A stretch of 64,000 nucleotides of DNA, from the sequence record PP449093.1; one strand, written 5' to 3'. Origin of the DNA: Escherichia coli phage phiS. A program made the translations under genes and the position numbers. The notes under the pieces are model-generated. The model did no database searches. It was not told the origin of the DNA and saw only the letters and a list, made by a program, of their open reading frames with translations. Shown here piece after piece: positions 1-64,000 of this stretch. Positions within the stretch are counted from its first letter, which is position 1; the number at the start of each line of letters is the position of its first letter.

Positions 1-426
1 ATAAAAACGACGATAAAACTATAAACGATGCATCTAACCTTGAGTGGGGAACTAACAGCGAAAACACGAAAGAAGGTTACGAAAACGGATGTTACAAGTT
101 CAAACGTCGATCATATAAGGTTACTGTTATCCATAAGGAAACCGGACAGGAACAGACATTTAAAAGCGTGAGAAGCCTTTCTGAAACATTGGGCTTACAT
201 CGTAAAAATGTATCTGCAATTCTTGATGGTCGGAAAACCAATACTTATGAATACGAGTTCCGCTATGAAATGCCTAACGACTAGCCGTGATGAATGTAGC
301 GGCGTAGGGTCAAGCGATCCGAAATGGTAGACTATCGAAAGATAGAAGATATAGTCTGATCTGCATGGCGACATGCAGCAGCCGAAAGGCGGGGGTAGAG
401 TAGCGACCTACCCTGAACAAATAATG
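1..426 (+). mobile_element. Group I intron, 3' portion, carrying a homing-endonuclease ORF and interrupting nrdD; 5' end lies outside the window
   Basis: After the ORF stop at 284 come GNRA-loop hairpins (ctatcGAAAgatag, ctgcatgGCGAcatgcag) and an S-element-like AAGATATAGTCT paired with upstream GACTAT (P7-like). The region ends in G just before the nrdD reading frame resumes. T4 nrdD is known to contain a group I intron. Confidence 0.55.
3..284 (+). CDS. Intron-encoded homing endonuclease, C-terminal fragment (start upstream of window)
   Basis: Open frame from the window edge to TAG at 282-284. The translation ...FKSVRSLSETLGLHRKNVSAILDGRKTNTYEYEF resembles the helix-turn-helix DNA-binding tail of GIY-YIG/HNH homing endonucleases. 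Confidence 0.45.
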   Translation, partial: KNDDKTINDASNLEWGTNSENTKEGYENGCYKFKRRSYKVTVIHKETGQEQTFKSVRSLSETLGLHRKNVSAILDGRKTNTYEYEFRYEMPND

Positions 427-1419
427 TGTAGAAGTTTCTTAGGTGTGTGGCATAATGAGAAAGGCGAGGAAGTATTAGACGGACGTAATAACTTAGGTGT
501 TGTGACTCTGAATCTTCCGCGTATTGCCCTTATTGCCGCTCGTCGTGCTGGTAAAGCGTCTGTAATGCGCAGAATTGAGCTATTCGAACAAGAGCTAGCT
601 AATCGTATGCCTATTTGCTTTGATGCTCTCATGAGTCGCGTAGACGCTTTAAAAGGCGCTAAAGCCAATGTTGCTCCGGTGCTGTATACAGAAGGTGCAT
701 TTTTCCGTATTCATCAAAACGATGAAATTTTGGAAGTGTTGAAAGATGGTCGCGCTAGTATCTCTCTTGGATATATTGGTTTACATGAGGTATTGAGCGT
801 CCTGTTTGGTGTTCATCCGTTTGATTCGGAAGATGCGCAGCGATACGGTAAACATATTCTTAAGATCTTGCGTCATTATACTGAAAAATGGAAGGATGAA
901 ACCGGACTTGGGTTTAGTCTTTACGGTACGCCAGCCGAGAGCCTTTGCTATCGATTTAATCGACTGGACCGAGAGCAATTTGGTATTGTTAAGGGTGCTA
1001 CCGATAAAGACTGGTACACCAACTCATTCCACCTTGACGTAGACCGGAAAGTCACACCATTTGAGAAAATCGACTTTGAGAAAGATTATCACTGGCTGGC
1101 GTCCGGTGGCATGATCTCTTATGTTGAGTTCCCAGACATGAAAAACAACCTGAAAGGGCTTGAAACTGTAGTAGACTATGCAATGGATAAATTGCACTAC
1201 TTCGGTGTTAATACTCCTTCTGATGTATGTCATGTATGCGGATCTACTAAGGAAATGAGAGCGACCGAGTCTGGCTTTGTTTGTCCTGATTGCGGCAATG
1301 ACAATCTGGAAAAGATGAATGTTATCCGTCGCGTTAGTGGATATCTTGGATCTGTTGATCTGCGTCCATTTAACCACGGGAAACACTCCGAGATGGTAAA
1401 CCGCGTTAAGCATATGTAA
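427..1419 (+). CDS. nrdD: Anaerobic ribonucleoside-triphosphate reductase NrdD, exon 2 (C-terminal part)
   Basis: Glycine-radical motif RVSGYLG near the C-terminus and a Zn-ribbon CHVCGSTKEM...CPDCG. Position is upstream of nrdG as in T4. The 5' boundary is an inferred splice site; the track ORF 373..1419 begins inside the intron. Confidence 0.85.
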   Translation, partial: CRSFLGVWHNEKGEEVLDGRNNLGVVTLNLPRIALIAARRAGKASVMRRIELFEQELANRMPICFDALMSRVDALKGAKANVAPVLYTEGAFFRIHQNDEILEVLKDGRASISLGYIGLHEVLSVLFGVHPFDSEDAQRYGKHILKILRHYTEKWKDETGLGFSLYGTPAESLCYRFNRLDREQFGIVKGATDKDWYTNSFHLDVDRKVTPFEKIDFEKDYHWLASGGMISYVEFPDMKNNLKGLETVVDYAMDKLHYFGVNTPSDVCHVCGSTKEMRATESGFVCPDCGNDNLEKMNVIRRVSGYLGSVDLRPFNHGKHSEMVNRVKHM

Positions 1420-1424
1420 TTTTC

Positions 1425-1451
1425 AGCCGATCCGAAAGGGTCGGCTTTTTC
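1425..1451 (+). terminator. Intrinsic terminator after nrdD
   Basis: Hairpin agccga-tccgaaaggg-tcggct followed by TTTTT. Confidence 0.6.
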
Positions 1452-1462
1452 GTTTTGGGGTG

Positions 1463-1490
1463 TTGACAACATGATTAGCTAATGTATAAT
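1463..1490 (+). promoter_or_regulatory. Sigma70-like early promoter (TTGACA, 16-nt spacer, TATAAT), followed by a conserved CATCGAAAACAA leader
   Basis: TTGACA at 1463-1468 and TATAAT at 1485-1490. The leader acatcgaaaacaacgagagga recurs at three other sites. Confidence 0.55.
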
Positions 1491-1519
1491 GCTCACATCG
1501 AAAACAACGAGAGGACAAC

Positions 1520-1705
1520 ATGATGATGTTTTGTGTACTGAACAAAGAAGTTAAACTTCGTAAACTGGAAATTGGCGATGGTGTTGTTGTTAAAATGCAC
1601 GCTAGCACATTGACTAGTTTTAATTTAAAGGAAAGTTTTTTATTAGAGGAACGGTGGTTAATATCTGCTGGAGTAAAGGCGAAGGAATCCGTAGCTTTTG
1701 CGTAA
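1520..1705 (+). CDS. Hypothetical protein (61 aa)
   Basis: ORF with RBS GAGAGG just downstream of the promoter. It overlaps the next ORF in another frame. Confidence 0.3.
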   Translation: MMMFCVLNKEVKLRKLEIGDGVVVKMHASTLTSFNLKESFLLEERWLISAGVKAKESVAFA

Positions 1706-2058
1706 TTGACGATGATAATAACCTGTATGTGATTCGCTATCATAATAATTCTGTATTGGTCTATACCGACAATTCACGAGAATTATATACTCTTGAATTT
1801 GTTAAGCGTACTGATTGCGACCGATTTGTTCGTGCTTATGAAGAAGATGGCTGTTTTGCGACTGAAACAGAAACAAATGAATATGTTCCTATGGAAGTAG
1901 GGGCAGAAATTAAACACAAGATCACGGATCGTATTTTTAAGGTTGTGGCGGTTGCTCATACTCAATTTGTAGCGCAAGCGCCGGATGAAGAATTTATTAT
2001 CTACAATATTGGTAATGCAAGTTCTCATTTTCATAATGTACTATATCGCGACCTTTGA
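1654..2058 (+). CDS. Hypothetical protein (134 aa)
   Basis: ORF from the track. Its start is unclear (non-ATG at 1654), so it may be joined to 1520..1705 by a frameshift. Confidence 0.4.
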   Translation: MVNICWSKGEGIRSFCVIDDDNNLYVIRYHNNSVLVYTDNSRELYTLEFVKRTDCDRFVRAYEEDGCFATETETNEYVPMEVGAEIKHKITDRIFKVVAVAHTQFVAQAPDEEFIIYNIGNASSHFHNVLYRDL

Positions 2059-2075
2059 TAATGTGTGAGGTGAAT

Positions 2076-2603
2076 ATGAAATCATTAAACCGTAAGCGTA
2101 AAGCACAACGACACAAAGAACGAGCTAAAAAGATTGCTATTGAACTGGTTGAGCGTGAGGATAGCTATTTGTCTACGGGTCGTTTGTATACATTCCATGC
2201 ATTGATTGATGGTAAGCCAGTGTTGCATAATCATGATTGTTTGGCACTCTTTCACGAAATCAAACCAATTCATCGTGAATGGGATGACAACAAAGCAAAA
2301 GGTCAATATTTCCTTACTTGTTCGTGTGGTCATGCTGGATGTGCTGGATATTGGGAACCTGTTACTATCCGTGAGAAAAATGATACCATTCAATGGGTCG
2401 CCCGTACCCGCGATGGTTATGATAAAGGTGCTGATGGTACTGGAGATAACGTAGTTTACTTTAATCGTGATTGGTATTATATGGCGCGATGTATGATCCT
2501 GTTTTATCTTGACTCGATGCCGTATGAATATTTCAGTTTCCAGAATGGGACCGAACTGACAGGGAAGGAATGGTCTGACTACATTCGAAAAAATTTAAAA
2601 TAA
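2076..2603 (+). CDS. Hypothetical Cys/His-rich protein (175 aa)
   Basis: ATG at 2076 preceded by GAGGTG. Contains CSCGHAGCAG and a basic N-terminus. Confidence 0.55.
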   Translation: MKSLNRKRKAQRHKERAKKIAIELVEREDSYLSTGRLYTFHALIDGKPVLHNHDCLALFHEIKPIHREWDDNKAKGQYFLTCSCGHAGCAGYWEPVTIREKNDTIQWVARTRDGYDKGADGTGDNVVYFNRDWYYMARCMILFYLDSMPYEYFSFQNGTELTGKEWSDYIRKNLK

Positions 2604-2607
2604 ATGC

Positions 2608-2636
2608 TTGACGGGGATCGCGAGATCCCCTATACT
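2608..2636 (+). promoter_or_regulatory. Early promoter with stem-loop in the spacer (TTGACG ... TATACT)
   Basis: TTGACG, then the 17-nt spacer ggggatcgcgagatcccc forming a hairpin, then TATACT. Confidence 0.5.
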
Positions 2637-2678
2637 ATATTCATCAAGACGAGATACAACTTTACAGGAGAATCAAAT

Positions 2679-2831
2679 ATGTGGACTTTACTGATTTGGG
2701 AAACTGAAAACGCACAAGTAGAAATCCGTGAATACGAATACCTAAGCCCAGCTTATCTATTAGCATCTCGCGGTGGTTACTATAAAGCGCAGATTGTAAA
2801 CGAGTTCGGGGTAATTGAATATGAGTTCTGA
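2679..2831 (+). CDS. Hypothetical small protein (50 aa)
   Basis: ATG at 2679 after RBS AGGAG. It overlaps the nrdG start. Confidence 0.35.
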   Translation: MWTLLIWETENAQVEIREYEYLSPAYLLASRGGYYKAQIVNEFGVIEYEF

Positions 2832-3324
2832 TACATACGGCAAACTACGCTATGCCGATATTAAAGATTGTGATATGGTTAACGGTGAGGGAGTGAGAGT
2901 CTCCCTTTACGTTACCGGATGTTCACACGCATGTGATGGTTGCTTTAATGCTAGCCTACTCAATCCTAAGAACGGGGAACCATTCACCGATGATACAATG
3001 GGATTGATTCTGGATCTGCTTAGACCTGATTTTATTCAGGGGCTAACATTCTTAGGTGGCGATCCACTGTATAAACGCAATTTAAAGGGTGTACAGCGGA
3101 TCATCGATGAAGTAAAATCATGGATGCCAAATAAAGATATTTGGCTATGGTCTGGTTATACCCTTGACCAATTGAATGATGAGCAAAGAAAAATTGTAGA
3201 ATCAGTTGACATGTTCATCGATGGGCGTTATATTAAAGATATGCCAACGAAGAAGCCGTGGCGGGGGTCTGACAATCAAGTACAATACAAGATTGTTAAT
3301 AGTATTCCAGTGAAAATTATTTGA
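2815..3324 (+). CDS. nrdG: Anaerobic ribonucleotide reductase activating protein NrdG (radical SAM)
   Basis: CxxxCxxC cluster GCSHACDGC, then KDIWLWSGY and IDGRYIKDMPTKKPWRGSDNQ, matching T4 NrdG as I recall it. Adjacent to nrdD. Confidence 0.85.
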   Translation: MNMSSDTYGKLRYADIKDCDMVNGEGVRVSLYVTGCSHACDGCFNASLLNPKNGEPFTDDTMGLILDLLRPDFIQGLTFLGGDPLYKRNLKGVQRIIDEVKSWMPNKDIWLWSGYTLDQLNDEQRKIVESVDMFIDGRYIKDMPTKKPWRGSDNQVQYKIVNSIPVKII

Positions 3325-3334
3325 GGTGATTATT

Positions 3335-3859
3335 ATGGAATGGGAAGTTGGTAAAACTTACAAGATTGAATGCGAAGCGTCGAAAGCCGAACTGACTAAA
3401 TTTTCGTCGTCTATTAACAGATGTATTGTTGACTTGTTGGCTGGTCGCCCGTTTAGGGTAGAAGACCTTGACGATGATGGTGATGTTAGAGAAATTACTA
3501 TTATTGGTAGTAATTTCGACTCTATGACGTTAAAAGAATCCCCTATTGGCTGTTCCGGTGTGTGGTTTTGGTCGGGTGAGCGTCGTTTCTTTACCGAAGT
3601 TACTATTGAACCTAAGATTCCAGATTCGGAAGAAAAAGAAGACCTAACTTTAGAACGCCTGGGTCTGCTTATGGAAGCCTACGACATTCAGTTGATCGAT
3701 AAGATGGGGTTACATAATAGCATTGCCAAAATTACTACCCTAGAAGGTATTAAGAGCGTACTGGATGGTATGCCTAGCCGGATCGGTGCTATCCGAGAAT
3801 ACAAACAAACGCGCGACCGTATGATCCAATTAGAATCACGTATCAAAAATGAGAGATGA
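3335..3859 (+). CDS. Paralog family member 1 (WExGKTY ... RRFFxEV domain), function unknown
   Basis: Starts MEWEVGKTYKIE and contains WFWSGERRFFTEV. RBS GAGGTGA. Shares its domain with the next three genes. Confidence 0.65.
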   Translation: MEWEVGKTYKIECEASKAELTKFSSSINRCIVDLLAGRPFRVEDLDDDGDVREITIIGSNFDSMTLKESPIGCSGVWFWSGERRFFTEVTIEPKIPDSEEKEDLTLERLGLLMEAYDIQLIDKMGLHNSIAKITTLEGIKSVLDGMPSRIGAIREYKQTRDRMIQLESRIKNER

Positions 3860-3863
3860 TATT

Positions 3864-4328
3864 ATGAAATGGGAAGCTGGTAAGACCTATGCGTGGAAAG
3901 ATGTAAAAGATGCAAACCAATTTTTTAAATGGTATGATGTTGATTATTTGAAATATCTGCGATTACCGTTTAAAGTTGCGTCGGTTGATGCGAAAAAAGG
4001 ATACGTGCGGTCTGTTTATCTTCATGATGGAACTTATATGAGTTCAACCGATGTAGGTCTATCTTGTTGGTTTCTGGATCATGACCGTAGCAGATTTGAA
4101 GAAATTATTATTCCAGAAGAATCTAAATTAATTGATCTTCTCAAGTTGGCGATGGATAATTATAAAATCCGCTTTGAATGCAAATCACATGCGGCTATCG
4201 GTGCTAACGCCTTGCGTCATATCTCCAGTTTTGAAGAGTTGAAAGATTTTCTTGACAAAATGCCGGAAAGGGTGCAAGCTATACAGGAAGCAGAGAAAGC
4301 ATTAAACGAACTTGATAAAATCGGTTAA
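3864..4328 (+). CDS. Paralog family member 2
   Basis: Starts MKWEAGKTYAWKD and contains CWFLDHDRSRFEEI. C-terminal helical tail FLDKMPERVQ. Confidence 0.65.
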   Translation: MKWEAGKTYAWKDVKDANQFFKWYDVDYLKYLRLPFKVASVDAKKGYVRSVYLHDGTYMSSTDVGLSCWFLDHDRSRFEEIIIPEESKLIDLLKLAMDNYKIRFECKSHAAIGANALRHISSFEELKDFLDKMPERVQAIQEAEKALNELDKIG

Positions 4329-4340
4329 GGGGAATATATT

Positions 4341-5165
4341 ATGAAATGGGAAATTGGTAAAACTTACACCTGGAAAGACGAAAACGCTAAAACTGAGTTT
4401 ATTACTAACGGAGAAGGTGTTCTTTCTCCACTTAACAGCGATATTAGTGCAGCTATTGGTGACACGCCATTTACCATCATCGAGATCGATGGCAACGGTT
4501 GGATTAATGCAATAGAGCTAGACGGTGTTTATCATACGGCGAAAACTGCTACAGGAAAAGACATTTGGACTGCAACATATTTCTTTAGTCCATTCGATAG
4601 AAAATTCTTTCGTGAAGTTGAAGAAGTTCCCCAGAAATGGGAAGTTGGTAAAACTTATACTTGGAAAGATGCGAATGCTATGACCGACTTCTGTCATTAT
4701 GCTGAAAACGTATCTAATCTTAATTATGTTATTGCACGAGCAATAAATTATAGACCTTTTACTGTTAAAAATGTTAGTCCATGTGGGCAAATTGATGTAA
4801 TTGAAATTGATGGTAAAGACCATACTCTAATGAGCGCAACCGAAGATAGAGACCATAAAGGAACTAGCTGGTTTATTGATTCTGATAGAAAATTCTTTCG
4901 TGAAGTAGAAGAATTGGAAGTTATAACCACTGATTCTAAAATCGTTGGACAGTTGAAACGTCTGTTTAGTAGTCGTTACGGCCTGACAATGGTTAAATTT
5001 GGCGAAGCAAATGAAGGTAAAACCTTTGAACGTTTCGATGACTTCATTACAGCACTTGACAAGATGGATGAAATCATGCAAGATCGCCAGAAGATTAAAG
5101 ACCTTCAAGAAGACATTAAACGTCGTGAAGTTGAATTTTTGATTGGTAAAGAGCGAGGTTGGTAA
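4341..5165 (+). CDS. Paralog family member 3, carrying two tandem copies of the domain
   Basis: MKWEIGKTYTWKD...FDRKFFREVEEV, then a second copy KWEVGKTYTWKD...SDRKFFREVEEL. Confidence 0.7.
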   Translation: MKWEIGKTYTWKDENAKTEFITNGEGVLSPLNSDISAAIGDTPFTIIEIDGNGWINAIELDGVYHTAKTATGKDIWTATYFFSPFDRKFFREVEEVPQKWEVGKTYTWKDANAMTDFCHYAENVSNLNYVIARAINYRPFTVKNVSPCGQIDVIEIDGKDHTLMSATEDRDHKGTSWFIDSDRKFFREVEELEVITTDSKIVGQLKRLFSSRYGLTMVKFGEANEGKTFERFDDFITALDKMDEIMQDRQKIKDLQEDIKRREVEFLIGKERGW

Positions 5166-5166
5166 T

Positions 5167-5664
5167 ATGTTTGTTGATGGTAATATGTTTGTTGTTGGTA
5201 TGACCTATCAGTGGAAAAACGAGCGAGCGCGGAAAGCCTTTGCAACCAGTGTTGCAAATGATGCAATAGCAGACTTTATCGGTGACCGTACATTTAAAGT
5301 TATCGCTTTTGAAAAAATTGCGTCAGATATCGAATATGTTTCTGCGATTGAAATTGATGGAAAAACATACACCTGTCGAGATGTTGATGATGTACGGGAA
5401 TACGCGCACAACTGGTTTTTGCAATCCGAAGAACGTTATTTTAAAGTGGTGTCGTCAGAACTGACTACTGATGCAATGTTGGAACAATTTTTCAACAACT
5501 ACGAAGTTTCTGTACGTCGCTATGGCGAAGAAGAAGTGTTTAAAATCGATGATTACAATCAGTTTAAACGAGTATTCGCCACTAAGTTACAGCGTGATTT
5601 TGAACGCGAGAATCGAATCAAGGAACTGGAAGAAGAACTAGAAAGATTAAAGGCTGAGAAATGA
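5167..5664 (+). CDS. Paralog family member 4 (divergent)
   Basis: MFVDGNMFVVGMTYQWKNE...NWFLQSEERYFKVV with a coiled-coil tail. The gene starts with an 18-nt near-tandem duplication. Confidence 0.6.
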   Translation: MFVDGNMFVVGMTYQWKNERARKAFATSVANDAIADFIGDRTFKVIAFEKIASDIEYVSAIEIDGKTYTCRDVDDVREYAHNWFLQSEERYFKVVSSELTTDAMLEQFFNNYEVSVRRYGEEEVFKIDDYNQFKRVFATKLQRDFERENRIKELEEELERLKAEK

Positions 5665-5930
5665 TCGAGATATACGGCATACCGAAAGAGGCTTATCATT
5701 GTTATGGTTGTATTAGTGCAATGAAGCTACTGGATGATCTGGGTATTCCGTATACACTTAAACCAGTATTCAAGCAGGTCGGGGTTGACATTATTCCCGA
5801 CCGTGATATGATTGAAGAACTGGCGGGGAGGCTGAACTCAAAGAGCCTCCGGTTTGTATACCCCCAGATATTCATTGACAACGAGCACATTGGAGGCTAT
5901 AAAGAACTGAGGGCGATTTATGATTATTGA
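5661..5930 (+). CDS. nrdC: Glutaredoxin/thioredoxin-like protein NrdC
   Basis: 89 aa with CYGC redox motif and glutaredoxin-like C-terminus ...IGGYKEL. T4-like position near the nrd genes. Confidence 0.75.
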   Translation: MIEIYGIPKEAYHCYGCISAMKLLDDLGIPYTLKPVFKQVGVDIIPDRDMIEELAGRLNSKSLRFVYPQIFIDNEHIGGYKELRAIYDY

Positions 5931-6078
5931 GAATTTAGTTTCGGTATTCATTATTGCTTTATTTGCTATAATGGCTTTACCGTTGAAGAAGTGTAAACAC
6001 TGTAACGGAACAGGATTGCGTGGTGATGGGTGTTGCGCTCATTGTCATGGATCTGGTAAAGTAAGTATCATTAAGTAA
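5920..6078 (+). CDS. Small membrane-anchored protein with DnaJ-type CxxCxGxG zinc-finger repeats (52 aa)
   Basis: My own translation, not in the track: hydrophobic N-terminus VSVFIIALFAIMALP, then CKHCNGTGLRGDGCCAHCHGSGK. Start overlaps the nrdC stop. Confidence 0.4.
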   Translation: MIIENLVSVFIIALFAIMALPLKKCKHCNGTGLRGDGCCAHCHGSGKVSIIK

Positions 6079-6099
6079 TTCTTGAGTGAGGAATATATT

Positions 6100-6387
6100 A
6101 TGTTAGTACACAATGCAATCGCACACATGGTTTATTCTCGATTTGGGCGCAGGGAAGAAATCAATATTACCGACGCAGATTTAGATCTGATGCAAGTCGA
6201 AGGCCAGACATATCTGAAAAATAACGGCGTGAATATCGGTAAAGCGCGTGTGCGTGAATTGTTGGTTGAATATATTCTCTCTGAATTTGGCATTAGTGCT
6301 TTCGGTGTGAAAGAGCTTGCACCTAAGCGCGAAATTTCTGATAAAATGATCAAGAAATGCCAGAAAGCACGACGTAAGGGTTTCTAA
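6100..6387 (+). CDS. Hypothetical protein (95 aa)
   Basis: ATG at 6100 after GAGGAA. Confidence 0.5.
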   Translation: MLVHNAIAHMVYSRFGRREEINITDADLDLMQVEGQTYLKNNGVNIGKARVRELLVEYILSEFGISAFGVKELAPKREISDKMIKKCQKARRKGF

Positions 6388-7856
6388 TGAAGATTGAAAC
6401 ATTAATCGCATTGCCAGCGGCGGGGAAAACTGATGCTATACTTTCCCACGTCCTAGAGACAAAAGAAAAAGCGGTTATTGCTTCGCCATCTCGTGTTTTA
6501 AGTGAACAATCTTACAATAAGTTTAAAAGAATGGGCGGTCGTGCTGTCTTGATCGATAGCACAAGACTAAGAAGCCTTAAGACAGTGCAAGCGTCGATAA
6601 TGCAATCAGTTAAAGACGGTGCTGATGTGATATTCATTACACATACAGCGTTATCTAATATGGAACGTTCAAAAATGTTTGGTGAATATGCTCTTTACAT
6701 TGATGAAGTTCCTCAACTGGTTGAATTTAATGAGTATCCGTTTAAGTCTAATCTTGAACTTATCACGAAGCATTGCGAACCAATCGCCGACGAATCGGAA
6801 TGCCTACAGAACTTAGTTCTAAAAGACTCTGAGAAGGCCGCTATCAAAGAAAAGATAGAAAGTGCAAAGGATGGTACTGATATGATCGATTCTTCTCTTA
6901 GAGGGCTTTATGAGGCGTTATTAGAGAAGAAAATCAACGTTATGGTAAAACATAACGAAGGACACCGGAAGAATGGGTCGAAAATTGTTTTCTTGAACGA
7001 TAACAAACACGGTACGTGGGGAGACTTTAAAAAGGTTACGATAGCATGTGCAAATCTCTTTGATACATATAGTGGGAAGTATCTACGATACTATGCAAAT
7101 TGCGATTTTGTTCCGAGTGCGCTAGAATCCAGACTATATTTCAAAGAGTATAAAAATACAGATAGAGTTAATATCATCCTTATGACGGACTCCGAACGAT
7201 GGTCGCGTCACCAGTCAGAAACAAACAATACCTTTGAACGTCTTGTTGATATGGTTAAAAATGAATGTGGTGATGACTTCATTTATACCGTTAATCGGGA
7301 CCGTGAAGCGTGTACAAATGGTATTGGTGAGCGGATACCTTACGGATCTTATGGTCTTAACTCTTACATTCATCATAAAAATGTTGCTGTGATGTTCAGC
7401 TTTAACCCTCAACGATGGGAGATTGATATTTTAAAAGGTCTTGCTAATAGTTGTGATCTCCCGACAAATGAGTTTTTGAAAGCGCGTCATGTGTCTGATT
7501 ATCTGGAACCAGCATTTCAATTATGTTTGCGTTGTAACCTGAGAGACAACGAGAGCAAGGAGAATGTTAATCTATATGTTCCTGATTGGGCGTTGGTGGA
7601 TTATCTAAAAACGTTTCTACCTAATGCCAATGTAATAACAGACCGAATGATTCCGCTAGAATGTGGTGAGCGTAAAGGGCGAAAATCATTTAAAAAGATG
7701 TTCGACTTTAACGAGCAAGAGAATGCAAGATTTAACGGATTTAAGTACCGCATGAAGAAAAAAGGAAAAACTCTTGATCCGTCTGACGGTGAATCAGTAG
7801 AGATGGTTAGAGTGTGGATAACTAAGCAAAGAAAGTATAATGGCAATGGGGAATAG
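6387..7856 (+). CDS. P-loop NTPase of unknown function (489 aa)
   Basis: Walker A-like LPAAGKT near the N-terminus and Walker B-like ALYIDEV. No assignable family. Confidence 0.65.
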   Translation: MKIETLIALPAAGKTDAILSHVLETKEKAVIASPSRVLSEQSYNKFKRMGGRAVLIDSTRLRSLKTVQASIMQSVKDGADVIFITHTALSNMERSKMFGEYALYIDEVPQLVEFNEYPFKSNLELITKHCEPIADESECLQNLVLKDSEKAAIKEKIESAKDGTDMIDSSLRGLYEALLEKKINVMVKHNEGHRKNGSKIVFLNDNKHGTWGDFKKVTIACANLFDTYSGKYLRYYANCDFVPSALESRLYFKEYKNTDRVNIILMTDSERWSRHQSETNNTFERLVDMVKNECGDDFIYTVNRDREACTNGIGERIPYGSYGLNSYIHHKNVAVMFSFNPQRWEIDILKGLANSCDLPTNEFLKARHVSDYLEPAFQLCLRCNLRDNESKENVNLYVPDWALVDYLKTFLPNANVITDRMIPLECGERKGRKSFKKMFDFNEQENARFNGFKYRMKKKGKTLDPSDGESVEMVRVWITKQRKYNGNGE

Positions 7857-7896
7857 CCCGAAAGGGTTATTTCCTAAATAATAGCGAGGGTGCGAA

Positions 7897-8430
7897 GTGT
7901 CTGATTATGTAAACAATAAAGAGCTTTACGAAGAAATTTGCCGTTGGAAACAACGAATTGCAGCCGAAGGTCGGCAAGTGCCAATGAGCGATCAAATTGG
8001 CCTAGCAATTATGCAAATCTCTAAAAATCTATCACGTCGTTTTAACTTTTCTGGTTATAGTCAAACATGGCGCGAAGAAATGATCGACGACGGAATCGAA
8101 GCGGCGGTCAAGGGTTTGATTAATTTTGACGAGACAAAGTATAAAAATCCTCATGCTTACATCACGCAAGCGTGCTTTAATGCTTTTGTACAGCGCATTA
8201 AAAAAGAGAGAACAGCGACAGCCGCAAAATACAAATATTTTGTGCATCATGTATATGACGAACGCGACGCTGATATGTGCCAGATTGCTGATGAGGCATT
8301 CATACAGGACATTTACGATAAAATCAACAACTACGAGGAATCGGTCAATAAACCGAAAGCGCCAAAGGTTGAAGATGTATTGACTGAGGAATTGCCTAGC
8401 CTGGACCAATTTTATGAGATTGAAAATTAA
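7897..8430 (+). CDS. 55: Late-transcription sigma factor gp55
   Basis: [29 protein letters not shown] and YVNNKEL match T4 gp55 as I recall it. GTG start after RBS GCGAGGG. Confidence 0.85.
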
Positions 8431-8647
8431 CATTTCCCGTTTGCTGGAAGAAGCAGAGTTTGAAACTGACCTCGTGCCGTATTTCGCCAAATTATTTTTG
8501 AGAGATTGCGGCGTTCCGGTGATTATCGATCCGTGCAATATCAAATCACCGGATCTTGAGGTCTTGACGGGTACAATCTCACATAGCTATAATGTATCAG
8601 AAGATGAATTTTCTTTAATAATTGATTATATCCCAGAGGTAAAATAA
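8414..8647 (+). CDS. Hypothetical protein (77 aa)
   Basis: ORF from the track, overlapping the end of gene 55. Confidence 0.45.
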
Positions 8648-8648
8648 C

Positions 8649-8936
8649 ATGACTTACGATGAACAGCATGACAAGATTGCAGTGAATGAAGTAGACAAAG
8701 TACAAGCAGAACTAGAGGCTAAAGCCGCTAAGAAAGCGGAAAAGATCTTGCGTAAGAACTCGCGAGAGATTGCACGCCTTAAGCGGTGGGCTGAACAAGC
8801 TATCATCGATGATAACCGTGATGCGTATATCTACGCTATCGGAAAGTTACGTGATATCTACAAACAGCCACACACGCCAGAACTGCTTTCTGCTATGTGG
8901 ATTAGTACACGGCAAACGGTATTAAGTATGCTGTAA
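8649..8936 (+). CDS. Hypothetical protein (95 aa)
   Basis: ORF from the track; charged, helical N-terminus. Confidence 0.5.
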   Translation: MTYDEQHDKIAVNEVDKVQAELEAKAAKKAEKILRKNSREIARLKRWAEQAIIDDNRDAYIYAIGKLRDIYKQPHTPELLSAMWISTRQTVLSML

Positions 8937-8945
8937 TGGCTTTAT

Positions 8946-8980
8946 AAGGGAGACTCCGAAAGGGGTTTCCCTTTTTATTT
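8946..8980 (+). terminator. Intrinsic terminator
   Basis: Hairpin aagggagactcc-GAAA-ggggtttccctt followed by TTTTTATTTTT. Confidence 0.55.
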
Positions 8981-9026
8981 TTCTATGATATAGTGAGAGC
9001 ATCGAAAACGAAGAGAGGAAGAGACT

Positions 9027-9581
9027 ATGACAAAATTTAAGTATTGGGATGAAGAACTACAGAGTGAAATAAGGGATCATTTTGCCCATGACGAGAACGG
9101 CATACTCTATCACAAAACTCATAGTATTCATAAGGGTAAATTTGCACCTGGCGATATTGTCAAAACTCATGTAGGGTCACAAAGAGGACATTTATCTATT
9201 TGGTTATATCTAGGAAATGGTGTAAAATATAAATTGTATGTGCATAGGGTTGTTTGGTTTCTTGAGCATGGGTATCAGGTTGCTATAATCGACCATATAG
9301 ACCAAAATGTATTAAACAATGCACCAAGAAATTTAAGAGAAGCCACTAACCAAGAAAATAAAAGAAATCAGGGAAAGATCAAGAATGTAGGCGGAAGATA
9401 TAAGGGCGCATATCGTGCAAGTTCAGCTATGAAGTCTAAACCGTGGATATGTAAAGTCAGAATAGATGGGAAAACAAAACATTTTGGATATTTCGCGACA
9501 GAAGAAGAAGCGGCAAGAAAATATGATGAGGTGGCTAAGACTCTGTATGGAGAGTTTGCCGTTTTAAATTTTCCAGAATAA
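9027..9581 (+). CDS. HNH homing endonuclease with C-terminal AP2 DNA-binding domain (copy A)
   Basis: HNH core HRVVWFLEHGY...IDHIDQN...NLREAT..EN, then AP2-like GKTKHFGYFATEEEAARKYDEVAKTLYGEFAVLNF. It sits where T4 has alpha-gt. Confidence 0.8.
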   Translation: MTKFKYWDEELQSEIRDHFAHDENGILYHKTHSIHKGKFAPGDIVKTHVGSQRGHLSIWLYLGNGVKYKLYVHRVVWFLEHGYQVAIIDHIDQNVLNNAPRNLREATNQENKRNQGKIKNVGGRYKGAYRASSAMKSKPWICKVRIDGKTKHFGYFATEEEAARKYDEVAKTLYGEFAVLNFPE

Positions 9582-9600
9582 CTTTTAAGAGGATAATATT

Positions 9601-10626
9601 ATGAAAATTTTGATGTTGGGTGATTTGCACACTGGTATTGGTAATGATGATCCGTGGGTACATGACTATATTCTTGATACCATTAAAAAAGCACTAGATT
9701 ATTCTAAAAAACACAATATTAAGGTATGGATTCAGACAGGGGATTGGTTTGATTGCCGTAAAGCTATTACTCATGCGACGATGAGTTTTAACCGTACTAA
9801 GGTCATCCCGTTACTGGAAGAAGCTGGAATCACCTGTTATGTGACCGTAGGGAACCACGATCTATTCAAACGTCATAAGATCCAGCCTAACGCGCCGCGT
9901 GAAGTGTTAAGCCAGTATGATTGCATTAAGGTTATCGATAAACCAGAAACAGTTACCTTTGATGGGGTATCATTCGACCTGTTCCCGTGGTTTTGTGATG
10001 ACAATAAATCCGAGGTTTTAGAGTTTATTCAAAATTCATTCAGCGAATATTGTGTAGGCCATTGGGAATTGTCCGGCTACTATTTCTATAAAGGGTTAAA
10101 ATCCGAAGGTTATAGCGCGGACTTCCTCAAGAAATACCGTGAAGTGTTTTCCGGTCACTTTCATACTATCAGTGATGGCGGTAACGTAACGTATATTGGC
10201 ACACCATACACACTAACGGCTGGCGACGAAAATGATCCGCGTGGTTTTTGGGTATTCGATACAGATACACACAAAAAGGAGTTTATCCAGAATGACAAAA
10301 CTTATCATGTGCGTATCACTTACCCGTCAGATGATAAAATCGATGTAGAACGCTTTAAAGGGCTTAGTGTGCGCCTAATTGCAACGGTCGCTGATAATGG
10401 GTTAACTAAGTTAGAAAGCGCGTTAGAGGCCGTTGTACACAAGCTAAAAGTGGTCCATAAGCTGGAGAGTAGCGCATCACAGGAAACAGGTGTTATTGAA
10501 GTTAAAAGCACTATTCAGATGGTCTATGAATATCTGGAAGAACAAAACCTAGAACCGGAAGAACTTGCGGCAGTTAAGCGTATCTCCGATGAGCTTTTAG
10601 CCGAAGTAAATAGCGCAAAAAGTTAG
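9601..10626 (+). CDS. 47: Recombination endonuclease subunit gp47 (Mre11-like)
   Basis: MKILMLGDLHTG... and GNHD phosphoesterase motifs; upstream of gene 46 as in T4. Confidence 0.9.
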   Translation: MKILMLGDLHTGIGNDDPWVHDYILDTIKKALDYSKKHNIKVWIQTGDWFDCRKAITHATMSFNRTKVIPLLEEAGITCYVTVGNHDLFKRHKIQPNAPREVLSQYDCIKVIDKPETVTFDGVSFDLFPWFCDDNKSEVLEFIQNSFSEYCVGHWELSGYYFYKGLKSEGYSADFLKKYREVFSGHFHTISDGGNVTYIGTPYTLTAGDENDPRGFWVFDTDTHKKEFIQNDKTYHVRITYPSDDKIDVERFKGLSVRLIATVADNGLTKLESALEAVVHKLKVVHKLESSASQETGVIEVKSTIQMVYEYLEEQNLEPEELAAVKRISDELLAEVNSAKS

Positions 10627-10655
10627 TTGACGCGGGGAGAAATCCCCGTTATACT
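10627..10655 (+). promoter_or_regulatory. Early promoter with stem-loop in the spacer (TTGACG ... TATACT)
   Basis: TTGACG, the hairpin cggggagaaatccccg in a 17-nt spacer, then TATACT. Confidence 0.5.
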
Positions 10656-10681
10656 CTCTAAAAAATTGATGGGAGGTTATT

Positions 10682-10933
10682 ATGATTACTGACACACTGA
10701 AAGAATTTAACGCAAGTTTAGAGAAGTTTACTAAGATCCGAGTTTTTGAGGTTGTTCGGAATGGTCAACATATGCTATCCTTCCGTTCTAATTACGGGAT
10801 GTGGACACATGATGAAATTCCTTTCGACCGAGACAATATCACTAGACTGGAACTAGCAACCATCGTATCCCGTAAGGTTGCTGATATTACCCAGAATGTT
10901 ATTGCTCGTGGGTCTATGGAGTCTGTACGATGA
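10682..10933 (+). CDS. Hypothetical protein (83 aa)
   Basis: RBS GGGAGG; the N-terminus LKEFNASLEKF resembles that of the next ORF. Confidence 0.5.
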   Translation: MITDTLKEFNASLEKFTKIRVFEVVRNGQHMLSFRSNYGMWTHDEIPFDRDNITRLELATIVSRKVADITQNVIARGSMESVR

Positions 10934-11247
10934 AAACACTTGCACAAAAAGTAATGGAATTTAATGCAGCGTTGCCTATGTTTGCTCGCCGTAAGGGGAT
11001 CTCCGTTGATGTATGGTATTCCAAAGAGCATGAAGAAGTTCGGATGATGCTCGAAAAGCGACTCACTGACACTACCGTTAAGTGTAAGTTTCGCTCTATT
11101 CCTCGCGATGAAATAGAATTTGATGAAAGCTATTACTTTACGCTGCGTCATGTGCTGAAACAAGCAATGGATGAACTTTTAGAAGACCTGAAACAATATG
11201 AGATTGAATGGGGAACATATTATGAATACGACTATGGTCGCGGCTGA
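10930..11247 (+). CDS. Hypothetical protein (105 aa), weak paralog of the previous ORF
   Basis: N-terminus VMEFNAALPMF. Confidence 0.5.
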   Translation: MKTLAQKVMEFNAALPMFARRKGISVDVWYSKEHEEVRMMLEKRLTDTTVKCKFRSIPRDEIEFDESYYFTLRHVLKQAMDELLEDLKQYEIEWGTYYEYDYGRG

Positions 11248-11794
11248 TCCAGATAAATTGGTAATGCAACATTTTATTACGCTGTTGCATAACTACACGA
11301 TAAAACAATCACATTACAAGAATCCGATTTATGGTTATCTGAAAGCGAATATTTCATCTACGTGGGGTCAGCCAGTGGTTAAGCTGTATTATGATGATGG
11401 TTATCATCGTTATCTTAAAGTGATACATCCACAAGAATTGATGATCAATATGGATATGGGCGTATTTGTAAAAGACAAAGTAGAAGCTATTATTAAGAGT
11501 GTGGTTGGTGAATATAATCCGATTGTATATGGTGCTTTCGTCCAGTGGAAACAATCCAGCAAATATTATTTTCCGAATACTCCATTGACTCTAACAGGTT
11601 GGATCTCTGTCATGCATAGCGGGGTATTCCTGGAAGCGTCAGAGACAATGTACAAGGGGTATATTCTCCCGCATAGACTGGTGAAATGTGATCACCGCTT
11701 GACTGTAGGTGAATTTCGCGATATTCTGGAACAGCAAGCGGAAGACCTGCAAGGTGAAATTGAAGAATTTTTAGAGGAACATAAACTAAAATGA
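11222..11794 (+). CDS. Hypothetical protein (191 aa)
   Basis: ORF from the track; start moved to the internal ATG at 11222. Confidence 0.5.
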   Translation: MNTTMVAADPDKLVMQHFITLLHNYTIKQSHYKNPIYGYLKANISSTWGQPVVKLYYDDGYHRYLKVIHPQELMINMDMGVFVKDKVEAIIKSVVGEYNPIVYGAFVQWKQSSKYYFPNTPLTLTGWISVMHSGVFLEASETMYKGYILPHRLVKCDHRLTVGEFRDILEQQAEDLQGEIEEFLEEHKLK

Positions 11795-12054
11795 TTCTAT
11801 CGATGACCTACCTTAGACACAGGGTTATAGAAGGTCTTCGCGAATATCTGGCATTGAATAAAGGGATTTATGTTGATCCCTTTATGACATATGATCCTGC
11901 GACACTGGATTATGTGATCATGTTGCCAGATCGCAGAGACACATTAGTTAAAGTGAAGGCGGCAAGTGTTTACAACATTGATGAAGATGTGTTAGCATTT
12001 AATATTATGGAATGTGTGATTGCGGAGTGGTTTAATGGCAAAGTTAAATTTTAA
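11791..12054 (+). CDS. Hypothetical protein (87 aa)
   Basis: ORF from the track; overlaps the gene 46 start. Confidence 0.45.
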   Translation: MILSMTYLRHRVIEGLREYLALNKGIYVDPFMTYDPATLDYVIMLPDRRDTLVKVKAASVYNIDEDVLAFNIMECVIAEWFNGKVKF

Positions 12055-13717
12055 AACCTTGCGCTATCAAAATATAATGAGCGTGGGTGCTGAACCTGTT
12101 GAGATTCAGCTAGACGGATTCAAAAAGACACTGATCACTGGTGTTAACGGTGCTGGTAAATCAACAATGATCGAGGCGCTTTGCTTTGTATTGTTTGGTA
12201 AACCGTTTCGTAGTATCAAGAAAGGCCAATTGATTAACAGCGTCAACAAAAAGAAACTGTTAGTCGAAGTCTGGTTTGAACTGGACGGGAAAGAGTTTTA
12301 TATCAAACGTGGTCAAAAGCCGGAAGTATTCGAAGTGCATCGCGACGGTCAAAAGATCGACGAGAGCGCAAGCACCAAAGACTTTCAGGAATATTTTGAA
12401 GGTATCATAGGAATGAACCTAGCCAGCTTTAAACAGATCGTTGTTTTAGGCACTGCTGGTTATGTTCCGTTTATGAGTCTTCCGGCAGCGGGTCGCCGTA
12501 AACTGGTCGAGGATTTGCTTGATATTGCTACGCTAGGCGAAATGGATAAACTGAATAAAGCGTATGTGCGCGAGATTACCCAGAATATCCAAATGCAGGA
12601 AATGAAAGCTAATCACGTTCAGCAACAAATCAACACTCATAAAAAGTACATAGAGGACGCGAGCAAGGCGAGTGCCGAGAATCTCCAGCGTTTACAGAAT
12701 ATGTATGATAAAGAGGTGGAATCGGCTAAAGCATTTAAAGCCGAAGAAACGCGCTTGACCGATGAGCTATTGGCTGTTGTTATGCCGGAAGATCCTAGCG
12801 CGGCATTGGCTAAAATTAATACGGCAATCGCACAGATTGGTGCGCAGATCCAGAACTTTGACCGTGTTATCCATATGCACGAGAAAGGCGGGATCTGTCC
12901 TACGTGCACACAACCGATCATTCAGGGTAATGATCAGGCTGTACGCGAACAAAAAGCACAAGCAGAACATAAACTGTCTCTTATTGACGAGAAACGCGTA
13001 GAATACGCAGAGAAAGCCAATTCTTTCCAGACAGCACAAACTAAGGTCTTGGAAATTAAACGCGCTATAGAGTCACAGAGAGCGAATTTAACGGCATCTG
13101 TAGGTCGTGCTAAACAGATCCAGAAAGCAATGCAGGAATTGCAAAAAGAAAGGGTTGACAATTCCGAAGAACTTGCTAAACTGGAACACGAACTGGTAGA
13201 GATTACTAATGAAAAATCAAAACTAGTTCTTGAAAAATATCACCGTGGATTTGTAACAGAAATGTTGAAGGATTCCGGTGTTAAGGCGTCTATCGTCAAG
13301 AAATATATTCCATATTTCAATGATCGGATTGCATATTATCTTGATATCATGGAAGCGGATTATATCTTTACGCTAGATGAAGAGTTTAACGAAACAATCA
13401 AATCACGGGGGCGTGAATCGTTTTCGTATACATCATTCAGTCAAGGCGAAAAAGCACGTATTGACCTTGCGATGCTCTTTACATGGCGTGATGTTGCTGG
13501 TAAAGTATCTGGTACTAATATTTCTTTGTTGGTACTCGACGAAATTTATGATGGGGCTACGGACGTTCAAGGCGTAAAAGCACTTGATTCCATCATTGAC
13601 AAGTTAGATGATAACGTGTATATTATCAGCCATCGTGACCATAACCCTGATGATTTTAGCCGTCATCTCAAGATGGTTAAACGTGGGCGATTCACTGAAA
13701 TGAATGTTAACATTTGA
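12035..13717 (+). CDS. 46: Recombination endonuclease subunit gp46 (Rad50/SbcC-like ATPase)
   Basis: Walker A GVNGAGKST, central coiled coil with CPTC zinc hook, C-terminal LLVLDEIYDG. N-terminus matches T4 gp46 as I recall it. Confidence 0.9.
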   Translation: MAKLNFKTLRYQNIMSVGAEPVEIQLDGFKKTLITGVNGAGKSTMIEALCFVLFGKPFRSIKKGQLINSVNKKKLLVEVWFELDGKEFYIKRGQKPEVFEVHRDGQKIDESASTKDFQEYFEGIIGMNLASFKQIVVLGTAGYVPFMSLPAAGRRKLVEDLLDIATLGEMDKLNKAYVREITQNIQMQEMKANHVQQQINTHKKYIEDASKASAENLQRLQNMYDKEVESAKAFKAEETRLTDELLAVVMPEDPSAALAKINTAIAQIGAQIQNFDRVIHMHEKGGICPTCTQPIIQGNDQAVREQKAQAEHKLSLIDEKRVEYAEKANSFQTAQTKVLEIKRAIESQRANLTASVGRAKQIQKAMQELQKERVDNSEELAKLEHELVEITNEKSKLVLEKYHRGFVTEMLKDSGVKASIVKKYIPYFNDRIAYYLDIMEADYIFTLDEEFNETIKSRGRESFSYTSFSQGEKARIDLAMLFTWRDVAGKVSGTNISLLVLDEIYDGATDVQGVKALDSIIDKLDDNVYIISHRDHNPDDFSRHLKMVKRGRFTEMNVNI

Positions 13718-13934
13718 CAGAGTAACGCAGCCGGAGTTAGAATTGTATACATTAATCAATCTATATTCCGGTGAAGAATATGTAGTTAGTATGGGGGATA
13801 TGAAAAACAGCATATACAGCGATGAAGACATAACAAAAATGTTGTCTTGTCGTCATCATGGGTTTATGCTGGTCCCCAAATTTGATAAACTTGATTACCC
13901 TGATGCTGGGGTTGCAACAAACTTTAGAACGTGA
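13704..13934 (+). CDS. Hypothetical protein (76 aa)
   Basis: ORF from the track. Confidence 0.45.
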   Translation: MLTFDRVTQPELELYTLINLYSGEEYVVSMGDMKNSIYSDEDITKMLSCRHHGFMLVPKFDKLDYPDAGVATNFRT

Positions 13935-13964
13935 TATACTGATTTTATTTTGGAGATTAATATT

Positions 13965-14342
13965 ATGACTACTTCCGCAAACCTGGCTAAAATTACTGTA
14001 GCAGACATTCAGAACAAGAAAACCAGTCTCGAATTTGACCGAGCAATGAACAAGATCCGTAAAGCGTGGGTACTACAAATGCCAGAAAGCGAGAAAGCTA
14101 AAATGAAGGTTATCCCGCAGCAAGCACGCTTTGAACTGTACGCGCATATTGATGATATGGTGCAAAAAGAATGGATCGCTGCAATGCGCAAGTATTACGA
14201 TGATTCAATTGCTAAAGGCGCTAAAACTATTCGAGGTAAAGATATTCTCGAAAAGGGTTATCAGATTGACACTGATGAACTGCTGATTGAAGCCGCTAGC
14301 GTAGTAGTAACTCGTCTGATCGCAATTGCTGATGGGAAGTGA
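13965..14342 (+). CDS. Hypothetical protein (125 aa)
   Basis: ATG at 13965 after GGAGA. Lies in the 45.2/rpbA region by synteny. Confidence 0.5.
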   Translation: MTTSANLAKITVADIQNKKTSLEFDRAMNKIRKAWVLQMPESEKAKMKVIPQQARFELYAHIDDMVQKEWIAAMRKYYDDSIAKGAKTIRGKDILEKGYQIDTDELLIEAASVVVTRLIAIADGK

Positions 14343-14346
14343 TAGA

Positions 14347-14724
14347 ATGAAACGTATGAGCTTAAAAGAACAATTAATGTTTATCGAACTTGACTATAAA
14401 CTATTTCCGATACCGTTTGATTATGTCAAACGAGGATGTGTGGTTAATTTTGATATTGGAACCGATAGCAACATTTGGCATTTTGTTGTTGATGAGTTTG
14501 TTGATAATGTGATTCGTCGTAAACTTGCGTTTGATGTTCGTGGTGATCTGATATATCTCGAAGGCAAGAAGACCGCAAAGAATCCTGTTACTGTCTATGC
14601 TCTGCAACAATACTTGACAGCATACATTGGATTTAAGTATACTCATGCTATTGATGAGCAAGCTGCGGAAAACTTCCAAAACAAAATGCTCAAGATTCGT
14701 AACGAACACGCAGTAAACCCATAA
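14347..14724 (+). CDS. Hypothetical protein (125 aa); possible rpbA counterpart by position only
   Basis: ORF immediately upstream of gene 45; no sequence-level identification. Confidence 0.4.
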   Translation: MKRMSLKEQLMFIELDYKLFPIPFDYVKRGCVVNFDIGTDSNIWHFVVDEFVDNVIRRKLAFDVRGDLIYLEGKKTAKNPVTVYALQQYLTAYIGFKYTHAIDEQAAENFQNKMLKIRNEHAVNP

Positions 14725-14754
14725 TTAATTGATTAACATGATAAAGGTGATTTG

Positions 14755-15441
14755 ATGAAACTGACTAAAGAAACCATTGCTACCCTGAAAAACTTTTCCG
14801 CTATTAACCCAGGTATCATCCTGAAAAAAGGAAACGTCCTAATCACCAAAAACATGACAAACGTTGTATATGGTGAAGCGACTCTGAATCAAGAACTGGA
14901 ACACGAAATCGGGATCTATGATCTTAACTCTTTCCTGGGCATTCTGAATCTGGTGGGCGATGAAGCAGATATTACGGTTGATAACCGAACCGGAAACATT
15001 CGTGTGTCTAATGATCGTCTGAAAATTAATTATCCTGGTGCTAGTGCTGCCGCTATCGTATCACCGAAAGGCCGAGTTACTCCACCTGCAAGCGATGTAG
15101 ATTACGAACTGAGCAACGACGATCTGAAACAGCTTATGAAAATGAGCAATCAGCTTAAAGTGGATCGCCTTGAATTTCTTCCGATTGATGGTCGTCTGAT
15201 GATCAAAGGTTGGGAAGAGATTGACAAAAATAATCCTAATGAGATGTTTTGTCTTGACATGGGCGAATATGCCGGAACCGCCGACTTCCATTTCTTTATT
15301 CGTAAAGATAACATGAAACTGGTTGCTACTGACTTCGGCGATTATAAATTGAGCTTCACTCGCCGCAAGGCTGTATGGTTGGCAAGTGAAACCGTGTCTT
15401 ACATGATCGCGTGTGACCTTGACTCCAGCTACACCGACTAA
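14755..15441 (+). CDS. 45: Sliding clamp gp45
   Basis: MKLTKETIATLKNFSAINPGI..., close to the T4 gp45 N-terminus, and about 228 aa. Confidence 0.9.
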   Translation: MKLTKETIATLKNFSAINPGIILKKGNVLITKNMTNVVYGEATLNQELEHEIGIYDLNSFLGILNLVGDEADITVDNRTGNIRVSNDRLKINYPGASAAAIVSPKGRVTPPASDVDYELSNDDLKQLMKMSNQLKVDRLEFLPIDGRLMIKGWEEIDKNNPNEMFCLDMGEYAGTADFHFFIRKDNMKLVATDFGDYKLSFTRRKAVWLASETVSYMIACDLDSSYTD

Positions 15442-15505
15442 TATAATGATTATGGGGAGTATAAAACTCCCCTTTTTAATGATGTAACTTGTGAGAGGTG
15501 ATTAT

Positions 15506-16480
15506 ATGCTGAGTGTTAATGAAAATGAGTTTCAGTGGGAACAGAAATACCGTCCTAAATCAATTTCTGAATGTATTCTGCCGGAAGCAGATAAAAAGAT
15601 CTTCGCGCAGATCGTGAAACAAGGCCGAATCCCTTCAATGATTCTGCATAGCCCATCGCCGGGTACTGGTAAAACAACCGTTGCTAAGGCGCTTTGTGAA
15701 GATGTGGGTGTTGATTATCTGTTTGTTAACGGCGCAGATTGTAAGATTGATTTTATCCGCGATGAGATTACACGCTTTGCGCAGAGTGTATCACTCGATG
15801 AAGAAAAACGAGAAAAAGGCAAAGTTGTTATTATCGATGAGTATGACCGAGCGGGGCTGGCTGATGCTCAAAGACACTTGCGTAGTTTCTCTGAGGCATA
15901 CTCAAACAATGTGACCTTCATTATCACAGCAAACGATCTAGAAGGTATTATCCCAGCGTTGAGATCTCGATTTGATCCAATCACGTTTGGATCTCCGACT
16001 AAAGATGATCAGCTTCGCATGATGAAAGAAATGATCGTCCGGTGTAAAGCAATTCTTGATAAAGAAGGTGTACCGGTAGAAGAAATGCGCGTATTGGCGG
16101 AACTGGTTAAGCAGAACTTCCCAGATTTCCGGCGCGTAATGAAACTTTTGGACCGTTACGCAAAACACGGTAAAATTGATGCTGGCGTATTGAGTATGGT
16201 TATCGAAAGTAGCAATACCGAAGTAACCGATGTAGTGGAAGCACTTAAAACTAAACAGTTTGCTAATGTGCGTAAACTTGCGCCACGATATACCAATACA
16301 TACGCTCAATTTGTCAAGAAACTTTATAATGAGTTGTATACTCAAGTTAAGCCAGCTTCTATTATTCGTCTCACTGAGATTATCGGTGAAAATAATCAGA
16401 TGTTTGCGCACGCGGCTGATAAAGAGATTCACATTGTCTTTTTGTTAATGCAATTAATGGTTGAATTGGAGTTCGTATAA
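15506..16480 (+). CDS. 44: Clamp loader large subunit gp44 (AAA+)
   Basis: EQKYRP...HSPSPGTGKTTVAKALC...VIIDEYDR...NFPDFR match T4 gp44 as I recall it. Confidence 0.9.
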   Translation: MLSVNENEFQWEQKYRPKSISECILPEADKKIFAQIVKQGRIPSMILHSPSPGTGKTTVAKALCEDVGVDYLFVNGADCKIDFIRDEITRFAQSVSLDEEKREKGKVVIIDEYDRAGLADAQRHLRSFSEAYSNNVTFIITANDLEGIIPALRSRFDPITFGSPTKDDQLRMMKEMIVRCKAILDKEGVPVEEMRVLAELVKQNFPDFRRVMKLLDRYAKHGKIDAGVLSMVIESSNTEVTDVVEALKTKQFANVRKLAPRYTNTYAQFVKKLYNELYTQVKPASIIRLTEIIGENNQMFAHAADKEIHIVFLLMQLMVELEFV

Positions 16481-17058
16481 TGTTAGGTCAATTTTTCGGT
16501 GAAGATGATACACAATTAAACGAGCATGAAATTGCATGGCGTTCTCGTGATTGGGAAAAGGTGTCTGAATTAGCGGATACATTCACCGAGAAAACCGACA
16601 ATGCATTATTTGCTCTGATGGATCATATCACCTTAGATAAACAGCGCGTTAATGTGGGAAACAATTCTGCATATAACCAGAGATGGATTAACACCGCTCT
16701 TTCCCAGCACGCAGATTGCCTATATAGCGCGTATGTGATGAATTTAATCGGTCATGGCCTCCCAGATCAAATGCATTTTGATTATCTCTTACAGAGTATT
16801 TCTAAGGGGAAACGATACGGTAAATGGGCTAAACTAACAGAAGAATTGGACCAAAAATTGGTTTTAACGGCAGTGGCGAAAGCATATTGTGTAAATATGG
16901 ATGACGCCCGGTTTTATCTCGATTTGGCTAATGAAAAGGGATATATGGACAAGTTATTGAAGCACATTAAACCGTATGCGACCGATGAACTTTTGGCGGG
17001 TGTTACTAAGAATAAGACAGAAAGGAAACGACTTAAAAAGATTATAGAAAGGTGGTAA
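16480..17058 (+). CDS. 62: Clamp loader small subunit gp62
   Basis: LNEHEIAWRSRDW and KRYGKWAKL resemble T4 gp62; position between 44 and regA. Confidence 0.8.
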   Translation: MLGQFFGEDDTQLNEHEIAWRSRDWEKVSELADTFTEKTDNALFALMDHITLDKQRVNVGNNSAYNQRWINTALSQHADCLYSAYVMNLIGHGLPDQMHFDYLLQSISKGKRYGKWAKLTEELDQKLVLTAVAKAYCVNMDDARFYLDLANEKGYMDKLLKHIKPYATDELLAGVTKNKTERKRLKKIIERW

Positions 17059-17059
17059 A

Positions 17060-17422
17060 ATGATTGAAATTAATTTGATTAGTCCTGAAAACTTCCTTAA
17101 AATTAAGGAGACTTTAACCCGCTGCGGCATTGCCAACAATCGAGACAAGACACTGTATCAGTCTTGTCATATTCTCCAGAAGAAAGGGCGCTATTACATC
17201 GTTCATTTCAAGGAGTTGTTGAAATTAGATGGTCGTAGTGTTAAAATGACGTGGGAAGATGAATTACGCCGCAATAACATTGCAAAACTTCTGGCGCAGT
17301 GGAATCTGTGTACCCTGATTGATAGTGATTTTGAAACTACCGAAGTTAATAATTTCCGTGTACTGTCTTTTAAACAGAAAGAAGAGTGGACGCTGATCGA
17401 GAAATATCAGATCGGACGCTAA
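17060..17422 (+). CDS. regA: Translational repressor RegA
   Basis: LYQSCHILQKKGRYYIVHFKE...NNFRVLSFKQKEEW is near-identical to T4 RegA as I recall it. Confidence 0.9.
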   Translation: MIEINLISPENFLKIKETLTRCGIANNRDKTLYQSCHILQKKGRYYIVHFKELLKLDGRSVKMTWEDELRRNNIAKLLAQWNLCTLIDSDFETTEVNNFRVLSFKQKEEWTLIEKYQIGR

Positions 17423-17443
17423 GATACTGATGGGATAGGGGTA

Positions 17444-17472
17444 TTGACAAACTAGGTCGATTCCCCTATAAT
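17444..17472 (+). promoter_or_regulatory. Sigma70-like promoter upstream of gene 43 (TTGACA, 17 nt, TATAAT)
   Basis: TTGACA and TATAAT in the regA-43 intergenic region. Confidence 0.5.
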
Positions 17473-17504
17473 GAGTGTCTTTCGTAAGTGAAGGAGTTTA
17501 TATT

Positions 17505-20183
17505 ATGTATTTTCTGTCATGTGAGCGAGTAGGTGATAAGATCTACGAGCGTTATATTGATGATGCTGGACAAGAGCAAGAGCGTTACGTTGAATATACG
17601 CCAACTTTATTTCATCATGCCGCGCCTGGTATGGTTACGAATTATAAAGATATCTATGGCAAGCCTTGCATTGCTAAAAAATTCCCATCTATGAACGAGG
17701 CCAACAAATGGCGTAAAAAGATGGGGGAGATGGGGCAAGAGGCACTAGGGATGGATGATTTTATCATCTCCTATCTGTCCGATACGTATAAAGGAGAGAT
17801 TCGATATGACCGAAATAAAATCCGTGTAGCATGGGTTGATATTGAGGTCACTGCACCTGAATTTCCTAAACCAGAAGAAGCGAAATATCCTATCGATGCA
17901 ATTACGCATTATGATTCCGTACATGATCGTTTCTTTGTATTTGATTTGAAAGGAAAGAACGGTGAAATCTGGGAAGCAAGCAAATCTATTCTTCGACCTG
18001 ATATTGTAGAGCGCGTTGTTTATAACGTCTATGATACAGAAGATGAATTGCTATTAGAATACATCCGATTCTTTGAGGAAAACCGACCAGTTGGCTTCAC
18101 TGGCTGGAACACAGAAACATTCGATATTCCATATATCATTAAGCGTATCAGTAATAAGTTTGGAAGTCGAACGGCAAACCGATTAAGCCCGTGCGGTAAG
18201 ATTAAATCCCGAATCTCACAGGATGATTTTGGCAACGAGCGTGAAGCATTTACGATCATGGGGATCGAAAGCCTTGATTATATTGACCTGTACAAGAAAT
18301 TTAGCTTTACGACTCAACCAACATATGCATTAGATTATGTTGCTGAATATGAGACAGGAATCGGTAAGGTTGATTATGATGGTCCATTAAAGAAATTGCG
18401 TGATGACAACCATCAACTTTACATCGATTATAACATCGGCGACGTTGACCGTGTGCTGGCGATTGATAAAAAGCGTGGTTTTATTGATCTGGTGTATAGC
18501 CTATGTTTCTATGCAAAGATTAAATTTAACCATGTTTATAATCCGATGAAAGTATGGGATGCTATTATCTTCGGATCTCTGAAAGCAGAGGGTAAAGTAG
18601 TACCGGAAAATAAGATACAGCCTAAGCAGACGTATCCAGGCGCATTTGTAAAAGAACCTGTGCCGAATGCTTACCGTTGGATGATGAGCTTCGATCTCAC
18701 GAGTTTGTATCCTTCAATAATTAGGCAGGTAAATATTTCACCCGAAACTATCGCTGGGTCTTTTGATGCTGCACCGATGCACGAGTATATCAATAAAACT
18801 GCACCACGTCCGAGTGATGAGTATTCTTGCTCGCCTAACGGATGGATGTATAGAAAAGATATTCATGGTATCGTACCGATTGAGATTAAAAAGGTATTCG
18901 ATCAGCGTAAGCAGTACAAAAACATGATGTTGGCATGTGATCGCAATGCTGAACTATGTAAAGCGATTCTACACGATGAAAATCATGTTTATGGGGGAAC
19001 CATTAGCTATAGCGTTGAAGTGCGTCACGACTTCGATGAAGCGTTTAAATCGATGCTTTCTGAATTAAGCAAAGATACCTTAGAGAAATTGCTGGAAGAA
19101 TGTAAAGACGAGTCGATCTTGTGCAATACAAACCAGCTTTCTCGAAAAGTTTTGATCAACTCCCTTTATGGTGCGTTGGGGAATCCTAAATTCCGTTTTT
19201 ATGATCTCCGTAACGCTAGTGCGATCACCTTGTTCGGTCAGCTTGCAATTCAGTGGATTGAGCGTAAGATTAACGAATACTTAAACGAGCTTTGCGGAAC
19301 AACCGATTTTGCATATGTTCGTTATTGTGATACTGACTCCGTTTATGTGCTGGTTAACAATGTTGTTGATAAGGTTGGCGGGGAAGATCGTTTCGACGAT
19401 ACCGAAAAACTTGTTGACTTCCTTGATAATTTCGGTAAACATCGGATGGAACCTATTATCGACAAGGGATATCGCGAGTTATGCGAGTACATGAATAACT
19501 ATGAGCACTTGATGTTTATGGACCGCGAGGCAATTGCTGGTCCTCCGTTGAAATCTGCGGGTATCGGTGGATTCTGGACTGGTAAAAAGCGTTATGCTCT
19601 TAATGTTTGGGATATGGAAGGAACGCGCTTTGCTGAACCTAAGCTAAAAATCATGGGCTTGGAAACGCAACGTAGCTCCACCCCGAAAGCATGTCAGAAA
19701 TCACTGAAAGAATGTATTCGCCGTATGTTGCAGGAAGGTGAAGAGTCATTGCAGGAATACTACGGTATTTTTGAGCAAGAATTTAGAAAACTTGACTATC
19801 TTGATGTTGCTGCGGTATCATCTGCAAACAACCTACAGAAATACAGCGATTCAAACGGGTATCCGATTAAGGGTTGTCCGTATGCGGTTAAGAGTGTATT
19901 GTGTTATAATCGTAATGCTCGAAAATTCGGACTAGATCCGATTCGTGAAGGCGAGAAGGTTATGATTGTACCGCTTAAAGATCGAAATCCGTTTGGAGAA
20001 ATCTGTTTTGGTTGGTTGTCCGGTACTCGTATTCCTCCAGAAATTGAATCAGAGGTGTTAAAGTGGTTAGACTGGCCTTTGTTGTTTAATAAGACTTTCG
20101 TCAAACCACTGGAGAACATTACAACGGCTGCAAAGCTGCAATATGAAAAAGTGGCATCTCTTACAGACCTGTTTGACATTTAA
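17505..20183 (+). CDS. 43: DNA polymerase gp43 (family B)
   Basis: ERYIDD...VEY.PT.F, exonuclease motifs and the YCDTDS polymerase motif. Start moved to ATG 17505 after RBS AAGGAG. Confidence 0.95.
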   Translation: MYFLSCERVGDKIYERYIDDAGQEQERYVEYTPTLFHHAAPGMVTNYKDIYGKPCIAKKFPSMNEANKWRKKMGEMGQEALGMDDFIISYLSDTYKGEIRYDRNKIRVAWVDIEVTAPEFPKPEEAKYPIDAITHYDSVHDRFFVFDLKGKNGEIWEASKSILRPDIVERVVYNVYDTEDELLLEYIRFFEENRPVGFTGWNTETFDIPYIIKRISNKFGSRTANRLSPCGKIKSRISQDDFGNEREAFTIMGIESLDYIDLYKKFSFTTQPTYALDYVAEYETGIGKVDYDGPLKKLRDDNHQLYIDYNIGDVDRVLAIDKKRGFIDLVYSLCFYAKIKFNHVYNPMKVWDAIIFGSLKAEGKVVPENKIQPKQTYPGAFVKEPVPNAYRWMMSFDLTSLYPSIIRQVNISPETIAGSFDAAPMHEYINKTAPRPSDEYSCSPNGWMYRKDIHGIVPIEIKKVFDQRKQYKNMMLACDRNAELCKAILHDENHVYGGTISYSVEVRHDFDEAFKSMLSELSKDTLEKLLEECKDESILCNTNQLSRKVLINSLYGALGNPKFRFYDLRNASAITLFGQLAIQWIERKINEYLNELCGTTDFAYVRYCDTDSVYVLVNNVVDKVGGEDRFDDTEKLVDFLDNFGKHRMEPIIDKGYRELCEYMNNYEHLMFMDREAIAGPPLKSAGIGGFWTGKKRYALNVWDMEGTRFAEPKLKIMGLETQRSSTPKACQKSLKECIRRMLQEGEESLQEYYGIFEQEFRKLDYLDVAAVSSANNLQKYSDSNGYPIKGCPYAVKSVLCYNRNARKFGLDPIREGEKVMIVPLKDRNPFGEICFGWLSGTRIPPEIESEVLKWLDWPLLFNKTFVKPLENITTAAKLQYEKVASLTDLFDI

Positions 20184-20244
20184 GATAAAGTGTGTATAAT
20201 GGCGGGTGTTGGGTGACGATACCCGCCAATGTGAGAAATATATT

Positions 20245-20433
20245 ATGAGAGACATTGAAAAGATTAAACGTGAACGTGAGGAAGGCATAGAGTATTTCAA
20301 GAAAGTTCACGGAAATCACAGCAACGAAGTATTTGTGACGATCAATGTTGATGCGATGAAAAAGTTAATTCAAGAGCACTACAAAGATCGAATAACAATG
20401 AAGCAATTAAAGTATTACGGATTAACTGAATAG
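20245..20433 (+). CDS. Hypothetical protein (62 aa)
   Basis: The only ORF between 43 and uvsX. It is not membrane-like, so it is not an Imm homolog. Confidence 0.4.
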   Translation: MRDIEKIKREREEGIEYFKKVHGNHSNEVFVTINVDAMKKLIQEHYKDRITMKQLKYYGLTE

Positions 20434-20444
20434 AGGTATTAATA

Positions 20445-21515
20445 ATGTCTGTACTGGAAAAACTGAAAAAGAACTCTACCCTGAAAACTACTGCGGTACT
20501 GTCTAAATCCAGCTTCTTTAACGAAAAAACAAATACTCGCACTAAGATCCCGATGCTGAATATTGCGTTTTCAGGTGATCTTAAAAAGGGCTTTCAATCT
20601 GGTCTGATTTTCTTTGCTGGTCCGTCTAAGCACTTTAAATCAAACATGGGATTAACTTGTGTTAGTGCATACATGAAACAGAATCCTGATGCGGCGTGTT
20701 TGTTCTTTGATTCTGAGTTCGGTATTACACCAGCTTATCTGGAATCTATGGGCGTAGATCCTGATCGCGTAGTGCATGTTCCAATCAAGAACATCGAAGA
20801 ACTTAAATTTGAAATCATGAACCAGCTTGAGCAAATTACCCGTGAAGATAAAGTGATCATCTTTATTGACTCAATTGGTAACTTAGCAAGTAAAAAAGAA
20901 GTTGAAGACGCGATTAATGAGAAATCCGCACAGGATATGACGCGAGCGAAAGCACTTAAAGGCTTGTTCCGTATGGTTACGCCGTATCTGACTATGAATG
21001 ATATCCCGTGCATCGCTATTAACCACACTTACGAAACGCAAGAAATGTTTAGTAAGACCGTTATGTCCGGCGGTACGGGCGCGATGTACAGCGCGAATGA
21101 AGTTTTTATTATCGGTCGTCGCCAGCAGAAAGAAGGTACAGAGTTGACTGGTTATGAGTTTATATTGAAGGCCGATAAGTCACGAACTGTTAAAGAAGGG
21201 TCGAAGTTCCCGATTGATGTAACGTTTAGCGGTGGTATTAACCCATATTCCGGTTTACTGGATCTCGCAATCGAGCTTGGGTGGGTCGTCAGCCCGTCGA
21301 AAGGTTGGTATTCTCGTTCCATTCTGAATACTGAAACAGGAGAAATGGAAACAGAAGAACGCAAGTTCCGTGCTAAAGAAACTAATAGTGTTGATTTTTG
21401 GAGACCGCTTCTGACTAATGATAAGTTTAACGAAGCGATTAACGAACACTATCAGCTGGGTCAAGTTATAAGCGATGAGGCAGTTGACAAAGAAGTCGAA
21501 GATATGTTAGCATAA
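20445..21515 (+). CDS. uvsX: Recombinase UvsX (RecA-like)
   Basis: KIPMLNIAFSGD...AGPSKHFKSN...CLFFDSEFGITPAY...INHTYETQEMFSKTVM match T4 UvsX as I recall it. Confidence 0.95.
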   Translation: MSVLEKLKKNSTLKTTAVLSKSSFFNEKTNTRTKIPMLNIAFSGDLKKGFQSGLIFFAGPSKHFKSNMGLTCVSAYMKQNPDAACLFFDSEFGITPAYLESMGVDPDRVVHVPIKNIEELKFEIMNQLEQITREDKVIIFIDSIGNLASKKEVEDAINEKSAQDMTRAKALKGLFRMVTPYLTMNDIPCIAINHTYETQEMFSKTVMSGGTGAMYSANEVFIIGRRQQKEGTELTGYEFILKADKSRTVKEGSKFPIDVTFSGGINPYSGLLDLAIELGWVVSPSKGWYSRSILNTETGEMETEERKFRAKETNSVDFWRPLLTNDKFNEAINEHYQLGQVISDEAVDKEVEDMLA

Positions 21516-21570
21516 CAATGGTAGTAAAGGGGCTACGTGCCCCTTTTTCATATCTAGAGAGGATTATATT

Positions 21571-21888
21571 ATGGATAAGAAACCAACAAGTTTAGAAGAA
21601 GCACACAGCTTGATTCAAGAAGCAATGAAGACAGTTATCCAGGAACTGATAATTGTTGATGAAGAGGGAGAACATCATATTGTCTATATTCATAATGTTG
21701 AATACGATCCAGACACTAAAGGTATTGTGGTCGACTACTCCACGCCGTCAGATCGTGATGTGGTATATCCACACGTCATTAAGGCGTTAACCGCGCAGAT
21801 CAAAGAAGCAGAAGAAAAGTTGAAAAAAGAAACTTTCTGGTATAAACTCAAGACCTTTGTTATGCGTGTAGTTGGGGGCTATGTATGA
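21571..21888 (+). CDS. Hypothetical protein in the gene-40 position
   Basis: 105-aa ORF between uvsX and 41, identified by synteny only. Confidence 0.4.
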   Translation: MDKKPTSLEEAHSLIQEAMKTVIQELIIVDEEGEHHIVYIHNVEYDPDTKGIVVDYSTPSDRDVVYPHVIKALTAQIKEAEEKLKKETFWYKLKTFVMRVVGGYV

Positions 21889-23297
21889 TTAAAACTATCT
21901 TTTCACAGTTGATTTACAATGGCGCATTCTTTACGAATGTATGGCCTCACCTTAAAGCGGACTACTTCACCGAAGACGAAGAAAAACTGATTTATAAGCT
22001 GATTAAAAAGCACGTAGACGAATATTCCAATATTCCTACGCCAACTGCATTACAGATTGCTTTAGACAAGGAGAGAGGCAATCAGAAAACATATGAAGGG
22101 GCTAAAACTCTTCTTGATTCGCTTGAGAATACACCGGAAGACCTTGATTGGTTAATGAAGGAAACCGAAAAATTTATTCGTGACCGTGCCATGTATAATG
22201 CAATGTCACGGGCGCTAGAGATTCAGGCGAACGCACAACTACCAAAAGAGAAACAGAATAAGAAATTGCCGAGTGAGGGAGCTATTCCTGAGATCATGCA
22301 GGAAGCACTATCCATTACGTTTGATTCTGATGTAGGTCATGACTGGTTTAATGACTTTGAAAAACGATTCCTGTTATATCAGACTAAGGCGAATAAGATC
22401 CCATTTAAGCTGCCGATGTTGAATAAAATCACGAAAGGAGGGGCGGAAAGAAAAACGCTAAATGTGTTGCTTGCTGGTGTAAACGTTGGCAAATCGCTTG
22501 GACTGTGTTCTCTTGCTGCGGATTATATGGAATGTGGTTATGATGTATTGTATATCTCAATGGAGATGGCAGAGCATGTAGTAGCAAAACGTATCGACGC
22601 AAACTTGCTTGACATTACATTAGATGAATTGGATAATGGTAATGTTTCTTTTGCGGAATATTCCGCACGCATGAAGCGTGTTAAGAATAAGAAGATCGGA
22701 GATCGTCCGGTTGGAAAATTGATGATCAAGCAGTATCCGACTGGTGGCGCGAACTCCAATCACTTTGAGGCGCTAATGAATGAATTGCGCCTCAAGAAAC
22801 AGTTTAAACCTGATGTTGTGATTGTTGACTATCTGGGGATTTGCGCATCGTCTCGCTTGCGTGTATACTCTGAGAATAGCTATACTCTAGTTAAAGCGAT
22901 TGCGGAAGAACTGCGAGGATTTTTTGTTAAGTGGGATGTTGTTGGTTGGACTGCGGCACAGACTACCCGCGCGGGTTGGGACGCTTCCGACCTTAACATG
23001 AGTGATACCGCTGAATCAGCAGGTCTTCCGGCTACTGCCGACTTTATGTTGGGTGTTATCGAAACCGAAGACCTGGCTAAAATGGGCGTCCAACTCATGA
23101 AGCAGATCAAGTCTCGTTACGGTGATAAGAACTATTATTCACGGTTTAACGTTGGTGTGAAGAAAGGCAATCAGCGTTGGTATGAAGTACCAAACCAGAT
23201 CGCAGATCAGGAGAATGCACAAGTTAAACCACAAAGCGCACAGCAAGCCGAGAAACGAGAAAAACTCGACGAGCTAGCAAATAACATGACTTTCTAA
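21885..23297 (+). CDS. 41: Replicative DNA helicase gp41 (DnaB-like)
   Basis: The N-terminus resembles T4 gp41; Walker A GVNVGKS; RecA-like C-terminal domain. Confidence 0.9.
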   Translation: MIKTIFSQLIYNGAFFTNVWPHLKADYFTEDEEKLIYKLIKKHVDEYSNIPTPTALQIALDKERGNQKTYEGAKTLLDSLENTPEDLDWLMKETEKFIRDRAMYNAMSRALEIQANAQLPKEKQNKKLPSEGAIPEIMQEALSITFDSDVGHDWFNDFEKRFLLYQTKANKIPFKLPMLNKITKGGAERKTLNVLLAGVNVGKSLGLCSLAADYMECGYDVLYISMEMAEHVVAKRIDANLLDITLDELDNGNVSFAEYSARMKRVKNKKIGDRPVGKLMIKQYPTGGANSNHFEALMNELRLKKQFKPDVVIVDYLGICASSRLRVYSENSYTLVKAIAEELRGFFVKWDVVGWTAAQTTRAGWDASDLNMSDTAESAGLPATADFMLGVIETEDLAKMGVQLMKQIKSRYGDKNYYSRFNVGVKKGNQRWYEVPNQIADQENAQVKPQSAQQAEKREKLDELANNMTF

Positions 23298-23347
23298 TAA
23301 AATGCGCCCTGCGGGGCGCTGGTGAATGATTTGATAGGAGATATAAC

Positions 23348-23983
23348 ATGATCGCTAATGCTTTACCGCCAAAATGGATCGTAAGTCGCTTTTATACTCT
23401 CAAGGAAGGTAACGCACCTGATGGTCGTCCGATCCGAGATCTGTTTCTGGAGATGACTACAGCCGAAGCACAGTTTTATAATGATCTGACAGACGATAAG
23501 CCATTTCTCGTAAATTCGGTGGACCTTGATGGGAATGTCACATCAATTATCACGCATGATGGAACACTGAAAAATATTACTTCTCTGCGTGATCACGGTT
23601 GGGAAATTGCTTGTGTATTTCCTGCGGATGTACGCGGATTCTTTGATGAGGTATCTGACATTAAAGTAAATGCACTGGAACCATATGACGAGATCCCACC
23701 ACTGAAAGAAGAAAAAGAGTTGACACCGGAAGATGTAGATAGTACACTACACCCCGACCAATTTAAGAAGATTAGCGGTTTATGGACTGTTACCTTGTAT
23801 CCAACCGCATTAGGTCTAGAATTGGGTATGTCAACTTATTCTGATATTGATAACTGGAATAAGAGTATTGATAAAGATGTTGAAAAACAGCGAAATAATG
23901 CTAAAATGCAACTTAAAGAGAAACGCAAAGATCTTGAACGACAACTGAAAGAAACAAAACATTTGCTTTCTACATTCGCTTGA
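23348..23983 (+). CDS. Hypothetical protein (211 aa)
   Basis: ORF from the track, preceded by a GC hairpin gcgccctgcggggcgc. Confidence 0.55.
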   Translation: MIANALPPKWIVSRFYTLKEGNAPDGRPIRDLFLEMTTAEAQFYNDLTDDKPFLVNSVDLDGNVTSIITHDGTLKNITSLRDHGWEIACVFPADVRGFFDEVSDIKVNALEPYDEIPPLKEEKELTPEDVDSTLHPDQFKKISGLWTVTLYPTALGLELGMSTYSDIDNWNKSIDKDVEKQRNNAKMQLKEKRKDLERQLKETKHLLSTFA

Positions 23984-24013
23984 TCTATAATGAAACTCTA
24001 AGGAGACTATATT

Positions 24014-24391
24014 ATGAAAAATATGATTACGCCGGAAGATGTAGCATTCAAAACCGCATTCAACGGAGATATTCTTATTTTTATCGACGGTAAACACGCC
24101 GGAATGATTGAACCGGAAGGTCGCTGGGGTGTTGCTGAACTATATAACGTGGCGGGTGTAGAAGGTCATAAAACAGCACTTGTTTTCTTGTCAGATAAAG
24201 ATCAAATGCGTCGAAAAATTGCTGCGCTCTATAATGAAGCAGTATATTTCTACGAACCGTTTCATCGTATTAAAACGATCTCCCGCGTGACTCGAAAAGA
24301 TGTTAATGCTTGTGTTATCAAGATTGTAGAGAATCAGGATAAACTGACGAAAGACCAGATTGTTGACTTACTGAAAGAGATTATTCTATGA
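24014..24391 (+). CDS. Hypothetical protein (125 aa)
   Basis: RBS AAGGAG. Confidence 0.55.
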   Translation: MKNMITPEDVAFKTAFNGDILIFIDGKHAGMIEPEGRWGVAELYNVAGVEGHKTALVFLSDKDQMRRKIAALYNEAVYFYEPFHRIKTISRVTRKDVNACVIKIVENQDKLTKDQIVDLLKEIIL

Positions 24392-24564
24392 TTGGATTTA
24401 AACAGTTTGTTGAAGAAAATAAACTCAAAGAAGATATGACCGCTGGCGATGCTGGCGGCAATCCTGAGAAGATCGCAGCAGGTGAAACGAGCGGATCTAT
24501 TACCAATCGTGGACCTAGTGTAGCGGGTAAAGAAAAACGCAAAAAGGAGAAAGACGGTGCTTAG
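24388..24564 (+). CDS. Hypothetical small protein (58 aa)
   Basis: My own translation; start overlaps the upstream stop (ATGA). Confidence 0.3.
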   Translation: MIGFKQFVEENKLKEDMTAGDAGGNPEKIAAGETSGSITNRGPSVAGKEKRKKEKDGA

Positions 24565-24715
24565 TATCATCATGTTTATCGTTGGCTTGCTGTCCGCTAT
24601 TATCGGTGTTGTTGTTTTCGGATTATCTGGACACAAAACAAAAACAGAAAAGTTATCCGAGATCACAATGTATGTTGGTGTAGTTCTCATTCTGTTGTCG
24701 GTGGCGCTTAAATGA
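24557..24715 (+). CDS. Small two-helix membrane protein (52 aa)
   Basis: GTG after AAGGAGA. Two hydrophobic segments, IIMFIVGLLSAIIGVVVFGL and MYVGVVLILLSVAL. Confidence 0.35.
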   Translation: MLSIIMFIVGLLSAIIGVVVFGLSGHKTKTEKLSEITMYVGVVLILLSVALK

Positions 24716-24915
24716 TTACGATGAAATGTCTTAAAAGCACATATGCACTTTTTGAAGCCGGAAAAGAATATGAATTTACAGAACTTGATTCGGTAGGCCG
24801 TTTTCGTGTATTCTCTTACACATCGCCAGATGGTAGTGTCTACAAATTTGGCTTAGATGAAAACGGAGAGAATGCAAATGAAAGTGTGGGAACTTTCATG
24901 AAATTTGAGCTATAA
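24712..24915 (+). CDS. Hypothetical protein (67 aa)
   Basis: ORF from the track. Confidence 0.45.
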   Translation: MITMKCLKSTYALFEAGKEYEFTELDSVGRFRVFSYTSPDGSVYKFGLDENGENANESVGTFMKFEL

Positions 24916-24924
24916 GAGGTTATT

Positions 24925-25953
24925 ATGATTTACTACGCAGATTATGAAATAGCGGAAAAAGCCATATATGGCGAACGAAATTTTAAACGGTTGCATACTA
25001 GCTCATTTACGCTGGTCTGTAGTTGTCCGATCTGCGGTGACTCAAAGAAAAATCATACTCAAGCGCGATTCCGTATCTATACCTATAAGGATAGTTTGCG
25101 AGCCGGATGTTTCAACTGTAACTACAATCAGCCGTTAGGTGAATTTCTTAAACAATATAAGCCGGACCTATTCAGGGAATGGCTTATGGAACGACGGAAG
25201 GAACAAGGAGATCACAAGAACACTACGTTCAAGCCACTGAAAAAGGTAGAAAAGCCGGAGATTAAGAAAGTGCAAACATTGCCTTTCTGCGAGAGGTTAG
25301 ATACTCTTCCGGCTAATCATCCTATAATAAAGTATGTCAGTGATCGTTGCATCCCTCACGATAAATGGGATCTTCTGTATTTCACGAGAGAATGGCAAAA
25401 GGTAGCAAATCACATTAAGGCTGATACTTTCAAGAATCCACAACCTGAACCGCGTTTAGTGATTCCTATCTTTAACCGCGAGAACAAGATAGAATCCATT
25501 CAGGGGCGAGCATTGAGAAAGGATTACGGAAAGACCAAATATATGACGATTAAAACTCACGAGTTAGCGAGTAAGGTCTATGGTCTTGAACGCGCCGATC
25601 CGAGTAAACCAGTGTATTTCTTAGAAGGTCCGATCGATTCATTGTTTATTGATAACGGGTGTGCAATTACTGGCGGTACGTTGGGATTAGATGAAATCCC
25701 TTTCCCAGACCAGCGAGTGTTTGTACTTGATGCGGAACCACGGTCTGCCGATACAATGCACCGACTGGAAAAGTTTATCAATGCAGGGGAAAAGATTGTA
25801 TTGTGGGACCGTTGCCCGTGGCATTCTAAAGACGTTAACGCCATGATTCAGGACGAGGGCGCTACACGCGACCAGATCATGGAATACATCAAAGAGAACA
25901 CCGTACAAGGTCTGATGGCTAAAATGCGGTTTATGAAATATTGTAAATTTTAA
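24925..25953 (+). CDS. 61: DNA primase gp61
   Basis: Zn-ribbon CSCPICGDSKKN...CFNCNYN and toprim-like C-terminus; ...EGATRDQIMEYIKENTVQGLMAKMR matches T4 gp61 as I recall it. Confidence 0.9.
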   Translation: MIYYADYEIAEKAIYGERNFKRLHTSSFTLVCSCPICGDSKKNHTQARFRIYTYKDSLRAGCFNCNYNQPLGEFLKQYKPDLFREWLMERRKEQGDHKNTTFKPLKKVEKPEIKKVQTLPFCERLDTLPANHPIIKYVSDRCIPHDKWDLLYFTREWQKVANHIKADTFKNPQPEPRLVIPIFNRENKIESIQGRALRKDYGKTKYMTIKTHELASKVYGLERADPSKPVYFLEGPIDSLFIDNGCAITGGTLGLDEIPFPDQRVFVLDAEPRSADTMHRLEKFINAGEKIVLWDRCPWHSKDVNAMIQDEGATRDQIMEYIKENTVQGLMAKMRFMKYCKF

Positions 25954-25970
25954 TTAATGAGGGTTGTATT

Positions 25971-26534
25971 GTGAGGGTAAGGAAAGCCAAAGAATGGAGA
26001 GATGAATTAAAGGATGAAATACGTCGAAGATATAGACACGAAAGGGGTATATTGATTCATAAAACAAACAGCAAAGCAAGCCGAACGACGAAAGAAGGCC
26101 AGTTTTATAAGGTTGGTGATATAGTAAAGGTATCTAAAGTCACAGCCGGACACCTAAAAGTCTCATTTTCTTTTGAAGGAAAACAATATTTTGAGCTTGT
26201 GCATAGAATAGTATTCTTCTTAGAGCATGGGTATTGCCCACCTGTCATTGACCATATTGACGGGAATCCAGAAAACAACGATCCTCCAAACTTAAGAGAG
26301 GCGACACAAAAACAGAATACCCAAAATATGAGAAGAAATAACCAAACTAAAACTAGCAATTTTAAAGGAGTGCATTATAATAGTCGTTCGGGTAAATGGG
26401 TCGCCCAGATAAGGGACAATGAAGGAAATAAAGTCTATATAGGACAATTTGACCTAGAAATAGACGCCGCAATAGTATATAATGACTATGCGTATAAGTA
26501 TCACGGTGAATTTGCAGTGTTTAATGTTATTTGA
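25971..26534 (+). CDS. HNH homing endonuclease with AP2 domain (copy B)
   Basis: VHRIVFFLEHGY...IDHIDGNPENN...NLREAT, then AP2-like KGVHYN...GKWVAQI...YIGQFDLEIDAAIVYNDYAYKYHGEFA. GTG start. Confidence 0.8.
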   Translation: MRVRKAKEWRDELKDEIRRRYRHERGILIHKTNSKASRTTKEGQFYKVGDIVKVSKVTAGHLKVSFSFEGKQYFELVHRIVFFLEHGYCPPVIDHIDGNPENNDPPNLREATQKQNTQNMRRNNQTKTSNFKGVHYNSRSGKWVAQIRDNEGNKVYIGQFDLEIDAAIVYNDYAYKYHGEFAVFNVI

Positions 26535-26544
26535 GAGGTTTATT

Positions 26545-27063
26545 ATGAGTGAATTTAATTCTTGTGCTGGTCTTGTTAATGATGAAACTATGTCTAAAGC
26601 TGGTATTGCGTATTCCGAGGCAATCACTAGCGGTAAAGATCCGCTGCAAGTAATGTTAGATATGCAAAAAGGATTGCAGGTCGCACTAGCTGATAAATTT
26701 GAGTGGGTAATGCATCCTGATAAGCTGGAAACTTGCGGGGAGATCCTTGACTGGATGAAGTTGTGGGATGACGCAATCGACGACGAGACACGAGAACTTT
26801 ATGTTGCCCTGGGTGGCATGTCAAATGGCAAAGATGCAAGCGCAATTACTAAAGTGTGGAAGAAGAACCACGGCGAAGCACGAGCGCGTAAATTTGCTGA
26901 TCTGTCAGATGACGATAAAACCGAAATTGCGATGGAATTGATCGATATCTGGCATTTTGTGCTGATTAAAATGCTGGGCTTAGGTTTAACCGCTAAGGAT
27001 ATCTTCAAGCTGTACTATCTGAAAAATGCTGAAAACTTCGCCCGTCAAGAACGCGGCTACTAA
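26545..27063 (+). CDS. 56: MazG-like nucleotide pyrophosphohydrolase, probable gp56 dCTPase homolog
   Basis: PLQVMLDMQ...HPDKLET...FKLYYLKNAENFARQERGY fits my recollection of T4 gp56. Position between 61 and dda. Confidence 0.6.
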   Translation: MSEFNSCAGLVNDETMSKAGIAYSEAITSGKDPLQVMLDMQKGLQVALADKFEWVMHPDKLETCGEILDWMKLWDDAIDDETRELYVALGGMSNGKDASAITKVWKKNHGEARARKFADLSDDDKTEIAMELIDIWHFVLIKMLGLGLTAKDIFKLYYLKNAENFARQERGY

Positions 27064-27070
27064 AAATTAG

Positions 27071-27099
27071 TTGACACTACTCTATAATGGTTTTATTAT
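27071..27099 (+). promoter_or_regulatory. Early promoter (TTGACA, 17 nt, TATTAT) followed by a leader hairpin that includes the RBS
   Basis: TTGACA ... TATTAT. Downstream hairpin gcctcc-cgtcgaaagatt-ggaggc plus a T-run sits 8 nt before ATG 27133. Confidence 0.4.
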
Positions 27100-27132
27100 G
27101 CCTCCCGTCGAAAGATTGGAGGCTTTTTTATT

Positions 27133-27636
27133 ATGCAATTTACACCAGAAGAACTTAACATCATTGATCAGGTGATGAACTCTAAAGAAAATATCGATAT
27201 GTCGATCCTTAATGGATTGATTGAAAAGACTGAGCGGTTAGTGCATCATGAAGCCTTGTATCGCGGTGTGAGCAAAAGAGAAGGTCGTAAGCTGGATACC
27301 TTAATTGTAGGCGATTCTTTCGTTGTAGAGCGTCCTATGAGCTTTACGCCACTGCAATCAACAGCAGAGGACTTTGCAACCGATGTTTATGCAACGGGAA
27401 AGATTATTGCAATAAAACCTACCAAGCCTTGCATGAATTATTACGAACATGCTATTGACCGAGTGGTGTCTAAAGAGTATGACAATCCGACTACTCGACT
27501 GTCTTTGTATGCTATGTTGGCAGATGAGCGCGAGTGCATATACAAGACAGGGACGACCATGATCCTTGATGAGATCGAGGAAGTTTACGCGTGTAATGGC
27601 GATCTGATAGAGATTTACAAATTTTCTTTAATTTAA
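27133..27636 (+). CDS. Hypothetical protein (167 aa); possible ModA/ModB-like ADP-ribosyltransferase
   Basis: Ordered YRG ... SFT/QST ... EIEEV motifs resemble the R-S-ExE ART triad. It occupies the T4 modA/modB neighbourhood. The function call is weak. Confidence 0.45.
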   Translation: MQFTPEELNIIDQVMNSKENIDMSILNGLIEKTERLVHHEALYRGVSKREGRKLDTLIVGDSFVVERPMSFTPLQSTAEDFATDVYATGKIIAIKPTKPCMNYYEHAIDRVVSKEYDNPTTRLSLYAMLADERECIYKTGTTMILDEIEEVYACNGDLIEIYKFSLI

Positions 27637-27697
27637 GTGTTGACAGCACAAACCAGATAGACAATAATACACACATACCAACTAAGGAGAATCAATT

Positions 27698-28453
27698 ATG
27701 AAACTGTTTGCTTTTAAATCTAACGAAGAATTGGCGCTGGTTGTTTTCCGGCTGAACTCTATCATGGCTGGTGCTTCACGTCGCAACAAAGACTTCTCTA
27801 TGAGCTTAGTCACTGTGCGTAACATTTACCGACAGACTCATTGCGCCTATTCCGGTGAGGCTTTCGGTGAAGGTGATGATGGACTCTCCTTAGAGCGCAT
27901 TGATTGCAATCTGGGATATGTTGATGGCAATGTAATTCCGGTTAAACTGAAATACAATTCTTTCCGTGGCAATCACACTATCGAATCTCTTAAAGAGATC
28001 CAGGAACTAGGAACTAACGGTAAACTTTCTGATGATGAAATTGCCCTACGTGCGAAGTACATCGAGTGGATCGAACTTAACGAGAATCGCATCAAAAATC
28101 AGGAAATGGCAATCGAAGAAAAGAAATTAGCAATCGAGCGCCACAAAAAGCACAACGAACCGGAGAAAGCAGAGGCAGCCGAGCGAGCGATTAAAAATAC
28201 TCTCTTCCGTATGGAAGAACGTTATCAGAAAATTGCCGATCTCAAGCAAGCCCTTAGCGAAATCAACAAGAAAGAAGAAAAACTTAAGGCTATTGCAAAC
28301 AATACCGAAATCGTGCTAAAATATACCAGCGTTTTGATTGAATCTCTTTCTAAGTATGAGAACTTAACGCCAGCACAAAAAGAACGCGTGAAATACGGGA
28401 TTCCGATTGATGCGTCGTGGATTGAATTGATGAAAGCGAAGGTAGGTTTATAA
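27698..28453 (+). CDS. HNH-motif protein with C-terminal coiled coil (251 aa)
   Basis: CAYSGEAF...LSLERID...GYVDGNVIPV...NSFRGN (HNH-like); the C-terminal half is K/E-rich and helical. Confidence 0.55.
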   Translation: MKLFAFKSNEELALVVFRLNSIMAGASRRNKDFSMSLVTVRNIYRQTHCAYSGEAFGEGDDGLSLERIDCNLGYVDGNVIPVKLKYNSFRGNHTIESLKEIQELGTNGKLSDDEIALRAKYIEWIELNENRIKNQEMAIEEKKLAIERHKKHNEPEKAEAAERAIKNTLFRMEERYQKIADLKQALSEINKKEEKLKAIANNTEIVLKYTSVLIESLSKYENLTPAQKERVKYGIPIDASWIELMKAKVGL

Positions 28454-28767
28454 TGCATGTATTTGCTGTATGTTATCGTGATAAAGACGGATTCTTTCAA
28501 TACTCAGTGGACGCGAAAGGTCGAGTCCTAACTTGCGAAACACATGATGCTGCGTTAGCGTCAATGTGTGATCAGATAGATTATTGTGAGAGTCTATTGG
28601 CAGGTGAACCGAAATACAAGGTTGTACCTAAACGAAAATTTGGCATAATCCGGTCTTCTGAAATTGTTCGGGATGGTATCGAATATAAAATTCCTGAATA
28701 TGAAAAAGAACGGGTACGGCGAGAACTCAATACTATCTGTGTTCGCAAGGTGAGGATTTTAGGATAA
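28453..28767 (+). CDS. Hypothetical protein (104 aa)
   Basis: ORF from the track; start overlaps the upstream stop. Confidence 0.5.
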   Translation: MHVFAVCYRDKDGFFQYSVDAKGRVLTCETHDAALASMCDQIDYCESLLAGEPKYKVVPKRKFGIIRSSEIVRDGIEYKIPEYEKERVRRELNTICVRKVRILG

Positions 28768-30158
28768 TGAGCAGAGTATTAACTTTCGATATGTTAACAG
28801 ACGGGCAAAAACATGCTTTTGATGTTCTAATGAAACGCATTGAACAAAAGAAGCATACAACTGTCCGGGGTGCGGCGGGTACTGGTAAAACCGCAATGAT
28901 GAAATTCATTGTTCAGGAAATGGTCCGCCGTGGTGTAACTGGTGTGGTTTTGGCAACGCCTACCCACCAGGCTAAAAAAGTTTTGAGTAAAGCGGTAGGT
29001 CGTCAAGCATTTACTTTACATGCTTTATTGCGTCTTAATCCGACCAACTATGAAGATACTCAAGTATTTGAACAAAAAGATACTCCTAAGCTAGATGATG
29101 TTCAGATCATCATTGTTGATGAAGCGAGTATGGTCGATAAGAAGTTATTTGATATTCTCATGAAGAGTATCAACGGTCGAATTGTTGTTATTGCAGTTGG
29201 CGATCCTCACCAGTTACGACCAGTTGATCCGAGCGGTGCAACGTCAATTTCTCCTTTCTTCACGGATGAAAATTTTCAAAACGTGGAGTTGACAGAAATT
29301 AAACGATCTAATGCACCGATCATTGATGTGGCGACCGCTGTCCGTAACGGTAAATGGGTATTCGAAAAGCAGTGCGGTAACGAGGGTGTATTCCATAGCT
29401 CAACTCTGCCGGAGTTTATGAAGCATTATTTCGAAACCGTTAAAACGCCGGAAGACCTTCTAGAAAACCGTATTCTGGCTTACACTAACAAGAGCGTCGA
29501 AAAACTCAATGAAATTGTGCGTAAGCGCGTTTATAACACCGATGAACCCGTGATTGTAGATGAAATTCTTGTTACTCAGGAACCGTTGATCGAATATCTG
29601 CGAGATGAACGCGGGAAGAAAATTCCCAATGTTATTTTTAACAATGGTGAGATGATCCGGGTTAAAGAGGTTATACCGCGTGAATTTACATTACGTTGCA
29701 CGGGGGTAGATCCGCAACCAGTTTTAGGCTATACTCTGAAAGTGGAAAGCGTCGATGATGACGAAGACAAAGAAATCCTAAATCAGAAAGTCGGTTTAGA
29801 TGCAGTCGGAATCACTACAGATAAACCGGATTTGGTAGAAATCAACATTCTGACAGAACAACGTCAGAAGAACATTTTCTCTATCTATCTGAATACGGTC
29901 GCCGGACAATATCGCGAAATGAAGAAAGAGAATCCAAAATTTAAACCAGATTGGGATTCCTTCTGGACGATGAAGCGTATGTTCTTGAATGTAAAAGCAT
30001 TACCAGCTTGCACCATTCATAAGTCACAAGGGATCAGCGTAGACCGCGTGTTCCTGTATACTCCTTGTATGTGTACAGACAATGTTGACTTTGAATTGGC
30101 AATGCAGTTATTATATGTGGGTGTTACCCGTGCGAGGTATCGAGTAGACTATATTTGA
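28767..30158 (+). CDS. dda: DNA helicase Dda (SF1)
   Basis: GAAGTGKT, VDEASMV, TEIKRSNAPIIDVATAVRNGKW and LYVGVTRARY match T4 Dda as I recall it. Confidence 0.9.
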   Translation: MSRVLTFDMLTDGQKHAFDVLMKRIEQKKHTTVRGAAGTGKTAMMKFIVQEMVRRGVTGVVLATPTHQAKKVLSKAVGRQAFTLHALLRLNPTNYEDTQVFEQKDTPKLDDVQIIIVDEASMVDKKLFDILMKSINGRIVVIAVGDPHQLRPVDPSGATSISPFFTDENFQNVELTEIKRSNAPIIDVATAVRNGKWVFEKQCGNEGVFHSSTLPEFMKHYFETVKTPEDLLENRILAYTNKSVEKLNEIVRKRVYNTDEPVIVDEILVTQEPLIEYLRDERGKKIPNVIFNNGEMIRVKEVIPREFTLRCTGVDPQPVLGYTLKVESVDDDEDKEILNQKVGLDAVGITTDKPDLVEINILTEQRQKNIFSIYLNTVAGQYREMKKENPKFKPDWDSFWTMKRMFLNVKALPACTIHKSQGISVDRVFLYTPCMCTDNVDFELAMQLLYVGVTRARYRVDYI

Positions 30159-30168
30159 GGAAATTATT

Positions 30169-30336
30169 ATGATTATGCGAAGTATCCCAGAATTTAATGA
30201 TGTGACGGTAAGCCGTCACAATGGAACTGTTACCATGTGCTTTAGATGGGGTCTATACGGCTGGAACGTGTCCGGCGATAGTGAAGCTGCATGTATCAAT
30301 AAAATGATCGAGCATTTCACTAAGCGAGGTTTTTGA
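30169..30336 (+). CDS. Hypothetical small protein (55 aa)
   Basis: My own translation; ATG after GAGGAA. Confidence 0.35.
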   Translation: MIMRSIPEFNDVTVSRHNGTVTMCFRWGLYGWNVSGDSEAACINKMIEHFTKRGF

Positions 30337-30337
30337 T

Positions 30338-30580
30338 ATGGTTGTTATTAATGATATGGCTAATGTAATACATCTACAATCAATTGTCGCGTGGAACCGT
30401 CAAAAGATTCATTGTGACTATGCACAACATGTAATGAATTTTAACAACAAAGTACGCGCATACATGGCAACGGACCGACTGTTAACCGATAATTACGGTA
30501 ACGGGATTATTGATTGTAGCGGTTTCATTCTGGATAAAAACGATCTGGATTTGTTCCGGCATATCGCGGAGGATATTTAA
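30338..30580 (+). CDS. Hypothetical protein (80 aa)
   Basis: ORF from the track. Confidence 0.5.
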   Translation: MVVINDMANVIHLQSIVAWNRQKIHCDYAQHVMNFNNKVRAYMATDRLLTDNYGNGIIDCSGFILDKNDLDLFRHIAEDI

Positions 30581-30581
30581 A

Positions 30582-31250
30582 ATGCTTCCAGTGGATTTAA
30601 TGATTGACTTTGAAAGTTTAGGTTATCCGCCTGATGGGGCGGTGATCAATATGGCGGCAATCGGATTTAAAGAAGATCCGCACAATCCACCTACATTTAA
30701 AGAACTGGTTGACAATTCCTTTCTGGTAAAATTTGATATTCCTTCCCAGAAAGGTGTAAGGGTGTTTGATCATGGTGTGGTTGAATGGTGGAAGAATACC
30801 GCCTCAGAAGGCATGAGAAAGCAATTAATCACAAATGGTACGGAAGTATCAACTAAAGAAGGTTTAGCGCGTTTTAACGCATTCTGTGAAGCCGTAGGAG
30901 TAGATCCGGTTAAATCCGTAATGTGGTCACGCGGTAATGCGTTTGATATTCCGTTACTAGTTGATATGATCCGCCGTGCACACAATACACGAGATACGTT
31001 CAGCCTTGAACCTGTGCGATTCTGGAATATCCGAGATGTTCGCACCGCCATTGAGCGTACATTGATGCATCGCGGGATGTGTGAGTGTCCGTTACCAATG
31101 GGTACGCTAGATGGTTTTATCGCACATGATGCGATTCATGATTGCGCTCGCGATATTCTTATGCTAATCTATGCACAACGTTATGCTATGGGTCTGGAAG
31201 ACCTACCAGAAAATCCAGATCCAAATTCAGTTAAGAAACAAAGGGGATAA
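30582..31250 (+). CDS. dexA: Exonuclease A DexA (DnaQ-like 3'-5' exonuclease)
   Basis: DFE..G, WWKN, FWNIRDVRT and CPLPMGTLDGFIAHDAIHDCARDILM match T4 DexA as I recall it. Start moved to ATG 30582. Confidence 0.85.
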   Translation: MLPVDLMIDFESLGYPPDGAVINMAAIGFKEDPHNPPTFKELVDNSFLVKFDIPSQKGVRVFDHGVVEWWKNTASEGMRKQLITNGTEVSTKEGLARFNAFCEAVGVDPVKSVMWSRGNAFDIPLLVDMIRRAHNTRDTFSLEPVRFWNIRDVRTAIERTLMHRGMCECPLPMGTLDGFIAHDAIHDCARDILMLIYAQRYAMGLEDLPENPDPNSVKKQRG

Positions 31251-31251
31251 T

Positions 31252-31425
31252 ATGCCATTATACGATTATTCTTGTGAAGAACACGGTCAATTTCAGAAAA
31301 TCCGCAAAATTTCCGAGCGTGAAAAGGCAGAATGCCCTGAATGCGGTAAAGAATGCAAACAGGGATTGACTGCCCCGCGCGGGATTAATGGCGGGTACTA
31401 TGATAAAAATGTGCGCGTGTCATGA
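31252..31425 (+). CDS. Zinc-ribbon protein (57 aa)
   Basis: CEEHG ... CPECGKEC, two CxxC pairs (FmdB-like). Confidence 0.5.
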   Translation: MPLYDYSCEEHGQFQKIRKISEREKAECPECGKECKQGLTAPRGINGGYYDKNVRVS

Positions 31426-31531
31426 GTCATATACTTGACAATCACTCAATTTTTAATATGATTGTTGCAGCCGTCTTTGTGGCGGTTGCAGTAAGTTATG
31501 GTTATGTTATGAGCAAAATTAAGGTTTAGCT

Positions 31532-32071
31532 ATGGGCGATTTGGAATTATATGAATATCTCCACGAAAGATACTACTACGAAAACGGTAGGCTATTTTTC
31601 AAAAAGGATTTAAAGAATCAGATTAAAGCTGGCGATGAAGCCGGAAACCAATTGACAAAATATGCCGAGGATGGCAGTATCATGTGGAGTCGATGGGTCA
31701 TGAAGGTCAACCGAAAACATTTTTATCGGGCGACCGTTATATGGGTGATGTTTAACAAACAATTACCGCCTAAAGGTTTTGAGGTCGACCATATTGACAG
31801 AAACTCATTAAATGATAAAATAGAAAACCTTCGATTGGTGACTCGAACCAACAACGTAAGAAACCGAGGGAAGATGAGAAAGAATCCTTCGTCAAAATAT
31901 ATTGGCGTTTGTTGGAACAAGTCACATAAGAAATGGGTTGCTAGGATAGGTGGTTATAAGCGCGTATACTTAGGATCATTTAAAGACGAAAAAGAGGCTG
32001 CATTGGCCTATGATAAAGCCGTTAAAGAACTTCATGGAGAATTTGCGGTTTTAAATTTCCCAAATGACTGA
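31532..32071 (+). CDS. HNH homing endonuclease with AP2 domain (copy C)
   Basis: VDHIDRNSLNDKIENLRLVTRTNN, then AP2-like YIGVCWNKSHKKWVARIGG...YLGSFKDEKEAALAYDKAVKELHGEFAVLNF. Confidence 0.8.
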   Translation: MGDLELYEYLHERYYYENGRLFFKKDLKNQIKAGDEAGNQLTKYAEDGSIMWSRWVMKVNRKHFYRATVIWVMFNKQLPPKGFEVDHIDRNSLNDKIENLRLVTRTNNVRNRGKMRKNPSSKYIGVCWNKSHKKWVARIGGYKRVYLGSFKDEKEAALAYDKAVKELHGEFAVLNFPND

Positions 32072-32088
32072 TAAATGAGGAAAATATT

Positions 32089-33912
32089 ATGACAGATTTT
32101 TTGATCCTTTCAGATAGGGAACATGTGATTCGCAGACCTCATATGTACGTGGGGAGCACAACGTATGAGGCTCAAAAACGCTTTTTGTTTGGTAAATGGC
32201 AGTCTGTATCATACGTTCCCGGACTAGTTAAAATCATTGATGAGATCATCGACAACTCTGTAGACGAGGCGATTCGCACTAATTTTGAATTTGCCAATGT
32301 GATTAGCGTCGATATCCAAAACAATATTGTTACGGTAACAGACAACGGTCGCGGTATTCCTCAACATATGGTTACTACACCAGAGGGCACGCAGATTCCG
32401 CAACCTGTAGCCGCATGGACACGAACAAAAGCAGGGTCTAACTTTGATGATACCAATCGATTAACGCAAGGGATGAACGGTGTTGGGTCGTCGTTGTCAA
32501 ATTTCTTTAGCGATTGGTTTACTGGTGTGACCTGTGACGGTGAAACAGAAATGACCGTTCAATGCACAAACGGTGCTGAAAATATCACATGGTCATCAAA
32601 ACCATCAAAATTGAAGGGAACGAAGGTTACATTTTGTCCAGACTTCGACCACTTCGAAGGTTATATGATGGACAACTCTGTTTTAGATATTGTTCATGAT
32701 CGTCTGCAATCATTGAGCGTAATCTTTCCTAAGATCACGTTTAAGTTTAATGGTAAACGTATTGTTAGTAAGTTCAAGGATTATGCTAAACTATACAATG
32801 ATGATCCGTTTGTCATTGAAGATAAAAACTTCTCACTTGCCCTAGTTCCTGCGGTCGAGGGAGAAGGTTTTAAATCAGTATCCTTTGCTAATGGTCTGTT
32901 TACCAAAAACGGGGGAACACACGTAGACTACGTGACAGATGATCTTTGTGAAGAGATTGTAAAACGAATCAAGAAAGAATATAAGGTTGATGTTACTAAA
33001 GCTGCGGTTAAGTCTGGATTGACCTGTATTCTTATTGTTCGTGAATTGCCAAACCTCCGTTTTGATTCACAGACAAAAGAACGATTGACTAATCCAACTG
33101 GTGATATCAAGCGTCATATTGATCTTGATTTTAAAAAGCTGGCTAAAGTCATTGCGAAGAAAGAAAACATTATCATGCCTATTATTGCTGTAGTCCTGGC
33201 ACGCAAAGAGGCAGCAGATAAAGCGGCAGCGACTAAGGCAGCAAAGGCAGCAAAACGGGCTAAGGTAGCAAAACACGTTAAAGCTAACCTTATTGGAACT
33301 GACGCAGAAACTACCCTGTTTTTGACGGAAGGTGATTCCGCGATCAACTATCTGATCTCTGTACGTGATCAAGATTTACATGGAGGTTTCCCGTTGCGAG
33401 GCAAAACTCTTACAACGTGGGAACAACCGGAGGCAAAGATCGTTAAGAACGCCGAAATTTTTAACATCATGGCGATCACTGGCTTGCAATTTGGTGTTGA
33501 TGCATTGGAAGTTATGCAATACAAAAATATTGCGATTATGACCGACGCTGATACTGACGGGATCGGGTCTATTAAACCTAGTCTGATCTCTTTCTTTGCA
33601 CGTTGGCCTGAATTGTTCGAAGATGGACGAATCCGGTTTATCAAAACACCTATTATCATTGCTGAACCAAAGAAAGGTGATGATGTTCGATGGTATTATG
33701 ACCTAGAAGAGTTCGAGAACGACCGAGATAATATCAAAGGTTACAACATTCGATATATCAAAGGTTTAGCATCGCTCACAGAATCAGACTATCATCGCGT
33801 GATCAACGATCCTGTCATGGAGATCATCACGTTACCGGAAAACTATAAAGAGCTATTCGATTTGCTCTATAGTGAAGATGCAGATCAGCGCAAAATTTGG
33901 ATGCAATCATAA
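32089..33912 (+). CDS. 39: DNA topoisomerase II large subunit (GyrB-like), 39 and 60 fused in one ORF
   Basis: GHKL ATPase motifs (IDNSVDE, DNGRGIP, GMNGVGSS) and a C-terminal toprim region (TEGDSA, IMTDADTDG) in one 607-aa frame. Confidence 0.9.
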   Translation: MTDFLILSDREHVIRRPHMYVGSTTYEAQKRFLFGKWQSVSYVPGLVKIIDEIIDNSVDEAIRTNFEFANVISVDIQNNIVTVTDNGRGIPQHMVTTPEGTQIPQPVAAWTRTKAGSNFDDTNRLTQGMNGVGSSLSNFFSDWFTGVTCDGETEMTVQCTNGAENITWSSKPSKLKGTKVTFCPDFDHFEGYMMDNSVLDIVHDRLQSLSVIFPKITFKFNGKRIVSKFKDYAKLYNDDPFVIEDKNFSLALVPAVEGEGFKSVSFANGLFTKNGGTHVDYVTDDLCEEIVKRIKKEYKVDVTKAAVKSGLTCILIVRELPNLRFDSQTKERLTNPTGDIKRHIDLDFKKLAKVIAKKENIIMPIIAVVLARKEAADKAAATKAAKAAKRAKVAKHVKANLIGTDAETTLFLTEGDSAINYLISVRDQDLHGGFPLRGKTLTTWEQPEAKIVKNAEIFNIMAITGLQFGVDALEVMQYKNIAIMTDADTDGIGSIKPSLISFFARWPELFEDGRIRFIKTPIIIAEPKKGDDVRWYYDLEEFENDRDNIKGYNIRYIKGLASLTESDYHRVINDPVMEIITLPENYKELFDLLYSEDADQRKIWMQS

Positions 33913-33915
33913 CAC

Positions 33916-33963
33916 TTGACATACAAGGGAGATTCTCTATAATGGGAGTCTCCCTTTTCTTTT
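33916..33963 (+). promoter_or_regulatory. Promoter-stem-loop cassette: TTGACA, TATAAT inside a hairpin loop, then a T-run (terminator-like)
   Basis: cttgacatacaa-gggagattc-tctataatgg-gagtctccc-ttttctttt; the 9-bp stem encloses the -10. Confidence 0.5.
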
Positions 33964-33977
33964 ATGAGGATTTAATA

Positions 33978-34277
33978 ATGAGCAAAAAGAATAACATGAT
34001 GATGAGTATGGCAAAGTTCATGGAAGCAGACCTGATCAAAAATACAGTACAGCATGAACGCCAGCGCGAAGCCGCAGTGATTGCAGAACAAGGTTTTCAG
34101 GTTATCCGCAATCCACCTAAAGACACGGTTAAATCGAAATACAGAGACGATCTGAAAGACCATGAAGTACGGGAACTGGTTAATGATCTGCGTGACATTG
34201 CCATCAAATATCATGGTTATCAGTGCTTACGAGAACTGATCGCAGAGCGAGTAATGGACGCACTGAAAAAAGATTAA
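33978..34277 (+). CDS. Hypothetical protein (99 aa)
   Basis: ATG after GAGGA. Confidence 0.5.
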   Translation: MSKKNNMMMSMAKFMEADLIKNTVQHERQREAAVIAEQGFQVIRNPPKDTVKSKYRDDLKDHEVRELVNDLRDIAIKYHGYQCLRELIAERVMDALKKD

Positions 34278-34284
34278 AAATCTG

Positions 34285-34313
34285 TTGACACTGGATCGGG
34301 GATATATCATAAT
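34285..34313 (+). promoter_or_regulatory. Early promoter with hairpin spanning the -10 (TTGACA ... CATAAT)
   Basis: ttgaca-ctggatc-ggggatatatcataatgtcccc. Confidence 0.45.
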
Positions 34314-34343
34314 GTCCCCATCAAAAACAAAAGGTTGACTTAT

Positions 34344-34538
34344 ATGAAACCGTTTAAGAATGAAGAAACTCAAAAATTTTGTGAAAAAATTGCAGAAATC
34401 TACTTGACAGGGGATAAGGAAAAAGCTAATATTATGTTCAAAGAGTCGGTTTCCATGATGAAAGTAGCACGCTGGGAACTGATCGCAATGCAAGACCAAA
34501 TTCGTTATCTAGTAACAAAGGAGAATCAAAATGCGTAA
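34344..34538 (+). CDS. Hypothetical protein (64 aa)
   Basis: ORF from the track; its 3' end overlaps the start of the interrupted ORF. Confidence 0.4.
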   Translation: MKPFKNEETQKFCEKIAEIYLTGDKEKANIMFKESVSMMKVARWELIAMQDQIRYLVTKENQNA

Positions 34539-34725
34539 CCATTACATCTAACTGGCAAGCCGTAAAGTTTCAGACCTGAAAGGCGTAATTGCTTACTATG
34601 AAGAAGTCCTGAAAAACAAAATTGCTGATTGGGAACGTAAAGAATACAGCAAGTGCTTAGAGAAAAGCCGCGCTGAACTGGTTGACGCAGAAGCCCATCT
34701 GCAATGGGTGATTGAAAATGTATAA
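34531..34725 (+). pseudogene. ORF with strong RBS interrupted by an in-frame TAA at codon 7 (pseudogene or recoding candidate)
   Basis: AAGGAGA, then ATG CGT AAC CAT TAC ATC TAA, then 57 open codons (LASRKVSDLKGVIAYYEEV...QWVIENV) ending just before the next gene's RBS. Confidence 0.3.
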
Positions 34726-34735
34726 GGAGTAGAAA

Positions 34736-34993
34736 ATGAATAGAAGTTTTGATTTTATGTTCGCCAAGTATCATCGAGACAAGAAATCGATGGACCTGTT
34801 TATGAAATGTCTGAGGTATGAATATGCGCACCTTCGTAAACACAAAATTGACCCGCAAGTTTCCTACGAAAACATCAAGAAATATGCGAAAGAAGTGATT
34901 GACAACGATTGCACCGTGACATATAATGCGTTTATTGATTTATGGGCGTGGGATGTAATCTACGCAGAGATGGACAAAGAAGATTTTAATTAA
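34736..34993 (+). CDS. Hypothetical protein (85 aa)
   Basis: RBS AAGGAG. Confidence 0.5.
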   Translation: MNRSFDFMFAKYHRDKKSMDLFMKCLRYEYAHLRKHKIDPQVSYENIKKYAKEVIDNDCTVTYNAFIDLWAWDVIYAEMDKEDFN

Positions 34994-35007
34994 GTGAGGA
35001 TTATATT

Positions 35008-37116
35008 ATGAAAATGCATATTGATAATGAAGAAGTATTTGGTAGTGACCTGAGCGGTGCGGTTGATTTTTCACTGAAAGCAAGTAGCAAGGCTTTTATG
35101 GTGCTTTCTAAGAATACCTATCAATATTGTGAGCGTGCTTGCGTCCGTGAATATTCATGTAATGCTACCGACACTCACAAAGAAGCCGGAACCTTAGACC
35201 GTCCGTTTGATATTCATTTACCGACTGCAATCGAACCGTATTTTTCTGTGCGTGATTATGGTACTGGTATTCCGTCTAAGAAAGAATTAGAACAACTGTT
35301 TACGGTTTACTTTGAATCAACAAAAGACCAGACTAATGACTATATCGGATCTTTTGGTTTAGGTGCGAAGTCTGCGTATAGCTATACCGACACCTTTACA
35401 ATCGTAAACTATTACAATGGTCGCGCTTATGGCTTTACAGCATTTGTGCAAAACTCTATGCCGAAAATGGTGCAGATTTTCGACGAACCGACCTATGAAG
35501 ACAATGGTCTGAAAATCACTATTCCGGTGAAAGAAAAAGACATTCAGACATGGCATCGAGAAGCGCAATTTGTACTGCGTCATTTTGGGGAACACAAACC
35601 TAATATCAATGCAATCGAAATTAATTATTTCCCTAGCTTTGATAATTATTATGTGTGTAATGGGCGTGATAACGATTCCTATGTAGTATATGCAATCATG
35701 GGTAAGATTCAGTATCCGATCCCGTATGAATATGTTCGCGGAACATGGTTAGAAGCTGTAAACCGCCAGCACCAGACCATTTACATTAATTTTGAGTTGG
35801 GTGATCTGGACCTGATGCCATCGCGTGAAGAAGTTCACTTGTCAATTGAGACTAAAGCGAACATCGAAAAACGTATTGCAGAAATCAATGAAATGATGTT
35901 GGAAAAGGTCAAAGAGAAGATCGCCAACATTAAAACAGAGCGTAAACTTGCGCAATTTATGAGCGAGTATTCATCGACTCAACGCAATATTATTAGCAAG
36001 ATGGGTAAGATCGGACAATGGGATGATCCGGTAGCAATCTATAATAAGTTTGTGAATGCGGGTAAAGATTCGCCTAATGACGTAGAAGGTCAGGTGTATA
36101 CTCTGTATCGTACTCGTCACACAATCAGTAAATTGCGCCCTGCTTTCGTTAGAAGTCAATACAACATTACGCATTTTGTATGGATGCATAAAGAAGATAT
36201 TCTGTGTGTAATTGATGATACCGATAAACCGAAACTGCGTGCACTGACTCTTAACGGCATGGTCCAGGAATACGGAATCAATAAAAAGGTACTTGTGTTC
36301 CGTCAGCGCAACGAAAAACATATGGAGACTTTCGAGTACATCAAACAGTATTATGATGATTCTGAAATGACCGTGATTAAAGTGTCTGAGGCCGATGATC
36401 TGCGTGCTAAAGCAGTTAAACCGGAGAAGACCGAGCGTACACAACATGAAGCGACTCCTAAGCTGCCTAACGTGTATATCATGGAAAAGATTGGTGACAG
36501 TTGGCATAAAACCAGCCATCACATGAAAGCGGCAGAGATTCGCGAGTTATCAGGCTTGCACATGTTCCGCGTAGGTGATGCATTCGAAAGCCGTAGTCGT
36601 AAATCGATCCATAGTGAAAATACATTACACACGGCGCTTGACTACTTCGGGGTAACAAAGTATATTATTACCCGTAACGAGACACAAAAATATCTCGTTG
36701 ACGAACAATTGGAATGTGCGCTAGAATTTGTTCGCGGTAAGCTGGCTGGTCTGGCTAAGAAGGTTAAGACCAATCATCTGGGGTATGGCGAATATCTGGG
36801 TGTGATCACTATGTTGTTTCATGACGATGAACTAGAACGCTGTGTTCCAGAATTTATTGACAGACTGTACGGTCGTCATTATAATAAAGAGGTTTCCAAG
36901 TTACTCCTTCGCACCCGTTGGATTATGGACGAAGAAACTAAAAAGATTTGTGATGAAAAATTCACGGCAGCAAACGAACGAATTAAAGCAGTTTGTGCGA
37001 AGTTTAAAGAGAATAGCCCGTTACTGTATGATATTGTAGATAACTGGTATCGTATTCTGCATAACGACAAACGCGCACAAGACTTTATGAAACTGGTTAA
37101 GAATGTTAAATTTTAA
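35008..37116 (+). CDS. rIIA: rIIA protein (GHKL-ATPase-like)
   Basis: 702 aa with DYGTGIP and GSFGLGAKS motifs; sits between 39 and rIIB as in T4. Confidence 0.85.
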   Translation: MKMHIDNEEVFGSDLSGAVDFSLKASSKAFMVLSKNTYQYCERACVREYSCNATDTHKEAGTLDRPFDIHLPTAIEPYFSVRDYGTGIPSKKELEQLFTVYFESTKDQTNDYIGSFGLGAKSAYSYTDTFTIVNYYNGRAYGFTAFVQNSMPKMVQIFDEPTYEDNGLKITIPVKEKDIQTWHREAQFVLRHFGEHKPNINAIEINYFPSFDNYYVCNGRDNDSYVVYAIMGKIQYPIPYEYVRGTWLEAVNRQHQTIYINFELGDLDLMPSREEVHLSIETKANIEKRIAEINEMMLEKVKEKIANIKTERKLAQFMSEYSSTQRNIISKMGKIGQWDDPVAIYNKFVNAGKDSPNDVEGQVYTLYRTRHTISKLRPAFVRSQYNITHFVWMHKEDILCVIDDTDKPKLRALTLNGMVQEYGINKKVLVFRQRNEKHMETFEYIKQYYDDSEMTVIKVSEADDLRAKAVKPEKTERTQHEATPKLPNVYIMEKIGDSWHKTSHHMKAAEIRELSGLHMFRVGDAFESRSRKSIHSENTLHTALDYFGVTKYIITRNETQKYLVDEQLECALEFVRGKLAGLAKKVKTNHLGYGEYLGVITMLFHDDELERCVPEFIDRLYGRHYNKEVSKLLLRTRWIMDEETKKICDEKFTAANERIKAVCAKFKENSPLLYDIVDNWYRILHNDKRAQDFMKLVKNVKF

Positions 37117-37127
37117 GAGGTGATATT

Positions 37128-37259
37128 ATGACTAAACTGACCGCTATCCAGAAAGAAACCATCCGTAAACAATACGCTCGCGGCTTGACTAAAGGCGAAC
37201 TGGCACGAATCTATAATGTATCAGACCGCACAATCCGCAAGGTTGTAGAAGCAAAATAA
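37128..37259 (+). CDS. Small helix-turn-helix protein (43 aa)
   Basis: My own translation; RBS GAGGTGA. GLTKGELARIYNVSDRTIRKVV is a classic HTH. Confidence 0.4.
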   Translation: MTKLTAIQKETIRKQYARGLTKGELARIYNVSDRTIRKVVEAK

Positions 37260-37321
37260 TTCTGGTATAATGATGTGAATCGGGCGGCGATAGTCGCCCA
37301 ACTAATAGAGGAATGAATACT

Positions 37322-38314
37322 ATGACTAAAGCAAAAATCACCGTCTCTGACCGTAACGTTCAATGCCTGGATTCTGCGAAACAAATCAAACTGGCTAAAC
37401 AGTGGGGCGAAGGTAAGTTTACTACCCGCGAAGCACTTGCGGCAGCATTTGGTGTATCTCGTCGTACTGCTTCCCGTGTATTACTGATTCAGAAAGACGC
37501 AGTAGCGGAAGGTCGCAAGGCACTAGAAAAACGTAAAGCACGCCGTAAAACAAGTAAAGGAAAAGGCGGTGAACGCGCAAAAAAGCCCGTGACTACTACC
37601 TCAAAAATCGTAGCCATAGCCTCAACTAAGTTTATTACTATTACATGCGGTGACATTGTTTATATTGCTGATCCATCACATGTTAACTTTAAGGAAGCAC
37701 TGGAAGCAGTTAAGCAGAATGATTTTATTAAAGCAATTACGCTGATTGACATTAAGAAAGCGGTTGAAGTATATTATCACGGCGCTTTCCGTATCGAAAA
37801 TGGTATTGTGTATTATCATAATATTGTTCTTGATAATAATCTGACTCGTCGAGTTGTTGAGTCTATTAAAGAGAATAAGCCATATACGCACTATCTGAAC
37901 TTCTTTGAGAAGTGCAAGAAAAACCCTAGCCGTAAGGCGGTAGATCGTCTGTTTGACTTCTTAGAACACAACGACATTGAGATCGGGGAAGATGGTTGTT
38001 TCTATGCATGGAAACGTGTTGATGTTGATTATAAAGATTTCTTTACGCATACGTTTGATAATAGCCCAGGGCGCACGGTTAAAATGAAGCGTAAAGACGT
38101 TGGCCCAGATGATGATCGCACTTGCTCTAATGGCCTCCACGTTGCAGCGAAACACTATATTCCACACTATGGCGGTGGACGAGGCCGAATCATTAAATGT
38201 AAAGTTGATCCGCGTCACGTTGTAAGTATCCCGAAAGATTATGCGAATGCCAAAATGCGCTGTCATCGTTACTATGTGGTTGAAGATGTAACCGAAGGTT
38301 TTAGCCATTACTAA
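37322..38314 (+). CDS. rIIB: rIIB protein
   Basis: SRKAVDRLFDFLEHNDIEIGEDGCFYAWK...TCSNGLHVAAKHYIPHYG...DPRHVVSIPKDYANAKMRCHRYYVVEDVTE matches the T4 rIIB C-terminal region as I recall it. Confidence 0.85.
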   Translation: MTKAKITVSDRNVQCLDSAKQIKLAKQWGEGKFTTREALAAAFGVSRRTASRVLLIQKDAVAEGRKALEKRKARRKTSKGKGGERAKKPVTTTSKIVAIASTKFITITCGDIVYIADPSHVNFKEALEAVKQNDFIKAITLIDIKKAVEVYYHGAFRIENGIVYYHNIVLDNNLTRRVVESIKENKPYTHYLNFFEKCKKNPSRKAVDRLFDFLEHNDIEIGEDGCFYAWKRVDVDYKDFFTHTFDNSPGRTVKMKRKDVGPDDDRTCSNGLHVAAKHYIPHYGGGRGRIIKCKVDPRHVVSIPKDYANAKMRCHRYYVVEDVTEGFSHY

Positions 38315-38328
38315 CAGAGGAATTAATT

Positions 38329-38655
38329 ATGGTTGATATGAAAGTTACTTGCGAAAGTGCACATGTTGAAGTTGAAAGTAGCCAATATTCATTGCGTCCG
38401 TCCGGTCGCGTTACTGTGACTATGGATGATGTTGATTTGGTTAATAATGTTAGTGTTGAAGATATCGTTAATGAGTATGATCATAGCGAACTGCTAGACG
38501 CAATTCCTGAACATGTTGTGATCCAGCACGTAGTAAGCAATAATGATCCATCGACTTTCATTAAAGAATATGGCGCTGATGAAATGCTCGATGAAATTGG
38601 CGAAAAGATTGTTATTGCATGGCTTGAAAACAACGGCTATACTGTAGAACAATAA
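38329..38655 (+). CDS. Hypothetical highly acidic protein (108 aa)
   Basis: About 25 percent Asp/Glu and no Cys clusters; candidate DNA-mimic-type protein. Confidence 0.5.
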   Translation: MVDMKVTCESAHVEVESSQYSLRPSGRVTVTMDDVDLVNNVSVEDIVNEYDHSELLDAIPEHVVIQHVVSNNDPSTFIKEYGADEMLDEIGEKIVIAWLENNGYTVEQ

Positions 38656-38700
38656 TCAACATAGGCCGCTTTGCGCGGCCTTTCTTAGAGGGAATACATT

Positions 38701-38994
38701 ATGACGGTCACGGTTATTACCAAATACGACGACGAAAATGTGATTTACGGTGACGTGGTTGTTGTTCACGGTCGTAGCATGAAAGTTACTGGTAATTGTA
38801 AAGATGGTGCTATTATTTGCGGTGAATTGGTGAGAACAGTCAATCCTATCACCGACGAACAAAAGCGAGTTATTATCAGAAAACTTAAAGACAGTGGATA
38901 TTGTAACGTCGTGGTGATTCAAGAAAAAATTGAAGTAGGCCAGTTATACACAAACCAGAAAACAATTCCAGTATCAATGATAAAAGGCGGTTAA
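38701..38994 (+). CDS. Hypothetical protein (97 aa)
   Basis: ORF from the track; its 3' end lies inside a 30-bp tandem duplication. Confidence 0.5.
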   Translation: MTVTVITKYDDENVIYGDVVVVHGRSMKVTGNCKDGAIICGELVRTVNPITDEQKRVIIRKLKDSGYCNVVVIQEKIEVGQLYTNQKTIPVSMIKGG

Positions 38995-39025
38995 TTTCCA
39001 GTATCAATGATAAAAGGCGGTTAAT
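38966..39025. repeat. Perfect 30-bp tandem direct duplication (two copies)
   Basis: ttccagtatcaatgataaaaggcggttaat occurs twice back to back, spanning the stop codon of the 38701 ORF. Confidence 0.85.
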
Positions 39026-39026
39026 A

Positions 39027-39389
39027 ATGCTAGGTCATTCTAAAATAGAAGATTGCTCATTCAGAGCAATGAAAGATGATTTTTCAGTCCTGTACGCGTC
39101 TATCCGAGAGTTGTTTGTAGATTTTAAGCAATTCAGAGAATACAAAGGCGTTAAGATGCGGGAGTGGGTATTCTGGCCTTTCTATATCATTACTCTGTTT
39201 TCTATGGTATTTTGTTTTGTCGGGATCACGATCGCTAGCTTTGTTACTTGCGCTTTCCTGATTATCCGGTGTATCATGTTTGCTTTGATTGCTGCCCCGT
39301 TTATTGTTTCAATCCTTCCGTTAAAATGGCTATTGGATTGGGCTGATAAATCTGATAAAGTAAAGAATGTGATTTGTAAGCGTGTATGA
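39027..39389 (+). CDS. Integral membrane protein (120 aa); possible ac counterpart by position
   Basis: Two or three hydrophobic helices (FYIITLFSMVFCFVGITIASFVTCAFLII, ALIAAPFIVSILPL); directly upstream of gene 52. Confidence 0.5.
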   Translation: MLGHSKIEDCSFRAMKDDFSVLYASIRELFVDFKQFREYKGVKMREWVFWPFYIITLFSMVFCFVGITIASFVTCAFLIIRCIMFALIAAPFIVSILPLKWLLDWADKSDKVKNVICKRV

Positions 39390-39396
39390 GGTGAAG

Positions 39397-40743
39397 ATGA
39401 ATAAATCAGTTACTTACCGTAGCCTTGAAAGCATTGTACATAATGAAGCTAAGGAATATGCGATCTATTCTGCCGAGGAACGCGGGATTCCTCAATTAGT
39501 TGATGGTCTTAAACCAGTGCAACGCTTTGTTATGGAATGTGCTTTGCAAAAGAGTAAAGGCGACCGTAAGAAATTCCGTAAGATGGCAGATATTGGATCT
39601 GGTGTTGCTGAGTTGGGTTATCACCACGGGGAAACTAATGCCGTAGAAGCCGGATCACTCATGGCGAATACATGGAGCAATAATACTCCACTGCTTGATG
39701 GTCAAGGTAACTTCGGATCGCGTTTAGTCCAGAAAGCAGGTGCGGCACGTTATATCTTTGCTCGTGTGCATGAAAACTTCTTTAAAATCTATAAAGATAT
39801 GAATTGCGCACCTAAGCACGAAGATCTGGAACACATCCCGCCAGCGTTCTACTTGCCAGTTGTTCCAATGGTATTGGCTAACGGTATTAGTGGTATTGCT
39901 ACAGGGTATAAAACTGACATTTTACCGCATTCACTGGAAAGCCTTATTGAATGCACAGAGCTAGCACTTGCCGGAAAACTGGATAAAGAACCTAGTGTTC
40001 AATTCCCGAAATTCACGGGTAAAGTTATCCCACGAGATGATCGCGATGGTGTGATTCTTGAGGGTACATATGAACTAAACGGCAAGACTAAACTGACAAT
40101 ATCAGAAGTTCCTTATAAGTTCGACCGTGAAGAATATGTAGCGGTACTGGATGCACTGGAAGAAAAAGATCTGATTGTCTCATATAATGACCGTTGCTCT
40201 AAGGACGGATTCAGATTTGAAGTAACACTGAAACGCGATTATTTCAAAAGCGAAGATGAATCCGCTCGACATGAGCAGATCATGAAGGATTTTAAACTAA
40301 CGCAGTTAGTAGCACAGAATATCGTAGTGGTTAATGAACGTGGTTTAGTCGAAGTATTCGAGAAAGCGAGCGATCTGATCCGTCGATTCGTCGAAATCCG
40401 CTTAGGCTATATAGACAAACGCATTGAATTGATGCAAGCGGAAACGCTAGAAGCATACAATTATGCAATGGCTAAAGCCGAATTTATCGACCGCGTAATT
40501 AAGGGCGAAATCGAGCTACAGGGCAAGAAAAAGGCCGAGGTAATGCAATCCATCAATGGACATGAAAAACTGCGTCCATACGCCGATAAGCTAGTTTCTA
40601 TGCCATTGTATAGCGTTACTCAAGAAGAGTATGAACGACTGGTCAAAGATGCCGATAAACATCATAGTGAATATGAGTATTGGACAAAGACGACCGCAAT
40701 GAAGGAATATAAGAAAGATCTTAAAGAACTTAAGAAGGGTTGA
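39397..40743 (+). CDS. 52: DNA topoisomerase II medium subunit gp52 (GyrA-like)
   Basis: DGLKPVQRF, GYHHGE, LLDGQGNFGSR and RYIFARV match T4 gp52 as I recall it. Confidence 0.9.
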   Translation: MNKSVTYRSLESIVHNEAKEYAIYSAEERGIPQLVDGLKPVQRFVMECALQKSKGDRKKFRKMADIGSGVAELGYHHGETNAVEAGSLMANTWSNNTPLLDGQGNFGSRLVQKAGAARYIFARVHENFFKIYKDMNCAPKHEDLEHIPPAFYLPVVPMVLANGISGIATGYKTDILPHSLESLIECTELALAGKLDKEPSVQFPKFTGKVIPRDDRDGVILEGTYELNGKTKLTISEVPYKFDREEYVAVLDALEEKDLIVSYNDRCSKDGFRFEVTLKRDYFKSEDESARHEQIMKDFKLTQLVAQNIVVVNERGLVEVFEKASDLIRRFVEIRLGYIDKRIELMQAETLEAYNYAMAKAEFIDRVIKGEIELQGKKKAEVMQSINGHEKLRPYADKLVSMPLYSVTQEEYERLVKDADKHHSEYEYWTKTTAMKEYKKDLKELKKG

Positions 40744-40949
40744 TTATGAAAGAATATCCAGAAGGCGGTTATATTGCATTTGTGTACAACAATAAAAAGA
40801 TTGTGCCAATGGTCGTTGAGACTATGGAAGAAGCCAACCGGATCACTATTGAATCTCTGAATAAGTTAGCAGAGATAACAAACACACCAGAACACAGAGC
40901 AACGATAGACTATTTGATGAAAGAATTTTTGGAGGGAAAGTATGACTGA
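40740..40949 (+). CDS. Hypothetical protein (69 aa)
   Basis: ORF from the track. Confidence 0.5.
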   Translation: MIMKEYPEGGYIAFVYNNKKIVPMVVETMEEANRITIESLNKLAEITNTPEHRATIDYLMKEFLEGKYD

Positions 40950-41337
40950 ACGACGCATTACTTCAAGTAATTTAGGCAATCATCATGCATGGATGGTTGA
41001 TCCAGACAAAAATCCTTATAAACTGTACGACACAACAATTCAACCGTGGGATACTGGCGTATGGAAAACATCACCGACAACAGCACCTATTATGACCGAT
41101 CCGAAACCGATTAGCCCGATGGCGGAACCAGTACAGATTAAGCCGTTACCATACCAGATAACGACGAATAGCATCGCCAACAAGCAAGAAAATGATATTG
41201 ATATGATCTACGAGATGATCAAACTTTGGCGTGATGTTTATCTTGGTGTTCTTTGCAACACAGATAAAAGTGCACATGCGGCAGCGGTACTTGCATCTCA
41301 TGCGGTAGACGAAGCCAAAAAGAAATTTAGTAAGTAA
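40942..41337 (+). CDS. Hypothetical protein (131 aa)
   Basis: ORF from the track. Confidence 0.5.
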   Translation: MTERRITSSNLGNHHAWMVDPDKNPYKLYDTTIQPWDTGVWKTSPTTAPIMTDPKPISPMAEPVQIKPLPYQITTNSIANKQENDIDMIYEMIKLWRDVYLGVLCNTDKSAHAAAVLASHAVDEAKKKFSK

Positions 41338-41346
41338 CTGATTATT

Positions 41347-41378
41347 AAGCCGATCCTTGTGGTCGGCTTTTTTATTTT
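41347..41378 (+). terminator. Intrinsic terminator
   Basis: aagccgatcc-ttgt-ggtcggctt followed by TTTTATTTT. Confidence 0.65.
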
Positions 41379-41387
41379 AAAAAGTTG

Positions 41388-41416
41388 TTGACTTACAGAA
41401 TCCAACATCGCATAAT
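41388..41416 (+). promoter_or_regulatory. Early promoter (TTGACT, 17 nt, CATAAT) with conserved CCCATACCAAACAAAAGGAGAATCA leader
   Basis: Leader shared with promoters at about 27639, 41921 and 42234. Confidence 0.5.
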
Positions 41417-41447
41417 ACACCCATACCAAACAAAAGGAGAATCAAAG

Positions 41448-41720
41448 ATGTGCAACGAAAACAGCAAAGTGTTGGCAATTGCAGATAAAGTAGGTTACTG
41501 GAAATGCTGGGATGATATGGAGAAATTAGGCGGTCGCTATCTCGATAACTTAGAGTTGCATTATTGCCAAGCGCGTAATGCAGAAGTTGCGGGAGTAGCA
41601 ATCGAAGATATTCCGTCTAAAGTCTTCGGATTCTCTAAAGATGATACTCTAGAGTATGTTTTTAAGGCTGTAATGGATCAAGCATGGGAAGACGCAGAGA
41701 CACGCGCTCTTGATTGGTGA
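41448..41720 (+). CDS. Hypothetical protein (90 aa)
   Basis: ATG after AAGGAGAA. Confidence 0.5.
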   Translation: MCNENSKVLAIADKVGYWKCWDDMEKLGGRYLDNLELHYCQARNAEVAGVAIEDIPSKVFGFSKDDTLEYVFKAVMDQAWEDAETRALDW

Positions 41721-41724
41721 TAAT

Positions 41725-41943
41725 ATGAACTGGTATAAAATTTGGAAAAATCAGGTGGAGGCTTATCTAGGGTATAAGCCCACCGACGAAGAATTACTCG
41801 ATGCAATGTACGAAGACGGACTAAATCCGAAAGTAGCCGCGCAAGAATACGCGGAATGGATGAAGGTCGAAAAGAACCTAGAGGCAACGAAAAATTTTCA
41901 CGAAAATAATAAAAAAGCAGTTGACGCCAAAGGTCATCGGTAG
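41725..41943 (+). CDS. Hypothetical protein (72 aa)
   Basis: ORF from the track with adjusted start. Confidence 0.45.
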   Translation: MNWYKIWKNQVEAYLGYKPTDEELLDAMYEDGLNPKVAAQEYAEWMKVEKNLEATKNFHENNKKAVDAKGHR

Positions 41944-41949
41944 TATTAT
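41921..41949 (+). promoter_or_regulatory. Early promoter (TTGACG, 17 nt, TATTAT) with CCCATACCGAAACGAA leader
   Basis: Lies inside the 3' end of the upstream ORF. Confidence 0.4.
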
Positions 41950-41983
41950 ACCCCCATACCGAAACGAAGTGGAGGAAATAAAA

Positions 41984-42226
41984 ATGGTTAAAGTTAATGT
42001 TATCGAAGTTGCACTGTACGACGCTGGAATCTTCCTGAATGAAAAAGAAGCTGCCGTCCTCGACGAACTGAAAACTGTTTTTGTTCCTGTAGTAGAAGAC
42101 GTAGAAGCAATCAAAATCGCTTCTCGTAAACTGTCCCGTGAAGCATTTGACATGATTGATCCGGTTTTCAAAGTTATGCACGAATGCGCGGTTATGATGA
42201 CCGAAGAAGAAGCGAAAAATTTCTAA
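41984..42226 (+). CDS. Hypothetical acidic protein (80 aa)
   Basis: ATG after GTGGAGGAA. Confidence 0.5.
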   Translation: MVKVNVIEVALYDAGIFLNEKEAAVLDELKTVFVPVVEDVEAIKIASRKLSREAFDMIDPVFKVMHECAVMMTEEEAKNF

Positions 42227-42233
42227 AAACCAG

Positions 42234-42262
42234 TTGACGTAAAGAAACGGGAGTAGTAAGAT
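42234..42262 (+). promoter_or_regulatory. Early promoter (TTGACG ... TAAGAT) containing hairpin gggagtagtaagatactccc
   Basis: The same 20-nt palindromic element recurs in the promoter at 42512. Confidence 0.4.
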
Positions 42263-42291
42263 ACTCCCATACCAAACGAAAGGAGAATCAC

Positions 42292-42504
42292 ATGAAATCT
42301 ATCGAGCAAGTAGTAACAGAGTTTATGAGCTACGAAGGAAACCGCATCTTTGGACGTTCTCAAGTTCGCGAGATCGTGGAAGAGGTCTCTGGAGAGTTTG
42401 CGGAATCTGGTCACGTTACCACGCAAGAACGTAAAGAAGAAGCAGTAAACCAGATCATGGCTATGCAGAAAATGCGTATTAATGCACGAGCGGGTAAAAA
42501 TTAA
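42292..42504 (+). CDS. Hypothetical protein (70 aa)
   Basis: ATG after AAGGAGAA. Confidence 0.5.
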   Translation: MKSIEQVVTEFMSYEGNRIFGRSQVREIVEEVSGEFAESGHVTTQERKEEAVNQIMAMQKMRINARAGKN

Positions 42505-42511
42505 AAAGTAG

Positions 42512-42540
42512 TTGACACCGGATTAAGGGAGTAGTAAGAT
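42512..42540 (+). promoter_or_regulatory. Early promoter (TTGACA ... TAAGAT) containing hairpin gggagtagtaagatactccc
   Basis: Duplicate of the element at 42249. Confidence 0.4.
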
Positions 42541-42573
42541 ACTCCCATCAAGAAAAACATTGAGGAATATATT

Positions 42574-43332
42574 ATGAAAAACATTATCGCTGCTATCGTT
42601 CTTTCTGCTACTGCTTTCGGTGCTAACGCTGCGTCCTTTGATTGCGCTAAAGCGACTACCAAATCAGAGAAGTTTATTTGTGCTAACGAGTCTATCTCCG
42701 CGCTGGATTCGAAACTTCATGAAGTATATGTTAAGGCTGTTAAGATTGATCCGTCTCTTAAACAAGAGCAACGCAACTGGAATAAAACTGTTCGTGATAC
42801 AATGATCAATATCGGGCAGATTCAGCCACTGGAGGCTGTATACAACGCTCAAATCCAAAACTTGATGAATGCATTACCTAAAGAAGAAACCGCGTCAGAA
42901 AGCGATTCAGAGACTTCTGTGAAGGTTGACGAAGAACAACCGAAACAGGAAGAAAAAGTGGTGGAAGAACCGAAGGTCGAAACTTTTACCTATCAATGCA
43001 CCGTTCGTTATGAGTGGAGTATGAAAGATGGAATTTCCACAAAAATTAAAGAAGCGCCACTGTATGCCAAATATGGAAATCAACCAGGAGATCTTAAAGT
43101 AACCATTAAAAATGGGAAGATGGTTGATTTTGTATACATTGATGAATACAACGTACACAAAGCAAACGTACAAGAAACCGTTATGACTAAAGGCGGGTTT
43201 TATAAGAATGTTGGCAAGAAAGATCTATATGAATACTCCGTTTTCGAACCAAACGACGGAACTATTCGATTTGAAAAACGTCATCCTACATTCGGTGGCG
43301 CAATTGATGTAGATCAATACGTTTGCAAGTAA
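42574..43332 (+). CDS. Secreted protein with DUF1311/LprI-like (lysozyme-inhibitor-type) N-terminal domain (252 aa)
   Basis: Signal peptide MKNIIAAIVLSATAFGANA, then SFDCAKATTKSEKFICANESISALDSKLHEVY, the DUF1311 signature as I recall it. Acidic linker and a C-terminal domain follow. Confidence 0.65.
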   Translation: MKNIIAAIVLSATAFGANAASFDCAKATTKSEKFICANESISALDSKLHEVYVKAVKIDPSLKQEQRNWNKTVRDTMINIGQIQPLEAVYNAQIQNLMNALPKEETASESDSETSVKVDEEQPKQEEKVVEEPKVETFTYQCTVRYEWSMKDGISTKIKEAPLYAKYGNQPGDLKVTIKNGKMVDFVYIDEYNVHKANVQETVMTKGGFYKNVGKKDLYEYSVFEPNDGTIRFEKRHPTFGGAIDVDQYVCK

Positions 43333-43343
43333 GAGGTTAAATT

Positions 43344-43631
43344 ATGCAATTCAATAACATGAAGATTACAAAAGATTGGTGGAAGGCGATGCAAGATACT
43401 CCAGAAACCAAATTAAGCGAGACAACAACCACGATACAAGTTGATTACGAAGATCCGAAAGACATATACAGGGAAATTTTAATCAGAGAGCTTATAAAAG
43501 CTGGTAATTATCAAACACCGGACGGTCTTATTGACATGATGGTTAAAGGTCTGTATAGTGGTAAAAATCCAGATGTTTTACCGTGGTACGAGGGATATTT
43601 TAAAACATATCGTGACCACAACCGAAAATAA
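43344..43631 (+). CDS. Hypothetical protein (95 aa)
   Basis: ORF from the track. Confidence 0.5.
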   Translation: MQFNNMKITKDWWKAMQDTPETKLSETTTTIQVDYEDPKDIYREILIRELIKAGNYQTPDGLIDMMVKGLYSGKNPDVLPWYEGYFKTYRDHNRK

Positions 43632-43654
43632 GTTGTTGACGTGAGGATTATATT

Positions 43655-43846
43655 ATGGTAATTTTTAATCGCGATGGTATCATAGTTCGGCAACATCCAT
43701 TCCTTGAATACTATCAGGTTGAACAATGGGGATATGGGGATTGCTCGCGATCATACGGTCAAAGCTGGGGATACCGTACAGTTTTTGAATCAACTAATAT
43801 TGACAAAGTACGACAGAAAGTTTTAGAACTTCTTAACGATAAGTGA
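43655..43846 (+). CDS. Hypothetical protein (63 aa)
   Basis: Preceded by TTGACG and a GAGGA RBS. Confidence 0.45.
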   Translation: MVIFNRDGIIVRQHPFLEYYQVEQWGYGDCSRSYGQSWGYRTVFESTNIDKVRQKVLELLNDK

Positions 43847-43856
43847 GGATTACATC

Positions 43857-44225
43857 ATGGAAATTCAAAACAATTACGAAAAATGTGTTATTATCAATGA
43901 TTTGCAACGTCAATTGCATCATTACGAAACCGATTATAAAACATCAACAAAAACCGGAAAGTTGAAAGTGTGGGAAGTCTGGTATAACCGAAACTATCTG
44001 GGAAGCATCCACAAACTTGATCGCAGTGATGTTTATACAATGCATGTGGGCGCTTGTGGTGAATCGGATGTAGCATTTAATTTCATGGAAGCACTTGCAT
44101 TCTATGTAGAATATCTGGTAGACTATATCGAGTTGGAAGAGGAAGTGGTAGAATTGCTTCCTCCACCGGAAGAAGCGCCGGAAGCAACGATCCTGAAAGC
44201 ATTAAAGAAAATCTTTGTTAAGTGA
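43857..44225 (+). CDS. Hypothetical protein (122 aa)
   Basis: ORF from the track; acidic C-terminus. Confidence 0.5.
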   Translation: MEIQNNYEKCVIINDLQRQLHHYETDYKTSTKTGKLKVWEVWYNRNYLGSIHKLDRSDVYTMHVGACGESDVAFNFMEALAFYVEYLVDYIELEEEVVELLPPPEEAPEATILKALKKIFVK

Positions 44226-44233
44226 GGTGAACT

Positions 44234-44566
44234 ATGAAAAATGTACTGATTGTGTGGGAACTGATTCCAGAAACTACTGAATTATACATGGTACAGGTTG
44301 ACAATAAAGAATTTGAAATTCTGAAACGCGTCAACTGCAAATATATTAACATTGATGACATGACCCCAGAAATGGACTATGTAAACTATGCTCTCATGCA
44401 GCCTAGTTGGATTATGGATGAAACTAAAGCAGACGCCGAATCACTGGGTGTACCGGAAGAAGTATTAGCGAAATGGCATCAATTCAAAGTTGAAATAAAA
44501 GAGGGTGAACCGTTTATTCCTAGCGGTATGATCGATGCGGTGATTGTAACAGGTTTTCATCTGTAA
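44234..44566 (+). CDS. Hypothetical protein (110 aa)
   Basis: ORF from the track. Confidence 0.5.
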   Translation: MKNVLIVWELIPETTELYMVQVDNKEFEILKRVNCKYINIDDMTPEMDYVNYALMQPSWIMDETKADAESLGVPEEVLAKWHQFKVEIKEGEPFIPSGMIDAVIVTGFHL

Positions 44567-44578
44567 GGACATTATACA

Positions 44579-44911
44579 ATGTTTAATTATGACAAATATG
44601 AATCATGGAAAGCAACCGAATTGAAAGAGGCAGCGCGGTTAATCACACCGCGTCTTTATCCGGTGTTGTTTAGCGCCGATAAAGTAACAAGGGAAGTAAA
44701 CGAGGCGCTATCGGTTTTAGGCTATCTGATCGATAAAGTAGAGAAAACATCGGTATTCACAAATAGCGTAGAATATACCAGATATCGAGTGTTTTTAGAT
44801 TCCTTGCTCGTTGTCATTAAGGCACTAAATGATCATAACTACACCATGAACATGACGAAAATAATCGACGAAGCAAGAATTATGACAGAGAATATTTTCG
44901 GTAAATTTTGA
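44579..44911 (+). CDS. Hypothetical protein (110 aa), paralog of 45026..45349
   Basis: C-terminus IDEARIMTENIFGKF is paralogous to VKDARKLAENVYGKF. Confidence 0.5.
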   Translation: MFNYDKYESWKATELKEAARLITPRLYPVLFSADKVTREVNEALSVLGYLIDKVEKTSVFTNSVEYTRYRVFLDSLLVVIKALNDHNYTMNMTKIIDEARIMTENIFGKF

Positions 44912-45025
44912 TTATGAAAGATGATGAATCATTGAAAATTGCACTGGTTATGCTATTACAAGGTATAGAATTAGCAAACCACGAAAAAATGTTGAAACAA
45001 CAGCGTGAAATTATGAGAGGTGATT

Positions 45026-45349
45026 ATGATCGAGTTTGAAATTGACAACTTTCACGAAAAAGCAGAAGACCTAACCAAAATTTTGATTAGTCGAGGTGCA
45101 TATAATACGAAAGATATTATAAAAGAAGTTAATGTAGCGATGGACGCGATCCGAAAGGAATTTAAACACATTTCAGCGATTGGAGAAAATGGTCATCTTG
45201 AAGATGTTGAGCTGGTAGCACTGCGACGCTATTACTTCTTTGTTGATTGTATCATTGATCTAGCTAAAAATTATAGTCATTACATGAAAGATATTGTAAA
45301 AGATGCACGTAAGCTGGCAGAGAATGTTTACGGGAAGTTTCCAGAATGA
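45026..45349 (+). CDS. Hypothetical protein (107 aa), paralog of 44579..44911
   Basis: As above; RBS GAGAGGTGA. Confidence 0.5.
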   Translation: MIEFEIDNFHEKAEDLTKILISRGAYNTKDIIKEVNVAMDAIRKEFKHISAIGENGHLEDVELVALRRYYFFVDCIIDLAKNYSHYMKDIVKDARKLAENVYGKFPE

Positions 45350-45594
45350 AATTAGAGCAAGCGATTGTATACTTTGAGATGGGCTATGATATTGCTCGTG
45401 TAGAGTGGGAAGATGGTGATTTTGTCCGATTGATTGATCTTCCAGAAACAGCTATTGCACTGGTCAAAGTAGAAAACGGCATACAACGAAATTACGCGTT
45501 CTCTGACGAAGACAAACAAGCAGATGACTGGTACGCTACATGTTTTCATCATACAGCGTCAAAATGTGATTCAGGGGCTTCTATGCGCCAATAA
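45346..45594 (+). CDS. Hypothetical protein (82 aa)
   Basis: ORF from the track. Confidence 0.5.
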   Translation: MKLEQAIVYFEMGYDIARVEWEDGDFVRLIDLPETAIALVKVENGIQRNYAFSDEDKQADDWYATCFHHTASKCDSGASMRQ

Positions 45595-45596
45595 AA

Positions 45597-45630
45597 AGAA
45601 GGGGAGGCCGAAAGGCTTCCCCTTTAAGTT
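45597..45630. terminator. Bidirectional terminator between convergent early (+) and late (-) transcription units
   Basis: aagggga-ggccgaaaggc-ttcccctt hairpin with flanking A/T runs. Confidence 0.55.
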
Positions 45631-46285
45631 ATCTAATCCTTCCGAGGATTCTGGCAGATTGATTGCAAAGAGTATCTAAATTCTCAATGTCAATATCCGG
45701 TTTATTCTTCCATGCAATGGAGATACTACCAGAATAGACATTATCGAGATTGAATATAGGACAAGAATACATAACCCCTATATCGATACTCTCTAATTTC
45801 TTTTCTCTTGATGGAATATACTGGAAATCTTTATCGGTAAAATAGGATTTACCTAAAAGATGTCTACGATATTCTTCACTCGTTTTATTGATAGGGAATC
45901 CGCCTAAATTTTTTTCATCGATTGTATGCGGTAGCTTTCCTTCATATGCCACCAAATCAACAAAATAGTTTAGGTTTTTCGGACGAAAACTAAAAACAGC
46001 AGAAAAATCGGCATCAGCCGACACATGAACTATCTGTAACTGCTCCTGTGCTGCATTATCAAAATTGCGGTCTTTCTCTACCTGGAGAACGTGAGCATAA
46101 GTCTCATAACGAGTCTCTTTATAAAGCGCAAATAACTCGTTTTTACTATAAACGACAAATGCTAATATAGACAACACGACGGCAGCAAAAACACGAAGTA
46201 CGAGCAACTCCGTGCTTTTAGTTGTGAAAATAGCGCGCAGGACATTTGAGATAGCAAAGTCTTTCCCTTTTTCAGAAACTTGCAT
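45629..46285 (-). CDS. t: Holin T
   Basis: 218 aa; LQIVHVSADADFSAVFSFRPKNLNYFVDLVAYEGKLP and CNQSARILGR match T4 holin T as I recall it. Confidence 0.9.
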   Translation of the reverse strand: MQVSEKGKDFAISNVLRAIFTTKSTELLVLRVFAAVVLSILAFVVYSKNELFALYKETRYETYAHVLQVEKDRNFDNAAQEQLQIVHVSADADFSAVFSFRPKNLNYFVDLVAYEGKLPHTIDEKNLGGFPINKTSEEYRRHLLGKSYFTDKDFQYIPSREKKLESIDIGVMYSCPIFNLDNVYSGSISIAWKNKPDIDIENLDTLCNQSARILGRIR

Positions 46286-46318
46286 ATAATGCCCTAAGAT
46301 AACTATGACAGTGTACTC

Positions 46319-46558
46319 TTATTTAGGTAGTTGACTATCACTAGGTTTATCTTGCTCGTTGCTATCTTCTGACTGATCTTTATTAAACTCCTTATAAAGT
46401 TCTTCCACAAAACGATCATCAATTGGCGTATTGGTATAAGCCGCAAGACGACGAGCGCAATAGAAGAAAATTTTAGTGAGCATTTTTTCACTAATTAACT
46501 TTGACAATAATTTCATTCCGAAATTAGACAAAGCACCAATGACGATATTATAGACCAT
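46319..46558 (-). CDS. Hypothetical protein (79 aa) inserted between gene 38 and t
   Basis: Strong RBS AAGGAGAA; hydrophobic N-terminal stretch IVIGALSNFGMKLL and acidic C-terminus. Confidence 0.5.
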   Translation of the reverse strand: MVYNIVIGALSNFGMKLLSKLISEKMLTKIFFYCARRLAAYTNTPIDDRFVEELYKEFNKDQSEDSNEQDKPSDSQLPK

Positions 46559-46622
46559 AGCCGTTTCTCCTTAGTAGTTTCCCTTCCGTGGGAGTTTTCC
46601 TTAATTCTTTTTATAATTAAGT

Positions 46623-47405
46623 CTAAACAGCCGGTCCGTAAATGGCTCCGCGATTTTGCCACGTTGGGGCAGACCCTATAACAGCATAACCGGCATCGCC
46701 GCCATTGTATTCATATCCTTGACCACGAATATTACATCTACCTCCTGCGGCGCCTACCTCACCACCGCTTCCGCCATTATAGACATCGTTCATGGACCCC
46801 GAACCAGGCGCATAAAGAGTACCAGCAGTTGCGCCTGATTGCATGTTGGCAGATCCACCAGCAGCACCAAACGGACGACCGCCGCCACCACCAAAAGTTA
46901 ATTTCATTGGTTTCGTAGGAGAATAATACCCACCACCTCCACCGCCACCGCCGCCAGCGATAGCACCGCCATTATTAATTCTTAGCCTCCCACCAATATC
47001 ATTTTGAATACAATGACCCCCAGCTGATCCAGGACTATTGCTACCGCCATTCCCTCCACGACCATACATCGTTACGCCATGTATATTCAACTGAACATAT
47101 TCATTCGGTGTATCTCCATACATAAAGAATAAAGGAACATCTTTAGAATATGATACTAAATCTCCAGTGATATTAAACACTATAGGTGTACTACCTGCCT
47201 CAAAGCATCTATCACGGAACCACTGACCATTGAAGTTATGGTCTGCTCCAAGTGTATGAATAATTTCTCGCGAGCGACCTGCAAATTGACTCATCCAGCA
47301 AGGAACACCCAATCTTAATTGACCAGCCGCTTGACTCATCCATCGTTGTCCTGTTTCATTTACGGATGAACTACCAATCCAACCAGGAACACCAACTACT
47401 GCCAT
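46623..47405 (-). CDS. 38: Receptor-recognising adhesin gp38 (T2-type, glycine-rich motifs)
   Basis: Poly-Gly segments [12 protein letters not shown] and [15 protein letters not shown] typical of T2-like gp38; follows gene 37. Confidence 0.8.
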
Positions 47406-47441
47406 AATTTATACTCCAAAGGGGGCATTGCCCCCTTGTTG

Positions 47442-50342
47442 TTAGAATTTAAAATATTTACTAATTTTGCGAGCAATTTTAGTGAAGAAAGGAGTTTTCA
47501 ATTCTTTAATTTCTTCACTCATTTCCTGAATAGCCTTAATTAAAAGAGCATTCACAGCAGAGTTAGAAATTGTCAGAACATCGTCTGGATTATCAAGATT
47601 GCCAACCTTTGAAGATTTTACAGCTTCCGGTAATATTTCTTGTAAATCCTGTGCGATAATGCCGATCTCGTGACCGATAATTTCACGGTCTTTAAGAGAT
47701 TTAACTTTATCGTAAGTTTTCACTTTCAGTTTGCCAATTAAACTTAACGCATTTCCTGTATAATCTTCTATATTGTCTTTAAGGCGACGATCTGAACGAA
47801 TATACACATCGTTAAAGCTACCGTTTCCGGTTGCGTTAAATTCACCGCTTGCGTGGAATTGGAACTCCCCAGCTTGAACATGAAGAACAGCGGCTGCGGT
47901 ATTATTACCATCACCGGGACAATGAACGTCCATAGCAGCGATATATTGACGCCCCCAATCAACCGCTTTCCAAACAGCATGAGCACTGTCAATACTTTTC
48001 TGGCAGTCAACCAACAAACCAGCAGGGCGGTCTCTCCATGAAACATATGCACCACCATCAACTTCACCACGGATAAGTCCTTGATCTGCGGCATAAGGAA
48101 CACGCCCTTCCAGTTGAATCATTGCGCCCTTAAAGTGATGACTAAATGGTCCACCGTGGTTATTGCGAATATGTAAAATACCCTCATCGGTCGCCCAAAT
48201 AACAGCCTTTTCTGTTTCGCTAGCATCTCTAAACCAGATATGGCGTGCACCAGTTGAGTTTTTGATGGTTATTCCATTAGGTCCACGCACGGTCAAAGCA
48301 CCGGATACATCAAATAAAACGGTGTCATCTGTTCTACGTTCCGTATAGAAGTGATAACCTTTGGAATCACCGATTTCCATTACTGCCGCGCGTCCAACTT
48401 CTGAATTTCCCCAATTGTTGATAGAGAATCGTTCAGAGCTATTATTCATCTGATTTAGGTATAATGTACCGTCAGTGAAGGTTTCGCCAAAGAATCTGGT
48501 TTTAACGCCGTTAGTACCCCCCACGCGTTCAAATTCAGCCAAGAAACCTTTGGAATCTCGCATACTCAAAACGTTATTGCGTCCTGTATTACTGTTACCC
48601 CAATGGATTAATTCAATATAGTCCATTGACTGACGAGACCCTGATCTAAACACCATATTATCTTCGATGCGGGTGCTACCATCAATTCCCAGATGTAAAC
48701 AGCGTGCGGTAGCTGTGCCACCTAGATCTAATCCACCTTCGGCGAAATCATAGCTGAATGGTCTACGAGTATTCCAATTTCCAAAAGAATCTTTTAAATC
48801 GGTAGTCAGTATATGGAAACTAGTACCATCATTTCTAAAAATTAAGCCATAATTGCCACCTTTAACAGCCAAACGAGCATTTTCAGATAATGCAACTTCG
48901 CTATTCATTACAATTTTCTGGCCTTTACCGCCAGTAATATGCAATTCACCGTTTTCGATCAAGTTTATTGAGTTTTGACCGTTATCGTTCCACCAAATAA
49001 AATCTTTGGTCGTCAAATCACCAAAACCAAACCAGCCATTACGAACATCTTGACCAGTGCGATAATCCATAAAATTAAAATGGCTTGCTTCGTTTGGTCC
49101 TCGACGAATATCAATACCAGCATTAGAACCGGAACCTAAGCCACCATCGATGGTCAATCTACGAATATGCAAACCGGTTACAGCCGAAAGCAATAATTGT
49201 TGGGTTACATCGGTATATCCAGTAGCAAGACGATAATTTTGGTCATCAACACTTTCGTGCCAGATAGTGGCAGGACCAGAGCTTCTAAACCGACGTAACA
49301 TCTTTTTAGCATTTGTCGGTTGTTCGTTCATATGCTCAATGTCATATTGTCCTTGATGGTTGCCAGCAAAATTTAATGTTCCACGGTTACTGAAACTGTT
49401 AAAAGAGCGTATTGTATATGCATCATAGATATGATCAGCTACAGGTTTTTCGCCTACATATTCAGGTCGATCAAGTACAGTTAAATTAACATCGCTGGAC
49501 GCTTGATATTCAGCCATTACCATATTAGTAAATTCGAAGTAACATGCATAGATATCATAAGTGTCATCACCTGTATTAATGGCACAAAATTGATTTTCGT
49601 AACCGGAAACATGATGATACGCAACAAAGTTAATTCCTTTAGGCGAACCGTTGCTAGTCCTTATAACAAGTTCAATAATATTACATTGTCCAGTTCGTCC
49701 TACGTTCCACCCATTTCCACCAATCAATCTAATTTTCAAGCCACGTCCGTCATTTTGCGGAATAAAGGCGGTAGCAATTTTAAACCATCCACTTTCTACA
49801 CCAAAGTTGATGGTCTTCTGGAACATCCGATCTACTTCTTGCTTGCTGTATACATTCAATTCCGACGGACTAGGCTTATCTCCTTCGTGATACATGCGAT
49901 ATGAATATGCTAATACACCATCGGCATTATAACCATAGGTTTTTACAGTAGGGACAATGCTAGAACCATAAGTAAAATCAAACCCACGAGCATGATTGAT
50001 ACCGCTAGGATGGGGAATATGCAAAGCAAGTGCTAGATGACCATCCATATCATTAGTGCGAAATGCCCCGAATTTGTCAAGATTTCGTGCGGTCGGATCA
50101 TCGAAATAGTTTGCGGTATTACTCCACACAAGGTCACCCACAACCACGCGACCGTTTACATTAAAGCCTTTGTCATAAACAGGAGGGCAGCTTAAATTAA
50201 CAATTTGCCCATCATCATTTTTTGTAAGCAGATATTGGTCTGCTAAGTTAATTGCCAACTCTCCCGGATTCATCGTACCAGCATCCGGTTTACGTCCGGC
50301 TGCGCTAGTGCGTTTAAACTGGATTCTGTTTAAATCTGCCAT
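47442..50342 (-). CDS. 37: Long tail fibre distal subunit gp37
   Basis: MADLNRIQFKRTSAAGRKP...GELAINL resembles the T4 gp37 N-terminus. The C-terminal ~120 aa look like an intramolecular chaperone domain. Confidence 0.9.
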   Translation of the reverse strand: MADLNRIQFKRTSAAGRKPDAGTMNPGELAINLADQYLLTKNDDGQIVNLSCPPVYDKGFNVNGRVVVGDLVWSNTANYFDDPTARNLDKFGAFRTNDMDGHLALALHIPHPSGINHARGFDFTYGSSIVPTVKTYGYNADGVLAYSYRMYHEGDKPSPSELNVYSKQEVDRMFQKTINFGVESGWFKIATAFIPQNDGRGLKIRLIGGNGWNVGRTGQCNIIELVIRTSNGSPKGINFVAYHHVSGYENQFCAINTGDDTYDIYACYFEFTNMVMAEYQASSDVNLTVLDRPEYVGEKPVADHIYDAYTIRSFNSFSNRGTLNFAGNHQGQYDIEHMNEQPTNAKKMLRRFRSSGPATIWHESVDDQNYRLATGYTDVTQQLLLSAVTGLHIRRLTIDGGLGSGSNAGIDIRRGPNEASHFNFMDYRTGQDVRNGWFGFGDLTTKDFIWWNDNGQNSINLIENGELHITGGKGQKIVMNSEVALSENARLAVKGGNYGLIFRNDGTSFHILTTDLKDSFGNWNTRRPFSYDFAEGGLDLGGTATARCLHLGIDGSTRIEDNMVFRSGSRQSMDYIELIHWGNSNTGRNNVLSMRDSKGFLAEFERVGGTNGVKTRFFGETFTDGTLYLNQMNNSSERFSINNWGNSEVGRAAVMEIGDSKGYHFYTERRTDDTVLFDVSGALTVRGPNGITIKNSTGARHIWFRDASETEKAVIWATDEGILHIRNNHGGPFSHHFKGAMIQLEGRVPYAADQGLIRGEVDGGAYVSWRDRPAGLLVDCQKSIDSAHAVWKAVDWGRQYIAAMDVHCPGDGNNTAAAVLHVQAGEFQFHASGEFNATGNGSFNDVYIRSDRRLKDNIEDYTGNALSLIGKLKVKTYDKVKSLKDREIIGHEIGIIAQDLQEILPEAVKSSKVGNLDNPDDVLTISNSAVNALLIKAIQEMSEEIKELKTPFFTKIARKISKYFKF

Positions 50343-50410
50343 TTTATAAAATCCTTAAACGGTTATTAGAATAATATTATTTAGAAAAGCGGGGATTCTC
50401 CCCGCTAGAA

Positions 50411-51901
50411 TTAGAAAGTACCAAAATCAATTACCGCATTGAGCGGAACAGCGCCAACCTCATCAGGAGTTGGTTTATGTCCTTCGTGGTATAATTCAAA
50501 GGTATCGGTGTCCTGAGTATTGCCACGAGATTTAACGAAAATAATTTTAGAATCATGTGTGATTCCTAGTTTCTCGTGCGCTTTAATATCGCTAACACGA
50601 TGAATCATTGCTGTACCATTTAAGCTATTAAGTCCAGCGTAGCAATTATCACCATTATAGTTAGCTTCGGCTGTATGAACGCCGTTTGCAGCAGGAACCG
50701 TCAACGCACCTGTCATGGTATCGCCAGTCACATTAACATAGCGAGCATCAGCCAATTTACGGTGATCTACATAGTTCCATGCGGTCCACGAGTTACCGGA
50801 ACAAGAACGCCAGCAAACAGGATGATTAATTGATTCAGGGTAATAGACCTGAACAACTCGAACAGTACCAACCGCATCTTCCGGTCGATATACCATCAAA
50901 ACACCGTTATAATAGCTATCAGATGGTTTATTTTGTCCGGCTTCGGCATTCTCCACCCTGAACATACCGCGATTAATAAGGGTATTCCAATCAACATTTC
51001 CAATGATAGTTGGACTAGCTACCATTGCTTTTTTCTCAAAGTAGCTCAATCTAACCAGATCATTAGGTCCAGATGGATCGGTTGTCACAAGCATTTTGGG
51101 CGCTTGCAAATTACCTTCCATAATGTCACCAGCACGCTTAACTTGCGCGTCATTGGTGACATTACCCAATCCTACGTCGGCTTTAGTAGGCTTGTTGTTG
51201 GTATGATAAAAATTACCTTCACTACCGTTAACAAAAATTTTAGGCTCGTTCTTGCTACGAAATACTAAAGTATCAAGAACGTTTCCATAATAAATGTTTT
51301 CAGCATCGAAAGTAATAAAATCCCGATCCCTCGCAACCAGCTTAGAATCAACCGACAATTTAAAATTAACCGTGTTTAAATTATAAGTTCCGGTGATTGT
51401 ATCGCCTTGTCTGGAAACCAAATCCAAATCATTGTTTGTTGGCTTATTAACAGGACTATAGACGCGTTGACCAGTGTCTTTAATGGTTGTCCCTTCGATG
51501 GTCCCTTTAGTTTTAAAATCACCTGTGGTAGTGTCAATATAAGCCATGATAACATCATCACGAGCATTAACAAAACCAATAGATTTCCACGAATGCAGAC
51601 CCCAACTTACGCCATCAAAGTTAGCCGCATCACTATTTCCTTTAAAGATCCCGTTCTTTTTGGTTTCTCCACCGGATGCGCTACCTACGCTTAAACCTTC
51701 CTCAAAATGGACCTGCTTTTGAAATGTGCCACCGTCTTTAGCACTAACAGCATCAAAATCGGCAGCCGAAGGTTTATCAAAAGCGGTATAGATTTTATGA
51801 CCTTTGTAGAAAAGCTGATCCCCCGCTGGCTGGATCGTCAAGTTTCCTTGCGTCCAAATGGGAGATCCGCCTACAGTAGATCCATGTTTCAAATCTGCCA
51901 T
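50411..51901 (-). CDS. 36: Long tail fibre subunit gp36 (enlarged, 496 aa)
   Basis: MADLKHGSTVGGSPIWTQGN resembles the T4 gp36 N-terminus; position between 35 and 37. Confidence 0.8.
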   Translation of the reverse strand: MADLKHGSTVGGSPIWTQGNLTIQPAGDQLFYKGHKIYTAFDKPSAADFDAVSAKDGGTFQKQVHFEEGLSVGSASGGETKKNGIFKGNSDAANFDGVSWGLHSWKSIGFVNARDDVIMAYIDTTTGDFKTKGTIEGTTIKDTGQRVYSPVNKPTNNDLDLVSRQGDTITGTYNLNTVNFKLSVDSKLVARDRDFITFDAENIYYGNVLDTLVFRSKNEPKIFVNGSEGNFYHTNNKPTKADVGLGNVTNDAQVKRAGDIMEGNLQAPKMLVTTDPSGPNDLVRLSYFEKKAMVASPTIIGNVDWNTLINRGMFRVENAEAGQNKPSDSYYNGVLMVYRPEDAVGTVRVVQVYYPESINHPVCWRSCSGNSWTAWNYVDHRKLADARYVNVTGDTMTGALTVPAANGVHTAEANYNGDNCYAGLNSLNGTAMIHRVSDIKAHEKLGITHDSKIIFVKSRGNTQDTDTFELYHEGHKPTPDEVGAVPLNAVIDFGTF

Positions 51902-51934
51902 AAAGTAACCTCAAAAATTAGTTATAGTTCCGAG

Positions 51935-51942
51935 TATTTATA
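51935..51942 (-). promoter_or_regulatory. T4-type late promoter TATAAATA upstream of gene 36
   Basis: Minus-strand TATAAATA about 35 nt upstream of the gene 36 start. Confidence 0.5.
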
Positions 51943-52057
51943 GAATGTTAACAAAATATCGCTTCGCGACGTGCCGTAGGCACTGACTATTTTTTAACCG
52001 AAACAAATTTTCTATTATTCTAAAGATCTTTCTTCGTTTTGGTTATGTTTTAACCAA

Positions 52058-52093
52058 CTGTATAAAAATAAAGCCGACCACGAGGATCGGCTT
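52058..52093 (-). terminator. Intrinsic terminator after gene 35
   Basis: Minus strand reads aagccgatcc-tcgt-ggtcggctt followed by a T-rich run. Same hairpin family as at 41347. Confidence 0.5.
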
Positions 52094-52103
52094 GTTAAAA
52101 ATG

Positions 52104-53243
52104 TTAATCAACATCGAACTCTTTAAAGTTGTTGGATGTGATGTGTTTATTATCTCTAGGCAGTTTAAGAAGACTCATTACAGGGTTAGTAAAATCACCG
52201 TTATCCTGAATGTGAGTTGTTCTAACACCATTAACACCAAATGAAGTAGGACCAGTAGTTTTGACTACTCCACTGATCGGCGTTATTAGTATGTTTCTAA
52301 TTTTAACAATACCTTCATTTGAGTTGGTTGGATATCTGATACAACCAGTGGCAACACTATCAACTCCTTCAGGTACGGTATAGACGGCTTCAAACTTTTC
52401 CCATTGATCTTTCTGGCTGGCATTATAACGAACGCCAGTTTGATATTGTCCATCAGTGAAGTAGTTGTGATAGAAACGCGCTGTTACGTTGGCTGCGGCT
52501 GCGGCACTATCACGGAACAATTCAAAGGATATTGATAGTTTGTCACCTGCCTTTATGTTAAAATATTCAAGTGGTGCGCTGATCTCATCATGAGGCCATT
52601 GTATTAGCTCGAAATGTTCGGCATCTTCGCTAACATATTCAACCGGATTATCTAAAAATCGTTGTGGTGTTCCTGTTATTGCAAGATCGTCTATAGTATC
52701 ATAAACTTTCTCGATCTGTATAGACGAATCTTGACCTTCCCCGTTCGTTGCTTGCATCCCTTCGCACACAATTTTGCCCATTTTAGTAGAATAAATTGCT
52801 GCATAGGATACACGAGGCATTTGCTGTAACAAAATGTGATTCGGGAATGATACAGATCCCAGCTTAGAAAATATATCATCACTTATCGGATCTGCAAACA
52901 ATTCTCCATGCGTTGCCATCGCAATGATATAGTCACCTTTCAGCAAATAAAGATAATCACGCATTGCCAATACAGCACCACGACCATAGAATACCTTTTC
53001 TTCGTGCAATTGTCCAGTTGGAGTAAGAACTTTAAAGTTTAGGCCAGTCTCATAGCCAGCGCCAACGATCTCCACTCCATTAAATCTAATTCTTGCTGGT
53101 TTGGTAGAATCCGCATTAGATCCGCGCACTTCCAGCTTATACATCACAGAGTTGTTTTCTGAAATGCTTGTAAATGTCGCGGAGTCTTCGTCGAAATGCG
53201 CAAACTTAATTCCAGTATTGCGTAATTCTATCTCTTGTGTCAT
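52104..53243 (-). CDS. 35: Long tail fibre hinge connector gp35
   Basis: 379 aa, immediately downstream of gene 34; FGVNGVR and RFYHNYF resemble my recollection of T4 gp35. Confidence 0.75.
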   Translation of the reverse strand: MTQEIELRNTGIKFAHFDEDSATFTSISENNSVMYKLEVRGSNADSTKPARIRFNGVEIVGAGYETGLNFKVLTPTGQLHEEKVFYGRGAVLAMRDYLYLLKGDYIIAMATHGELFADPISDDIFSKLGSVSFPNHILLQQMPRVSYAAIYSTKMGKIVCEGMQATNGEGQDSSIQIEKVYDTIDDLAITGTPQRFLDNPVEYVSEDAEHFELIQWPHDEISAPLEYFNIKAGDKLSISFELFRDSAAAAANVTARFYHNYFTDGQYQTGVRYNASQKDQWEKFEAVYTVPEGVDSVATGCIRYPTNSNEGIVKIRNILITPISGVVKTTGPTSFGVNGVRTTHIQDNGDFTNPVMSLLKLPRDNKHITSNNFKEFDVD

Positions 53244-53276
53244 AATAACCCCATAGGGGGCTTTCGCCCCCTTTAA

Positions 53277-56200
53277 TTAGTCTTCCCAGATAAAATCTAC
53301 GGTACGAGTCAGATTATTGGCAATAATTTTAACATTACCAACCTTGATCCAGTCACGAACCGTCATAGAGTTCATTAAACCACCTTCGGCAACCACTGCC
53401 CCGATTTCCTGAGCGGTAGGCTTGTTCTGTTTGGTGTAAATTTCGCCCCATGCGGTCCATTGACCATCTGTACCGGAACGGATATAATGCTTATGAGTAC
53501 CATCAGGCGACCAGATTTGGGTAAGGCCGTTTTCATCAGTACCCCATTGCATCAATGTACCATTTTTCTTTTCTGGGTAGGTTTCTTTGATGTTCTGGGT
53601 AGTAACTCGCATATTCCAGAAACCGATGTTACCGATTGCAGGAGCGGTTGCCGCGCTAGCTTCATGCTTAACAGAAACAATAGGCGCATTATCCATAGTC
53701 AGCTTACCGACCATTGTATCGCCAGCATTCTTAACAAACTGACGGTTAAGAACTTCGTCGGCGTTTCCTGCGTGTACGATCTGATATTTCTGTCCGGCGA
53801 TCTCTGTAGTTAACGTTTGATAACCTGCCTTGATGTTAACACTTCCACCGTGACCGATATTCAACATACCGTCTGGAGAGCGAGTCATTGCCGGATTGGA
53901 GTGGTCTACAATATATAAACCGCCTTGCTTCGCATACAGGTTACGACCTGCTATGAAGTCTCTATATGCTAACGCATCGCCGTCACGTTCCATAGCAAAG
54001 GCATAATGTTCAACAGATCCAGAATCGTCAATCTTACAGAAAGCGATAGCATCACTATTAACTGCTTGCGCCGTTCCAGTGCCACCAACGATAATAGACC
54101 ATGAGTTTTCCATACCTTCTGACAAGGTTGTGCCATGCAGAGTAATTCCGGTGTGACCGTCAACTCCACGCTCACCCAATACCAGATGACCATTACTCGG
54201 ATCGTCAGTCGAGTTCTTAGTCACAAACAGAGTTTCAAAGGAACCGGATTTTAAGCACTCTAAATCGCCCTTCACGTTAACGTTTTTATTAAACGTGTAA
54301 TTGCTCTCAATGGTCTGGTCAATGTCTCTACGCGCCCATTTAGCGGCCTCTACGTTACCCAATTTCAAACTATTCTGAGCGGTTGCCATTTTAGGTAAGA
54401 AATTAGCAAGTGCGTAGTTTAATCCTTTCGGAGTTACCGCAATCCCATCATGCTGATATTCATCAAGCTCTTGAGTAGAACCTTGCAGATTATCACCAAC
54501 AAAACAGTTTTCCTGAGTAGCAACTTTCAAGAATCCACGACGCGCTTCGGTTGCTTTCCATGTATCCTCTGTATGGACAACATATTTGAAATTCTTCGGA
54601 GAAATTGCTACATTGTCCAGTGCACCAGCGACGGTTTCGGCTTGAGTACCAACTCTGATAATACCTTCTTTACCTTCGGTGGCCTTTTTGCCTTGCAGCT
54701 TTTTAGGAGTAATGATCGTGGCGTCATCTTCTCCCACATCGGTAAGCTGACTAGTAGCAACTTTCGCGACACCTTTTGTATCTTCGGTTGCATCAAGACC
54801 GCTGATCGTGATACCTTGCCATAAATCACCCGTAAGGTTAAGCCCCTGATTCGGATCTACTCTCAAACGCTGTGCTTTCTCAAAGAAGGTTTTAATCTTC
54901 AATGGAGTAGAAATGCGAGCATCGTCACGACCTGCGTCAAATTCCGGCTGAGTTGCAATTTCTGCTAAACCATGTAAAGTTTCAGTTGCGCGGCGAGTAT
55001 GCAGCTTTTTAGGCGTGATGATATGGTTATCACTCTGGCCTAAGTTAGTTTCTTCCTGCGTAGCAATTTCAGCGATACCAGTACGCGATTCGGTAGCAGT
55101 ACGCTTGGTTAACGTGCGAGTAGTGATCAGCATTGCATCTTGCGGGGTTGCTTCTGTAGCCCCTTGCACTTCCGCGTCAGTTGCCAGATAACCAACACCA
55201 CGGGAAGTTTCGGTCGCCTTAACTTCGTTGATGTTTTGTGGTGTAACGATTTTAGCATGGTCATTGATGTTATAGACCCCTGTACCAGCTTCGCCACGTC
55301 GAGCGGCAGCACTACCACCCATCTGAACAATTTCAGCGATACCAGCAAGGTCTTCCGACGCGCGACGTTCCTCTAATTTCTTAGGGGTGATTGCGCGTGT
55401 ATCGTCTAAACCTACGTTGGTTTCTTCCTGAGTTGCAATCTCCAACACGCCTCGATGTTCTTCGGAAGCAACACACGCATTTAGTTTTTTAGGAGTTACG
55501 ATCACATCATCAAGAAAATTTGCCCCTGTATGTTGGTGCGTTTCTTCTTGAGTAGCGATTCTAGCAATACCTCGACGCGTTTCGTTTGCAGTCTTATTGG
55601 CAAGCATTTTTGGCGTTACTGCAACTTCGTCGCTAGGATTATCTTCATGGTTTTTGTTGGTTTCGTCCTGTGTTGCAAGCGCAATAACACCAACACGCTC
55701 TTTACGAGTCGGATCTACTCGTTCTACGATCGGGTGAGCATGTGCTACCAACCAGTGTTTCTTACCATCATCACCTTCTGAATAAGAGAACTCCAGATAA
55801 GGTACATAATCATTTGCAGCGTTGAAAGACAATTCAGACACTTCCTTCCATGTATCGGTCCCATTGAACGGGTACTCGCTACGCTTAGGAAACTGAACCA
55901 TGTTTTTCTGCATAAGGATTTTTGTATCCTCTTCTGCGGTAACGATTCGGCAATTCTGGTTTCCGTGCATATACTGCATAGAAATTTGGATACGATCACC
56001 ATGCTCGACGCTGGTCGGTAAAGTCAAGGTAACATCACGATCACCAAATACTGCAACATAGCTATTGGGGGACAAGCGAGTATCACTAATGATAGGATTC
56101 AAGCGAACAGACTGATCACCATCCCACAAACGCCATAAGTTTTCCGGTTTGTCAAATATGAATACACCATGACCGCTACGCTTACCAACAATTTCTTTTA

Positions 56201-57017
56201 CCCCGAAAGTACCGATCGATTGTTCTTGCGCACCTTCATGCACTTTTACCGTAACATGGTTGGTTGCAGTCAATCCGTCAAGATCGGTAGTCTGGATCAT
56301 ATCACCGTTATTAGCAAACTTAGGAAGCATCAAAACAATGTTACCCAAAGAACTACGGCGGAATACCTGATCACCGTTTTGCATCTGGATCGGGTCGATA
56401 GATGGTTGTGCATATACCCCGCGTGGCTCCGTTCCCGTCTGGTAAACGTGCCAGCGATTGCGAACAAAAATGAAGTAGTTCATTGCATAAGGGGTAGTAC
56501 AGTACCATTTGCGGTTGTTTACCACACCATTATGATAGAACTCATGACCAACCGAAAGGAACGATAACTCATTAACACCGCACTTGCCACCGATATCTTT
56601 TACTGTTATAGTGTCGCCCTCTACCGGATTTGTAGGCATTGAGAATGTCAAGTTTGCAAACTGACAGTCCGCTGCGATATAATCACCGGACTTTAAAGGA
56701 GTATCGCCGGAAGTTGCTGCAACATAATCCCAACGTGGGTCCGTGCGCAGTGCTTGCCATTTAGTCGGGTCAAAATCACCTGCTGGTTTTGTGATATCTT
56801 CTTTTGCATAATACGGACGGTTTTGATAGATTGTAGTGCCGTATTGATCATAACCGCGAGTTGCGTCATACTGAGTAATACCATTATGGTAATTGAAAAA
56901 TTCAACGTTGACCGCATCGGTGTTGACATTCTTATCAGCCAATGCTACATTGACGACCTTTTCATTACCAGCGTCAAAGCCAAATGTGGCCTTGAAATGT
57001 TGAGAAAAATCTGCCAT
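53277..57017 (-). CDS. 34: Long tail fibre proximal subunit gp34
   Basis: 1246 aa; N-terminus resembles T4 gp34; repeated ...GIAEIATQEETN... motifs. Confidence 0.9.
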   Translation of the reverse strand: MADFSQHFKATFGFDAGNEKVVNVALADKNVNTDAVNVEFFNYHNGITQYDATRGYDQYGTTIYQNRPYYAKEDITKPAGDFDPTKWQALRTDPRWDYVAATSGDTPLKSGDYIAADCQFANLTFSMPTNPVEGDTITVKDIGGKCGVNELSFLSVGHEFYHNGVVNNRKWYCTTPYAMNYFIFVRNRWHVYQTGTEPRGVYAQPSIDPIQMQNGDQVFRRSSLGNIVLMLPKFANNGDMIQTTDLDGLTATNHVTVKVHEGAQEQSIGTFGVKEIVGKRSGHGVFIFDKPENLWRLWDGDQSVRLNPIISDTRLSPNSYVAVFGDRDVTLTLPTSVEHGDRIQISMQYMHGNQNCRIVTAEEDTKILMQKNMVQFPKRSEYPFNGTDTWKEVSELSFNAANDYVPYLEFSYSEGDDGKKHWLVAHAHPIVERVDPTRKERVGVIALATQDETNKNHEDNPSDEVAVTPKMLANKTANETRRGIARIATQEETHQHTGANFLDDVIVTPKKLNACVASEEHRGVLEIATQEETNVGLDDTRAITPKKLEERRASEDLAGIAEIVQMGGSAAARRGEAGTGVYNINDHAKIVTPQNINEVKATETSRGVGYLATDAEVQGATEATPQDAMLITTRTLTKRTATESRTGIAEIATQEETNLGQSDNHIITPKKLHTRRATETLHGLAEIATQPEFDAGRDDARISTPLKIKTFFEKAQRLRVDPNQGLNLTGDLWQGITISGLDATEDTKGVAKVATSQLTDVGEDDATIITPKKLQGKKATEGKEGIIRVGTQAETVAGALDNVAISPKNFKYVVHTEDTWKATEARRGFLKVATQENCFVGDNLQGSTQELDEYQHDGIAVTPKGLNYALANFLPKMATAQNSLKLGNVEAAKWARRDIDQTIESNYTFNKNVNVKGDLECLKSGSFETLFVTKNSTDDPSNGHLVLGERGVDGHTGITLHGTTLSEGMENSWSIIVGGTGTAQAVNSDAIAFCKIDDSGSVEHYAFAMERDGDALAYRDFIAGRNLYAKQGGLYIVDHSNPAMTRSPDGMLNIGHGGSVNIKAGYQTLTTEIAGQKYQIVHAGNADEVLNRQFVKNAGDTMVGKLTMDNAPIVSVKHEASAATAPAIGNIGFWNMRVTTQNIKETYPEKKNGTLMQWGTDENGLTQIWSPDGTHKHYIRSGTDGQWTAWGEIYTKQNKPTAQEIGAVVAEGGLMNSMTVRDWIKVGNVKIIANNLTRTVDFIWED

Positions 57018-57045
57018 TATTGGGTCTCCTTTTATAGTATGTTCA

Positions 57046-57053
57046 TATTTATA
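57046..57053 (-). promoter_or_regulatory. T4-type late promoter TATAAATA upstream of gene 34
   Basis: Minus-strand TATAAATA about 30 nt upstream of the gene 34 ATG. Confidence 0.5.
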
Positions 57054-57091
57054 AAATAAGGCTTGATAGAAACAAAAGAGGATGATATATT

Positions 57092-57277
57092 ATGGTTAAA
57101 TTTGATTTGTCAGATGGTGCAAAATGGGTAGTTGACAGAATCCCTGATAAGGATTACAATTATTTCCGTGCCGAATTAAACAATGCAATTCTGCGAGTTA
57201 TGGAGAAATACGGGTATGATCGTGAAGTATCTAACTCGTTTGGCGAATATGTTGTTGTGAGAGTGGAGAGAACTTAA
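57092..57277 (+). CDS. Hypothetical protein (61 aa)
   Basis: RBS AAGAGGA; divergent from gene 34. Confidence 0.4.
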   Translation: MVKFDLSDGAKWVVDRIPDKDYNYFRAELNNAILRVMEKYGYDREVSNSFGEYVVVRVERT

Positions 57278-57279
57278 TT

Positions 57280-58227
57280 ATGACGTATAACCCGTTTACA
57301 AAAACTACCGCTACACTTAATGATTTCTTCGATGATCCAGAAGATAAACTACCGGAAGGTGTGCATTTGATTGATATGTCACAGCTTATGATTGCTACTA
57401 TCTCTCATACATTTAAACCGGAAGATCCTATTAATGAAGGCATGATCCGTCATCTTATTCTTGACACCATGCGTTATAATATGACAAAATTCAAAGAGCA
57501 ATACCCAATAACGGTACTTGCATTCGATTCAAGCAAAGGTTACTGGCGACGTGATATCGCCCCTTACTATAAACGCAACCGTAAGGAAAAACGAGACGCA
57601 GATCCGCGTGATTGGGAGATGATCTTTGCTGCGATCAATAAGATCACCGAAGAGTTTAAAGAGAACATGCCTTATCACGTTATTAAGGTTGACAAAGTTG
57701 AGGCAGATGATATAATCGCTGTGTTAACTAAAAAGTTTTCTGTAGAAGGTCGTCAGGTGCTAATCAACTCCGGCGATGGTGACTACACACAGTTACACAA
57801 ATACAAAAATGTGAAACAGTGGGCGCCAGTACAGAAAGCATGGAAGAAATGCAAATATGGTAGCCCTTACAAAGACCTTATGGTAAAATGTGTTAAGGGT
57901 GACGCAAAAGACGGTGTGGCTTCTGTCAAGTGTCGTAGTGATTTCATTATCTCTCGACTGGAAGGGGAACGAGCTAAACCAATTGCAACCAAATGGTTAG
58001 AGCAAATTTTCGATGCCGAAGATCCAAAGTCTTTGATGACAGAGGAAGAAGCACGACGTTTTGACGAAAACCGCGAACTTATTGATTTCGATTACATCCC
58101 AGACAATATTCAGAATCAGATTCTGGAGTCATGGGAAAAATCTAAACCAGCACCACGCGGTAAAATTTATAACTATTTTGTAACAAATGCGTTAGTTAAA
58201 ATGTTGCAGAAAATTGGTGAGTTCTAA
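57280..58227 (+). CDS. rnh: RNase H (5'-3' exonuclease / flap endonuclease)
   Basis: GYWRRD, YYKRNR, EADDIIAVL, ERAKPIATK and FDYIPDNI match T4 RNase H as I recall it. Confidence 0.9.
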   Translation: MTYNPFTKTTATLNDFFDDPEDKLPEGVHLIDMSQLMIATISHTFKPEDPINEGMIRHLILDTMRYNMTKFKEQYPITVLAFDSSKGYWRRDIAPYYKRNRKEKRDADPRDWEMIFAAINKITEEFKENMPYHVIKVDKVEADDIIAVLTKKFSVEGRQVLINSGDGDYTQLHKYKNVKQWAPVQKAWKKCKYGSPYKDLMVKCVKGDAKDGVASVKCRSDFIISRLEGERAKPIATKWLEQIFDAEDPKSLMTEEEARRFDENRELIDFDYIPDNIQNQILESWEKSKPAPRGKIYNYFVTNALVKMLQKIGEF

Positions 58228-58237
58228 GGGTTGACAT

Positions 58238-58834
58238 ATGAAAGAACTTGAATTAAAATACTATGCACACTCACAAATTGGCGTCGAAACCATCTGTGAT
58301 TTGTGGGTAGCAATGTATGACGGGTACAATCTCGTAGACCGAGATAACATTCTAAAACACGAATTTTATTATGATACCGAAGATCATGCACTGCGTCGAA
58401 AAGGAATTTATGCTCGACTTGACGTTAATAGATCATTGATCATGGTCAAAATAGGTGATGGTGAATCTGGACCATTCAACCGAGAAGAAATTACTTTTTC
58501 AACAATGGATGATTTCTATCATTATGTTGATAGTCTGGGTGTTAACTCCGACCTTATCGTTCCTTTACTGCAAGTAAAGACATATCGCAAGTCATTGACA
58601 CTTGACCTTGAGGGTGCTATAGTGGAAATGTGCAAAGACACTTTCTATTATTGCATAGTCGGCGAAAGAATGGGAGAGGCTCACTATGAACTTGAGTTCG
58701 AGTTAAAATCAGGTGATGAAAAAGCACTTGGCATTATCCGAGAAATGATGCTAGAATATGTGGGTGACGATTTAAGTCCTAGCGAAATCTCAAAAGCTGA
58801 ACGTGGTTTTCAATTAATGACGAAAGAGGGTTAA
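58238..58834 (+). CDS. CYTH-like (triphosphate tunnel metalloenzyme / class IV adenylyl cyclase-like) protein, 198 aa
   Basis: N-terminal ExExK (MKELELKY), paired Arg (ALRRKG), C-terminal acidic strand HYELEFELK; about 200 aa. An insertion relative to the T4 rnh-dsbA junction as I recall it. Confidence 0.5.
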   Translation: MKELELKYYAHSQIGVETICDLWVAMYDGYNLVDRDNILKHEFYYDTEDHALRRKGIYARLDVNRSLIMVKIGDGESGPFNREEITFSTMDDFYHYVDSLGVNSDLIVPLLQVKTYRKSLTLDLEGAIVEMCKDTFYYCIVGERMGEAHYELEFELKSGDEKALGIIREMMLEYVGDDLSPSEISKAERGFQLMTKEG

Positions 58835-58839
58835 ATATT

Positions 58840-59115
58840 ATGACTGAACAGAAAAAAGAAAAAGTAGTATTCGATGAAAATGTACACGGAAATACCCTGG
58901 CACAACTGATTAAAGAAGCCAGCGATCAGAAAACCATTCAAGAAGCATATGGCGATAAGATCAAAGAGATCAAACAGCGTGCTAAAGAAGAATTAGGCGT
59001 AGATGGTAAAATGTGGGGCATTCTGTTTAAACTGTATCACCAGCAACAGCGCGAAACCTTCGAAGCAGAACGCGATGAAGCAGTAGAACTCTATGATCGG
59101 GTGTTCAATGCTTAA
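58840..59115 (+). CDS. dsbA: Small protein in the dsbA position (91 aa)
   Basis: Right size and position between rnh and 33; sequence assignment is tentative. Confidence 0.45.
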   Translation: MTEQKKEKVVFDENVHGNTLAQLIKEASDQKTIQEAYGDKIKEIKQRAKEELGVDGKMWGILFKLYHQQQRETFEAERDEAVELYDRVFNA

Positions 59116-59362
59116 TGAACATGCGGTAAAAGCCGCGAACAAAACAGCAAACGGTCTTGCAATCGAAAAACTGGTTGTTGAAGAGGGATTGACTTATCTT
59201 GAAGCGACCACTCAGTTTGTAGAGGAAAACTCTATAGAATATGGTCACTATCAGAAGTATATTCCGGTGTCCATTATTGACAAGATCACACAAGAATGTA
59301 TAGTAAATAGAACACTCAGGAAGGGAGTGATCGACGAACCGACCAACACTCTCGATATTTAA
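59108..59362 (+). CDS. 33: Late transcription co-activator gp33
   Basis: EKLVVEEGLTYLEATTQFVEENSIEYG...KYIPVSIIDKI...NTLDI matches T4 gp33 as I recall it. The start could instead be 59093. Confidence 0.75.
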   Translation: MLNEHAVKAANKTANGLAIEKLVVEEGLTYLEATTQFVEENSIEYGHYQKYIPVSIIDKITQECIVNRTLRKGVIDEPTNTLDI

Positions 59363-59371
59363 GGGGTATGT

Positions 59372-60052
59372 ATGATCAGAAACCGTCTTCCTCCAGATCC
59401 AGATATGCGAATTAATGCTAAATCTGTGTATATGTTATATTGCATGATGAAAGCTCATATGAACGGGCGTTATGATTGCGTAAAATATAATTGGAGGATG
59501 CGGTTATCTGATGCCGCATTCAATAAACGCAGAGATAAGTATTATTTCGCGAAATTAGCGGAAAAATACAATCTAAGAGAATTATACTTTCTATTCCTAA
59601 GCAATCTGGTAGCCAATACCGATGCATGGGTAGGTGAAATCACTGATGTTGACGCATACGGCTTTTATATGGAATACATAGGAAAGATAACCGATGCAGC
59701 AACACGATTTGACGATGACATTAAAAGTCTGGTATACTTCTCCGAGAAACGCGGGGTTACTCTTAAAGAGCTAATTACATACAATCCCGCAACCGAAACT
59801 AGCGGTATCTTTAAACTACTGCAAAATCGGATTATATCGTTTGAGTCGTTTATGTTGTTAGATAGCTTTCTAAATATAATCGACGAACACGACAAGGTAG
59901 CCAAAGACTTGATTTGGCAAACTTATAGTGTTAAAATGAAGGCGTACAAGAAACTACTTGTTATTGACGCCGCAAAAGCAAGAGCATTATTTGTTAAAGT
60001 AGTTAAAGAGTGTAAAGAAATATCTCAATTAAAAGCCGAAACAAATAGTTGA
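59372..60052 (+). CDS. 59: Helicase loader gp59
   Basis: KSVYMLYCMMKAHMNGRYDCVKYNW, FLSNLVANTDAW and ISFESFMLLDSFLNIIDEHD match T4 gp59 as I recall it. Confidence 0.9.
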   Translation: MIRNRLPPDPDMRINAKSVYMLYCMMKAHMNGRYDCVKYNWRMRLSDAAFNKRRDKYYFAKLAEKYNLRELYFLFLSNLVANTDAWVGEITDVDAYGFYMEYIGKITDAATRFDDDIKSLVYFSEKRGVTLKELITYNPATETSGIFKLLQNRIISFESFMLLDSFLNIIDEHDKVAKDLIWQTYSVKMKAYKKLLVIDAAKARALFVKVVKECKEISQLKAETNS

Positions 60053-60076
60053 CAAGTAAACTTAAATCTGTATAAT
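60049..60076 (+). promoter_or_regulatory. Promoter upstream of gene 32 (TTGACA, 16 nt, TATAAT)
   Basis: Overlaps the gene 59 stop; an AT-rich unstructured leader follows. Confidence 0.45.
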
Positions 60077-60118
60077 AGTCTAGCAAATTAATAGTTAATG
60101 TATAAAAGAGGTATAATT

Positions 60119-61066
60119 ATGAACATTTTTCGTCGTCAAGATTCTTCCAAACTGCAAGCTCAACTGGCAGCACTGAAAGGTAGCAACGGCTTCTCCAAAG
60201 AAGATCCGAAAGAGTGGAAGATTAAGACTGATGCAGCAGGTAACGGTGAAGCCCTGATTCGCTTCCTGCCGTCTAAGACAGAAGACGGTCTGCCGATTGT
60301 GAAACTGGTAAACCATTCCTTCAAAGTTAATGGCAAATGGTATTGGGAAAACTGCTCCAGCACCCACGGTGATTTTGATTCTTGCCCTGTGTGCAAATAT
60401 ATTAACGAAAAAGATCTGTACAATACCGATAAAACAGAATGGCAACTGATTAAGCGTAAAGCCTCTTACTACGCAAATATTCTGGTACTGAAAGATCCTC
60501 AAGCACCAGAAAATGAAGGTAATGTATTCAAATTCCGCTTCGGTCAGAAAATTTATGATAAGATCGTTGCAATGGTGAACGTGAATACCGACATGGGCGA
60601 AGTTCCGGTAGATGTAACTTGTGTGTTCTCCGGTGCTAACTTCCTCCTGAAAGCTAAGAAGGTTGATAAACACCAGAACTATGATGATTCTCGTTTCATG
60701 CAGCAATCACAGCTTCCGAAAATTGAAGACGAAGCATATCAGAAATATCTGATGGAAAACATGGTTGACCTGAGTGAGATTGTAGCGCCTAGCCAGTTTA
60801 AACCGTTCGATGAACTGGAAACCAAATTTAAGAAAACTATGGGCGTTTCTATGGTAGCTGGTGCTGCGGCTTCCAGTGCTGCGGCAGCGATTAACAGCCA
60901 GCTTGACGATTTTGACGCACAGATGAATGCATTCGATTCTGGTATAACCGCAGCTAGCACGGCGTTAGATTCTTCCGCTGATGACCTGATGGCATCTCTG
61001 GACCTGGGTGGCGGTACTTCCTCCGCTTCTGATCTGGATGATCTTGACGCTCTGTTAGGGATGTAA
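60119..61066 (+). CDS. 32: Single-stranded DNA-binding protein gp32
   Basis: IRFLPSK, KWYWENCSSTHGDFDSCPVCKYI, NILVLKDPQAPENEGNVFKFRFG and acidic C-terminus DLDDLDALL match T4 gp32 as I recall it. Confidence 0.95.
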   Translation: MNIFRRQDSSKLQAQLAALKGSNGFSKEDPKEWKIKTDAAGNGEALIRFLPSKTEDGLPIVKLVNHSFKVNGKWYWENCSSTHGDFDSCPVCKYINEKDLYNTDKTEWQLIKRKASYYANILVLKDPQAPENEGNVFKFRFGQKIYDKIVAMVNVNTDMGEVPVDVTCVFSGANFLLKAKKVDKHQNYDDSRFMQQSQLPKIEDEAYQKYLMENMVDLSEIVAPSQFKPFDELETKFKKTMGVSMVAGAAASSAAAAINSQLDDFDAQMNAFDSGITAASTALDSSADDLMASLDLGGGTSSASDLDDLDALLGM

Positions 61067-61076
61067 TGAATTTTAA

Positions 61077-61104
61077 AGCCTTCCTTCGGGGAGGCTTTTT
61101 TATT
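61077..61104 (+). terminator. Intrinsic terminator after gene 32
   Basis: agccttcc-TTCG-gggaggct hairpin (UUCG loop) followed by TTTTTATT. Confidence 0.65.
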
Positions 61105-61128
61105 GCCTAAAATTTTATGAAAAAGGTG

Positions 61129-61156
61129 TTGACATGCTGATGTTAGGATGTATAAT
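61129..61156 (+). promoter_or_regulatory. Early promoter (TTGACA, 16 nt, TATAAT) with CATCGAAACAAAGGAGGA leader
   Basis: Near-identical cassette to the one at 62420. Confidence 0.5.
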
Positions 61157-61186
61157 ACAAACATCGAAACAAAGGAGGATAAAAAT

Positions 61187-62431
61187 ATGAAAACTTACTT
61201 TGCAAAAGATGTTTGTTATATTATCAAAAATAAATCCGTCTCAAAAACACCAGAACATTACGAGAATCTCTCAATAAGTTATGCATTGTCTCATGGTTTC
61301 GTTTATTTGGGGTTTATTGGAGAATATTCTGGATGCCAAACCCTGTCAAATTTTGAATGTAAAAGACATGGAACGTTTGCGGTCAGAGTAAAAAATCTAA
61401 ATCATGCTAAACATGGTTGCCCAAACTGTGCCCTTGAGAATAGGGCAGAAAAAAGAAAATTGAGTATAGAAAAGATTTATAACGACATAAATCGAATCTG
61501 TGATGAGAACGGAACCATAGAATTAACAGAAATTAAAGGTGGGTATAAAACAACAAAAACACGAAATTTATTTTTTAAATGTAAATTGTGTAATGGCATG
61601 TTTAATACATCACATGATCATTTAAAACGAGGTCAAGCATGTCCAAAATGTCGGTATAAAAAAATTTCTGTGTGTAATACTAGAAACCAACTTGATATTG
61701 AACTTGACATAAAAATAGAATGTAAAAAAAGAAAAACCGTTGAATTTGTAGAATTTGAAAATGGATATTGCAGATACAAGTCAAAAAATTTAATAATGAG
61801 ATGTTTGCGTGGACACGGAAATTACACAACAACAGCAAACGACTTTTTTAAGGGATGTGGTTGTCCTACATGCGGAGGAACGAAAAGACTAACAGAAAAA
61901 CAAGCATCTGAACAAATGATAAAAGAGTGTGAAATTAGAGGTTATGATTTTTTGGGATTTTTTAATGGGTATAAAAAGTCGGCAGAACCTAATGCAAAAT
62001 TAAAATGTAAACGCAGCGGGGTAAGTTTTTATACATCACACAACAATTTTATGAAAGGACAAAACTGTAAGTGTTGCTCTGAATTTGGATATAGAACAAC
62101 GAAATCTGGTGTTTTCTATGTACAGAAACTGTTAGAAAATAATATTTTTTGTGGTGTTAAATTTGGTGTAACCAATAGAACAACAAAAGAACGAATTGGA
62201 GGTCAATCTCGCCTTTCCAAATTCGACCACGAGATCTTTTATGAACTTACTTTACAAGACGGTCAAAAGATCTTAGACTTAGAGAACAAGATCAAGGAAG
62301 CGATGAAAGGTAAAACTTCCTATATCTCAAAAGAAGATATGCCGGATGGCTACACAGAGACAGTAGCACCGTCCGAATTGAGCACTATCATGTATATCGT
62401 AAAATCTTTTGAAAAAGAGTTGACAAAGTAA
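61187..62431 (+). CDS. Zinc-finger-repeat protein with C-terminal GIY-YIG / T5orf172-like motif; putative free-standing homing endonuclease
   Basis: Repeated CxxC modules (GCPNCA, CKLCNG, ACPKC, GCPTCGG) and C-terminal GVFYVQKLLENNIFCGVKFGVTNRTTKER. Inserted between 32 and frd. Confidence 0.55.
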   Translation: MKTYFAKDVCYIIKNKSVSKTPEHYENLSISYALSHGFVYLGFIGEYSGCQTLSNFECKRHGTFAVRVKNLNHAKHGCPNCALENRAEKRKLSIEKIYNDINRICDENGTIELTEIKGGYKTTKTRNLFFKCKLCNGMFNTSHDHLKRGQACPKCRYKKISVCNTRNQLDIELDIKIECKKRKTVEFVEFENGYCRYKSKNLIMRCLRGHGNYTTTANDFFKGCGCPTCGGTKRLTEKQASEQMIKECEIRGYDFLGFFNGYKKSAEPNAKLKCKRSGVSFYTSHNNFMKGQNCKCCSEFGYRTTKSGVFYVQKLLENNIFCGVKFGVTNRTTKERIGGQSRLSKFDHEIFYELTLQDGQKILDLENKIKEAMKGKTSYISKEDMPDGYTETVAPSELSTIMYIVKSFEKELTK

Positions 62432-62447
62432 CATAGTATTGTATAAT
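62420..62447 (+). promoter_or_regulatory. Early promoter (TTGACA, 16 nt, TATAAT) with CATCGAAACAAAGTGAGGA leader
   Basis: Lies within the 3' end of the preceding gene; paralogous to 61129. Confidence 0.5.
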
Positions 62448-62478
62448 ACGAACATCGAAACAAAGTGAGGATTACATT

Positions 62479-62808
62479 ATGTGGACTGTAGAACAAGAAG
62501 TTAACGGATCAATCGAAATTCTGTCTTGTGGTACTATTGAGGAATGTCTTAATACAGCCAACCGCAATTGTATTACAATTTATGAGTCTCGTCGCGGTGA
62601 TGGTAGTTTAATTCAAAGTGATTATCGTTACACTGCCGATAAAATTATCTTTCGTTTCTGGGAAAATGGTGTTAACGTTGGTGTCAGCCTACTGAAAAAG
62701 TATCGTGACTATTCAGAACGCTATTATGTTTGCCCTGATGATGGCACAGTGTTTAAAACAGAGATTAACGAAGAAAACGTTAACGAAAACTACCTTAAAA
62801 TGGTCTGA
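62479..62808 (+). CDS. Hypothetical protein (109 aa)
   Basis: ORF from the track. Confidence 0.5.
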   Translation: MWTVEQEVNGSIEILSCGTIEECLNTANRNCITIYESRRGDGSLIQSDYRYTADKIIFRFWENGVNVGVSLLKKYRDYSERYYVCPDDGTVFKTEINEENVNENYLKMV

Positions 62809-62821
62809 TAGGAGATATATT

Positions 62822-63403
62822 ATGATTCAATGTGTATTTGCGATTGGTGACACTAAAATGTCGGATGAAAATTGGGCGTTTGGTTTTAAAGGCGGCTTAC
62901 CGTGGGGTCGTCCAATCAAAAAGGATATGGAAAACTTTAAAATGCGCACTATGGGAGATGTTGATCTTGCGGCGGTGGTAATGGGACGTAATACCTTTGA
63001 AAGTCTCCCTAAAGCACTGGAAGGTCGTGTGAATGTGGTTGTTAGCACCGATACCAGTAAGCCAGCACCGAAAGCAAAAAACGGCGACCAACCAGATGTG
63101 TATACCGCGATTACTAATGATGGTGGATTGAAGGAATTATTAGAAGTCATAGAGAAATTGCAAGGTTTGGTAAGCGTTATTGGTGGACCTTCCCTGATTG
63201 AAAAAGCAGTTGACTTTGCGGACCGTATTGTGTTAACGTATGTTCAACGTTCAGGGATCAACGATCCATTTGAATATGATGTTGGTATATCTAAGGAAAT
63301 GATTCAGGAATTGTATTTTGACTTTGTAACCAAAGAAGAACATAATTACTTCCTTGATAATTACCTGATCAGCGAACAAATTTTAGAACGTAAGAAGGCG
63401 TAA
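62822..63403 (+). CDS. frd: Dihydrofolate reductase
   Basis: AFGFKGGLPWGRPIKKDMENFKMRT, VVMGRNTFESLP and VIGGPSL are DHFR hallmarks. Start moved to ATG 62822. Confidence 0.85.
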   Translation: MIQCVFAIGDTKMSDENWAFGFKGGLPWGRPIKKDMENFKMRTMGDVDLAAVVMGRNTFESLPKALEGRVNVVVSTDTSKPAPKAKNGDQPDVYTAITNDGGLKELLEVIEKLQGLVSVIGGPSLIEKAVDFADRIVLTYVQRSGINDPFEYDVGISKEMIQELYFDFVTKEEHNYFLDNYLISEQILERKKA

Positions 63404-63404
63404 C

Positions 63405-63497
63405 ATGAAAATTCTGACAGATTATGAGTGCAAACATTGTGGTGAATCTTTGATGTTTGCTGGTAGTCGGTGCTTACATTGCGGACGGGAGCAATAA
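63405..63497 (+). CDS. Small zinc-ribbon peptide (30 aa)
   Basis: My own translation: MKILTDYECKHCGESLMFAGSRCLHCGREQ. Confidence 0.3.
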   Translation: MKILTDYECKHCGESLMFAGSRCLHCGREQ

Positions 63498-63766
63498 TGA
63501 AAGTCGGTATTATTCAATTATGGACGGCTACCAGTGAAAACTACGCAGTAGCCGTAGATTATTACGGGTTACAATATCTCTATGATGAAGCTAAAGCGTC
63601 ATGGCTTCCAGTACAGGAAAATAGCGACATTTCAAGACCTGTTACTGTATTCGATCCTGGAGTTGTCTTTATCGATATTGACGAGACAGTAGCAAAACTG
63701 CGTAAGAAAGCAATCAACAAGAAAAAGGTGATGTGGGATGAAAGAATATTTGAAACTGTTGCGTGA
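63497..63766 (+). CDS. Hypothetical protein (89 aa)
   Basis: ATGA overlap with the upstream stop; start moved from the track's 63470. Confidence 0.45.
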   Translation: MKVGIIQLWTATSENYAVAVDYYGLQYLYDEAKASWLPVQENSDISRPVTVFDPGVVFIDIDETVAKLRKKAINKKKVMWDERIFETVA

Positions 63767-64000
63767 TGTTCTTGATAATGGCTGGCCTCGTGAAGACCGA
63801 ACTGGGGTAGGTACGCTCTCTAAATTCGGCGCAGAGATGCGAATTGATTTAAGCAAGGGTTTCCCATTACTGACCACTAAAAAGATGGCTACAGCCTCTG
63901 TAATTGGCGAATTGCTATGGTTTATGGAGGGATCACTTGACCGCCGTCGCTTACAGGAAATTACACGCGGCAAGTTTGACGAAGAAGCCTTCGACATTTG
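63738..64000 (+). CDS. td: Thymidylate synthase, N-terminal fragment (continues beyond window)
   Basis: MKEYLKLLRDVLDNGWPREDRTGVGTLSKFGAEMRIDLSKGFPLLTTKKM is a ThyA N-terminus; follows frd as in T4. Confidence 0.85.
   Translation, partial: MKEYLKLLRDVLDNGWPREDRTGVGTLSKFGAEMRIDLSKGFPLLTTKKMATASVIGELLWFMEGSLDRRRLQEITRGKFDEEAFDI

Follow-up and report, generated by a model that had tools for sequence, protein, structure and literature searches.

Evidence for a td-like mobile group I intron with an I-HmuI-type endonuclease ORF at the catalytic cysteine codon of nrdD in Escherichia coli phage phiS

The td and nrdB introns of phage T4 are proven self-splicing introns. In the classification of Michel and Westhof, subgroup IA is defined by two hairpins, P7.1 and P7.2, located between P7 and the 3' strand of P3. 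I-HmuI, encoded by the DNA polymerase intron of phage SPO1, nicks one DNA strand. Endonuclease insertions and split nrdD genes have been described (PMC3728262, PMC4837284), and for the Felixounavirus counterpart of the present locus a split nrdD was described, the interruption being a homing-endonuclease gene (PMC4837284). Felix O1 was reported to be without introns (PMC3185647), and the intron of gene 43 is the sole JSE intron mentioned by Petrov et al. 2010 (PMC2993671). Dozens of phage records from several genera show nrdD as a pair of genes with a "homing endonuclease" or "hypothetical protein" in between. No description of the nrdD element at the Gly/Cys290 site as an intron was found in the searchable papers.

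The window analysed here is a stretch of 64,000 nt of Escherichia coli phage phiS (PP449093.1), an RB49/JSE-like coliphage (Krischvirus). Positions 1-426 (plus strand) very probably represent the 3'-terminal 426 nt of a td-like mobile group I intron of about 760 nt, subgroup IA, in the phage nrdD gene. The subgroup was assigned from the presence of P7.1 and P7.2 and the absence of P2. A sequence-only reading of this stretch had proposed a group I intron with a homing-endonuclease ORF interrupting nrdD; this was borne out by a covarying fold, a match to PF22083 and the start of exon 2 at 427. Feature coordinates are collected in Table 1. A slash in a sequence or position pair marks an intron boundary; in hairpin entries it separates the two strands.

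Table 1. Coordinates of the intron, its RNA elements, the endonuclease ORF and the downstream exon in the window
Feature	Position	Strand	Evidence or remark
Intron, 3' part	1-426	+	97.1% identity of 1-1500 to JSE; alignment to RB49 and ELT3 (no intron) starts at 427
I-HmuI-type HNH homing-endonuclease ORF, 3' part, 93 codons plus TAG	3-284	+	Open frame; Pfam and PHROG matches
P6 3' strand (GC)	272-273	+	Partner outside the window; pair invariant in 6 full-length homologues, so consistent with the fold, untested by covariation
P7 5' strand (C278, G279-A283)	278-283	+	Pairs with 352-356 and G358; G279 is the G of the guanosine-binding site
P7.1 hairpin, GCCG/CGGC stem, conserved 12-nt loop UGAUGAAUGUAG	284-303	+	Both sides changed in 3/4 pairs (7 sequences) and 4/4 (103)
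P7.2 hairpin GGGUC/GAUCC	307-320	+	Compensatory changes
P3 3' strand GGUAG	326-330	+	Partner CUGCC in the missing 5' half; pseudoknot with P7
P8 hairpin CUAUC-GAAA-GAUAG	332-345	+	Pairing 100%, 4/5 pairs compensatory (7 sequences)
J8/7 AAGAUA, conserved core joiner	346-351	+	Aligned to the RF00028 consensus AAGAUAUAGUC, posterior '*'
P7 3' strand (UAGUC, U357 bulged, G358)	352-358	+	Pairing 100% in 7 sequences
P9 hairpin CUGCAUG-GCGA-CAUGCAG	361-378	+	Pairing 100%, 3 pairs compensatory (7 sequences)
P9.1 hairpin GCC-GAAA-GGC	381-390	+	Covariation in the 7- and 103-sequence sets
P9.2 hairpin GGGGUAG/CUACCCU, 9-nt loop	392-414	+	100% paired; compensatory in 4/7 pairs (7 sequences) and 7/7 (103)
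3' tail with terminal guanosine G426	415-426	+	3' splice site 426/427
Co-conversion tract (probable)	427-441	+	5 synonymous differences in 15 nt relative to intron-less Krischvirus alleles
nrdD exon 2, 330 codons plus stop	427-1419	+	PF13597 NRDD E=2e-91; Gly_radical

The boundaries were read from intron-less and intron-bearing alleles. In RB49 and ELT3, whose nrdD carries no intron, the alignment runs to ...CCGATGGGT and resumes at the TGT at window position 427; the uninterrupted site in RB49 reads ...CCGATGGGTTGTCGTAGCTTC.... JSE (NC_012740; EpJSE_00057-00059) shares genus, insertion site and endonuclease with the window phage and is 97.1% identical over window positions 1-1500. Between the same two alignment points it has 760 extra nt (L001 3167-3926), the last 426 of which are matched by the window at 97%. 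The borders of the JSE insertion are ...GGGU/ and G/UGU. In 6/6 same-site introns the preceding base was U and the final base G, with TGT or TGC directly after it. In the window this final G, which had been picked out as lying just before the exon, is G426, followed by T427, the base at which intron-less alleles resume. The window is preceded by about 334 nt of intron (L001 3167-3500 in JSE), comprising P1, the 5' strand of P3, P4, P5, the 5' strand of P6 and the beginning of the endonuclease ORF. The sequence-only reading had likewise placed the catalytic 5' half and exon 1 outside the window, and the JSE copy supplies P1, P3, P4, P5 and P6.

The intron separates the Gly codon from the Cys codon in the conserved motif SPMG/CRSFL; in RB49 numbering it falls at NrdD residues 290/291. 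The first codon of exon 2, TGT at 427, corresponds to Cys290 of T4 NrdD, the catalytic cysteine (query residue 1 was aligned to residue 290, PDB 1H78).

Frame 3 of the window is open over 3-284 and closes with TAG at 282-284, as had been read from the sequence together with a DNA-binding tail. The tail matched PF22083, the I-HmuI NUMOD-like DNA-binding domain, over window residues 42-86 (E=2.6e-8; 33.7 bits, cut-off 27). Matches were also obtained to the second half of HNH_3 and to PHROG 59, HNH endonuclease (E=1.4e-15; full JSE protein E=9e-38). Only the second half of the HNH catalytic motif is present (...NLEWGTNSEN), the window edge splitting the codon of the catalytic His: window bases 1-2 are the 'AT' of this CAT. 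The complete endonuclease has 166 residues. The JSE protein contains the full HNH motif (HNH_3 E=1.2e-4, slightly under the Pfam cut-off) and was aligned end to end with I-HmuI (PDB 1U3E; E=4.6e-9, 156/173 residues). This alignment reaches the C-terminus, where, in agreement with PF22083, a NUMOD-like helix-turn-helix DNA-binding domain is located. The last endonuclease codons, Asn-Asp-stop, overlap the 5' strand of P7 (278-283), and ...YEMPND* is the C-terminus of most same-site endonucleases.

Pairing within the 3' domain was 96.9% in a set of seven sequences and 95.3% in a set of 103, compared with 30-42% in shifted controls (30-39% for the smaller set). Changes on both sides of a pair were found for 18/37 pairs in the smaller set and for 35/37 in the larger. 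P7 and P6 are invariant among the seven closest sequences and hence have no independent support in that set; over the 103 sequences P7 was paired at 96.6%, its G-C pair being present in 103/103. Of all helices P9.1 is the weakest, owing to its varying length among homologues. P1-P6 are known only from JSE and other relatives, the 5' half lying outside the window. The full-length homologues add P1, P3 (as a pseudoknot), P4, P5 and P6, at 95.4% paired. P3 was 100% paired in six full-length homologues, with 3/5 pairs changed on both sides. In P1, exon GAUGGGU pairs with intron GCUCAUC, with U.G at the 5' splice site, in JSE and four other same-site introns, and exon base -7 covaries with the internal guide sequence. 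The conserved group I core is present in the P7 G-C pair, J8/7 (constant in homologues save for its first base), P8 and the P3-P7 pseudoknot. A homology-free minimum-energy fold of 268-426 recovered five of the six hairpins (z=-3.1; 1/200 shuffles as good). A covariance model of the 3' domain gave a single match in the window, at 268-424 with 182 bits, the window being among its seven training sequences. Together these features exceed chance expectation by a wide margin.

The 3' stretch had been described as about 140 nt dense in GNRA-capped hairpins. The 142 nt at 285-426 contain three of these (P8, GAAA; P9, GCGA; P9.1, GAAA) and three further hairpins. The pairing originally proposed for P7 has to be replaced. 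GACTAT at 330-335, taken as the P7 partner, forms J3/8 and the 5' strand of P8, and the true partner is CGACUA at 278-283. The GACTAT pairing forms in 71% of cells, shows no compensatory change and performed no better than shuffles. The sole exact copy of AAGATATAGTC in the 64 kb is at 346-356; near-matches at 13358, 26027 and 52924 were discarded as chance occurrences, with no structural-model match at these positions. A promoter-like match at 328-355 was likewise discarded, being merely P8/J8/7 sequence.

Screening with the Rfam group I model had been suggested as a check. RF00028 matched the window at 173-378 with 26.8 bits (E=1e-4), short of its gathering threshold (50 bits), at which the whole window gave no match. 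The full-length JSE intron scored 27.4 bits. The T4 controls gave 40.3 bits for td, no match for nrdB and 105.3 bits for sunY, whose core is uninterrupted. From the score of td and the missed nrdB it follows that RF00028 loses introns with an ORF in P6. The check therefore yielded a sub-threshold match only, and the absence of a hit, proposed as grounds for refutation, proved misleading, td and nrdB failing in the same way. After these controls the lack of a match at gathering was no longer taken as evidence against the intron, and the objection from the low score was weakened. Default Rfam screening overlooks introns with an ORF in P6, T4 td and nrdB included.

A decayed element, in which splicing has been lost, nrdD is a pseudogene and the endonuclease gene is a selfish remnant, was considered very unlikely. 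The 5' half lies outside the window, the intron is rare in its genus (of 61 matching records, that of JSE alone has it) and exact matches were absent from IMG/VR and JGI metagenomes; the anaerobic ribonucleotide reductase may also be dispensable in laboratory conditions. Such decay is opposed by the pattern of change relative to JSE. Over the 426 nt common to both there are 18 substitutions, and the ribozyme differences number three: 309 in P7.2 (G.U to A-U), 376 in P9 (G-C to G.U) and one loop base, so that every substitution in the 3' domain keeps pairing or sits in a loop. Of the codon differences in the ORF, 12 are synonymous and one is non-synonymous. Purifying selection acts on both the endonuclease ORF and the ribozyme RNA. 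The P7 G-C pair, J8/7 and the terminal G are all retained, and exon 2 is intact, with 97-98% identity to intron-less alleles.

Boundaries, fold and covariation, endonuclease family, purifying selection, insertion site and exon patch are directly supported. Splicing and homing of the phiS intron, and the intactness of its own 5' half, are what we infer. The ribozyme would form within the primary nrdD transcript and bind an external guanosine at G279-C356 of P7. This guanosine would attack the 5' splice site, on the 3' side of the U in the P1 U.G pair. G426 would then take the place of the guanosine and exon 1 would attack the 426/427 bond, giving a ligated nrdD mRNA predicted to encode ...SPMG-CRSFL.... 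In mixed infection the endonuclease would cut or nick intron-less nrdD alleles, and repair would give the recipient the intron together with a few bases of adjacent exon.

The locus could instead be an intron-less gene in pieces, in which a free-standing endonuclease gene sits in nrdD and the two halves are translated separately and reassembled, as in nrdA/mobE of Aeromonas phage Aeh1 (PMC3653736). GenBank presents it in this form: the records of JSE, nieznany, Mushroom and others contain two nrdD CDSs and an endonuclease gene ('Homing endonuclease' in JSE) with no intron feature. In JSE and the window the insertion moreover ends in an AUG in frame with exon 2. This AUG is not conserved, being AAG in Mushroom and Sl26, and it is not preceded by a Shine-Dalgarno sequence (...CCCUGAACAAAUAAUG). 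Since the Felixounavirus intron ends in AAG, there is no start codon before the Cys codon; the annotated downstream CDS begins 27 codons later and lacks the catalytic Cys. An unspliced downstream piece would thus miss this residue, and the AAG end and the Cys-less CDS together imply that splicing is needed. Separate translation is also opposed by the complete covarying group I fold flanking the ORF on both sides (P7-P9.2 in the window, P1-P6 in JSE) and by the exact U/ and G/ boundaries. It was judged very unlikely, and a group I intron was retained as the reading of the locus.

Introns at the same site were found in Felixounavirus (Mushroom, Sl26, UAB_Phi87), Phapecoctavirus (nieznany), Vequintavirus (EPFV3) and Vibrio phage F101. 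They share the identical insertion point, ATGGGT/...G/TGY, the fold and the endonuclease family, but their endonucleases are 48-54% identical to that of JSE and their 3' domains 76-80% identical. P7.2, P8, P9.1 and P9.2 differ among them by compensatory changes. The first bases of exon 2 probably record an intron transfer. Positions 427-441 form a probable co-conversion tract; the Vequintavirus EPFV3, which carries the intron, has exactly this sequence in exon 2. The five synonymous differences from intron-less alleles are at 430, 432, 435, 439 and 441, and their clustering has a binomial P of ~2e-6 (against RB49) or ~3e-7 (against ELT3). In JSE the patch is shorter, with three donor-type bases (+4, +6, +9), compared with five in the window, out to +15.

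Recovery of the upstream half was attempted with the exact exon-2 protein, which retrieved only a 4.7-kb Logan contig whose first base lies about 108 nt before the terminal AUG; the longer read-through ORF was absent from the records. A 41-nt pattern specific to JSE and the window had no exact match in IMG/VR, and a 36-nt version had none in JGI metagenomes. The searches did not return the upstream half, and the 5' half of the phiS intron is therefore deduced from JSE only.

A wider interpretation, to which about even weight was given, is that the Gly/Cys290 site carries an undescribed intron lineage spreading horizontally through at least five phage genera of different families or subfamilies. 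The patch in the window would then be the footprint of cross-family homing into Krischvirus, and any one RNA would be either translated through the ORF or spliced, never both. Such exclusivity, the last codons being a strand of P7, would explain the conserved ...YEMPND* tail.

The value of the finding lies mostly in annotation and phage evolution. Recognising the intron restores one functional NrdD that includes the catalytic cysteine, and the exon patch would be a small trace left by an intron moving between unrelated phage groups. The locus is a further case in which a mobile intron targets an essential-type enzyme at its most conserved catalytic codon.

The sequence-only reading had also equated the element with the T4 nrdD (sunY) intron. 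The host gene and the broad intron class are the same, and the 3'-domain model matches sunY at 127 bits because T4-type IA introns share a core. Insertion site, endonuclease family and ORF position all differ. The sunY site is about 110 codons upstream, near residue 181 (break at 180/182 in RB49 numbering), compared with 290/291 in phiS. The sunY intron encodes the GIY-YIG endonuclease I-TevII, whereas that of phiS encodes an I-HmuI-type HNH protein. The T4 ORF follows the catalytic core, after P9.x (P7-P9.2 domain at L006 5764-5621, I-TevII start at 5613), whereas the phiS ORF precedes this domain and overlaps its start, as in T4 td and nrdB. Orthology with sunY was ruled out by site mapping and ORF position and has practically no probability left; td is the closer relative (149 compared with 127 bits, with a full-length blastn alignment).

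The nrdB intron of T4 (I-TevIII; 108 bits with the same model) resembles the phiS intron in having a ribonucleotide reductase gene as host and an HNH-class ORF upstream of, and overlapping, P7-P9.2. Its host is a different gene, that of the class Ia small subunit, and no similarity between the phiS/JSE endonuclease and the T4 I-TevIII remnant was detectable on comparison. I-HmuI is similar to the endonuclease over nearly its full length, including the HNH and C-terminal helix-turn-helix (NUMOD-like) regions, at low sequence identity; host gene, phage and target site are different. The closest likeness is to T4 td (I-TevI), whose core is likewise of subgroup IA, including P7.1 and P7.2, and whose ORF is looped out of P6 and runs as far as P7. 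The stop codon of the phiS ORF lies inside the 5' strand of P7, and in td and nrdB the model matches extend over the end of the ORF in the same manner. AAAUGCCUAACGACUA is identical in td and phiS, and the 3' 157 nt were aligned over their full length at about 70% identity (blastn). The two differ in host gene (td), in endonuclease (GIY-YIG in td, HNH here) and in the P2 hairpin, found in td only. The phiS intron is real, but it is an ordinary kind of mobile element, and its mechanism is not new.

Positions 1-1500 of the window were 97.1% identical to Escherichia phage JSE (Krischvirus) in a database sequence search. In 59 other records, mostly RB49-like phages, the match began only at 427 or 442. 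Positions 30000-50000 were 95-97% identical to various Krischvirus genomes. The boundary was defined by alignment of JSE, RB49, ELT3 and the window. Intron-less nrdD reads ...CCGATGGGT TGTCGT... at the site, and JSE carries 760 additional nt between GGGT and TGT (3167-3926 of its sequence, L001). The window holds the last 426 of this insertion, so the 5' half and first exon lie outside it, as the sequence-only reading had stated. From the same alignment, the insertion is preceded by U and terminated by G. It falls between G290 and C291 of RB49 NrdD (motif SPMG/CRSFL). The first residue of exon 2 aligned to Cys290 of T4 NrdD (PDB 1H78), which is the active-site cysteine at the finger-loop tip, beside the glycyl radical. 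The hairpin-dense tail of about 140 nt, ending in G before the exon, was also recovered.

Features of the intron 3' end and of nrdD exon 2, in window coordinates
Feature	Coordinates	Remarks
P7	278-283 with 352-358	U357 bulged
P7.1	284-303	
Hairpin-rich non-coding stretch	285-426	142 nt, final base G; between both reading frames
P7.2	307-320	
P3 3' strand	326-330	partner outside window
P8	332-345	GAAA loop
J8/7	346-351	
P9	361-378	GCGA loop
P9.1	381-390	GAAA loop
P9.2	392-414	
Terminal G	426	
NrdD C-terminal 330 residues	427-1419	PF13597, E=2e-91, plus glycyl-radical domain

The 3' domain was aligned across seven sequences (the window, JSE, four other introns at the same nrdD position and T4 td), which aligned well. 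In these, 96.9% of cells were paired and 18 of 37 pairs showed two-sided change. Structures shifted by 1-3 columns paired 30-39% of cells, and 0/500 shuffles attained the observed values. A covariance model of P7-P9.2 (R1), with the window among its seven training sequences, gave a single match in the window (268-424, 182 bits). It gave 102 further matches in IMG/VR loci, retrieved with the 14-mer GAAGATATAGTCTG. Across the resulting 103 sequences, whose alignment is biased towards the structure because it was fitted to R1, 95.3% of cells were paired, with compensatory change in 35 of 37 pairs; the P7 G-C pair was invariant.

Composite sequences with the ORF removed were built for six full-length introns. 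These added P1, P3, P4, P5 and P6, with 95.4% paired overall. In P1, exon GAUGGGU pairs with intron GCUCAUC, leaving U.G at the splice site, and exon base -7 covaries with the guide sequence. In P3, CUGCC pairs with GGUAG as a pseudoknot across P7 (compensatory change in 3/5 pairs). P2 was not present, the P1-P3 gap being just 6 nt. The 12-nt loop of P7.1, UGAUGAAUGUAG, was identical in all same-site nrdD introns and the stem beneath it covaries; the T4 td hairpin at this place is short and different. Such conservation suggests a tertiary contact or a protein-binding role.

The sequence-only reading had given GACTAT (330-335) as the P7 partner. This is wrong: the AAGAUAUAGUC strand pairs with CGACUA (278-283). 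The look-alike arises because P8 in the window happens to start CUAUC. Pairing through GACTAT accounted for 71% of cells with 0 compensatory changes, indistinguishable from shuffles.

In the Rfam group I check there was no match in the window at the gathering threshold; permissive settings returned RF00028 at 173-378 (26.8 bits, E=1e-4), the well-aligned portion being GAAGAUAUAGUCUGAUCUG...CAG. The full-length JSE intron scored 27.4 bits, no improvement on the window. A score this low is expected of an intron with an ORF inside P6. The T4 sunY, td and nrdB introns, all classic self-splicing introns, were used as controls. The sunY intron, with its uninterrupted core, scored 105 bits and td 40.3 bits, the latter under threshold; nrdB gave no Rfam match. 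The element is a group I intron, for which the structural evidence is stronger than the Rfam score.

Positions 3-284 (frame 3) read open through 93 codons up to a TAG stop at 282-284. The window begins within this ORF, its edge splitting the catalytic His codon. The fragment matched PF22083 (I-HmuI NUMOD-like DNA-binding domain) over the Pfam cut-off (E=2.6e-8), in agreement with the homing-endonuclease DNA-binding tail proposed earlier. It also matched the second half of the HNH_3 nuclease motif and PHROG 59 (HNH endonuclease). The full JSE protein, which probably starts at MELRK... (166 residues, preceded by AAGAGGA), aligned nearly end to end with I-HmuI (PDB 1U3E, E=4.6e-9). Boundaries, covarying fold and endonuclease profile matches together uphold a group I intron with an endonuclease ORF interrupting nrdD.

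The final codons, GAA AUG CCU AAC GAC UAG, contain the P6 3' strand and the P7 5' strand, and the ...YEMPND-stop C-terminus occurs in 4/5 lineages. From this overlap we infer that a ribosome completing the ORF would unfold P7; I-TevI in td has the same arrangement. Upstream of the window, at 3246-3280 of the JSE sequence, a 14-bp hairpin (z=-2.3) is predicted to mask the Shine-Dalgarno sequence of the endonuclease gene, AAGAGGA, an arrangement similar to that by which translation of the T4 intron endonucleases is controlled.

The intron ends in AUG (424-426), which is in the reading frame of exon 2, and for this reason ORF finders run the exon back into the ribozyme (ORF 373-1419). The second 'nrdD' CDS of JSE in GenBank (L001 3924-4919) begins at this AUG. 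GenBank annotations imply a gene in pieces expressed without splicing, like Aeh1 nrdA/mobE (PMC3653736). This is unlikely, since the ORF is flanked by ribozyme on both sides and the AUG lacks a Shine-Dalgarno sequence. Felixounavirus, moreover, has AAG in its place, and the downstream CDS annotated there begins 27 codons late, without the catalytic Cys. The terminal-AUG start is an annotation artefact and no real start.

The window and JSE ORFs differ at 13 codons, 12 of them synonymous, so the endonuclease gene is under purifying selection. Within 285-426 there were three differences: position 309 (G.U/A-U in P7.2), 376 (G-C/G.U in P9) and 400 (a base in the P9.2 loop), all compatible with the fold. 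This selection pattern speaks against a decayed, non-splicing relic, a reading left room by the 5' half being outside the window.

Exon 2 (993 nt) differed at 19 positions from intron-less RB49 and at 15 from ELT3. Five differences, 5/5 synonymous, fall within the first 15 nt (TGT AGA AGT TTC TTA vs intron-less TGT CGT AGC TTC CTG; binomial P ~2e-6 vs RB49, ~3e-7 vs ELT3). These 15 nt are identical to the Vequintavirus allele, and JSE has 3/5 of the changes (+4, +6, +9). The patch is probably a co-conversion tract from intron entry into a Krischvirus. P10 pairing is a possible contributor; in Mushroom, exon UGUAGAG reads as fully complementary to CUCUAUA adjoining the guide sequence.

Introns with the same nrdD position, fold and endonuclease family were found in Phapecoctavirus (nieznany), Vequintavirus (EPFV3), Felixounavirus (Mushroom, Sl26) and Vibrio phage F101, with endonucleases 48-54% identical to that of JSE. 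In Krischvirus the intron is rare (JSE only among 61 matching records). Searches of IMG/VR and of JGI metagenomes for exact copies of a pattern specific to JSE and the window found none; an identical exon 2 protein occurred in one Logan contig. In a higher-GC viral contig (L014, IMG/VR 3300035521_000439, 1610-4024), nrdD is interrupted at the same Gly/Cys site with a second R1 match further upstream, and probably contains two introns. Five other IMG/VR viral contigs (L087, L028, L027, L077 and L023) have 3-4 matches to the 3' domain model in a span of a few kb, pointing to genes with several related introns each.

Directly 3' of nrdD, a strong intrinsic-terminator-like hairpin (AGCCGATCCGAAAGGGTCGGCT plus T run, 1425-1446) precedes a perfect sigma-70 promoter (1463-1490; TTGACA-16-TATAAT, 12/12 matches). 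A second early-type promoter at 2608-2636 (TTGACG-17-TATACT) holds a perfect GC-rich stem-loop, GGGGATCGCGAGATCCCC, in its spacer. Promoter/stem-loop cassettes are reported as shuffling modules in RB49-type phages (PMC2839356), and the 2608-2636 element may resemble them. Downstream of nrdG, four consecutive ORFs (3326-3859, 3849-4328, 4341-5165 and 5143-5664) have in common an N-terminal W-E/K-x-GKTY-x-W/I-K-D motif, present twice in the third, and a C-terminal coiled-coil-like tail. They look like a tandem paralogous family.

T4-type group I introns with homing endonucleases are a class long known, and JSE already provides a near-identical copy in the databases, under a split-gene annotation. 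The Felixounavirus counterpart has been described as a homing-endonuclease gene that breaks up nrdD and has 53% identity to that of JSE (PMC4837284), and the sole JSE intron mentioned by Petrov et al. (PMC2993671) is in gene 43. No description of the nrdD Gly/Cys element as an intron was found in the literature searchable here. The match to the T4 nrdD (sunY) intron proposed in the sequence-only reading did not hold, as insertion site, endonuclease type and ORF position all differ. T4 nrdD is broken near residue 181 (RB49 numbering), whereas the phiS intron lies at 290/291; the T4 intron encodes the GIY-YIG enzyme I-TevII, whereas the phiS ORF is of HNH type. In the nrdD introns of T4 and the T4-like phage IME537, the P7-P9.2 domain is immediately upstream of the endonuclease ORF. 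The window has the order found in T4 td and nrdB, with the ORF first and its end running into the start of this domain. By sequence the closest T4 relative is td, with ~70% identity over the full 157 nt, an R1 score of 149 bits and AAAUGCCUAACGACUA in common verbatim.

Follow-up and report, generated by a model that had tools for sequence, protein, structure and literature searches.

The window analysed here is a stretch of 64,000 nucleotides from Escherichia coli phage phiS (PP449093.1), an RB49-like coliphage of the genus Krischvirus with ~96% identity to RB49, phi1, JSE, and ~55 other Krischvirus genomes. Its + strand is the early-gene strand of RB49, and the elements described at the four sites below all lie on it. 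An initial annotation had pointed to a leader shared by four intergenic regions (1485, 8989, 61151, and 62442); the four strings are all present there, each coordinate being the first base of a -10 box. The sites have a common layout: the -10, five bases, CATCGAAA(A)C, a short A-rich stretch, and a Shine-Dalgarno (SD) sequence, GAGGA or GGAGGA, 4-7 nt 5' of an ATG. The start codons of sites 1 to 4 are at 1520, 9027, 61187, and 62479.

Site 1 lies between nrdD and the orthologue of RB49p055, as named from the RB49 annotation. A terminator scan identified a stem-loop at 1425..1446 (9 pairs, 6 GC, T-tail), an intrinsic terminator after nrdD located 5' of the -35. The sigma70 promoter at 1463..1490 matches the consensus at 12/12 positions, and the site reads TTGACA(1463)-16-TATAAT(1485) gctcaCATCGAAAACAACGAGAGGAcaacATG(1520). 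Its leader (1496..1519; ATCGAAAACAAC) starts with CAT, has a predicted +1 at A1497 based on the spacing from the -10, and carries the SD GAGGA at 1511-1515, with the ATG of the RB49p055 orthologue at 1520. This cassette is 100% identical to the RB49 copy beside nrdD. The ORF that follows it is no more than the next gene after nrdD exon 2.

Site 2 lies between a-gt.4 and, again by the RB49 annotation, an HNH endonuclease gene and gene 47. A terminator stem-loop after a-gt.4 (8946..8973; 12 pairs, 6 GC, T-tail) precedes TGaTATAGT(8986-8994) gagagCATCGAAAACGAAGAGAGGAagagactATG(9027). The extended -10 at 8986..8994 is visible in the sequence and went unreported by the -35/-10 scan, and no -35 hexamer was found at this site by the consensus scan; the distance from the extended -10 to the CAT is the same as elsewhere. 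The leader (9000..9026) starts with CAT, with a predicted +1 at A9001 and the SD GAGGA at 9015-9019. An HNH-AP2 gene (9027-9581; Pfam HNH_3, 8.6e-12) is inserted at the ATG, and 3' of it a new SD precedes the restart of gene 47 at 9601.

Site 3 lies between gene 32 and a gene annotated 'endonuclease' that occupies the RB49p240 slot. The terminator after gene 32 (61075..61098; 10 pairs, 5 GC, T-tail) is followed by TTGACA(61129)-16-TATAAT(61151) acaaaCATCGAAACAAAGGAGGAtaaaaatATG(61187), a 12/12 consensus sigma70 promoter (61129..61156) and a leader (61162..61186; ATCGAAACAAA) with the CAT start, a predicted +1 at A61163, and the SD GGAGGA at 61174-61179. The ORF starting at ATG 61187 (61187-62431) encodes a 414-aa CapR/zinc-finger protein. 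Its 3' end overlaps the promoter of site 4, such that the stop codon TAA (62429-62431) falls between the -35 and -10. Site 4, TTGACA(62420)-16-TATAAT(62442) acgaaCATCGAAACAAAGTGAGGAttacattATG(62479), again has a 12/12 consensus sigma70 promoter (62420..62447), and its leader (62453..62478; ATCGAAACAAAG) has the CAT start, a predicted +1 at A62454, and the SD GAGGA at 62467-62471. The terminator scan returned no stem-loop here. The ATG at 62479 opens the RB49p239 orthologue, which is followed by frd, both named from the RB49 annotation.

The description of the four regions as promoters holds for sites 1, 3, and 4 and not fully for site 2, which has an extended -10 only, with no -35. Nor are the regions otherwise unrelated, as had been stated: sites 1, 3, and 4 also have the 12/12 consensus -35/-10 and the 16-bp spacer in common. 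Upstream of these promoters, sites 3 and 4 have the A-rich stretches atgaaaaagg and ttgaaaaagag, a feature that is weaker at site 1 (cgttttggggtg). The hairpins of sites 1, 2, and 3 belong to the 'upstream of -35' subclass.

The 5'UTRs predicted from these starts measure 23-28 nt and are ~50% A. Folding these leaders produced no structure beyond that of shuffled controls (MFE z from -0.45 to +1.2), and we therefore rejected a structured operator or riboswitch. A scan of the whole window against Rfam at the gathering threshold gave no match, such that no known RNA family covers the leaders.

The leader is highly overrepresented. The composite pattern ACATCGAAA-N4-14-GAGGA occurs three times in the window, compared to 0.01 expected from shuffles, and CATCGAAA alone occurs nine times, a weak enrichment over the 4.3 expected. 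In the complete genome of RB49, the early strand holds 14 copies of CATCGAAAC and the late strand one (0.84 expected), and a -10-like box followed by 5 nt and CATCGAA has 10 occurrences on the early strand and none on the late (0.09 expected). The genome-wide motif search that the initial annotation had put forward as a check gives, in RB49, a frequency far above chance and biased to one strand. Chance as the origin of the leader similarity is excluded by the composite-pattern and RB49 counts.

We also counted, in the assembled complete genome of RB49, units in which a strong promoter is followed by an SD and an ATG, finding 54-55 on the early strand against 3 on the opposite one. Each base of the CAT lies at the same offset from the -10 in 38-40 of 54 such units, with the full CAT in 33; the CAT is followed by C(G/A)AAAC, ACC(G/A)AAC, or similar and then by the SD. 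The RB49-wide profile is also enriched for A at -33 to -28 relative to the start of the -10.

A position weight matrix (PWM) of the leader was then trained on RB49 and applied to the + strand of the window with a cut-off of at least 13.5 bits, yielding ten matches (1491, 2637, 27669, 34314, 41417, 41950, 42263, 42541, 61157, and 62448). The matrix by itself is unspecific, with shuffles scoring 15-19 bits, and gains meaning only when the -10 box, the strand, and the SD-ATG context are considered as well; all ten matches lie directly 3' of a -10 box and 5' of an SD-ATG. Site 2 brings the number of cassettes in the window to 11, every one of them on the + strand. The CAT is invariant and lies 5 nt after the -10 in 11/11, which places the predicted start on its A. 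A motif common to four promoters had been proposed; it is indeed common to all four, and was under-counted, as the window holds at least 11 such cassettes.

The further members, also on the + strand, are found at 2608..2681 (leader CATCAAGACGAG…GGAGAATCAAATATG, with a stem-loop between the -35 and -10), 27640..27700 (leader CATACCAACTAAGGAGAATCAATTATG), 34285..34345 (leader CATCAAAAACAAAAGG…ATG), and 41388..41450 (leader CATACCAAACAAAAGGAGAATCAAAGATG, in a hyperplastic region). Two more, at 41921..41986 and 42234..42294, form the left and right borders of an inserted ORFan (41984-42226) that is absent from RB49, and the last, at 42510..42576, lies at the junction where this phage lacks RB49p263, with a 17-bp overlap of the homology blocks. 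Most members of the family lie 5' of small ORFans.

The cassettes appear to split into two sub-types with different ribosome-binding modules. The majority sub-type has a 17-bp spacer, CATAAT/TATACT, and the SD block GGAGAATCAAAATG. The minority sub-type, to which sites 1, 3, and 4 belong, has a 16-bp spacer, tgTATAAT, ATCGAAACAA, and a GAGGA-type SD, often followed by TTATATTATG. Distant blastn found the cassette only in Krischvirus, plus one probable chance match. A search of IMG/VR with TATAAT-N5-CATCGAAAC gave, among the matches listed, mostly single and scattered occurrences, which looks chance-like for 15 specified bases and is uninformative about the spread of the cassette beyond Krischvirus.

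The nature of these ribosome-binding modules bears on the idea that the shared block is an RNA operator or processing signal for the translational repressor RegA or the endoribonuclease RegB, by which the four genes would be co-regulated post-transcriptionally, an idea that we consider quite improbable. Orthologues of regA and regB are present in RB49, with regA inside the window, and the strong RegB sites of T4, GG*AGRAYARAA, lie in the Shine-Dalgarno regions of early genes (Uzan & Miller 2010, PMC3014915). The SD region of site 3, GGAGGATAAAA, fits that consensus (GGAGRAYARAA) at 11/11 positions, the only full match in the window, and the majority SD block GGAGAATCAAA fits it at 10/11. Throughout RB49, GGAGAATCAA occurs 26 times on the early strand and 0 times on the other, and GGAU is present at site 4. 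In addition, the SD-AUG spacers of sites 3 and 4 (AUAAAAAUAUG and AUUACAUUAUG) are A+U-rich, like T4 RegA targets. RegA sites in T4 and RB69 are A+U-rich, overlap the AUG or lie between SD and AUG, and are unstructured with a 5' poly(A) tract, as in AAAAUUAUG.

However, these RegA- and RegB-like features sit in the SD-AUG part. The shared CATCGAAAC block lies outside it, occupying the very 5' end of the leader, ahead of the SD and ~15-18 nt from the AUG. The RegB likeness concerns the SD module, not CATCGAAAC, and is not a trait of all four sites, being full only at site 3; sites 1, 2, and 4 lack GGAG, and the matches are candidate sites for the divergent RB49-type RegB. Both GGAG/GGAU and an A+U-rich spacer are missing from sites 1 and 2 (spacers GACAACAUG and AGAGACUAUG). 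The other + strand copies of CATCGAAA (35862, 50099, and 51304) are all inside ORFs rather than in intergenic leaders, no conserved structure is seen among the leaders, and the fixed position of the CAT relative to the -10 box is a feature of the DNA. The suggestion of a shared translational operator, RegA-like in kind, is not supported, given the placement of the block 5' of the SD and the spacers of sites 1 and 2.

To compare the parts of the cassette, we calculated the mean majority-base frequency over 18 cassette copies from the gene 32-frd interval of nine genomes. The value is 0.98 for the -35 hexamer, 0.65 for the 16-bp spacer, 1.00 for the -10 hexamer, 0.77 for the discriminator, 0.97 for the CATCGAAAC block (ATCGAAAC), and 0.76 for the next eight bases. 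The first eight transcribed bases thus vary as little as the promoter hexamers do, with drift in the discriminator and spacer. Recombination alone leaves unexplained why ATCGAAAC matches the hexamers in invariance while the discriminator drifts. We infer that its near-invariance reflects selection for efficient initiation, escape, or translation combined with homogenisation by recombination.

This invariance also raises the possibility that AUCGAAAC is a functional element in itself, whether as a phage-specific signal at the start of the transcript that governs promoter escape, stability of the mRNA 5' end, or S1-dependent loading of ribosomes, or as a preferred crossover point recognised by a dedicated factor. 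To our knowledge, neither such a signal nor a dedicated-factor crossover role has been described for promoter-early stem-loop (PeSL) cassettes, and we regard this as unlikely. The signal reading concerns a subclass of early genes, namely those with the 16-bp spacer, tgTATAAT, and a GAGGA-type SD.

The start region also resembles two promoters of an unrelated phage. T7 A1 and A3 are classic strong promoters for E. coli RNA polymerase. At both, the polymerase starts at the A of a CAT: the c is followed at the start point by ATCGAGAGGGA in A1 (transcript AUCGA…) and by ATGAAACGACAGTGAG in A3 (transcript AUGAAACGACAGUGAG). Site 4 has a c followed by ATCGAAACAAAGTGAG (AUCGAAACAAAGUGAG), very near to both T7 starts. 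The likeness, judged by inspection, spans only ~6-16 nt. A1 and A3 differ from the cassettes in that they are unrepeated, have no shuffling role, and have long leaders. Nevertheless, the likeness suggests that the block reflects what the host RNA polymerase initiates on efficiently, and the block may combine efficient initiation and escape by the host polymerase with an open, A-rich landing site for ribosomes.

Taken further, the similarity to A1 and A3 would fit convergence, in which a strong host-polymerase promoter and ribosome-binding site together lead to a CAT start, a purine- or A-rich initial transcript, and GAGGA, such that the four sites share function rather than descent or mobility and the link to shuffling is incidental. 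The conservation of ATCGAAAC at the level of the hexamers, with drift in the discriminator and spacer, is the pattern expected from direct selection, and the ribosome-binding module GAGGATTATATTATG is also found without any promoter, for example before rIIA at 35008. But sites 3 and 4 and their orthologues are alike at positions of no known function (gaaaaag(g/a)(t)g upstream of the -35), and the chimeric cassettes described below, with their freely recombined halves, as well as experimentally sequenced mini-circle junctions that map in the block, indicate real crossovers within it. Convergence is largely compatible with the PeSL explanation favoured here, differing only on whether recombination matters, and as a full account we find it very improbable.

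Several of the places where the window departs from RB49 coincide with cassettes. Homology breaks off at 9056 (29 nt inside the HNH ORF that follows site 2) and at 61193 (6 nt inside the ORF that follows site 3). Breaks at 41876 and 42233 enclose the extra ORFan that is flanked by the cassettes at 41921 and 42234, and at a break near ~42500, where RB49p263 is missing, the blocks share 17 bp at the 42510 cassette. The right-hand breakpoint associated with site 3 is inside the ORF (62086) and not in the next cassette, and some differences from RB49 lie away from cassettes, including two extra HNH genes and divergence in the tail fibre.

The gene 32-frd interval, which includes sites 3 and 4, provides a clean case. 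Where two cassettes flank a gene here, JSE has only one, located between gene 32 and the p239 orthologue. The JSE cassette is chimeric: its terminator, -35, and spacer are like those of site 3, and its SD and ORF start are like those of site 4, with the switch point falling within TGTATAATACAnACATCGAAACAAAG. Across nine genomes the interval contains one, two, or three cassettes, and the core is found at 18/18 gene boundaries. The left halves are of three kinds, as are the right halves, and they are variously combined, as in La+R3 in JSE; La+R2 and Lc+R3 in ECD7; La+R1, Lb+R2, and Lc+R3 in FL04; and La+R1 and Lb+R3 in this window. Judging from the spans of the records of 58 relatives, the interval ranges from ~740 to ~2,400 bp in at least six size classes, which suggests at least six allelic states of gene 32-frd among these relatives. 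The discriminators of sites 3 and 4 covary within genomes, which is suggestive of concerted evolution, too weakly for us to claim it.

Phi1 has a leader identical to that of site 2 (…CATCGAAAACGAAGAGAGGAAGAGACTATG), and there it leads straight into gene 47. The match to site 2 stops ~10 nt beyond the ATG in 53 of 58 relatives, nearly all of which have gene 47 annotated at that point; in the other five a homing endonuclease is annotated at that position instead. The HNH allele of this window is present in none of the 58. Its protein and RB49p040 are equal in length and 47% identical, stand behind an identical leader, and each allele brings its own new SD for gene 47. The leader of site 2 is, on these comparisons, the native gene 47 leader, and HNH genes that inserted precisely at its ATG have captured it; Phi1 and most relatives have no HNH gene there.

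These observations bear on a possible tie of the leader to mobile homing-endonuclease genes, which would carry it along as promoter and leader or have it as their target site. Site 2 does precede an HNH_3+AP2 gene, some records label the gene behind site 3 'endonuclease' or 'GIY-YIG', and site 1 is ~1 kb downstream of an intron with a homing-endonuclease ORF. However, Phi1 and, by annotation, most of the 53 of 58 relatives lack the HNH gene and have gene 47 driven directly by the site 2 leader. Of the three HNH genes in the window only one has the leader, the other two HNH-AP2 genes (25971 and 31532) being without it. The site 3 gene and its alleles contain one to six CapR/treble-clef zinc-finger stretches, with no nuclease domain detected, and most family members precede small ORFans. 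We give this explanation almost no credence. The remark that three of the leaders precede mobile-type genes or the intron-adjacent ORF was right about the intron and about the HNH gene at site 2; the link to mobile genes is otherwise unspecific, with one of three HNH genes involved and no nuclease domain at site 3.

We conclude that the shared leader is very probably the downstream half of PeSL cassettes, the promoter-early stem-loop elements of RB49-like T4-type phages. The initial annotation had likened it to PeSL-type modular promoter cassettes, and this is borne out by the RB49-like nature of the phage, the anatomy of the cassettes, and the chimeras and breakpoints at sites 2, 3, and 4. 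The element is already known from RB49 and phi1 and is ordinary for this group of phages. PeSLs were defined in RB49 and phi1, with 51 and 52 copies, and extend from a stem-loop and AT-rich region through the -35/-10 to the SD and start codon, with conservation spanning ~100 bp (Arbiol 2010, PMC2839356). Promoter and terminator activity was demonstrated for several other copies, including PeSL206/205 and 211/210, and nrdD is among the few known genes associated with PeSLs (Arbiol 2010, PMC2839356). Recombination between neighbouring PeSLs has been proposed, with support from inverse PCR, to excise and insert ORFs as mini-circles, as for the ORF192 and ORF210 circles, and the sequenced junctions fall in the -10-to-SD interval (Arbiol 2010, PMC2839356). 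That interval is the stretch flagged in this phage. The early-promoter logo of RB49 has a preference for C at -3 to -1 (Nolan et al. 2006), and the RB49 early-promoter consensus agrees with the 5'-end mapping of Desplats et al. 2002, according to Nolan et al. 2006. PeSLs have since been extended to other T4-like groups, in which degraded half-cassettes are also found (Comeau et al. 2014, PMC4122927).

In the PeSL model, host sigma70 RNA polymerase would bind the near-consensus -35/-10, or the extended -10 at site 2, and is predicted to initiate 7 nt past the -10, on the A of the invariant CAT. The resulting 23-28 nt 5'UTR (AUCGAAAC…), A-rich, unstructured, and ending in a strong Shine-Dalgarno, may allow immediate high expression of the next ORF, and the upstream stem-loop, where present, would shield the unit from read-through. 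Because the same sequence recurs at dozens of gene boundaries, the cassette could also act as a patch of ~30-70 bp of homology for general recombination, by which ORFs would be deleted, inserted, or swapped. The model predicts that ORF 61187-62431 can form a mini-circle with its junction within TGTATAAT…CATCGAAACAAAG.

These findings leave current knowledge of PeSLs unchanged, adding another RB49-like genome in which they mark the boundaries of differing gene content. What they add is, first, that conservation of the cassette continues past the transcription start to cover the first 8 transcribed bases, a feature that the original papers do not single out; second, that gene 32-frd is a clean natural example of cassette shuffling, with 1-3 cassettes and crossover in the -10-to-leader core; and third, that there are two sub-types, one with a ribosome-binding module resembling the T4 RegB cleavage consensus. 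A possible use lies in annotating therapeutic Krischvirus phages and in choosing insertion sites for engineering them.

The closest known counterparts are the PeSLs of Arbiol and colleagues, which come from the same genus and share with the cassettes here a near-consensus sigma70 promoter (TTGACA-N16-18-TATAAT), an AT-rich upstream region, a stem-loop, and an SD and start codon at the 3' end. They are present in ~50 copies per genome and tied to indels between relatives, with documented -10-to-SD crossovers. Sites 2 and 4, lacking a -35 and a stem-loop, respectively, are partial PeSLs by this comparison. In the PeSL papers the alignments are anchored on promoter and SD, and the CAT/ATCGAAAC block receives no separate mention, the words 'leader' and 'untranslated' being absent from their text. 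The model figure of Arbiol places the ORF192 crossover in the AT-rich region, whereas in gene 32-frd the crossover lies in the -10-to-leader core.

More distantly, the PeSLs and PmSLs of T4/PST and KVP40/nt-1 have the same architecture and proposed role, and their degraded or half PeSLs near indels resemble site 2 (PMC4122927). They differ in their promoters (TTTACW/TAYWAT or TTGYVH/TAWWAT) and stem-loops and are analogues rather than sequence relatives; the type-B cassette of this phage was found by distant blastn only in Krischvirus. Unlike integrons, PeSLs have no known dedicated integrase or attC-type site, and general homologous recombination on short homology is presumed. They nonetheless have in common with integron cassettes, with the 'linker' sequences of Botstein and Campbell, and with morons, an analogy drawn by Arbiol (PMC2839356), that short conserved borders allow genes to be swapped together with their expression signals.

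The region of the window downstream of gene 32 differs among relatives in the genes that follow the promoter-early stem-loop (PeSL) cassettes. The variable gene behind the cassette at 61151 (site 3), found at 61187-62431 in the window and at loci L002, L006, L007 and L011 of relatives, encodes proteins of 392-541 aa that have different N-termini and one to six CapR-homology/treble-clef zinc-finger stretches. No Pfam nuclease domain was found in these proteins, despite the database labels 'endonuclease' and 'GIY-YIG'. The 3' third of the window's gene (from 62086) is common to RB49, with 88% identity. In ECD7 and FL04, the interval from gene 32 to frd holds a pair of adjacent 109-aa genes (587-916 and 972-1301 in ECD7 locus L009; 3074-3403 and 3459-3788 in FL04 locus L011), each preceded by its own cassette, with one gene's protein beginning MFLNATL… and the other's MWTVEQ….

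Within the hyperplastic region, we found two differences between the window and RB49, at 41876-42233 and at about 42497-42514. The first includes an extra ORFan of 80 aa (41984-42226), which is flanked by two cassettes. At the second, RB49p263 is missing from the window, and the homology blocks overlap by 17 bp at the cassette at 42510. Both differences look like PeSL-mediated indels. The distal long-tail-fibre region (46613-49822) also diverges strongly from RB49, with either no match or just 76% identity; this presumably reflects a host-range difference that is not related to the cassettes.

HNH endonuclease genes are a further source of variation. At 9027-9600, an HNH_3+AP2 endonuclease gene has its insertion point precisely at the gene 47 ATG, and RB49 carries a different allele at the identical position. 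Both alleles encode 184 aa, with 47% amino-acid identity to one another, and each brings a new SD for gene 47; the window's allele was found in none of the 58 relatives of the phage collection. Two more HNH_3+AP2 genes not present in RB49 lie between genes 61 and 56 (25971-26534) and upstream of gene 39 (31532-32071), and the start-site/leader block shared by PeSL cassettes, CATCGAAAC, is absent at both. The window opens within a group I intron that splits nrdD: positions 1-426 cover the 3' portion of this intron and contain the last part of a homing-endonuclease ORF encoded in it, with its stop near 282-284. The corresponding region of JSE is 95.8% identical, and the intron is missing in RB49 and most other relatives. 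The Rfam Intron_gpI match at 173-378 scores 26.8 bits (E=1e-4), which is under the gathering score.

The gene driven from the cassette at 1485 (site 1) is an orthologue of RB49p055, which is 178 aa long in RB49. A run of six T at 1636-1641, in place of seven in RB49, splits the orthologue into ORFs 1520-1705 and 1654-2058; the cause is either a sequencing error in the homopolymer or a true frameshift or pseudogene.

Cassettes of the minority type, with a GAGGA-type SD, typically have the ribosome-binding module GTGAGGATTATATTATG, which also stands before rIIA (34991-35010; ATG at 35008) without an adjoining promoter or CATCGAAAC block. Thus, the SD module can occur apart from the start-site block. 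Another SD block, GGAGAATCAA(A), has copies in the window at 2667, 27686, 34520 and 41436, and genome-wide in RB49 occurs 26 times on the early strand and 0 times on the other. Of the 11 positions in GGAGRAYARAA, the consensus for strong RegB cleavage sites in T4, the block agrees with 10. These observations suggest that RegB targets most PeSL-driven ORFan mRNAs.

Follow-up and report, generated by a model that had tools for sequence, protein, structure and literature searches.

The genome of Escherichia coli phage phiS carries, between nrdG and a glutaredoxin gene, four adjacent genes whose products share a domain of ~90 aa, raising the questions of which protein family they belong to, how the copies arose and what several versions of one domain could do for a phage. 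We analysed a window of 64,000 nt of this genome (PP449093.1), to which all positions below refer.

Gene content and conservation of the array

The four genes lie in the same orientation (plus strand, 3335-5664) and together contain five domain copies, an arrangement proposed in an initial annotation and upheld by the ORFs, domain alignment and PHROG matches. The first, g1 (3335-3859, 174 aa), starts with a barrel (~3335-3613) followed by a helical C-terminal domain, and g2 (3864-4328, 154 aa) has its barrel at ~3864-4118, both genes being identified by ORF, PHROG match and RB49 annotation. The third, g3 (4341-5165, 274 aa), is an ORF with two full domain-profile matches, corresponding to barrel a (4341-4631) and barrel b (4632-4922) ahead of a helical C-terminal domain (4923-5162), and g4 (5167-5664) encodes 165 aa from the ATG at 5167 or 159 aa from a second ATG at 5185, with its barrel at ~5185-5460. 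According to the RB49 annotation, g1 to g4 are the orthologues of RB49p051, RB49p050, RB49p049 and RB49p048, respectively. The array is flanked upstream by nrdG (2815-3324; Pfam Fer4_12, E 2e-43) and downstream by a glutaredoxin gene (5661-5930) that had been read as nrdC; it is the nrdH-type glutaredoxin of RB49, whose nrdC is located elsewhere (RB49p062), and the locus is properly nrdG-nrdH.

The array region is 95-98.6% identical in MIZ4, RB49 and 56 further Krischvirus records, with at least 80% of it present in 56 of 58 records, and the ORFs of g1 to g4 are intact in all six genomes compared. Reverse-strand ORFs across the array are short and unsupported, and were rejected as coding. Early expression is suggested solely by strand, position and matches to a sigma70-like consensus (e.g. 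at 3206-3234), of which the region has 34, barely above the shuffled expectation of 25.8 +/- 6. Rfam returned nothing relevant for the array, and an earlier description of it was not found in literature searches.

Relationship to the T4 GoF family

In an alignment of the five N-terminal domains, residues G6, T8, Y9, F43, F81 and F89 are invariant. Significant alignment of the repeats, which the initial annotation had set as a test, was obtained by pairwise BLASTP for nine of the ten pairs (E 2e-4 to 3e-27), the exception being the d2-d4 pair with a local match only; barrels a and b of g3 are 50% identical (E 3e-27). All four proteins give full-length matches to phrog_5347 (E 1e-52 to 3e-92; g1 1.5e-66), g3 doing so twice, as the claim of two domain copies in the third gene had implied. 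The helical tail noted on every gene is likewise a common feature, since leave-one-out profile tests found the tails of g1 to g4 to be mutually homologous, with the real score reached by 0-3 of 500 shuffles. The analysis shows that g1 to g4 originated by tandem gene duplication together with internal domain duplication.

The domain had been considered unassignable to any known family. Instead it is the N-terminal barrel of the T4 GoF (ComC-alpha)/Frd.2/MotB.1 family, termed the 'Tevenvirinae LSm-like fold family' (Kim et al., 2025; PMC12152347), and g1 to g4 are very probably a tandem paralogue array within this family of T4-type phage accessory proteins, with a two-module architecture. Window genes match phrog_622, the GoF/Frd.2 family (E 1.9e-10 for g1; 2.5e-3, 9.6e-19 and 1.1e-6), and the goF-named PHROGs 2980, 13003 and 8944 (down to E 1.7e-9), and in the reciprocal PHROG search T4 GoF and Frd.2 were placed in phrog_622, GoF also matching phrog_5347 at E 6.5e-7. 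Alignment of the five domains with T4 GoF by hhalign gave 94.6% probability (E 6e-8) over GoF residues 4-91. A GoF-free profile searched against 880 six-frame ORFs from ~101 kb of the T4 genome (all but 1-4 kb and 77-141 kb) recovered only GoF (7e-15), Frd.2 (7e-8) and MotB.1 (6.5e-5). The array and the GoF family have in common the motifs (W/F)E(V)xK.Y..K, PF(K/T)(V/I) and (W)F...(F/Y)F.EV, a flexible linker with a separate C-terminal domain, overall acidity, and a location among non-structural genes of T4-type phages. They differ in their tails, the helix, hairpin and long helix of the array having no detectable relation to the GoF and Frd.2 tails (E 0.18-0.28), and in locus, the T4 members occupying the goF, motB and frd loci whereas the array lies between nrdG and nrdH. 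Outside the genus, the closest tblastn match, in Yersinia phage MHG19, maps to the place that goF occupies in T4, flanked by dexA and gene 39; RB49 has neither goF nor motB in the gene 39-dexA interval.

Other searches added little. A word-indexed protein search with a 38-sequence alignment returned nothing and an earlier one only Krischvirus proteins, while a search with GoF as query returned only orthologues at least 77% identical and therefore no deeper GoF profile could be built. An exhaustive HMMER search gave 39 matches, ~8 of them false positives in which repeat proteins summed weak partial matches; one of these, P0036, looks RCC1-like. The profile had no significant match among PDB sequences, Pfam had no family at E <= 1 for g1 and only weak unrelated matches for g2 to g4, and NCBIfam yielded nothing relevant for the array proteins.

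A sixth domain copy within the window is found in a gene at 23348-23983 (plus strand, 211 aa), just 3' of helicase gene 41. Its product, the orthologue of RB49p021 (Dc2), matches the family profile at E 9.4e-8 as well as phrog_16187 and, weakly, phrog_5347. T4 gp61.2, positionally similar to Dc2, was considered as a family member and rejected, having no profile match. Beyond the window, the cluster RB49p057-p060 upstream of nrdD in the RB49 genome belongs to the same domain family, and p058 and p059 are annotated in RefSeq as 'goF mRNA metabolism modulator'. Together with Dc2 these are more divergent paralogues than the array genes; p058 has three barrels and a tail weakly similar to the array tail, whereas p060 is a barrel alone (90 aa). 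With four genes in the array, one of them encoding a two-barrel protein, RB49 has ~9 family genes and 12 domains versus the three found in T4, a difference that appears to be new.

Predicted fold and the question of RNA binding

An AlphaFold2 model of g3 barrel b plus tail, made with a 30-sequence alignment, had a pLDDT of 86.1, compared with 45 for a single-sequence model of g3. It predicts the element order E-H-H-E-E-E-...-E, linker, helix, hairpin and 40-residue helix, with strands at residues 8-11, 43-48, 54-59, 62-65 and 89-92 and helices at 14-23 and 30-38; the five antiparallel beta-strands are predicted to form a small N-terminal barrel, as the GoF family requires. Linker residues 96-99 (pLDDT < 50) precede a separate helix-hairpin-helix tail. 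Each protein very probably comprises a ~90-aa N-terminal SH3-like beta-barrel (two in g3), a short flexible linker and a C-terminal module of ~70-80 aa made of a helix, a beta-hairpin and a ~40-residue amphipathic helix.

The nearest structural neighbours of the predicted barrel are the SH3-topology domains of FeoA and IdeR/SloR, as for the GoF family. The likeness is at fold level: Foldseek E-values against the PDB were not significant, and there was no Pfam match to FeoA (PF04023) in g1 to g4 and hence no sequence relationship with FeoA or the C-terminal SH3-like domain of the DtxR/IdeR/SloR metalloregulators, which are cellular while the array is viral. The metal-binding histidines of the FeoA/DtxR group are absent from GoF (PMC12152347). 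In BFVD, 66 structural matches were obtained, all to uncharacterised phage proteins, the named ones nearly all from T4-like phages. No virion structural homology was detected by PHROG, Pfam, PDB sequence or fold searches, on which ground a structural role for g1 to g4 was rejected; the expectation that the family would not prove to be a characterised structural protein was borne out.

Kim et al. (2025; PMC12152347) term the barrel 'LSm-like'. In a rival reading the array proteins would be Hfq-like (LSm) RNA chaperones or mRNA-stability modulators, their barrels shielding phage or host transcripts from decay by direct binding, in the manner suggested for GoF(D25Y). This is consistent with the homology to GoF, whose D25Y variant lengthens the half-life of a gene 41-leader reporter, with the presence of Hfq among the structural neighbours of the GoF N-terminal domain (Kim et al., 2025; PMC12152347), and with the position of the Dc2-like member directly after gene 41. 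Hfq/Sm-LSm proteins and the array domain have in common a five-stranded, strongly bent antiparallel sheet of similar size. Where GoF has G84, the site of its second suppressor (G84R), most array domains (four of the five) have K or R, as do 18 of 38 family domains, and these paralogues may therefore natively resemble the gain-of-function state. A corresponding mapping of GoF D25 onto the window domains was rejected, this being a variable-length loop column where hhalign (of low confidence there) and MAFFT disagree. Against RNA binding, wild-type GoF and MotB.1 have no strong reporter effect, and no ring multimer of GoF was predicted with confidence by AlphaFold3 (Kim et al., 2025; PMC12152347). 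The heads, with net charges of -4 to -7 except in g2 (0), are acidic, a property that appears to be new, whereas Hfq has a pI of 10; two helices are inserted between beta1 and beta2 where Sm proteins have a single N-terminal helix; and no LSM/Hfq profile or Sm1/Sm2 motif was found in g1 to g4 using Pfam and NCBIfam. The closest structural neighbours of the array barrels are not Sm/Hfq proteins, and the basic RNA-binding surfaces of those proteins are not seen in the array; nor would conserved RNA targets obviously maintain the divergent head alleles described below. We consider an RNA-chaperone role unlikely.

Allelic heads on constant tails

Within Krischvirus the two modules have contrasting histories. 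Minimum within-genus amino acid identities are 0.48, 0.46, 0.38 and 0.57 for the heads and 0.93, 0.98, 0.97 and 0.87 for the tails, with nrdG and nrdH at 0.98 or above, so the initial description of the family as fast-evolving applies to head alleles 38-57% identical beside tails and flanks at 87-99%. The heads also have higher pS (0.6-0.68 versus 0.07-0.5) and pN/pS (0.44-0.69 versus 0.05-0.16) than the tails. DNA identity falls sharply at domain boundaries, being only 27-60% over 3880-4125 of g2 in comparison with E26, G5211 and FL04, and allele combinations differ between phages. The window-type allele is present in 52 (g1), 29 (g2), 53 (g3 barrel b) and 19 (g4) of ~58 records; about half of the Krischvirus records have a different g2 barrel allele, and the g4 head is the most polymorphic in the genus, its window-type allele being at least 95% identical in 8 of ~58. 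Conversion between paralogues was rejected as the source of the head alleles, the nearest relative of each being its positional counterpart. These observations show that Krischvirus barrel blocks are old divergent alleles exchanged independently of the conserved tails and flanks, which is apparently new and sets the array apart from the T4 GoF family. A possible g1::g3 fusion also exists in SRR11185258.

The array has two sets of DNA repeats. The internal duplication in g3 is old and not fresh, at 50% amino acid identity; only the ends of the barrels are nearly identical at the DNA level, where a 30-nt direct repeat (GATAGAAAATTCTTTCGTGAAGTTGAAGAA; plus strand) encoding DRKFFREVEE occurs at the end of barrel a (4596-4625) and of barrel b (4884-4913), the copies being 97% identical and spaced by 288 nt. 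Phage E26 lacks exactly the segment between them, and barrel b is also absent from ELT4 and AV108. The second repeat, an 18-nt tandem duplication at 5160-5200 (plus strand; TRF period 18, 2.3 copies, 95% matches), involves the g3-stop/g4-start junction (TGGTAAT-ATGTTTGTTG) and, with the first ATG as start, extends g4 by MFVDGN. The repeat itself is as real as first reported; its reading as a fresh duplication of the family fails. None of the five further Krischviruses in the comparison (RB49, E26, G5211, JK32 and FL04) has it, and it occurs in metagenomic variants P0001 and P0006. It is a small slippage polymorphism at the junction and no sign that the family has expanded.

Mosaicism is in any case a feature of hyperplastic regions in T4-type genomes, and the near-saturated pS of the head blocks means that their divergence may stem from recombination with distant phages and not from selection. 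On this basis the array could be largely neutral filler, dispensable paralogues drifting and recombining by ordinary T4-type modular exchange, as the imported appearance of the head DNA and the truncated or frameshifted metagenomic variants (P0009, P0013, P0019, P0021-P0023 and P0026) would allow. Yet the ORFs are intact in all six compared genomes, tails are under strong purifying selection and head pN/pS is below 1, core fold residues are kept in all alleles, mosaic breakpoints coincide with domain boundaries in each of four genes, and GoF is present at ~20,000 copies per cell (PMC12152347), making neutrality very unlikely.

The initial annotation had the array as a family of paralogues expanded within a plastic, non-structural region of a T4-type genome, which is indeed the case, and favoured host-interaction or anti-defence functions. 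Dedicated anti-defence proteins or decoys, each head counteracting its own host immunity or prophage exclusion system or avoiding its activation, would fit the family expansion, the seemingly dispensable genes at insertion points between core genes, the variable array content (the missing barrel b and the possible g1::g3 fusion), small acidic domains compatible with mimicry or protein binding, and head alleles that persist at intermediate frequency among phages infecting a single host species. PADLOC, Pfam and NCBIfam, however, revealed no likeness to known defence or anti-defence families; the sole PADLOC match, of g3 to CARF_PIN (E 0.0013, 16 bits), spans the barrel-to-tail junction and was judged spurious. 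Virtually all Krischvirus records contain the four genes, a constancy seldom seen in accessory anti-defence cargo, and T4 frd.2 scored as a fitness gene with a laboratory strain as host (PMC11879866), a hint that one or more members of the family have a core role. A dedicated anti-defence function is accordingly rated improbable.

A proposed role as binding adaptors

The best overall explanation in our assessment, with about an even chance of being correct, is a GoF-family array with variable recognition heads on constant tails. The array proteins may, with a similarly balanced probability, be non-structural accessory binding adaptors, the barrel acting as a ligand-recognition head and the tail carrying a common activity. 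The ligand could be protein rather than RNA, a choice made tentatively and at somewhat less than even confidence because the heads are acidic and in structure most resemble SH3 domains of the FeoA/DtxR type; the one functional observation on the family, mRNA stabilisation by GoF(D25Y) (PMC12152347), points to RNA and not protein. The tail probably dimerises through its long helix, judging solely from a model of the monomer; a fraction of GoF and of MotB.1 runs as dimer (PMC12152347). An array of such proteins would give the phage several binding specificities at once, and the allelic diversity of the heads suggests targets that vary between hosts and are engaged early in infection, for instance factors of exclusion or defence, or those parts of the RNA-handling machinery that are variable. 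Going further, the array and the cluster upstream of nrdD could form a repertoire of interchangeable recognition heads, in which SH3-like barrels are shuffled as cassettes between genomes via a conserved ATGAAATGGGAAGTTGGTAAAAC-type start and GATAGAAAATTCTTTCGTGAAGT-type end onto constant dimerising tails, keeping many specificities against variable host factors. We regard this extended proposal as speculative and rather unlikely.

Implications for the GoF family

The goF gene, which encodes an early, abundant and non-essential protein of T4, was discovered genetically in the 1970s and its wild-type function has been a long-standing puzzle, the GoF family having been recognised only in 2025, from T4 alone. 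The Krischvirus locus makes the goF question more tractable. It offers nine paralogues, in which a single protein can have as many as three barrels, a clean division between variable head and constant tail, and natural head alleles of intermediate frequency suited to swapping and to tests on host panels; paralogues in which a basic residue already occupies the site of the GoF G84R suppressor are further natural material. Should the heads be specificity modules, many 'hypothetical' early genes in T4-like phages could be re-annotated, BFVD giving 66 structural matches; otherwise the array is an ordinary expanded family of hypothetical proteins already in PHROGs. If the cassette repertoire were true, the 50-year-old goF puzzle would concern a member of a diversifying host-factor-binding system and not an RNA chaperone.

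Organization of the array

Between nrdG and the nrdH glutaredoxin gene lie four tightly packed ORFs on the + strand, g1 (3335-3859), g2 (3864-4328), g3 (4341-5165) and g4 (5167-5664), which the initial annotation had described as four adjacent genes with five copies of one domain. This description holds. Six positions are invariant in an alignment of the five N-terminal segments (d1 to d5), and BLASTP matches them pairwise at E 2e-4 to 3e-27 in nine cases out of ten, d2-d4 alone matching only locally. PHROG 5347 is matched over the full length of every array protein (E 1e-52 to 3e-92), and twice by the g3 protein. The two g3 barrels, a and b, are 50% identical. The helical tails, also noted initially in each gene, were shown to be homologous by leave-one-out profiles, the real score being reached by only 0 to 3 of 500 composition-matched shuffles.

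Region 3000-6000 has matches at 95-98.6% identity in 58 phage records, which belong without exception to Krischvirus (RB49, Phi1, JSE, MIZ4 and others); query coverage is at least 80% in 56 of them. The RB49 counterparts, RB49p051, p050, p049 and p048, are each annotated as 'hypothetical protein' and are flanked by nrdG (p052) and nrdH glutaredoxin (p047). The neighbor initially named nrdC is therefore nrdH; RB49 nrdC is a separate gene (p062). Upstream of the array, a strong terminator-like hairpin (1425-1446) directly 3' of nrdD is followed by a perfect 12/12 sigma70 consensus promoter (TTGACA-16-TATAAT, 1463-1490, +), and an 11/12 sigma70 match (3206-3234) lies within the 3' end of nrdG, ~100 nt 5' of g1. 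A small DUF7170 protein (2604-2831, +; Pfam E 2e-17) is encoded directly 5' of nrdG, overlapping its start; its own annotated start varies within Krischvirus, giving a length of either 50 or 75 aa depending on the record. A further gene (6387-7856, +), located between the 55.2-like gene and gene 55 (late sigma factor), encodes 489 aa whose N-terminus weakly resembles a DEAD-box/P-loop helicase (Pfam DEAD E 3e-6); the product falls in phrog_2467, of unknown function, and is kept in Krischvirus (RB49p044).

Membership of the GoF family

Searches of Pfam, NCBIfam and PADLOC gave no relevant match for the array proteins, for which a dedicated anti-defence role is a rival explanation. Their membership of the GoF family is evident from several comparisons. 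The array genes match phrog_622 and three PHROGs that carry the label 'goF mRNA metabolism modulator'; T4 GoF and Frd.2 are themselves phrog_622 members, and T4 GoF matches the array's own phrog_5347 at 6.5e-7. The five window domains align to T4 GoF by hhalign with 94.6% probability across GoF residues 4-91. A GoF-free profile of window domains and metagenomic relatives, searched against 880 six-frame ORFs from ~101 kb of T4, recovered GoF (7e-15), Frd.2 (7e-8) and MotB.1 (6.5e-5) with no other significant match. Outside the genus, tblastn found a single match, in Yersinia phage MHG19; the protein has two domains, and its gene occupies the position of goF in T4, flanked by dexA and gene 39. 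Since the family and its fold are already published (Kim et al., 2025, PMC12152347) and PHROGs already group these genes, the array represents further members of a known, functionally unsolved family.

The array proteins consist of two modules, a barrel and a tail. A model of g3 barrel b plus tail from a 30-sequence alignment (pLDDT 86) has a barrel ordered as beta1, two helices, beta2-beta4, loop and beta5, a disordered linker (residues 96-99), and a tail in which a beta-hairpin separates a first helix from a second one of 40 residues. Foldseek of this model against the PDB returned nothing significant, and no solved structures related by sequence were found; for GoF itself, the barrel comes closest in the PDB to FeoA and to the SH3-like IdeR and SloR domains (Kim et al., 2025). 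BFVD gave 66 matches at E <=1e-3, every one an uncharacterized phage protein, the named ones nearly all from T4-like phages (of Proteus, Edwardsiella, Pectobacterium, Aeromonas, Citrobacter, Morganella, Serratia and Klebsiella), plus phAPEC8. A structural role for the array proteins was excluded by every search.

Expansion by gene and domain duplication

The array arose by gene and domain duplication, and further family members occur elsewhere. A sixth window domain, matching the same family profile, belongs to a 211-aa protein (23348-23983, +; phrog_16187), the orthologue of RB49 'Dc2', encoded directly 3' of helicase gene 41. The T4 GoF(D25Y) mutant alters the gene 41 mRNA level (PMC12152347); the proximity of the Dc2 orthologue to this gene may be a coincidence. 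A second RB49 cluster of four genes lies just 5' of nrdD, beyond the window's left end (RB49 36,433-39,070; 434-3071 of comparison locus L010), and comprises p057 and p059 with one barrel each, p058 with three (392 aa) and p060 as a barrel alone (90 aa); RefSeq labels p058 and p059 'goF mRNA metabolism modulator'. Counting p057-p060, GoF-family arrays flank the anaerobic ribonucleotide reductase genes on both sides. In total RB49 has about 9 family genes with 12 domains, placed around these genes and gene 41, whereas three members were found in the ~101 kb of T4 scanned (the genome outside 1-4 kb and 77-141 kb); in T4, nrdG and nrdH are separated by the small 55.8 gene alone. Neither goF nor motB occurs between gene 39 and dexA in RB49. 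In MHG19, a Tevenvirinae phage, the goF locus (between dexA and gene 39; 1918-4744 of locus L008) carries its own array, four family genes that encode five barrels in all, with one two-barrel product of 246 aa, and tandem arrays are therefore recurrent in the GoF family. Two or three barrels are also present in several of the metagenomic relatives.

Two 30-nt repeats encoding DRKFFREVEE, 97% identical, lie at the ends of g3 barrels a and b. E26 g3 lacks barrel b, the missing segment running exactly between these repeats, and g3 matches in ELT4 and AV108 are likewise short (~540 bp). The 18-nt repeat at the start of g4, initially read as a fresh duplication, does exist; it copies the junction 'TGG TAA T ATG TTT GTT G' (g3 stop codon and g4 start codon) and is absent from the five genomes compared (RB49, E26, G5211, JK32 and FL04). 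As a minor slippage polymorphism that keeps the reading frame, it is uninformative on family expansion. Logan contig SRR11185258_147272 (Krischvirus; L015 3001-3938) joins g1 to the end of g3 in one 154-aa protein (P0020), lacks g2 and has g4 divided into two ORFs, which may be a real contraction or a chimera of short-k-mer assembly across repeats. Frameshifted or truncated database versions of the array genes (P0009, P0013 and P0019 for g1; P0022/P0023 for g2; P0026, g3-like; P0021 for g4) may represent either natural pseudogenes or errors of sequencing; a lysine-rich, out-of-frame end (…RKKKKKT) in some g1 variants suggests a frameshift.

Block-wise polymorphism of the heads

Across the window, RB49, E26, G5211, JK32 and FL04, all array ORFs are intact (6/6 genomes) and the heads, the N-terminal barrels, are polymorphic block-wise. 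Minimum amino acid identity is 0.48, 0.46, 0.38 and 0.57 for the g1 head, g2 head, g3 barrel b and g4 head (pS 0.64, 0.68, 0.61 and 0.61; pN/pS 0.46, 0.56, 0.69 and 0.44, respectively), 0.93, 0.98, 0.97 and 0.87 for the g1 to g4 tails (pS 0.07-0.5; pN/pS 0.05-0.16), and 0.99 and 0.98 for nrdG and nrdH (pS 0.09; pN/pS 0.06 and 0.11). DNA identity is 96-100% over most of the region, with sharp drops to 24-60% in barrel-coding blocks; elsewhere it dips lower only at the 18-nt insertion and in two short stretches. Blocks diverge in differing phage combinations (g1 in FL04; g2 in E26, G5211 and FL04; g3 barrel b in JK32 and FL04; g4 in RB49 and JK32 at 51-76%, more mildly in E26 at 76-84%), and head alleles therefore assort independently. 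By megablast, the window-type allele occurs in 52 (g1), 29 (g2), 53 (g3b) and 19 (g4; at least 95% identity in only 8) of about 58 Krischvirus records. The closest relative of each head allele is its positional counterpart, never another paralogue. The maintained head alleles suggest that targets of the heads vary from host to host; neutral drift is a rival explanation. A milder excess of head over tail divergence is seen in 121 GoF orthologues (mean pairwise identity 0.84 for the NTD and 0.96 for the CTD). The laboratory-selected 'gain-of-function' residues of GoF are found among natural orthologue clusters (n=121), Y at position 25 in 5 and R at position 84 in 2.

Possible roles of heads and tails

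We infer that the barrel acts as a recognition head and the tail as a constant, probably dimerizing, module; GoF and MotB.1 are reported to run in part as dimers (PMC12152347). Given that the heads are acidic and that their nearest folds are barrels of the protein-interaction kind, a protein would be a more likely head ligand than RNA. The main rival is that the heads bind RNA directly, an activity proposed for GoF(D25Y). This rival keeps some weight, in part because the column of the second GoF suppressor site (G84R) is already K or R in four of the window's five domains and in 18 of the 38 compared across the family; in the family alignment this column falls in the 'DR(K/R)FF' motif of the window domains (e.g. 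4596-4610 and 4884-4898).

Our literature search found no description of the Krischvirus expansion, of multi-barrel GoF-family proteins, of a distinct conserved tail or of cassette-like head polymorphism. Jointly, these four features provide a practical handle on GoF-family function.
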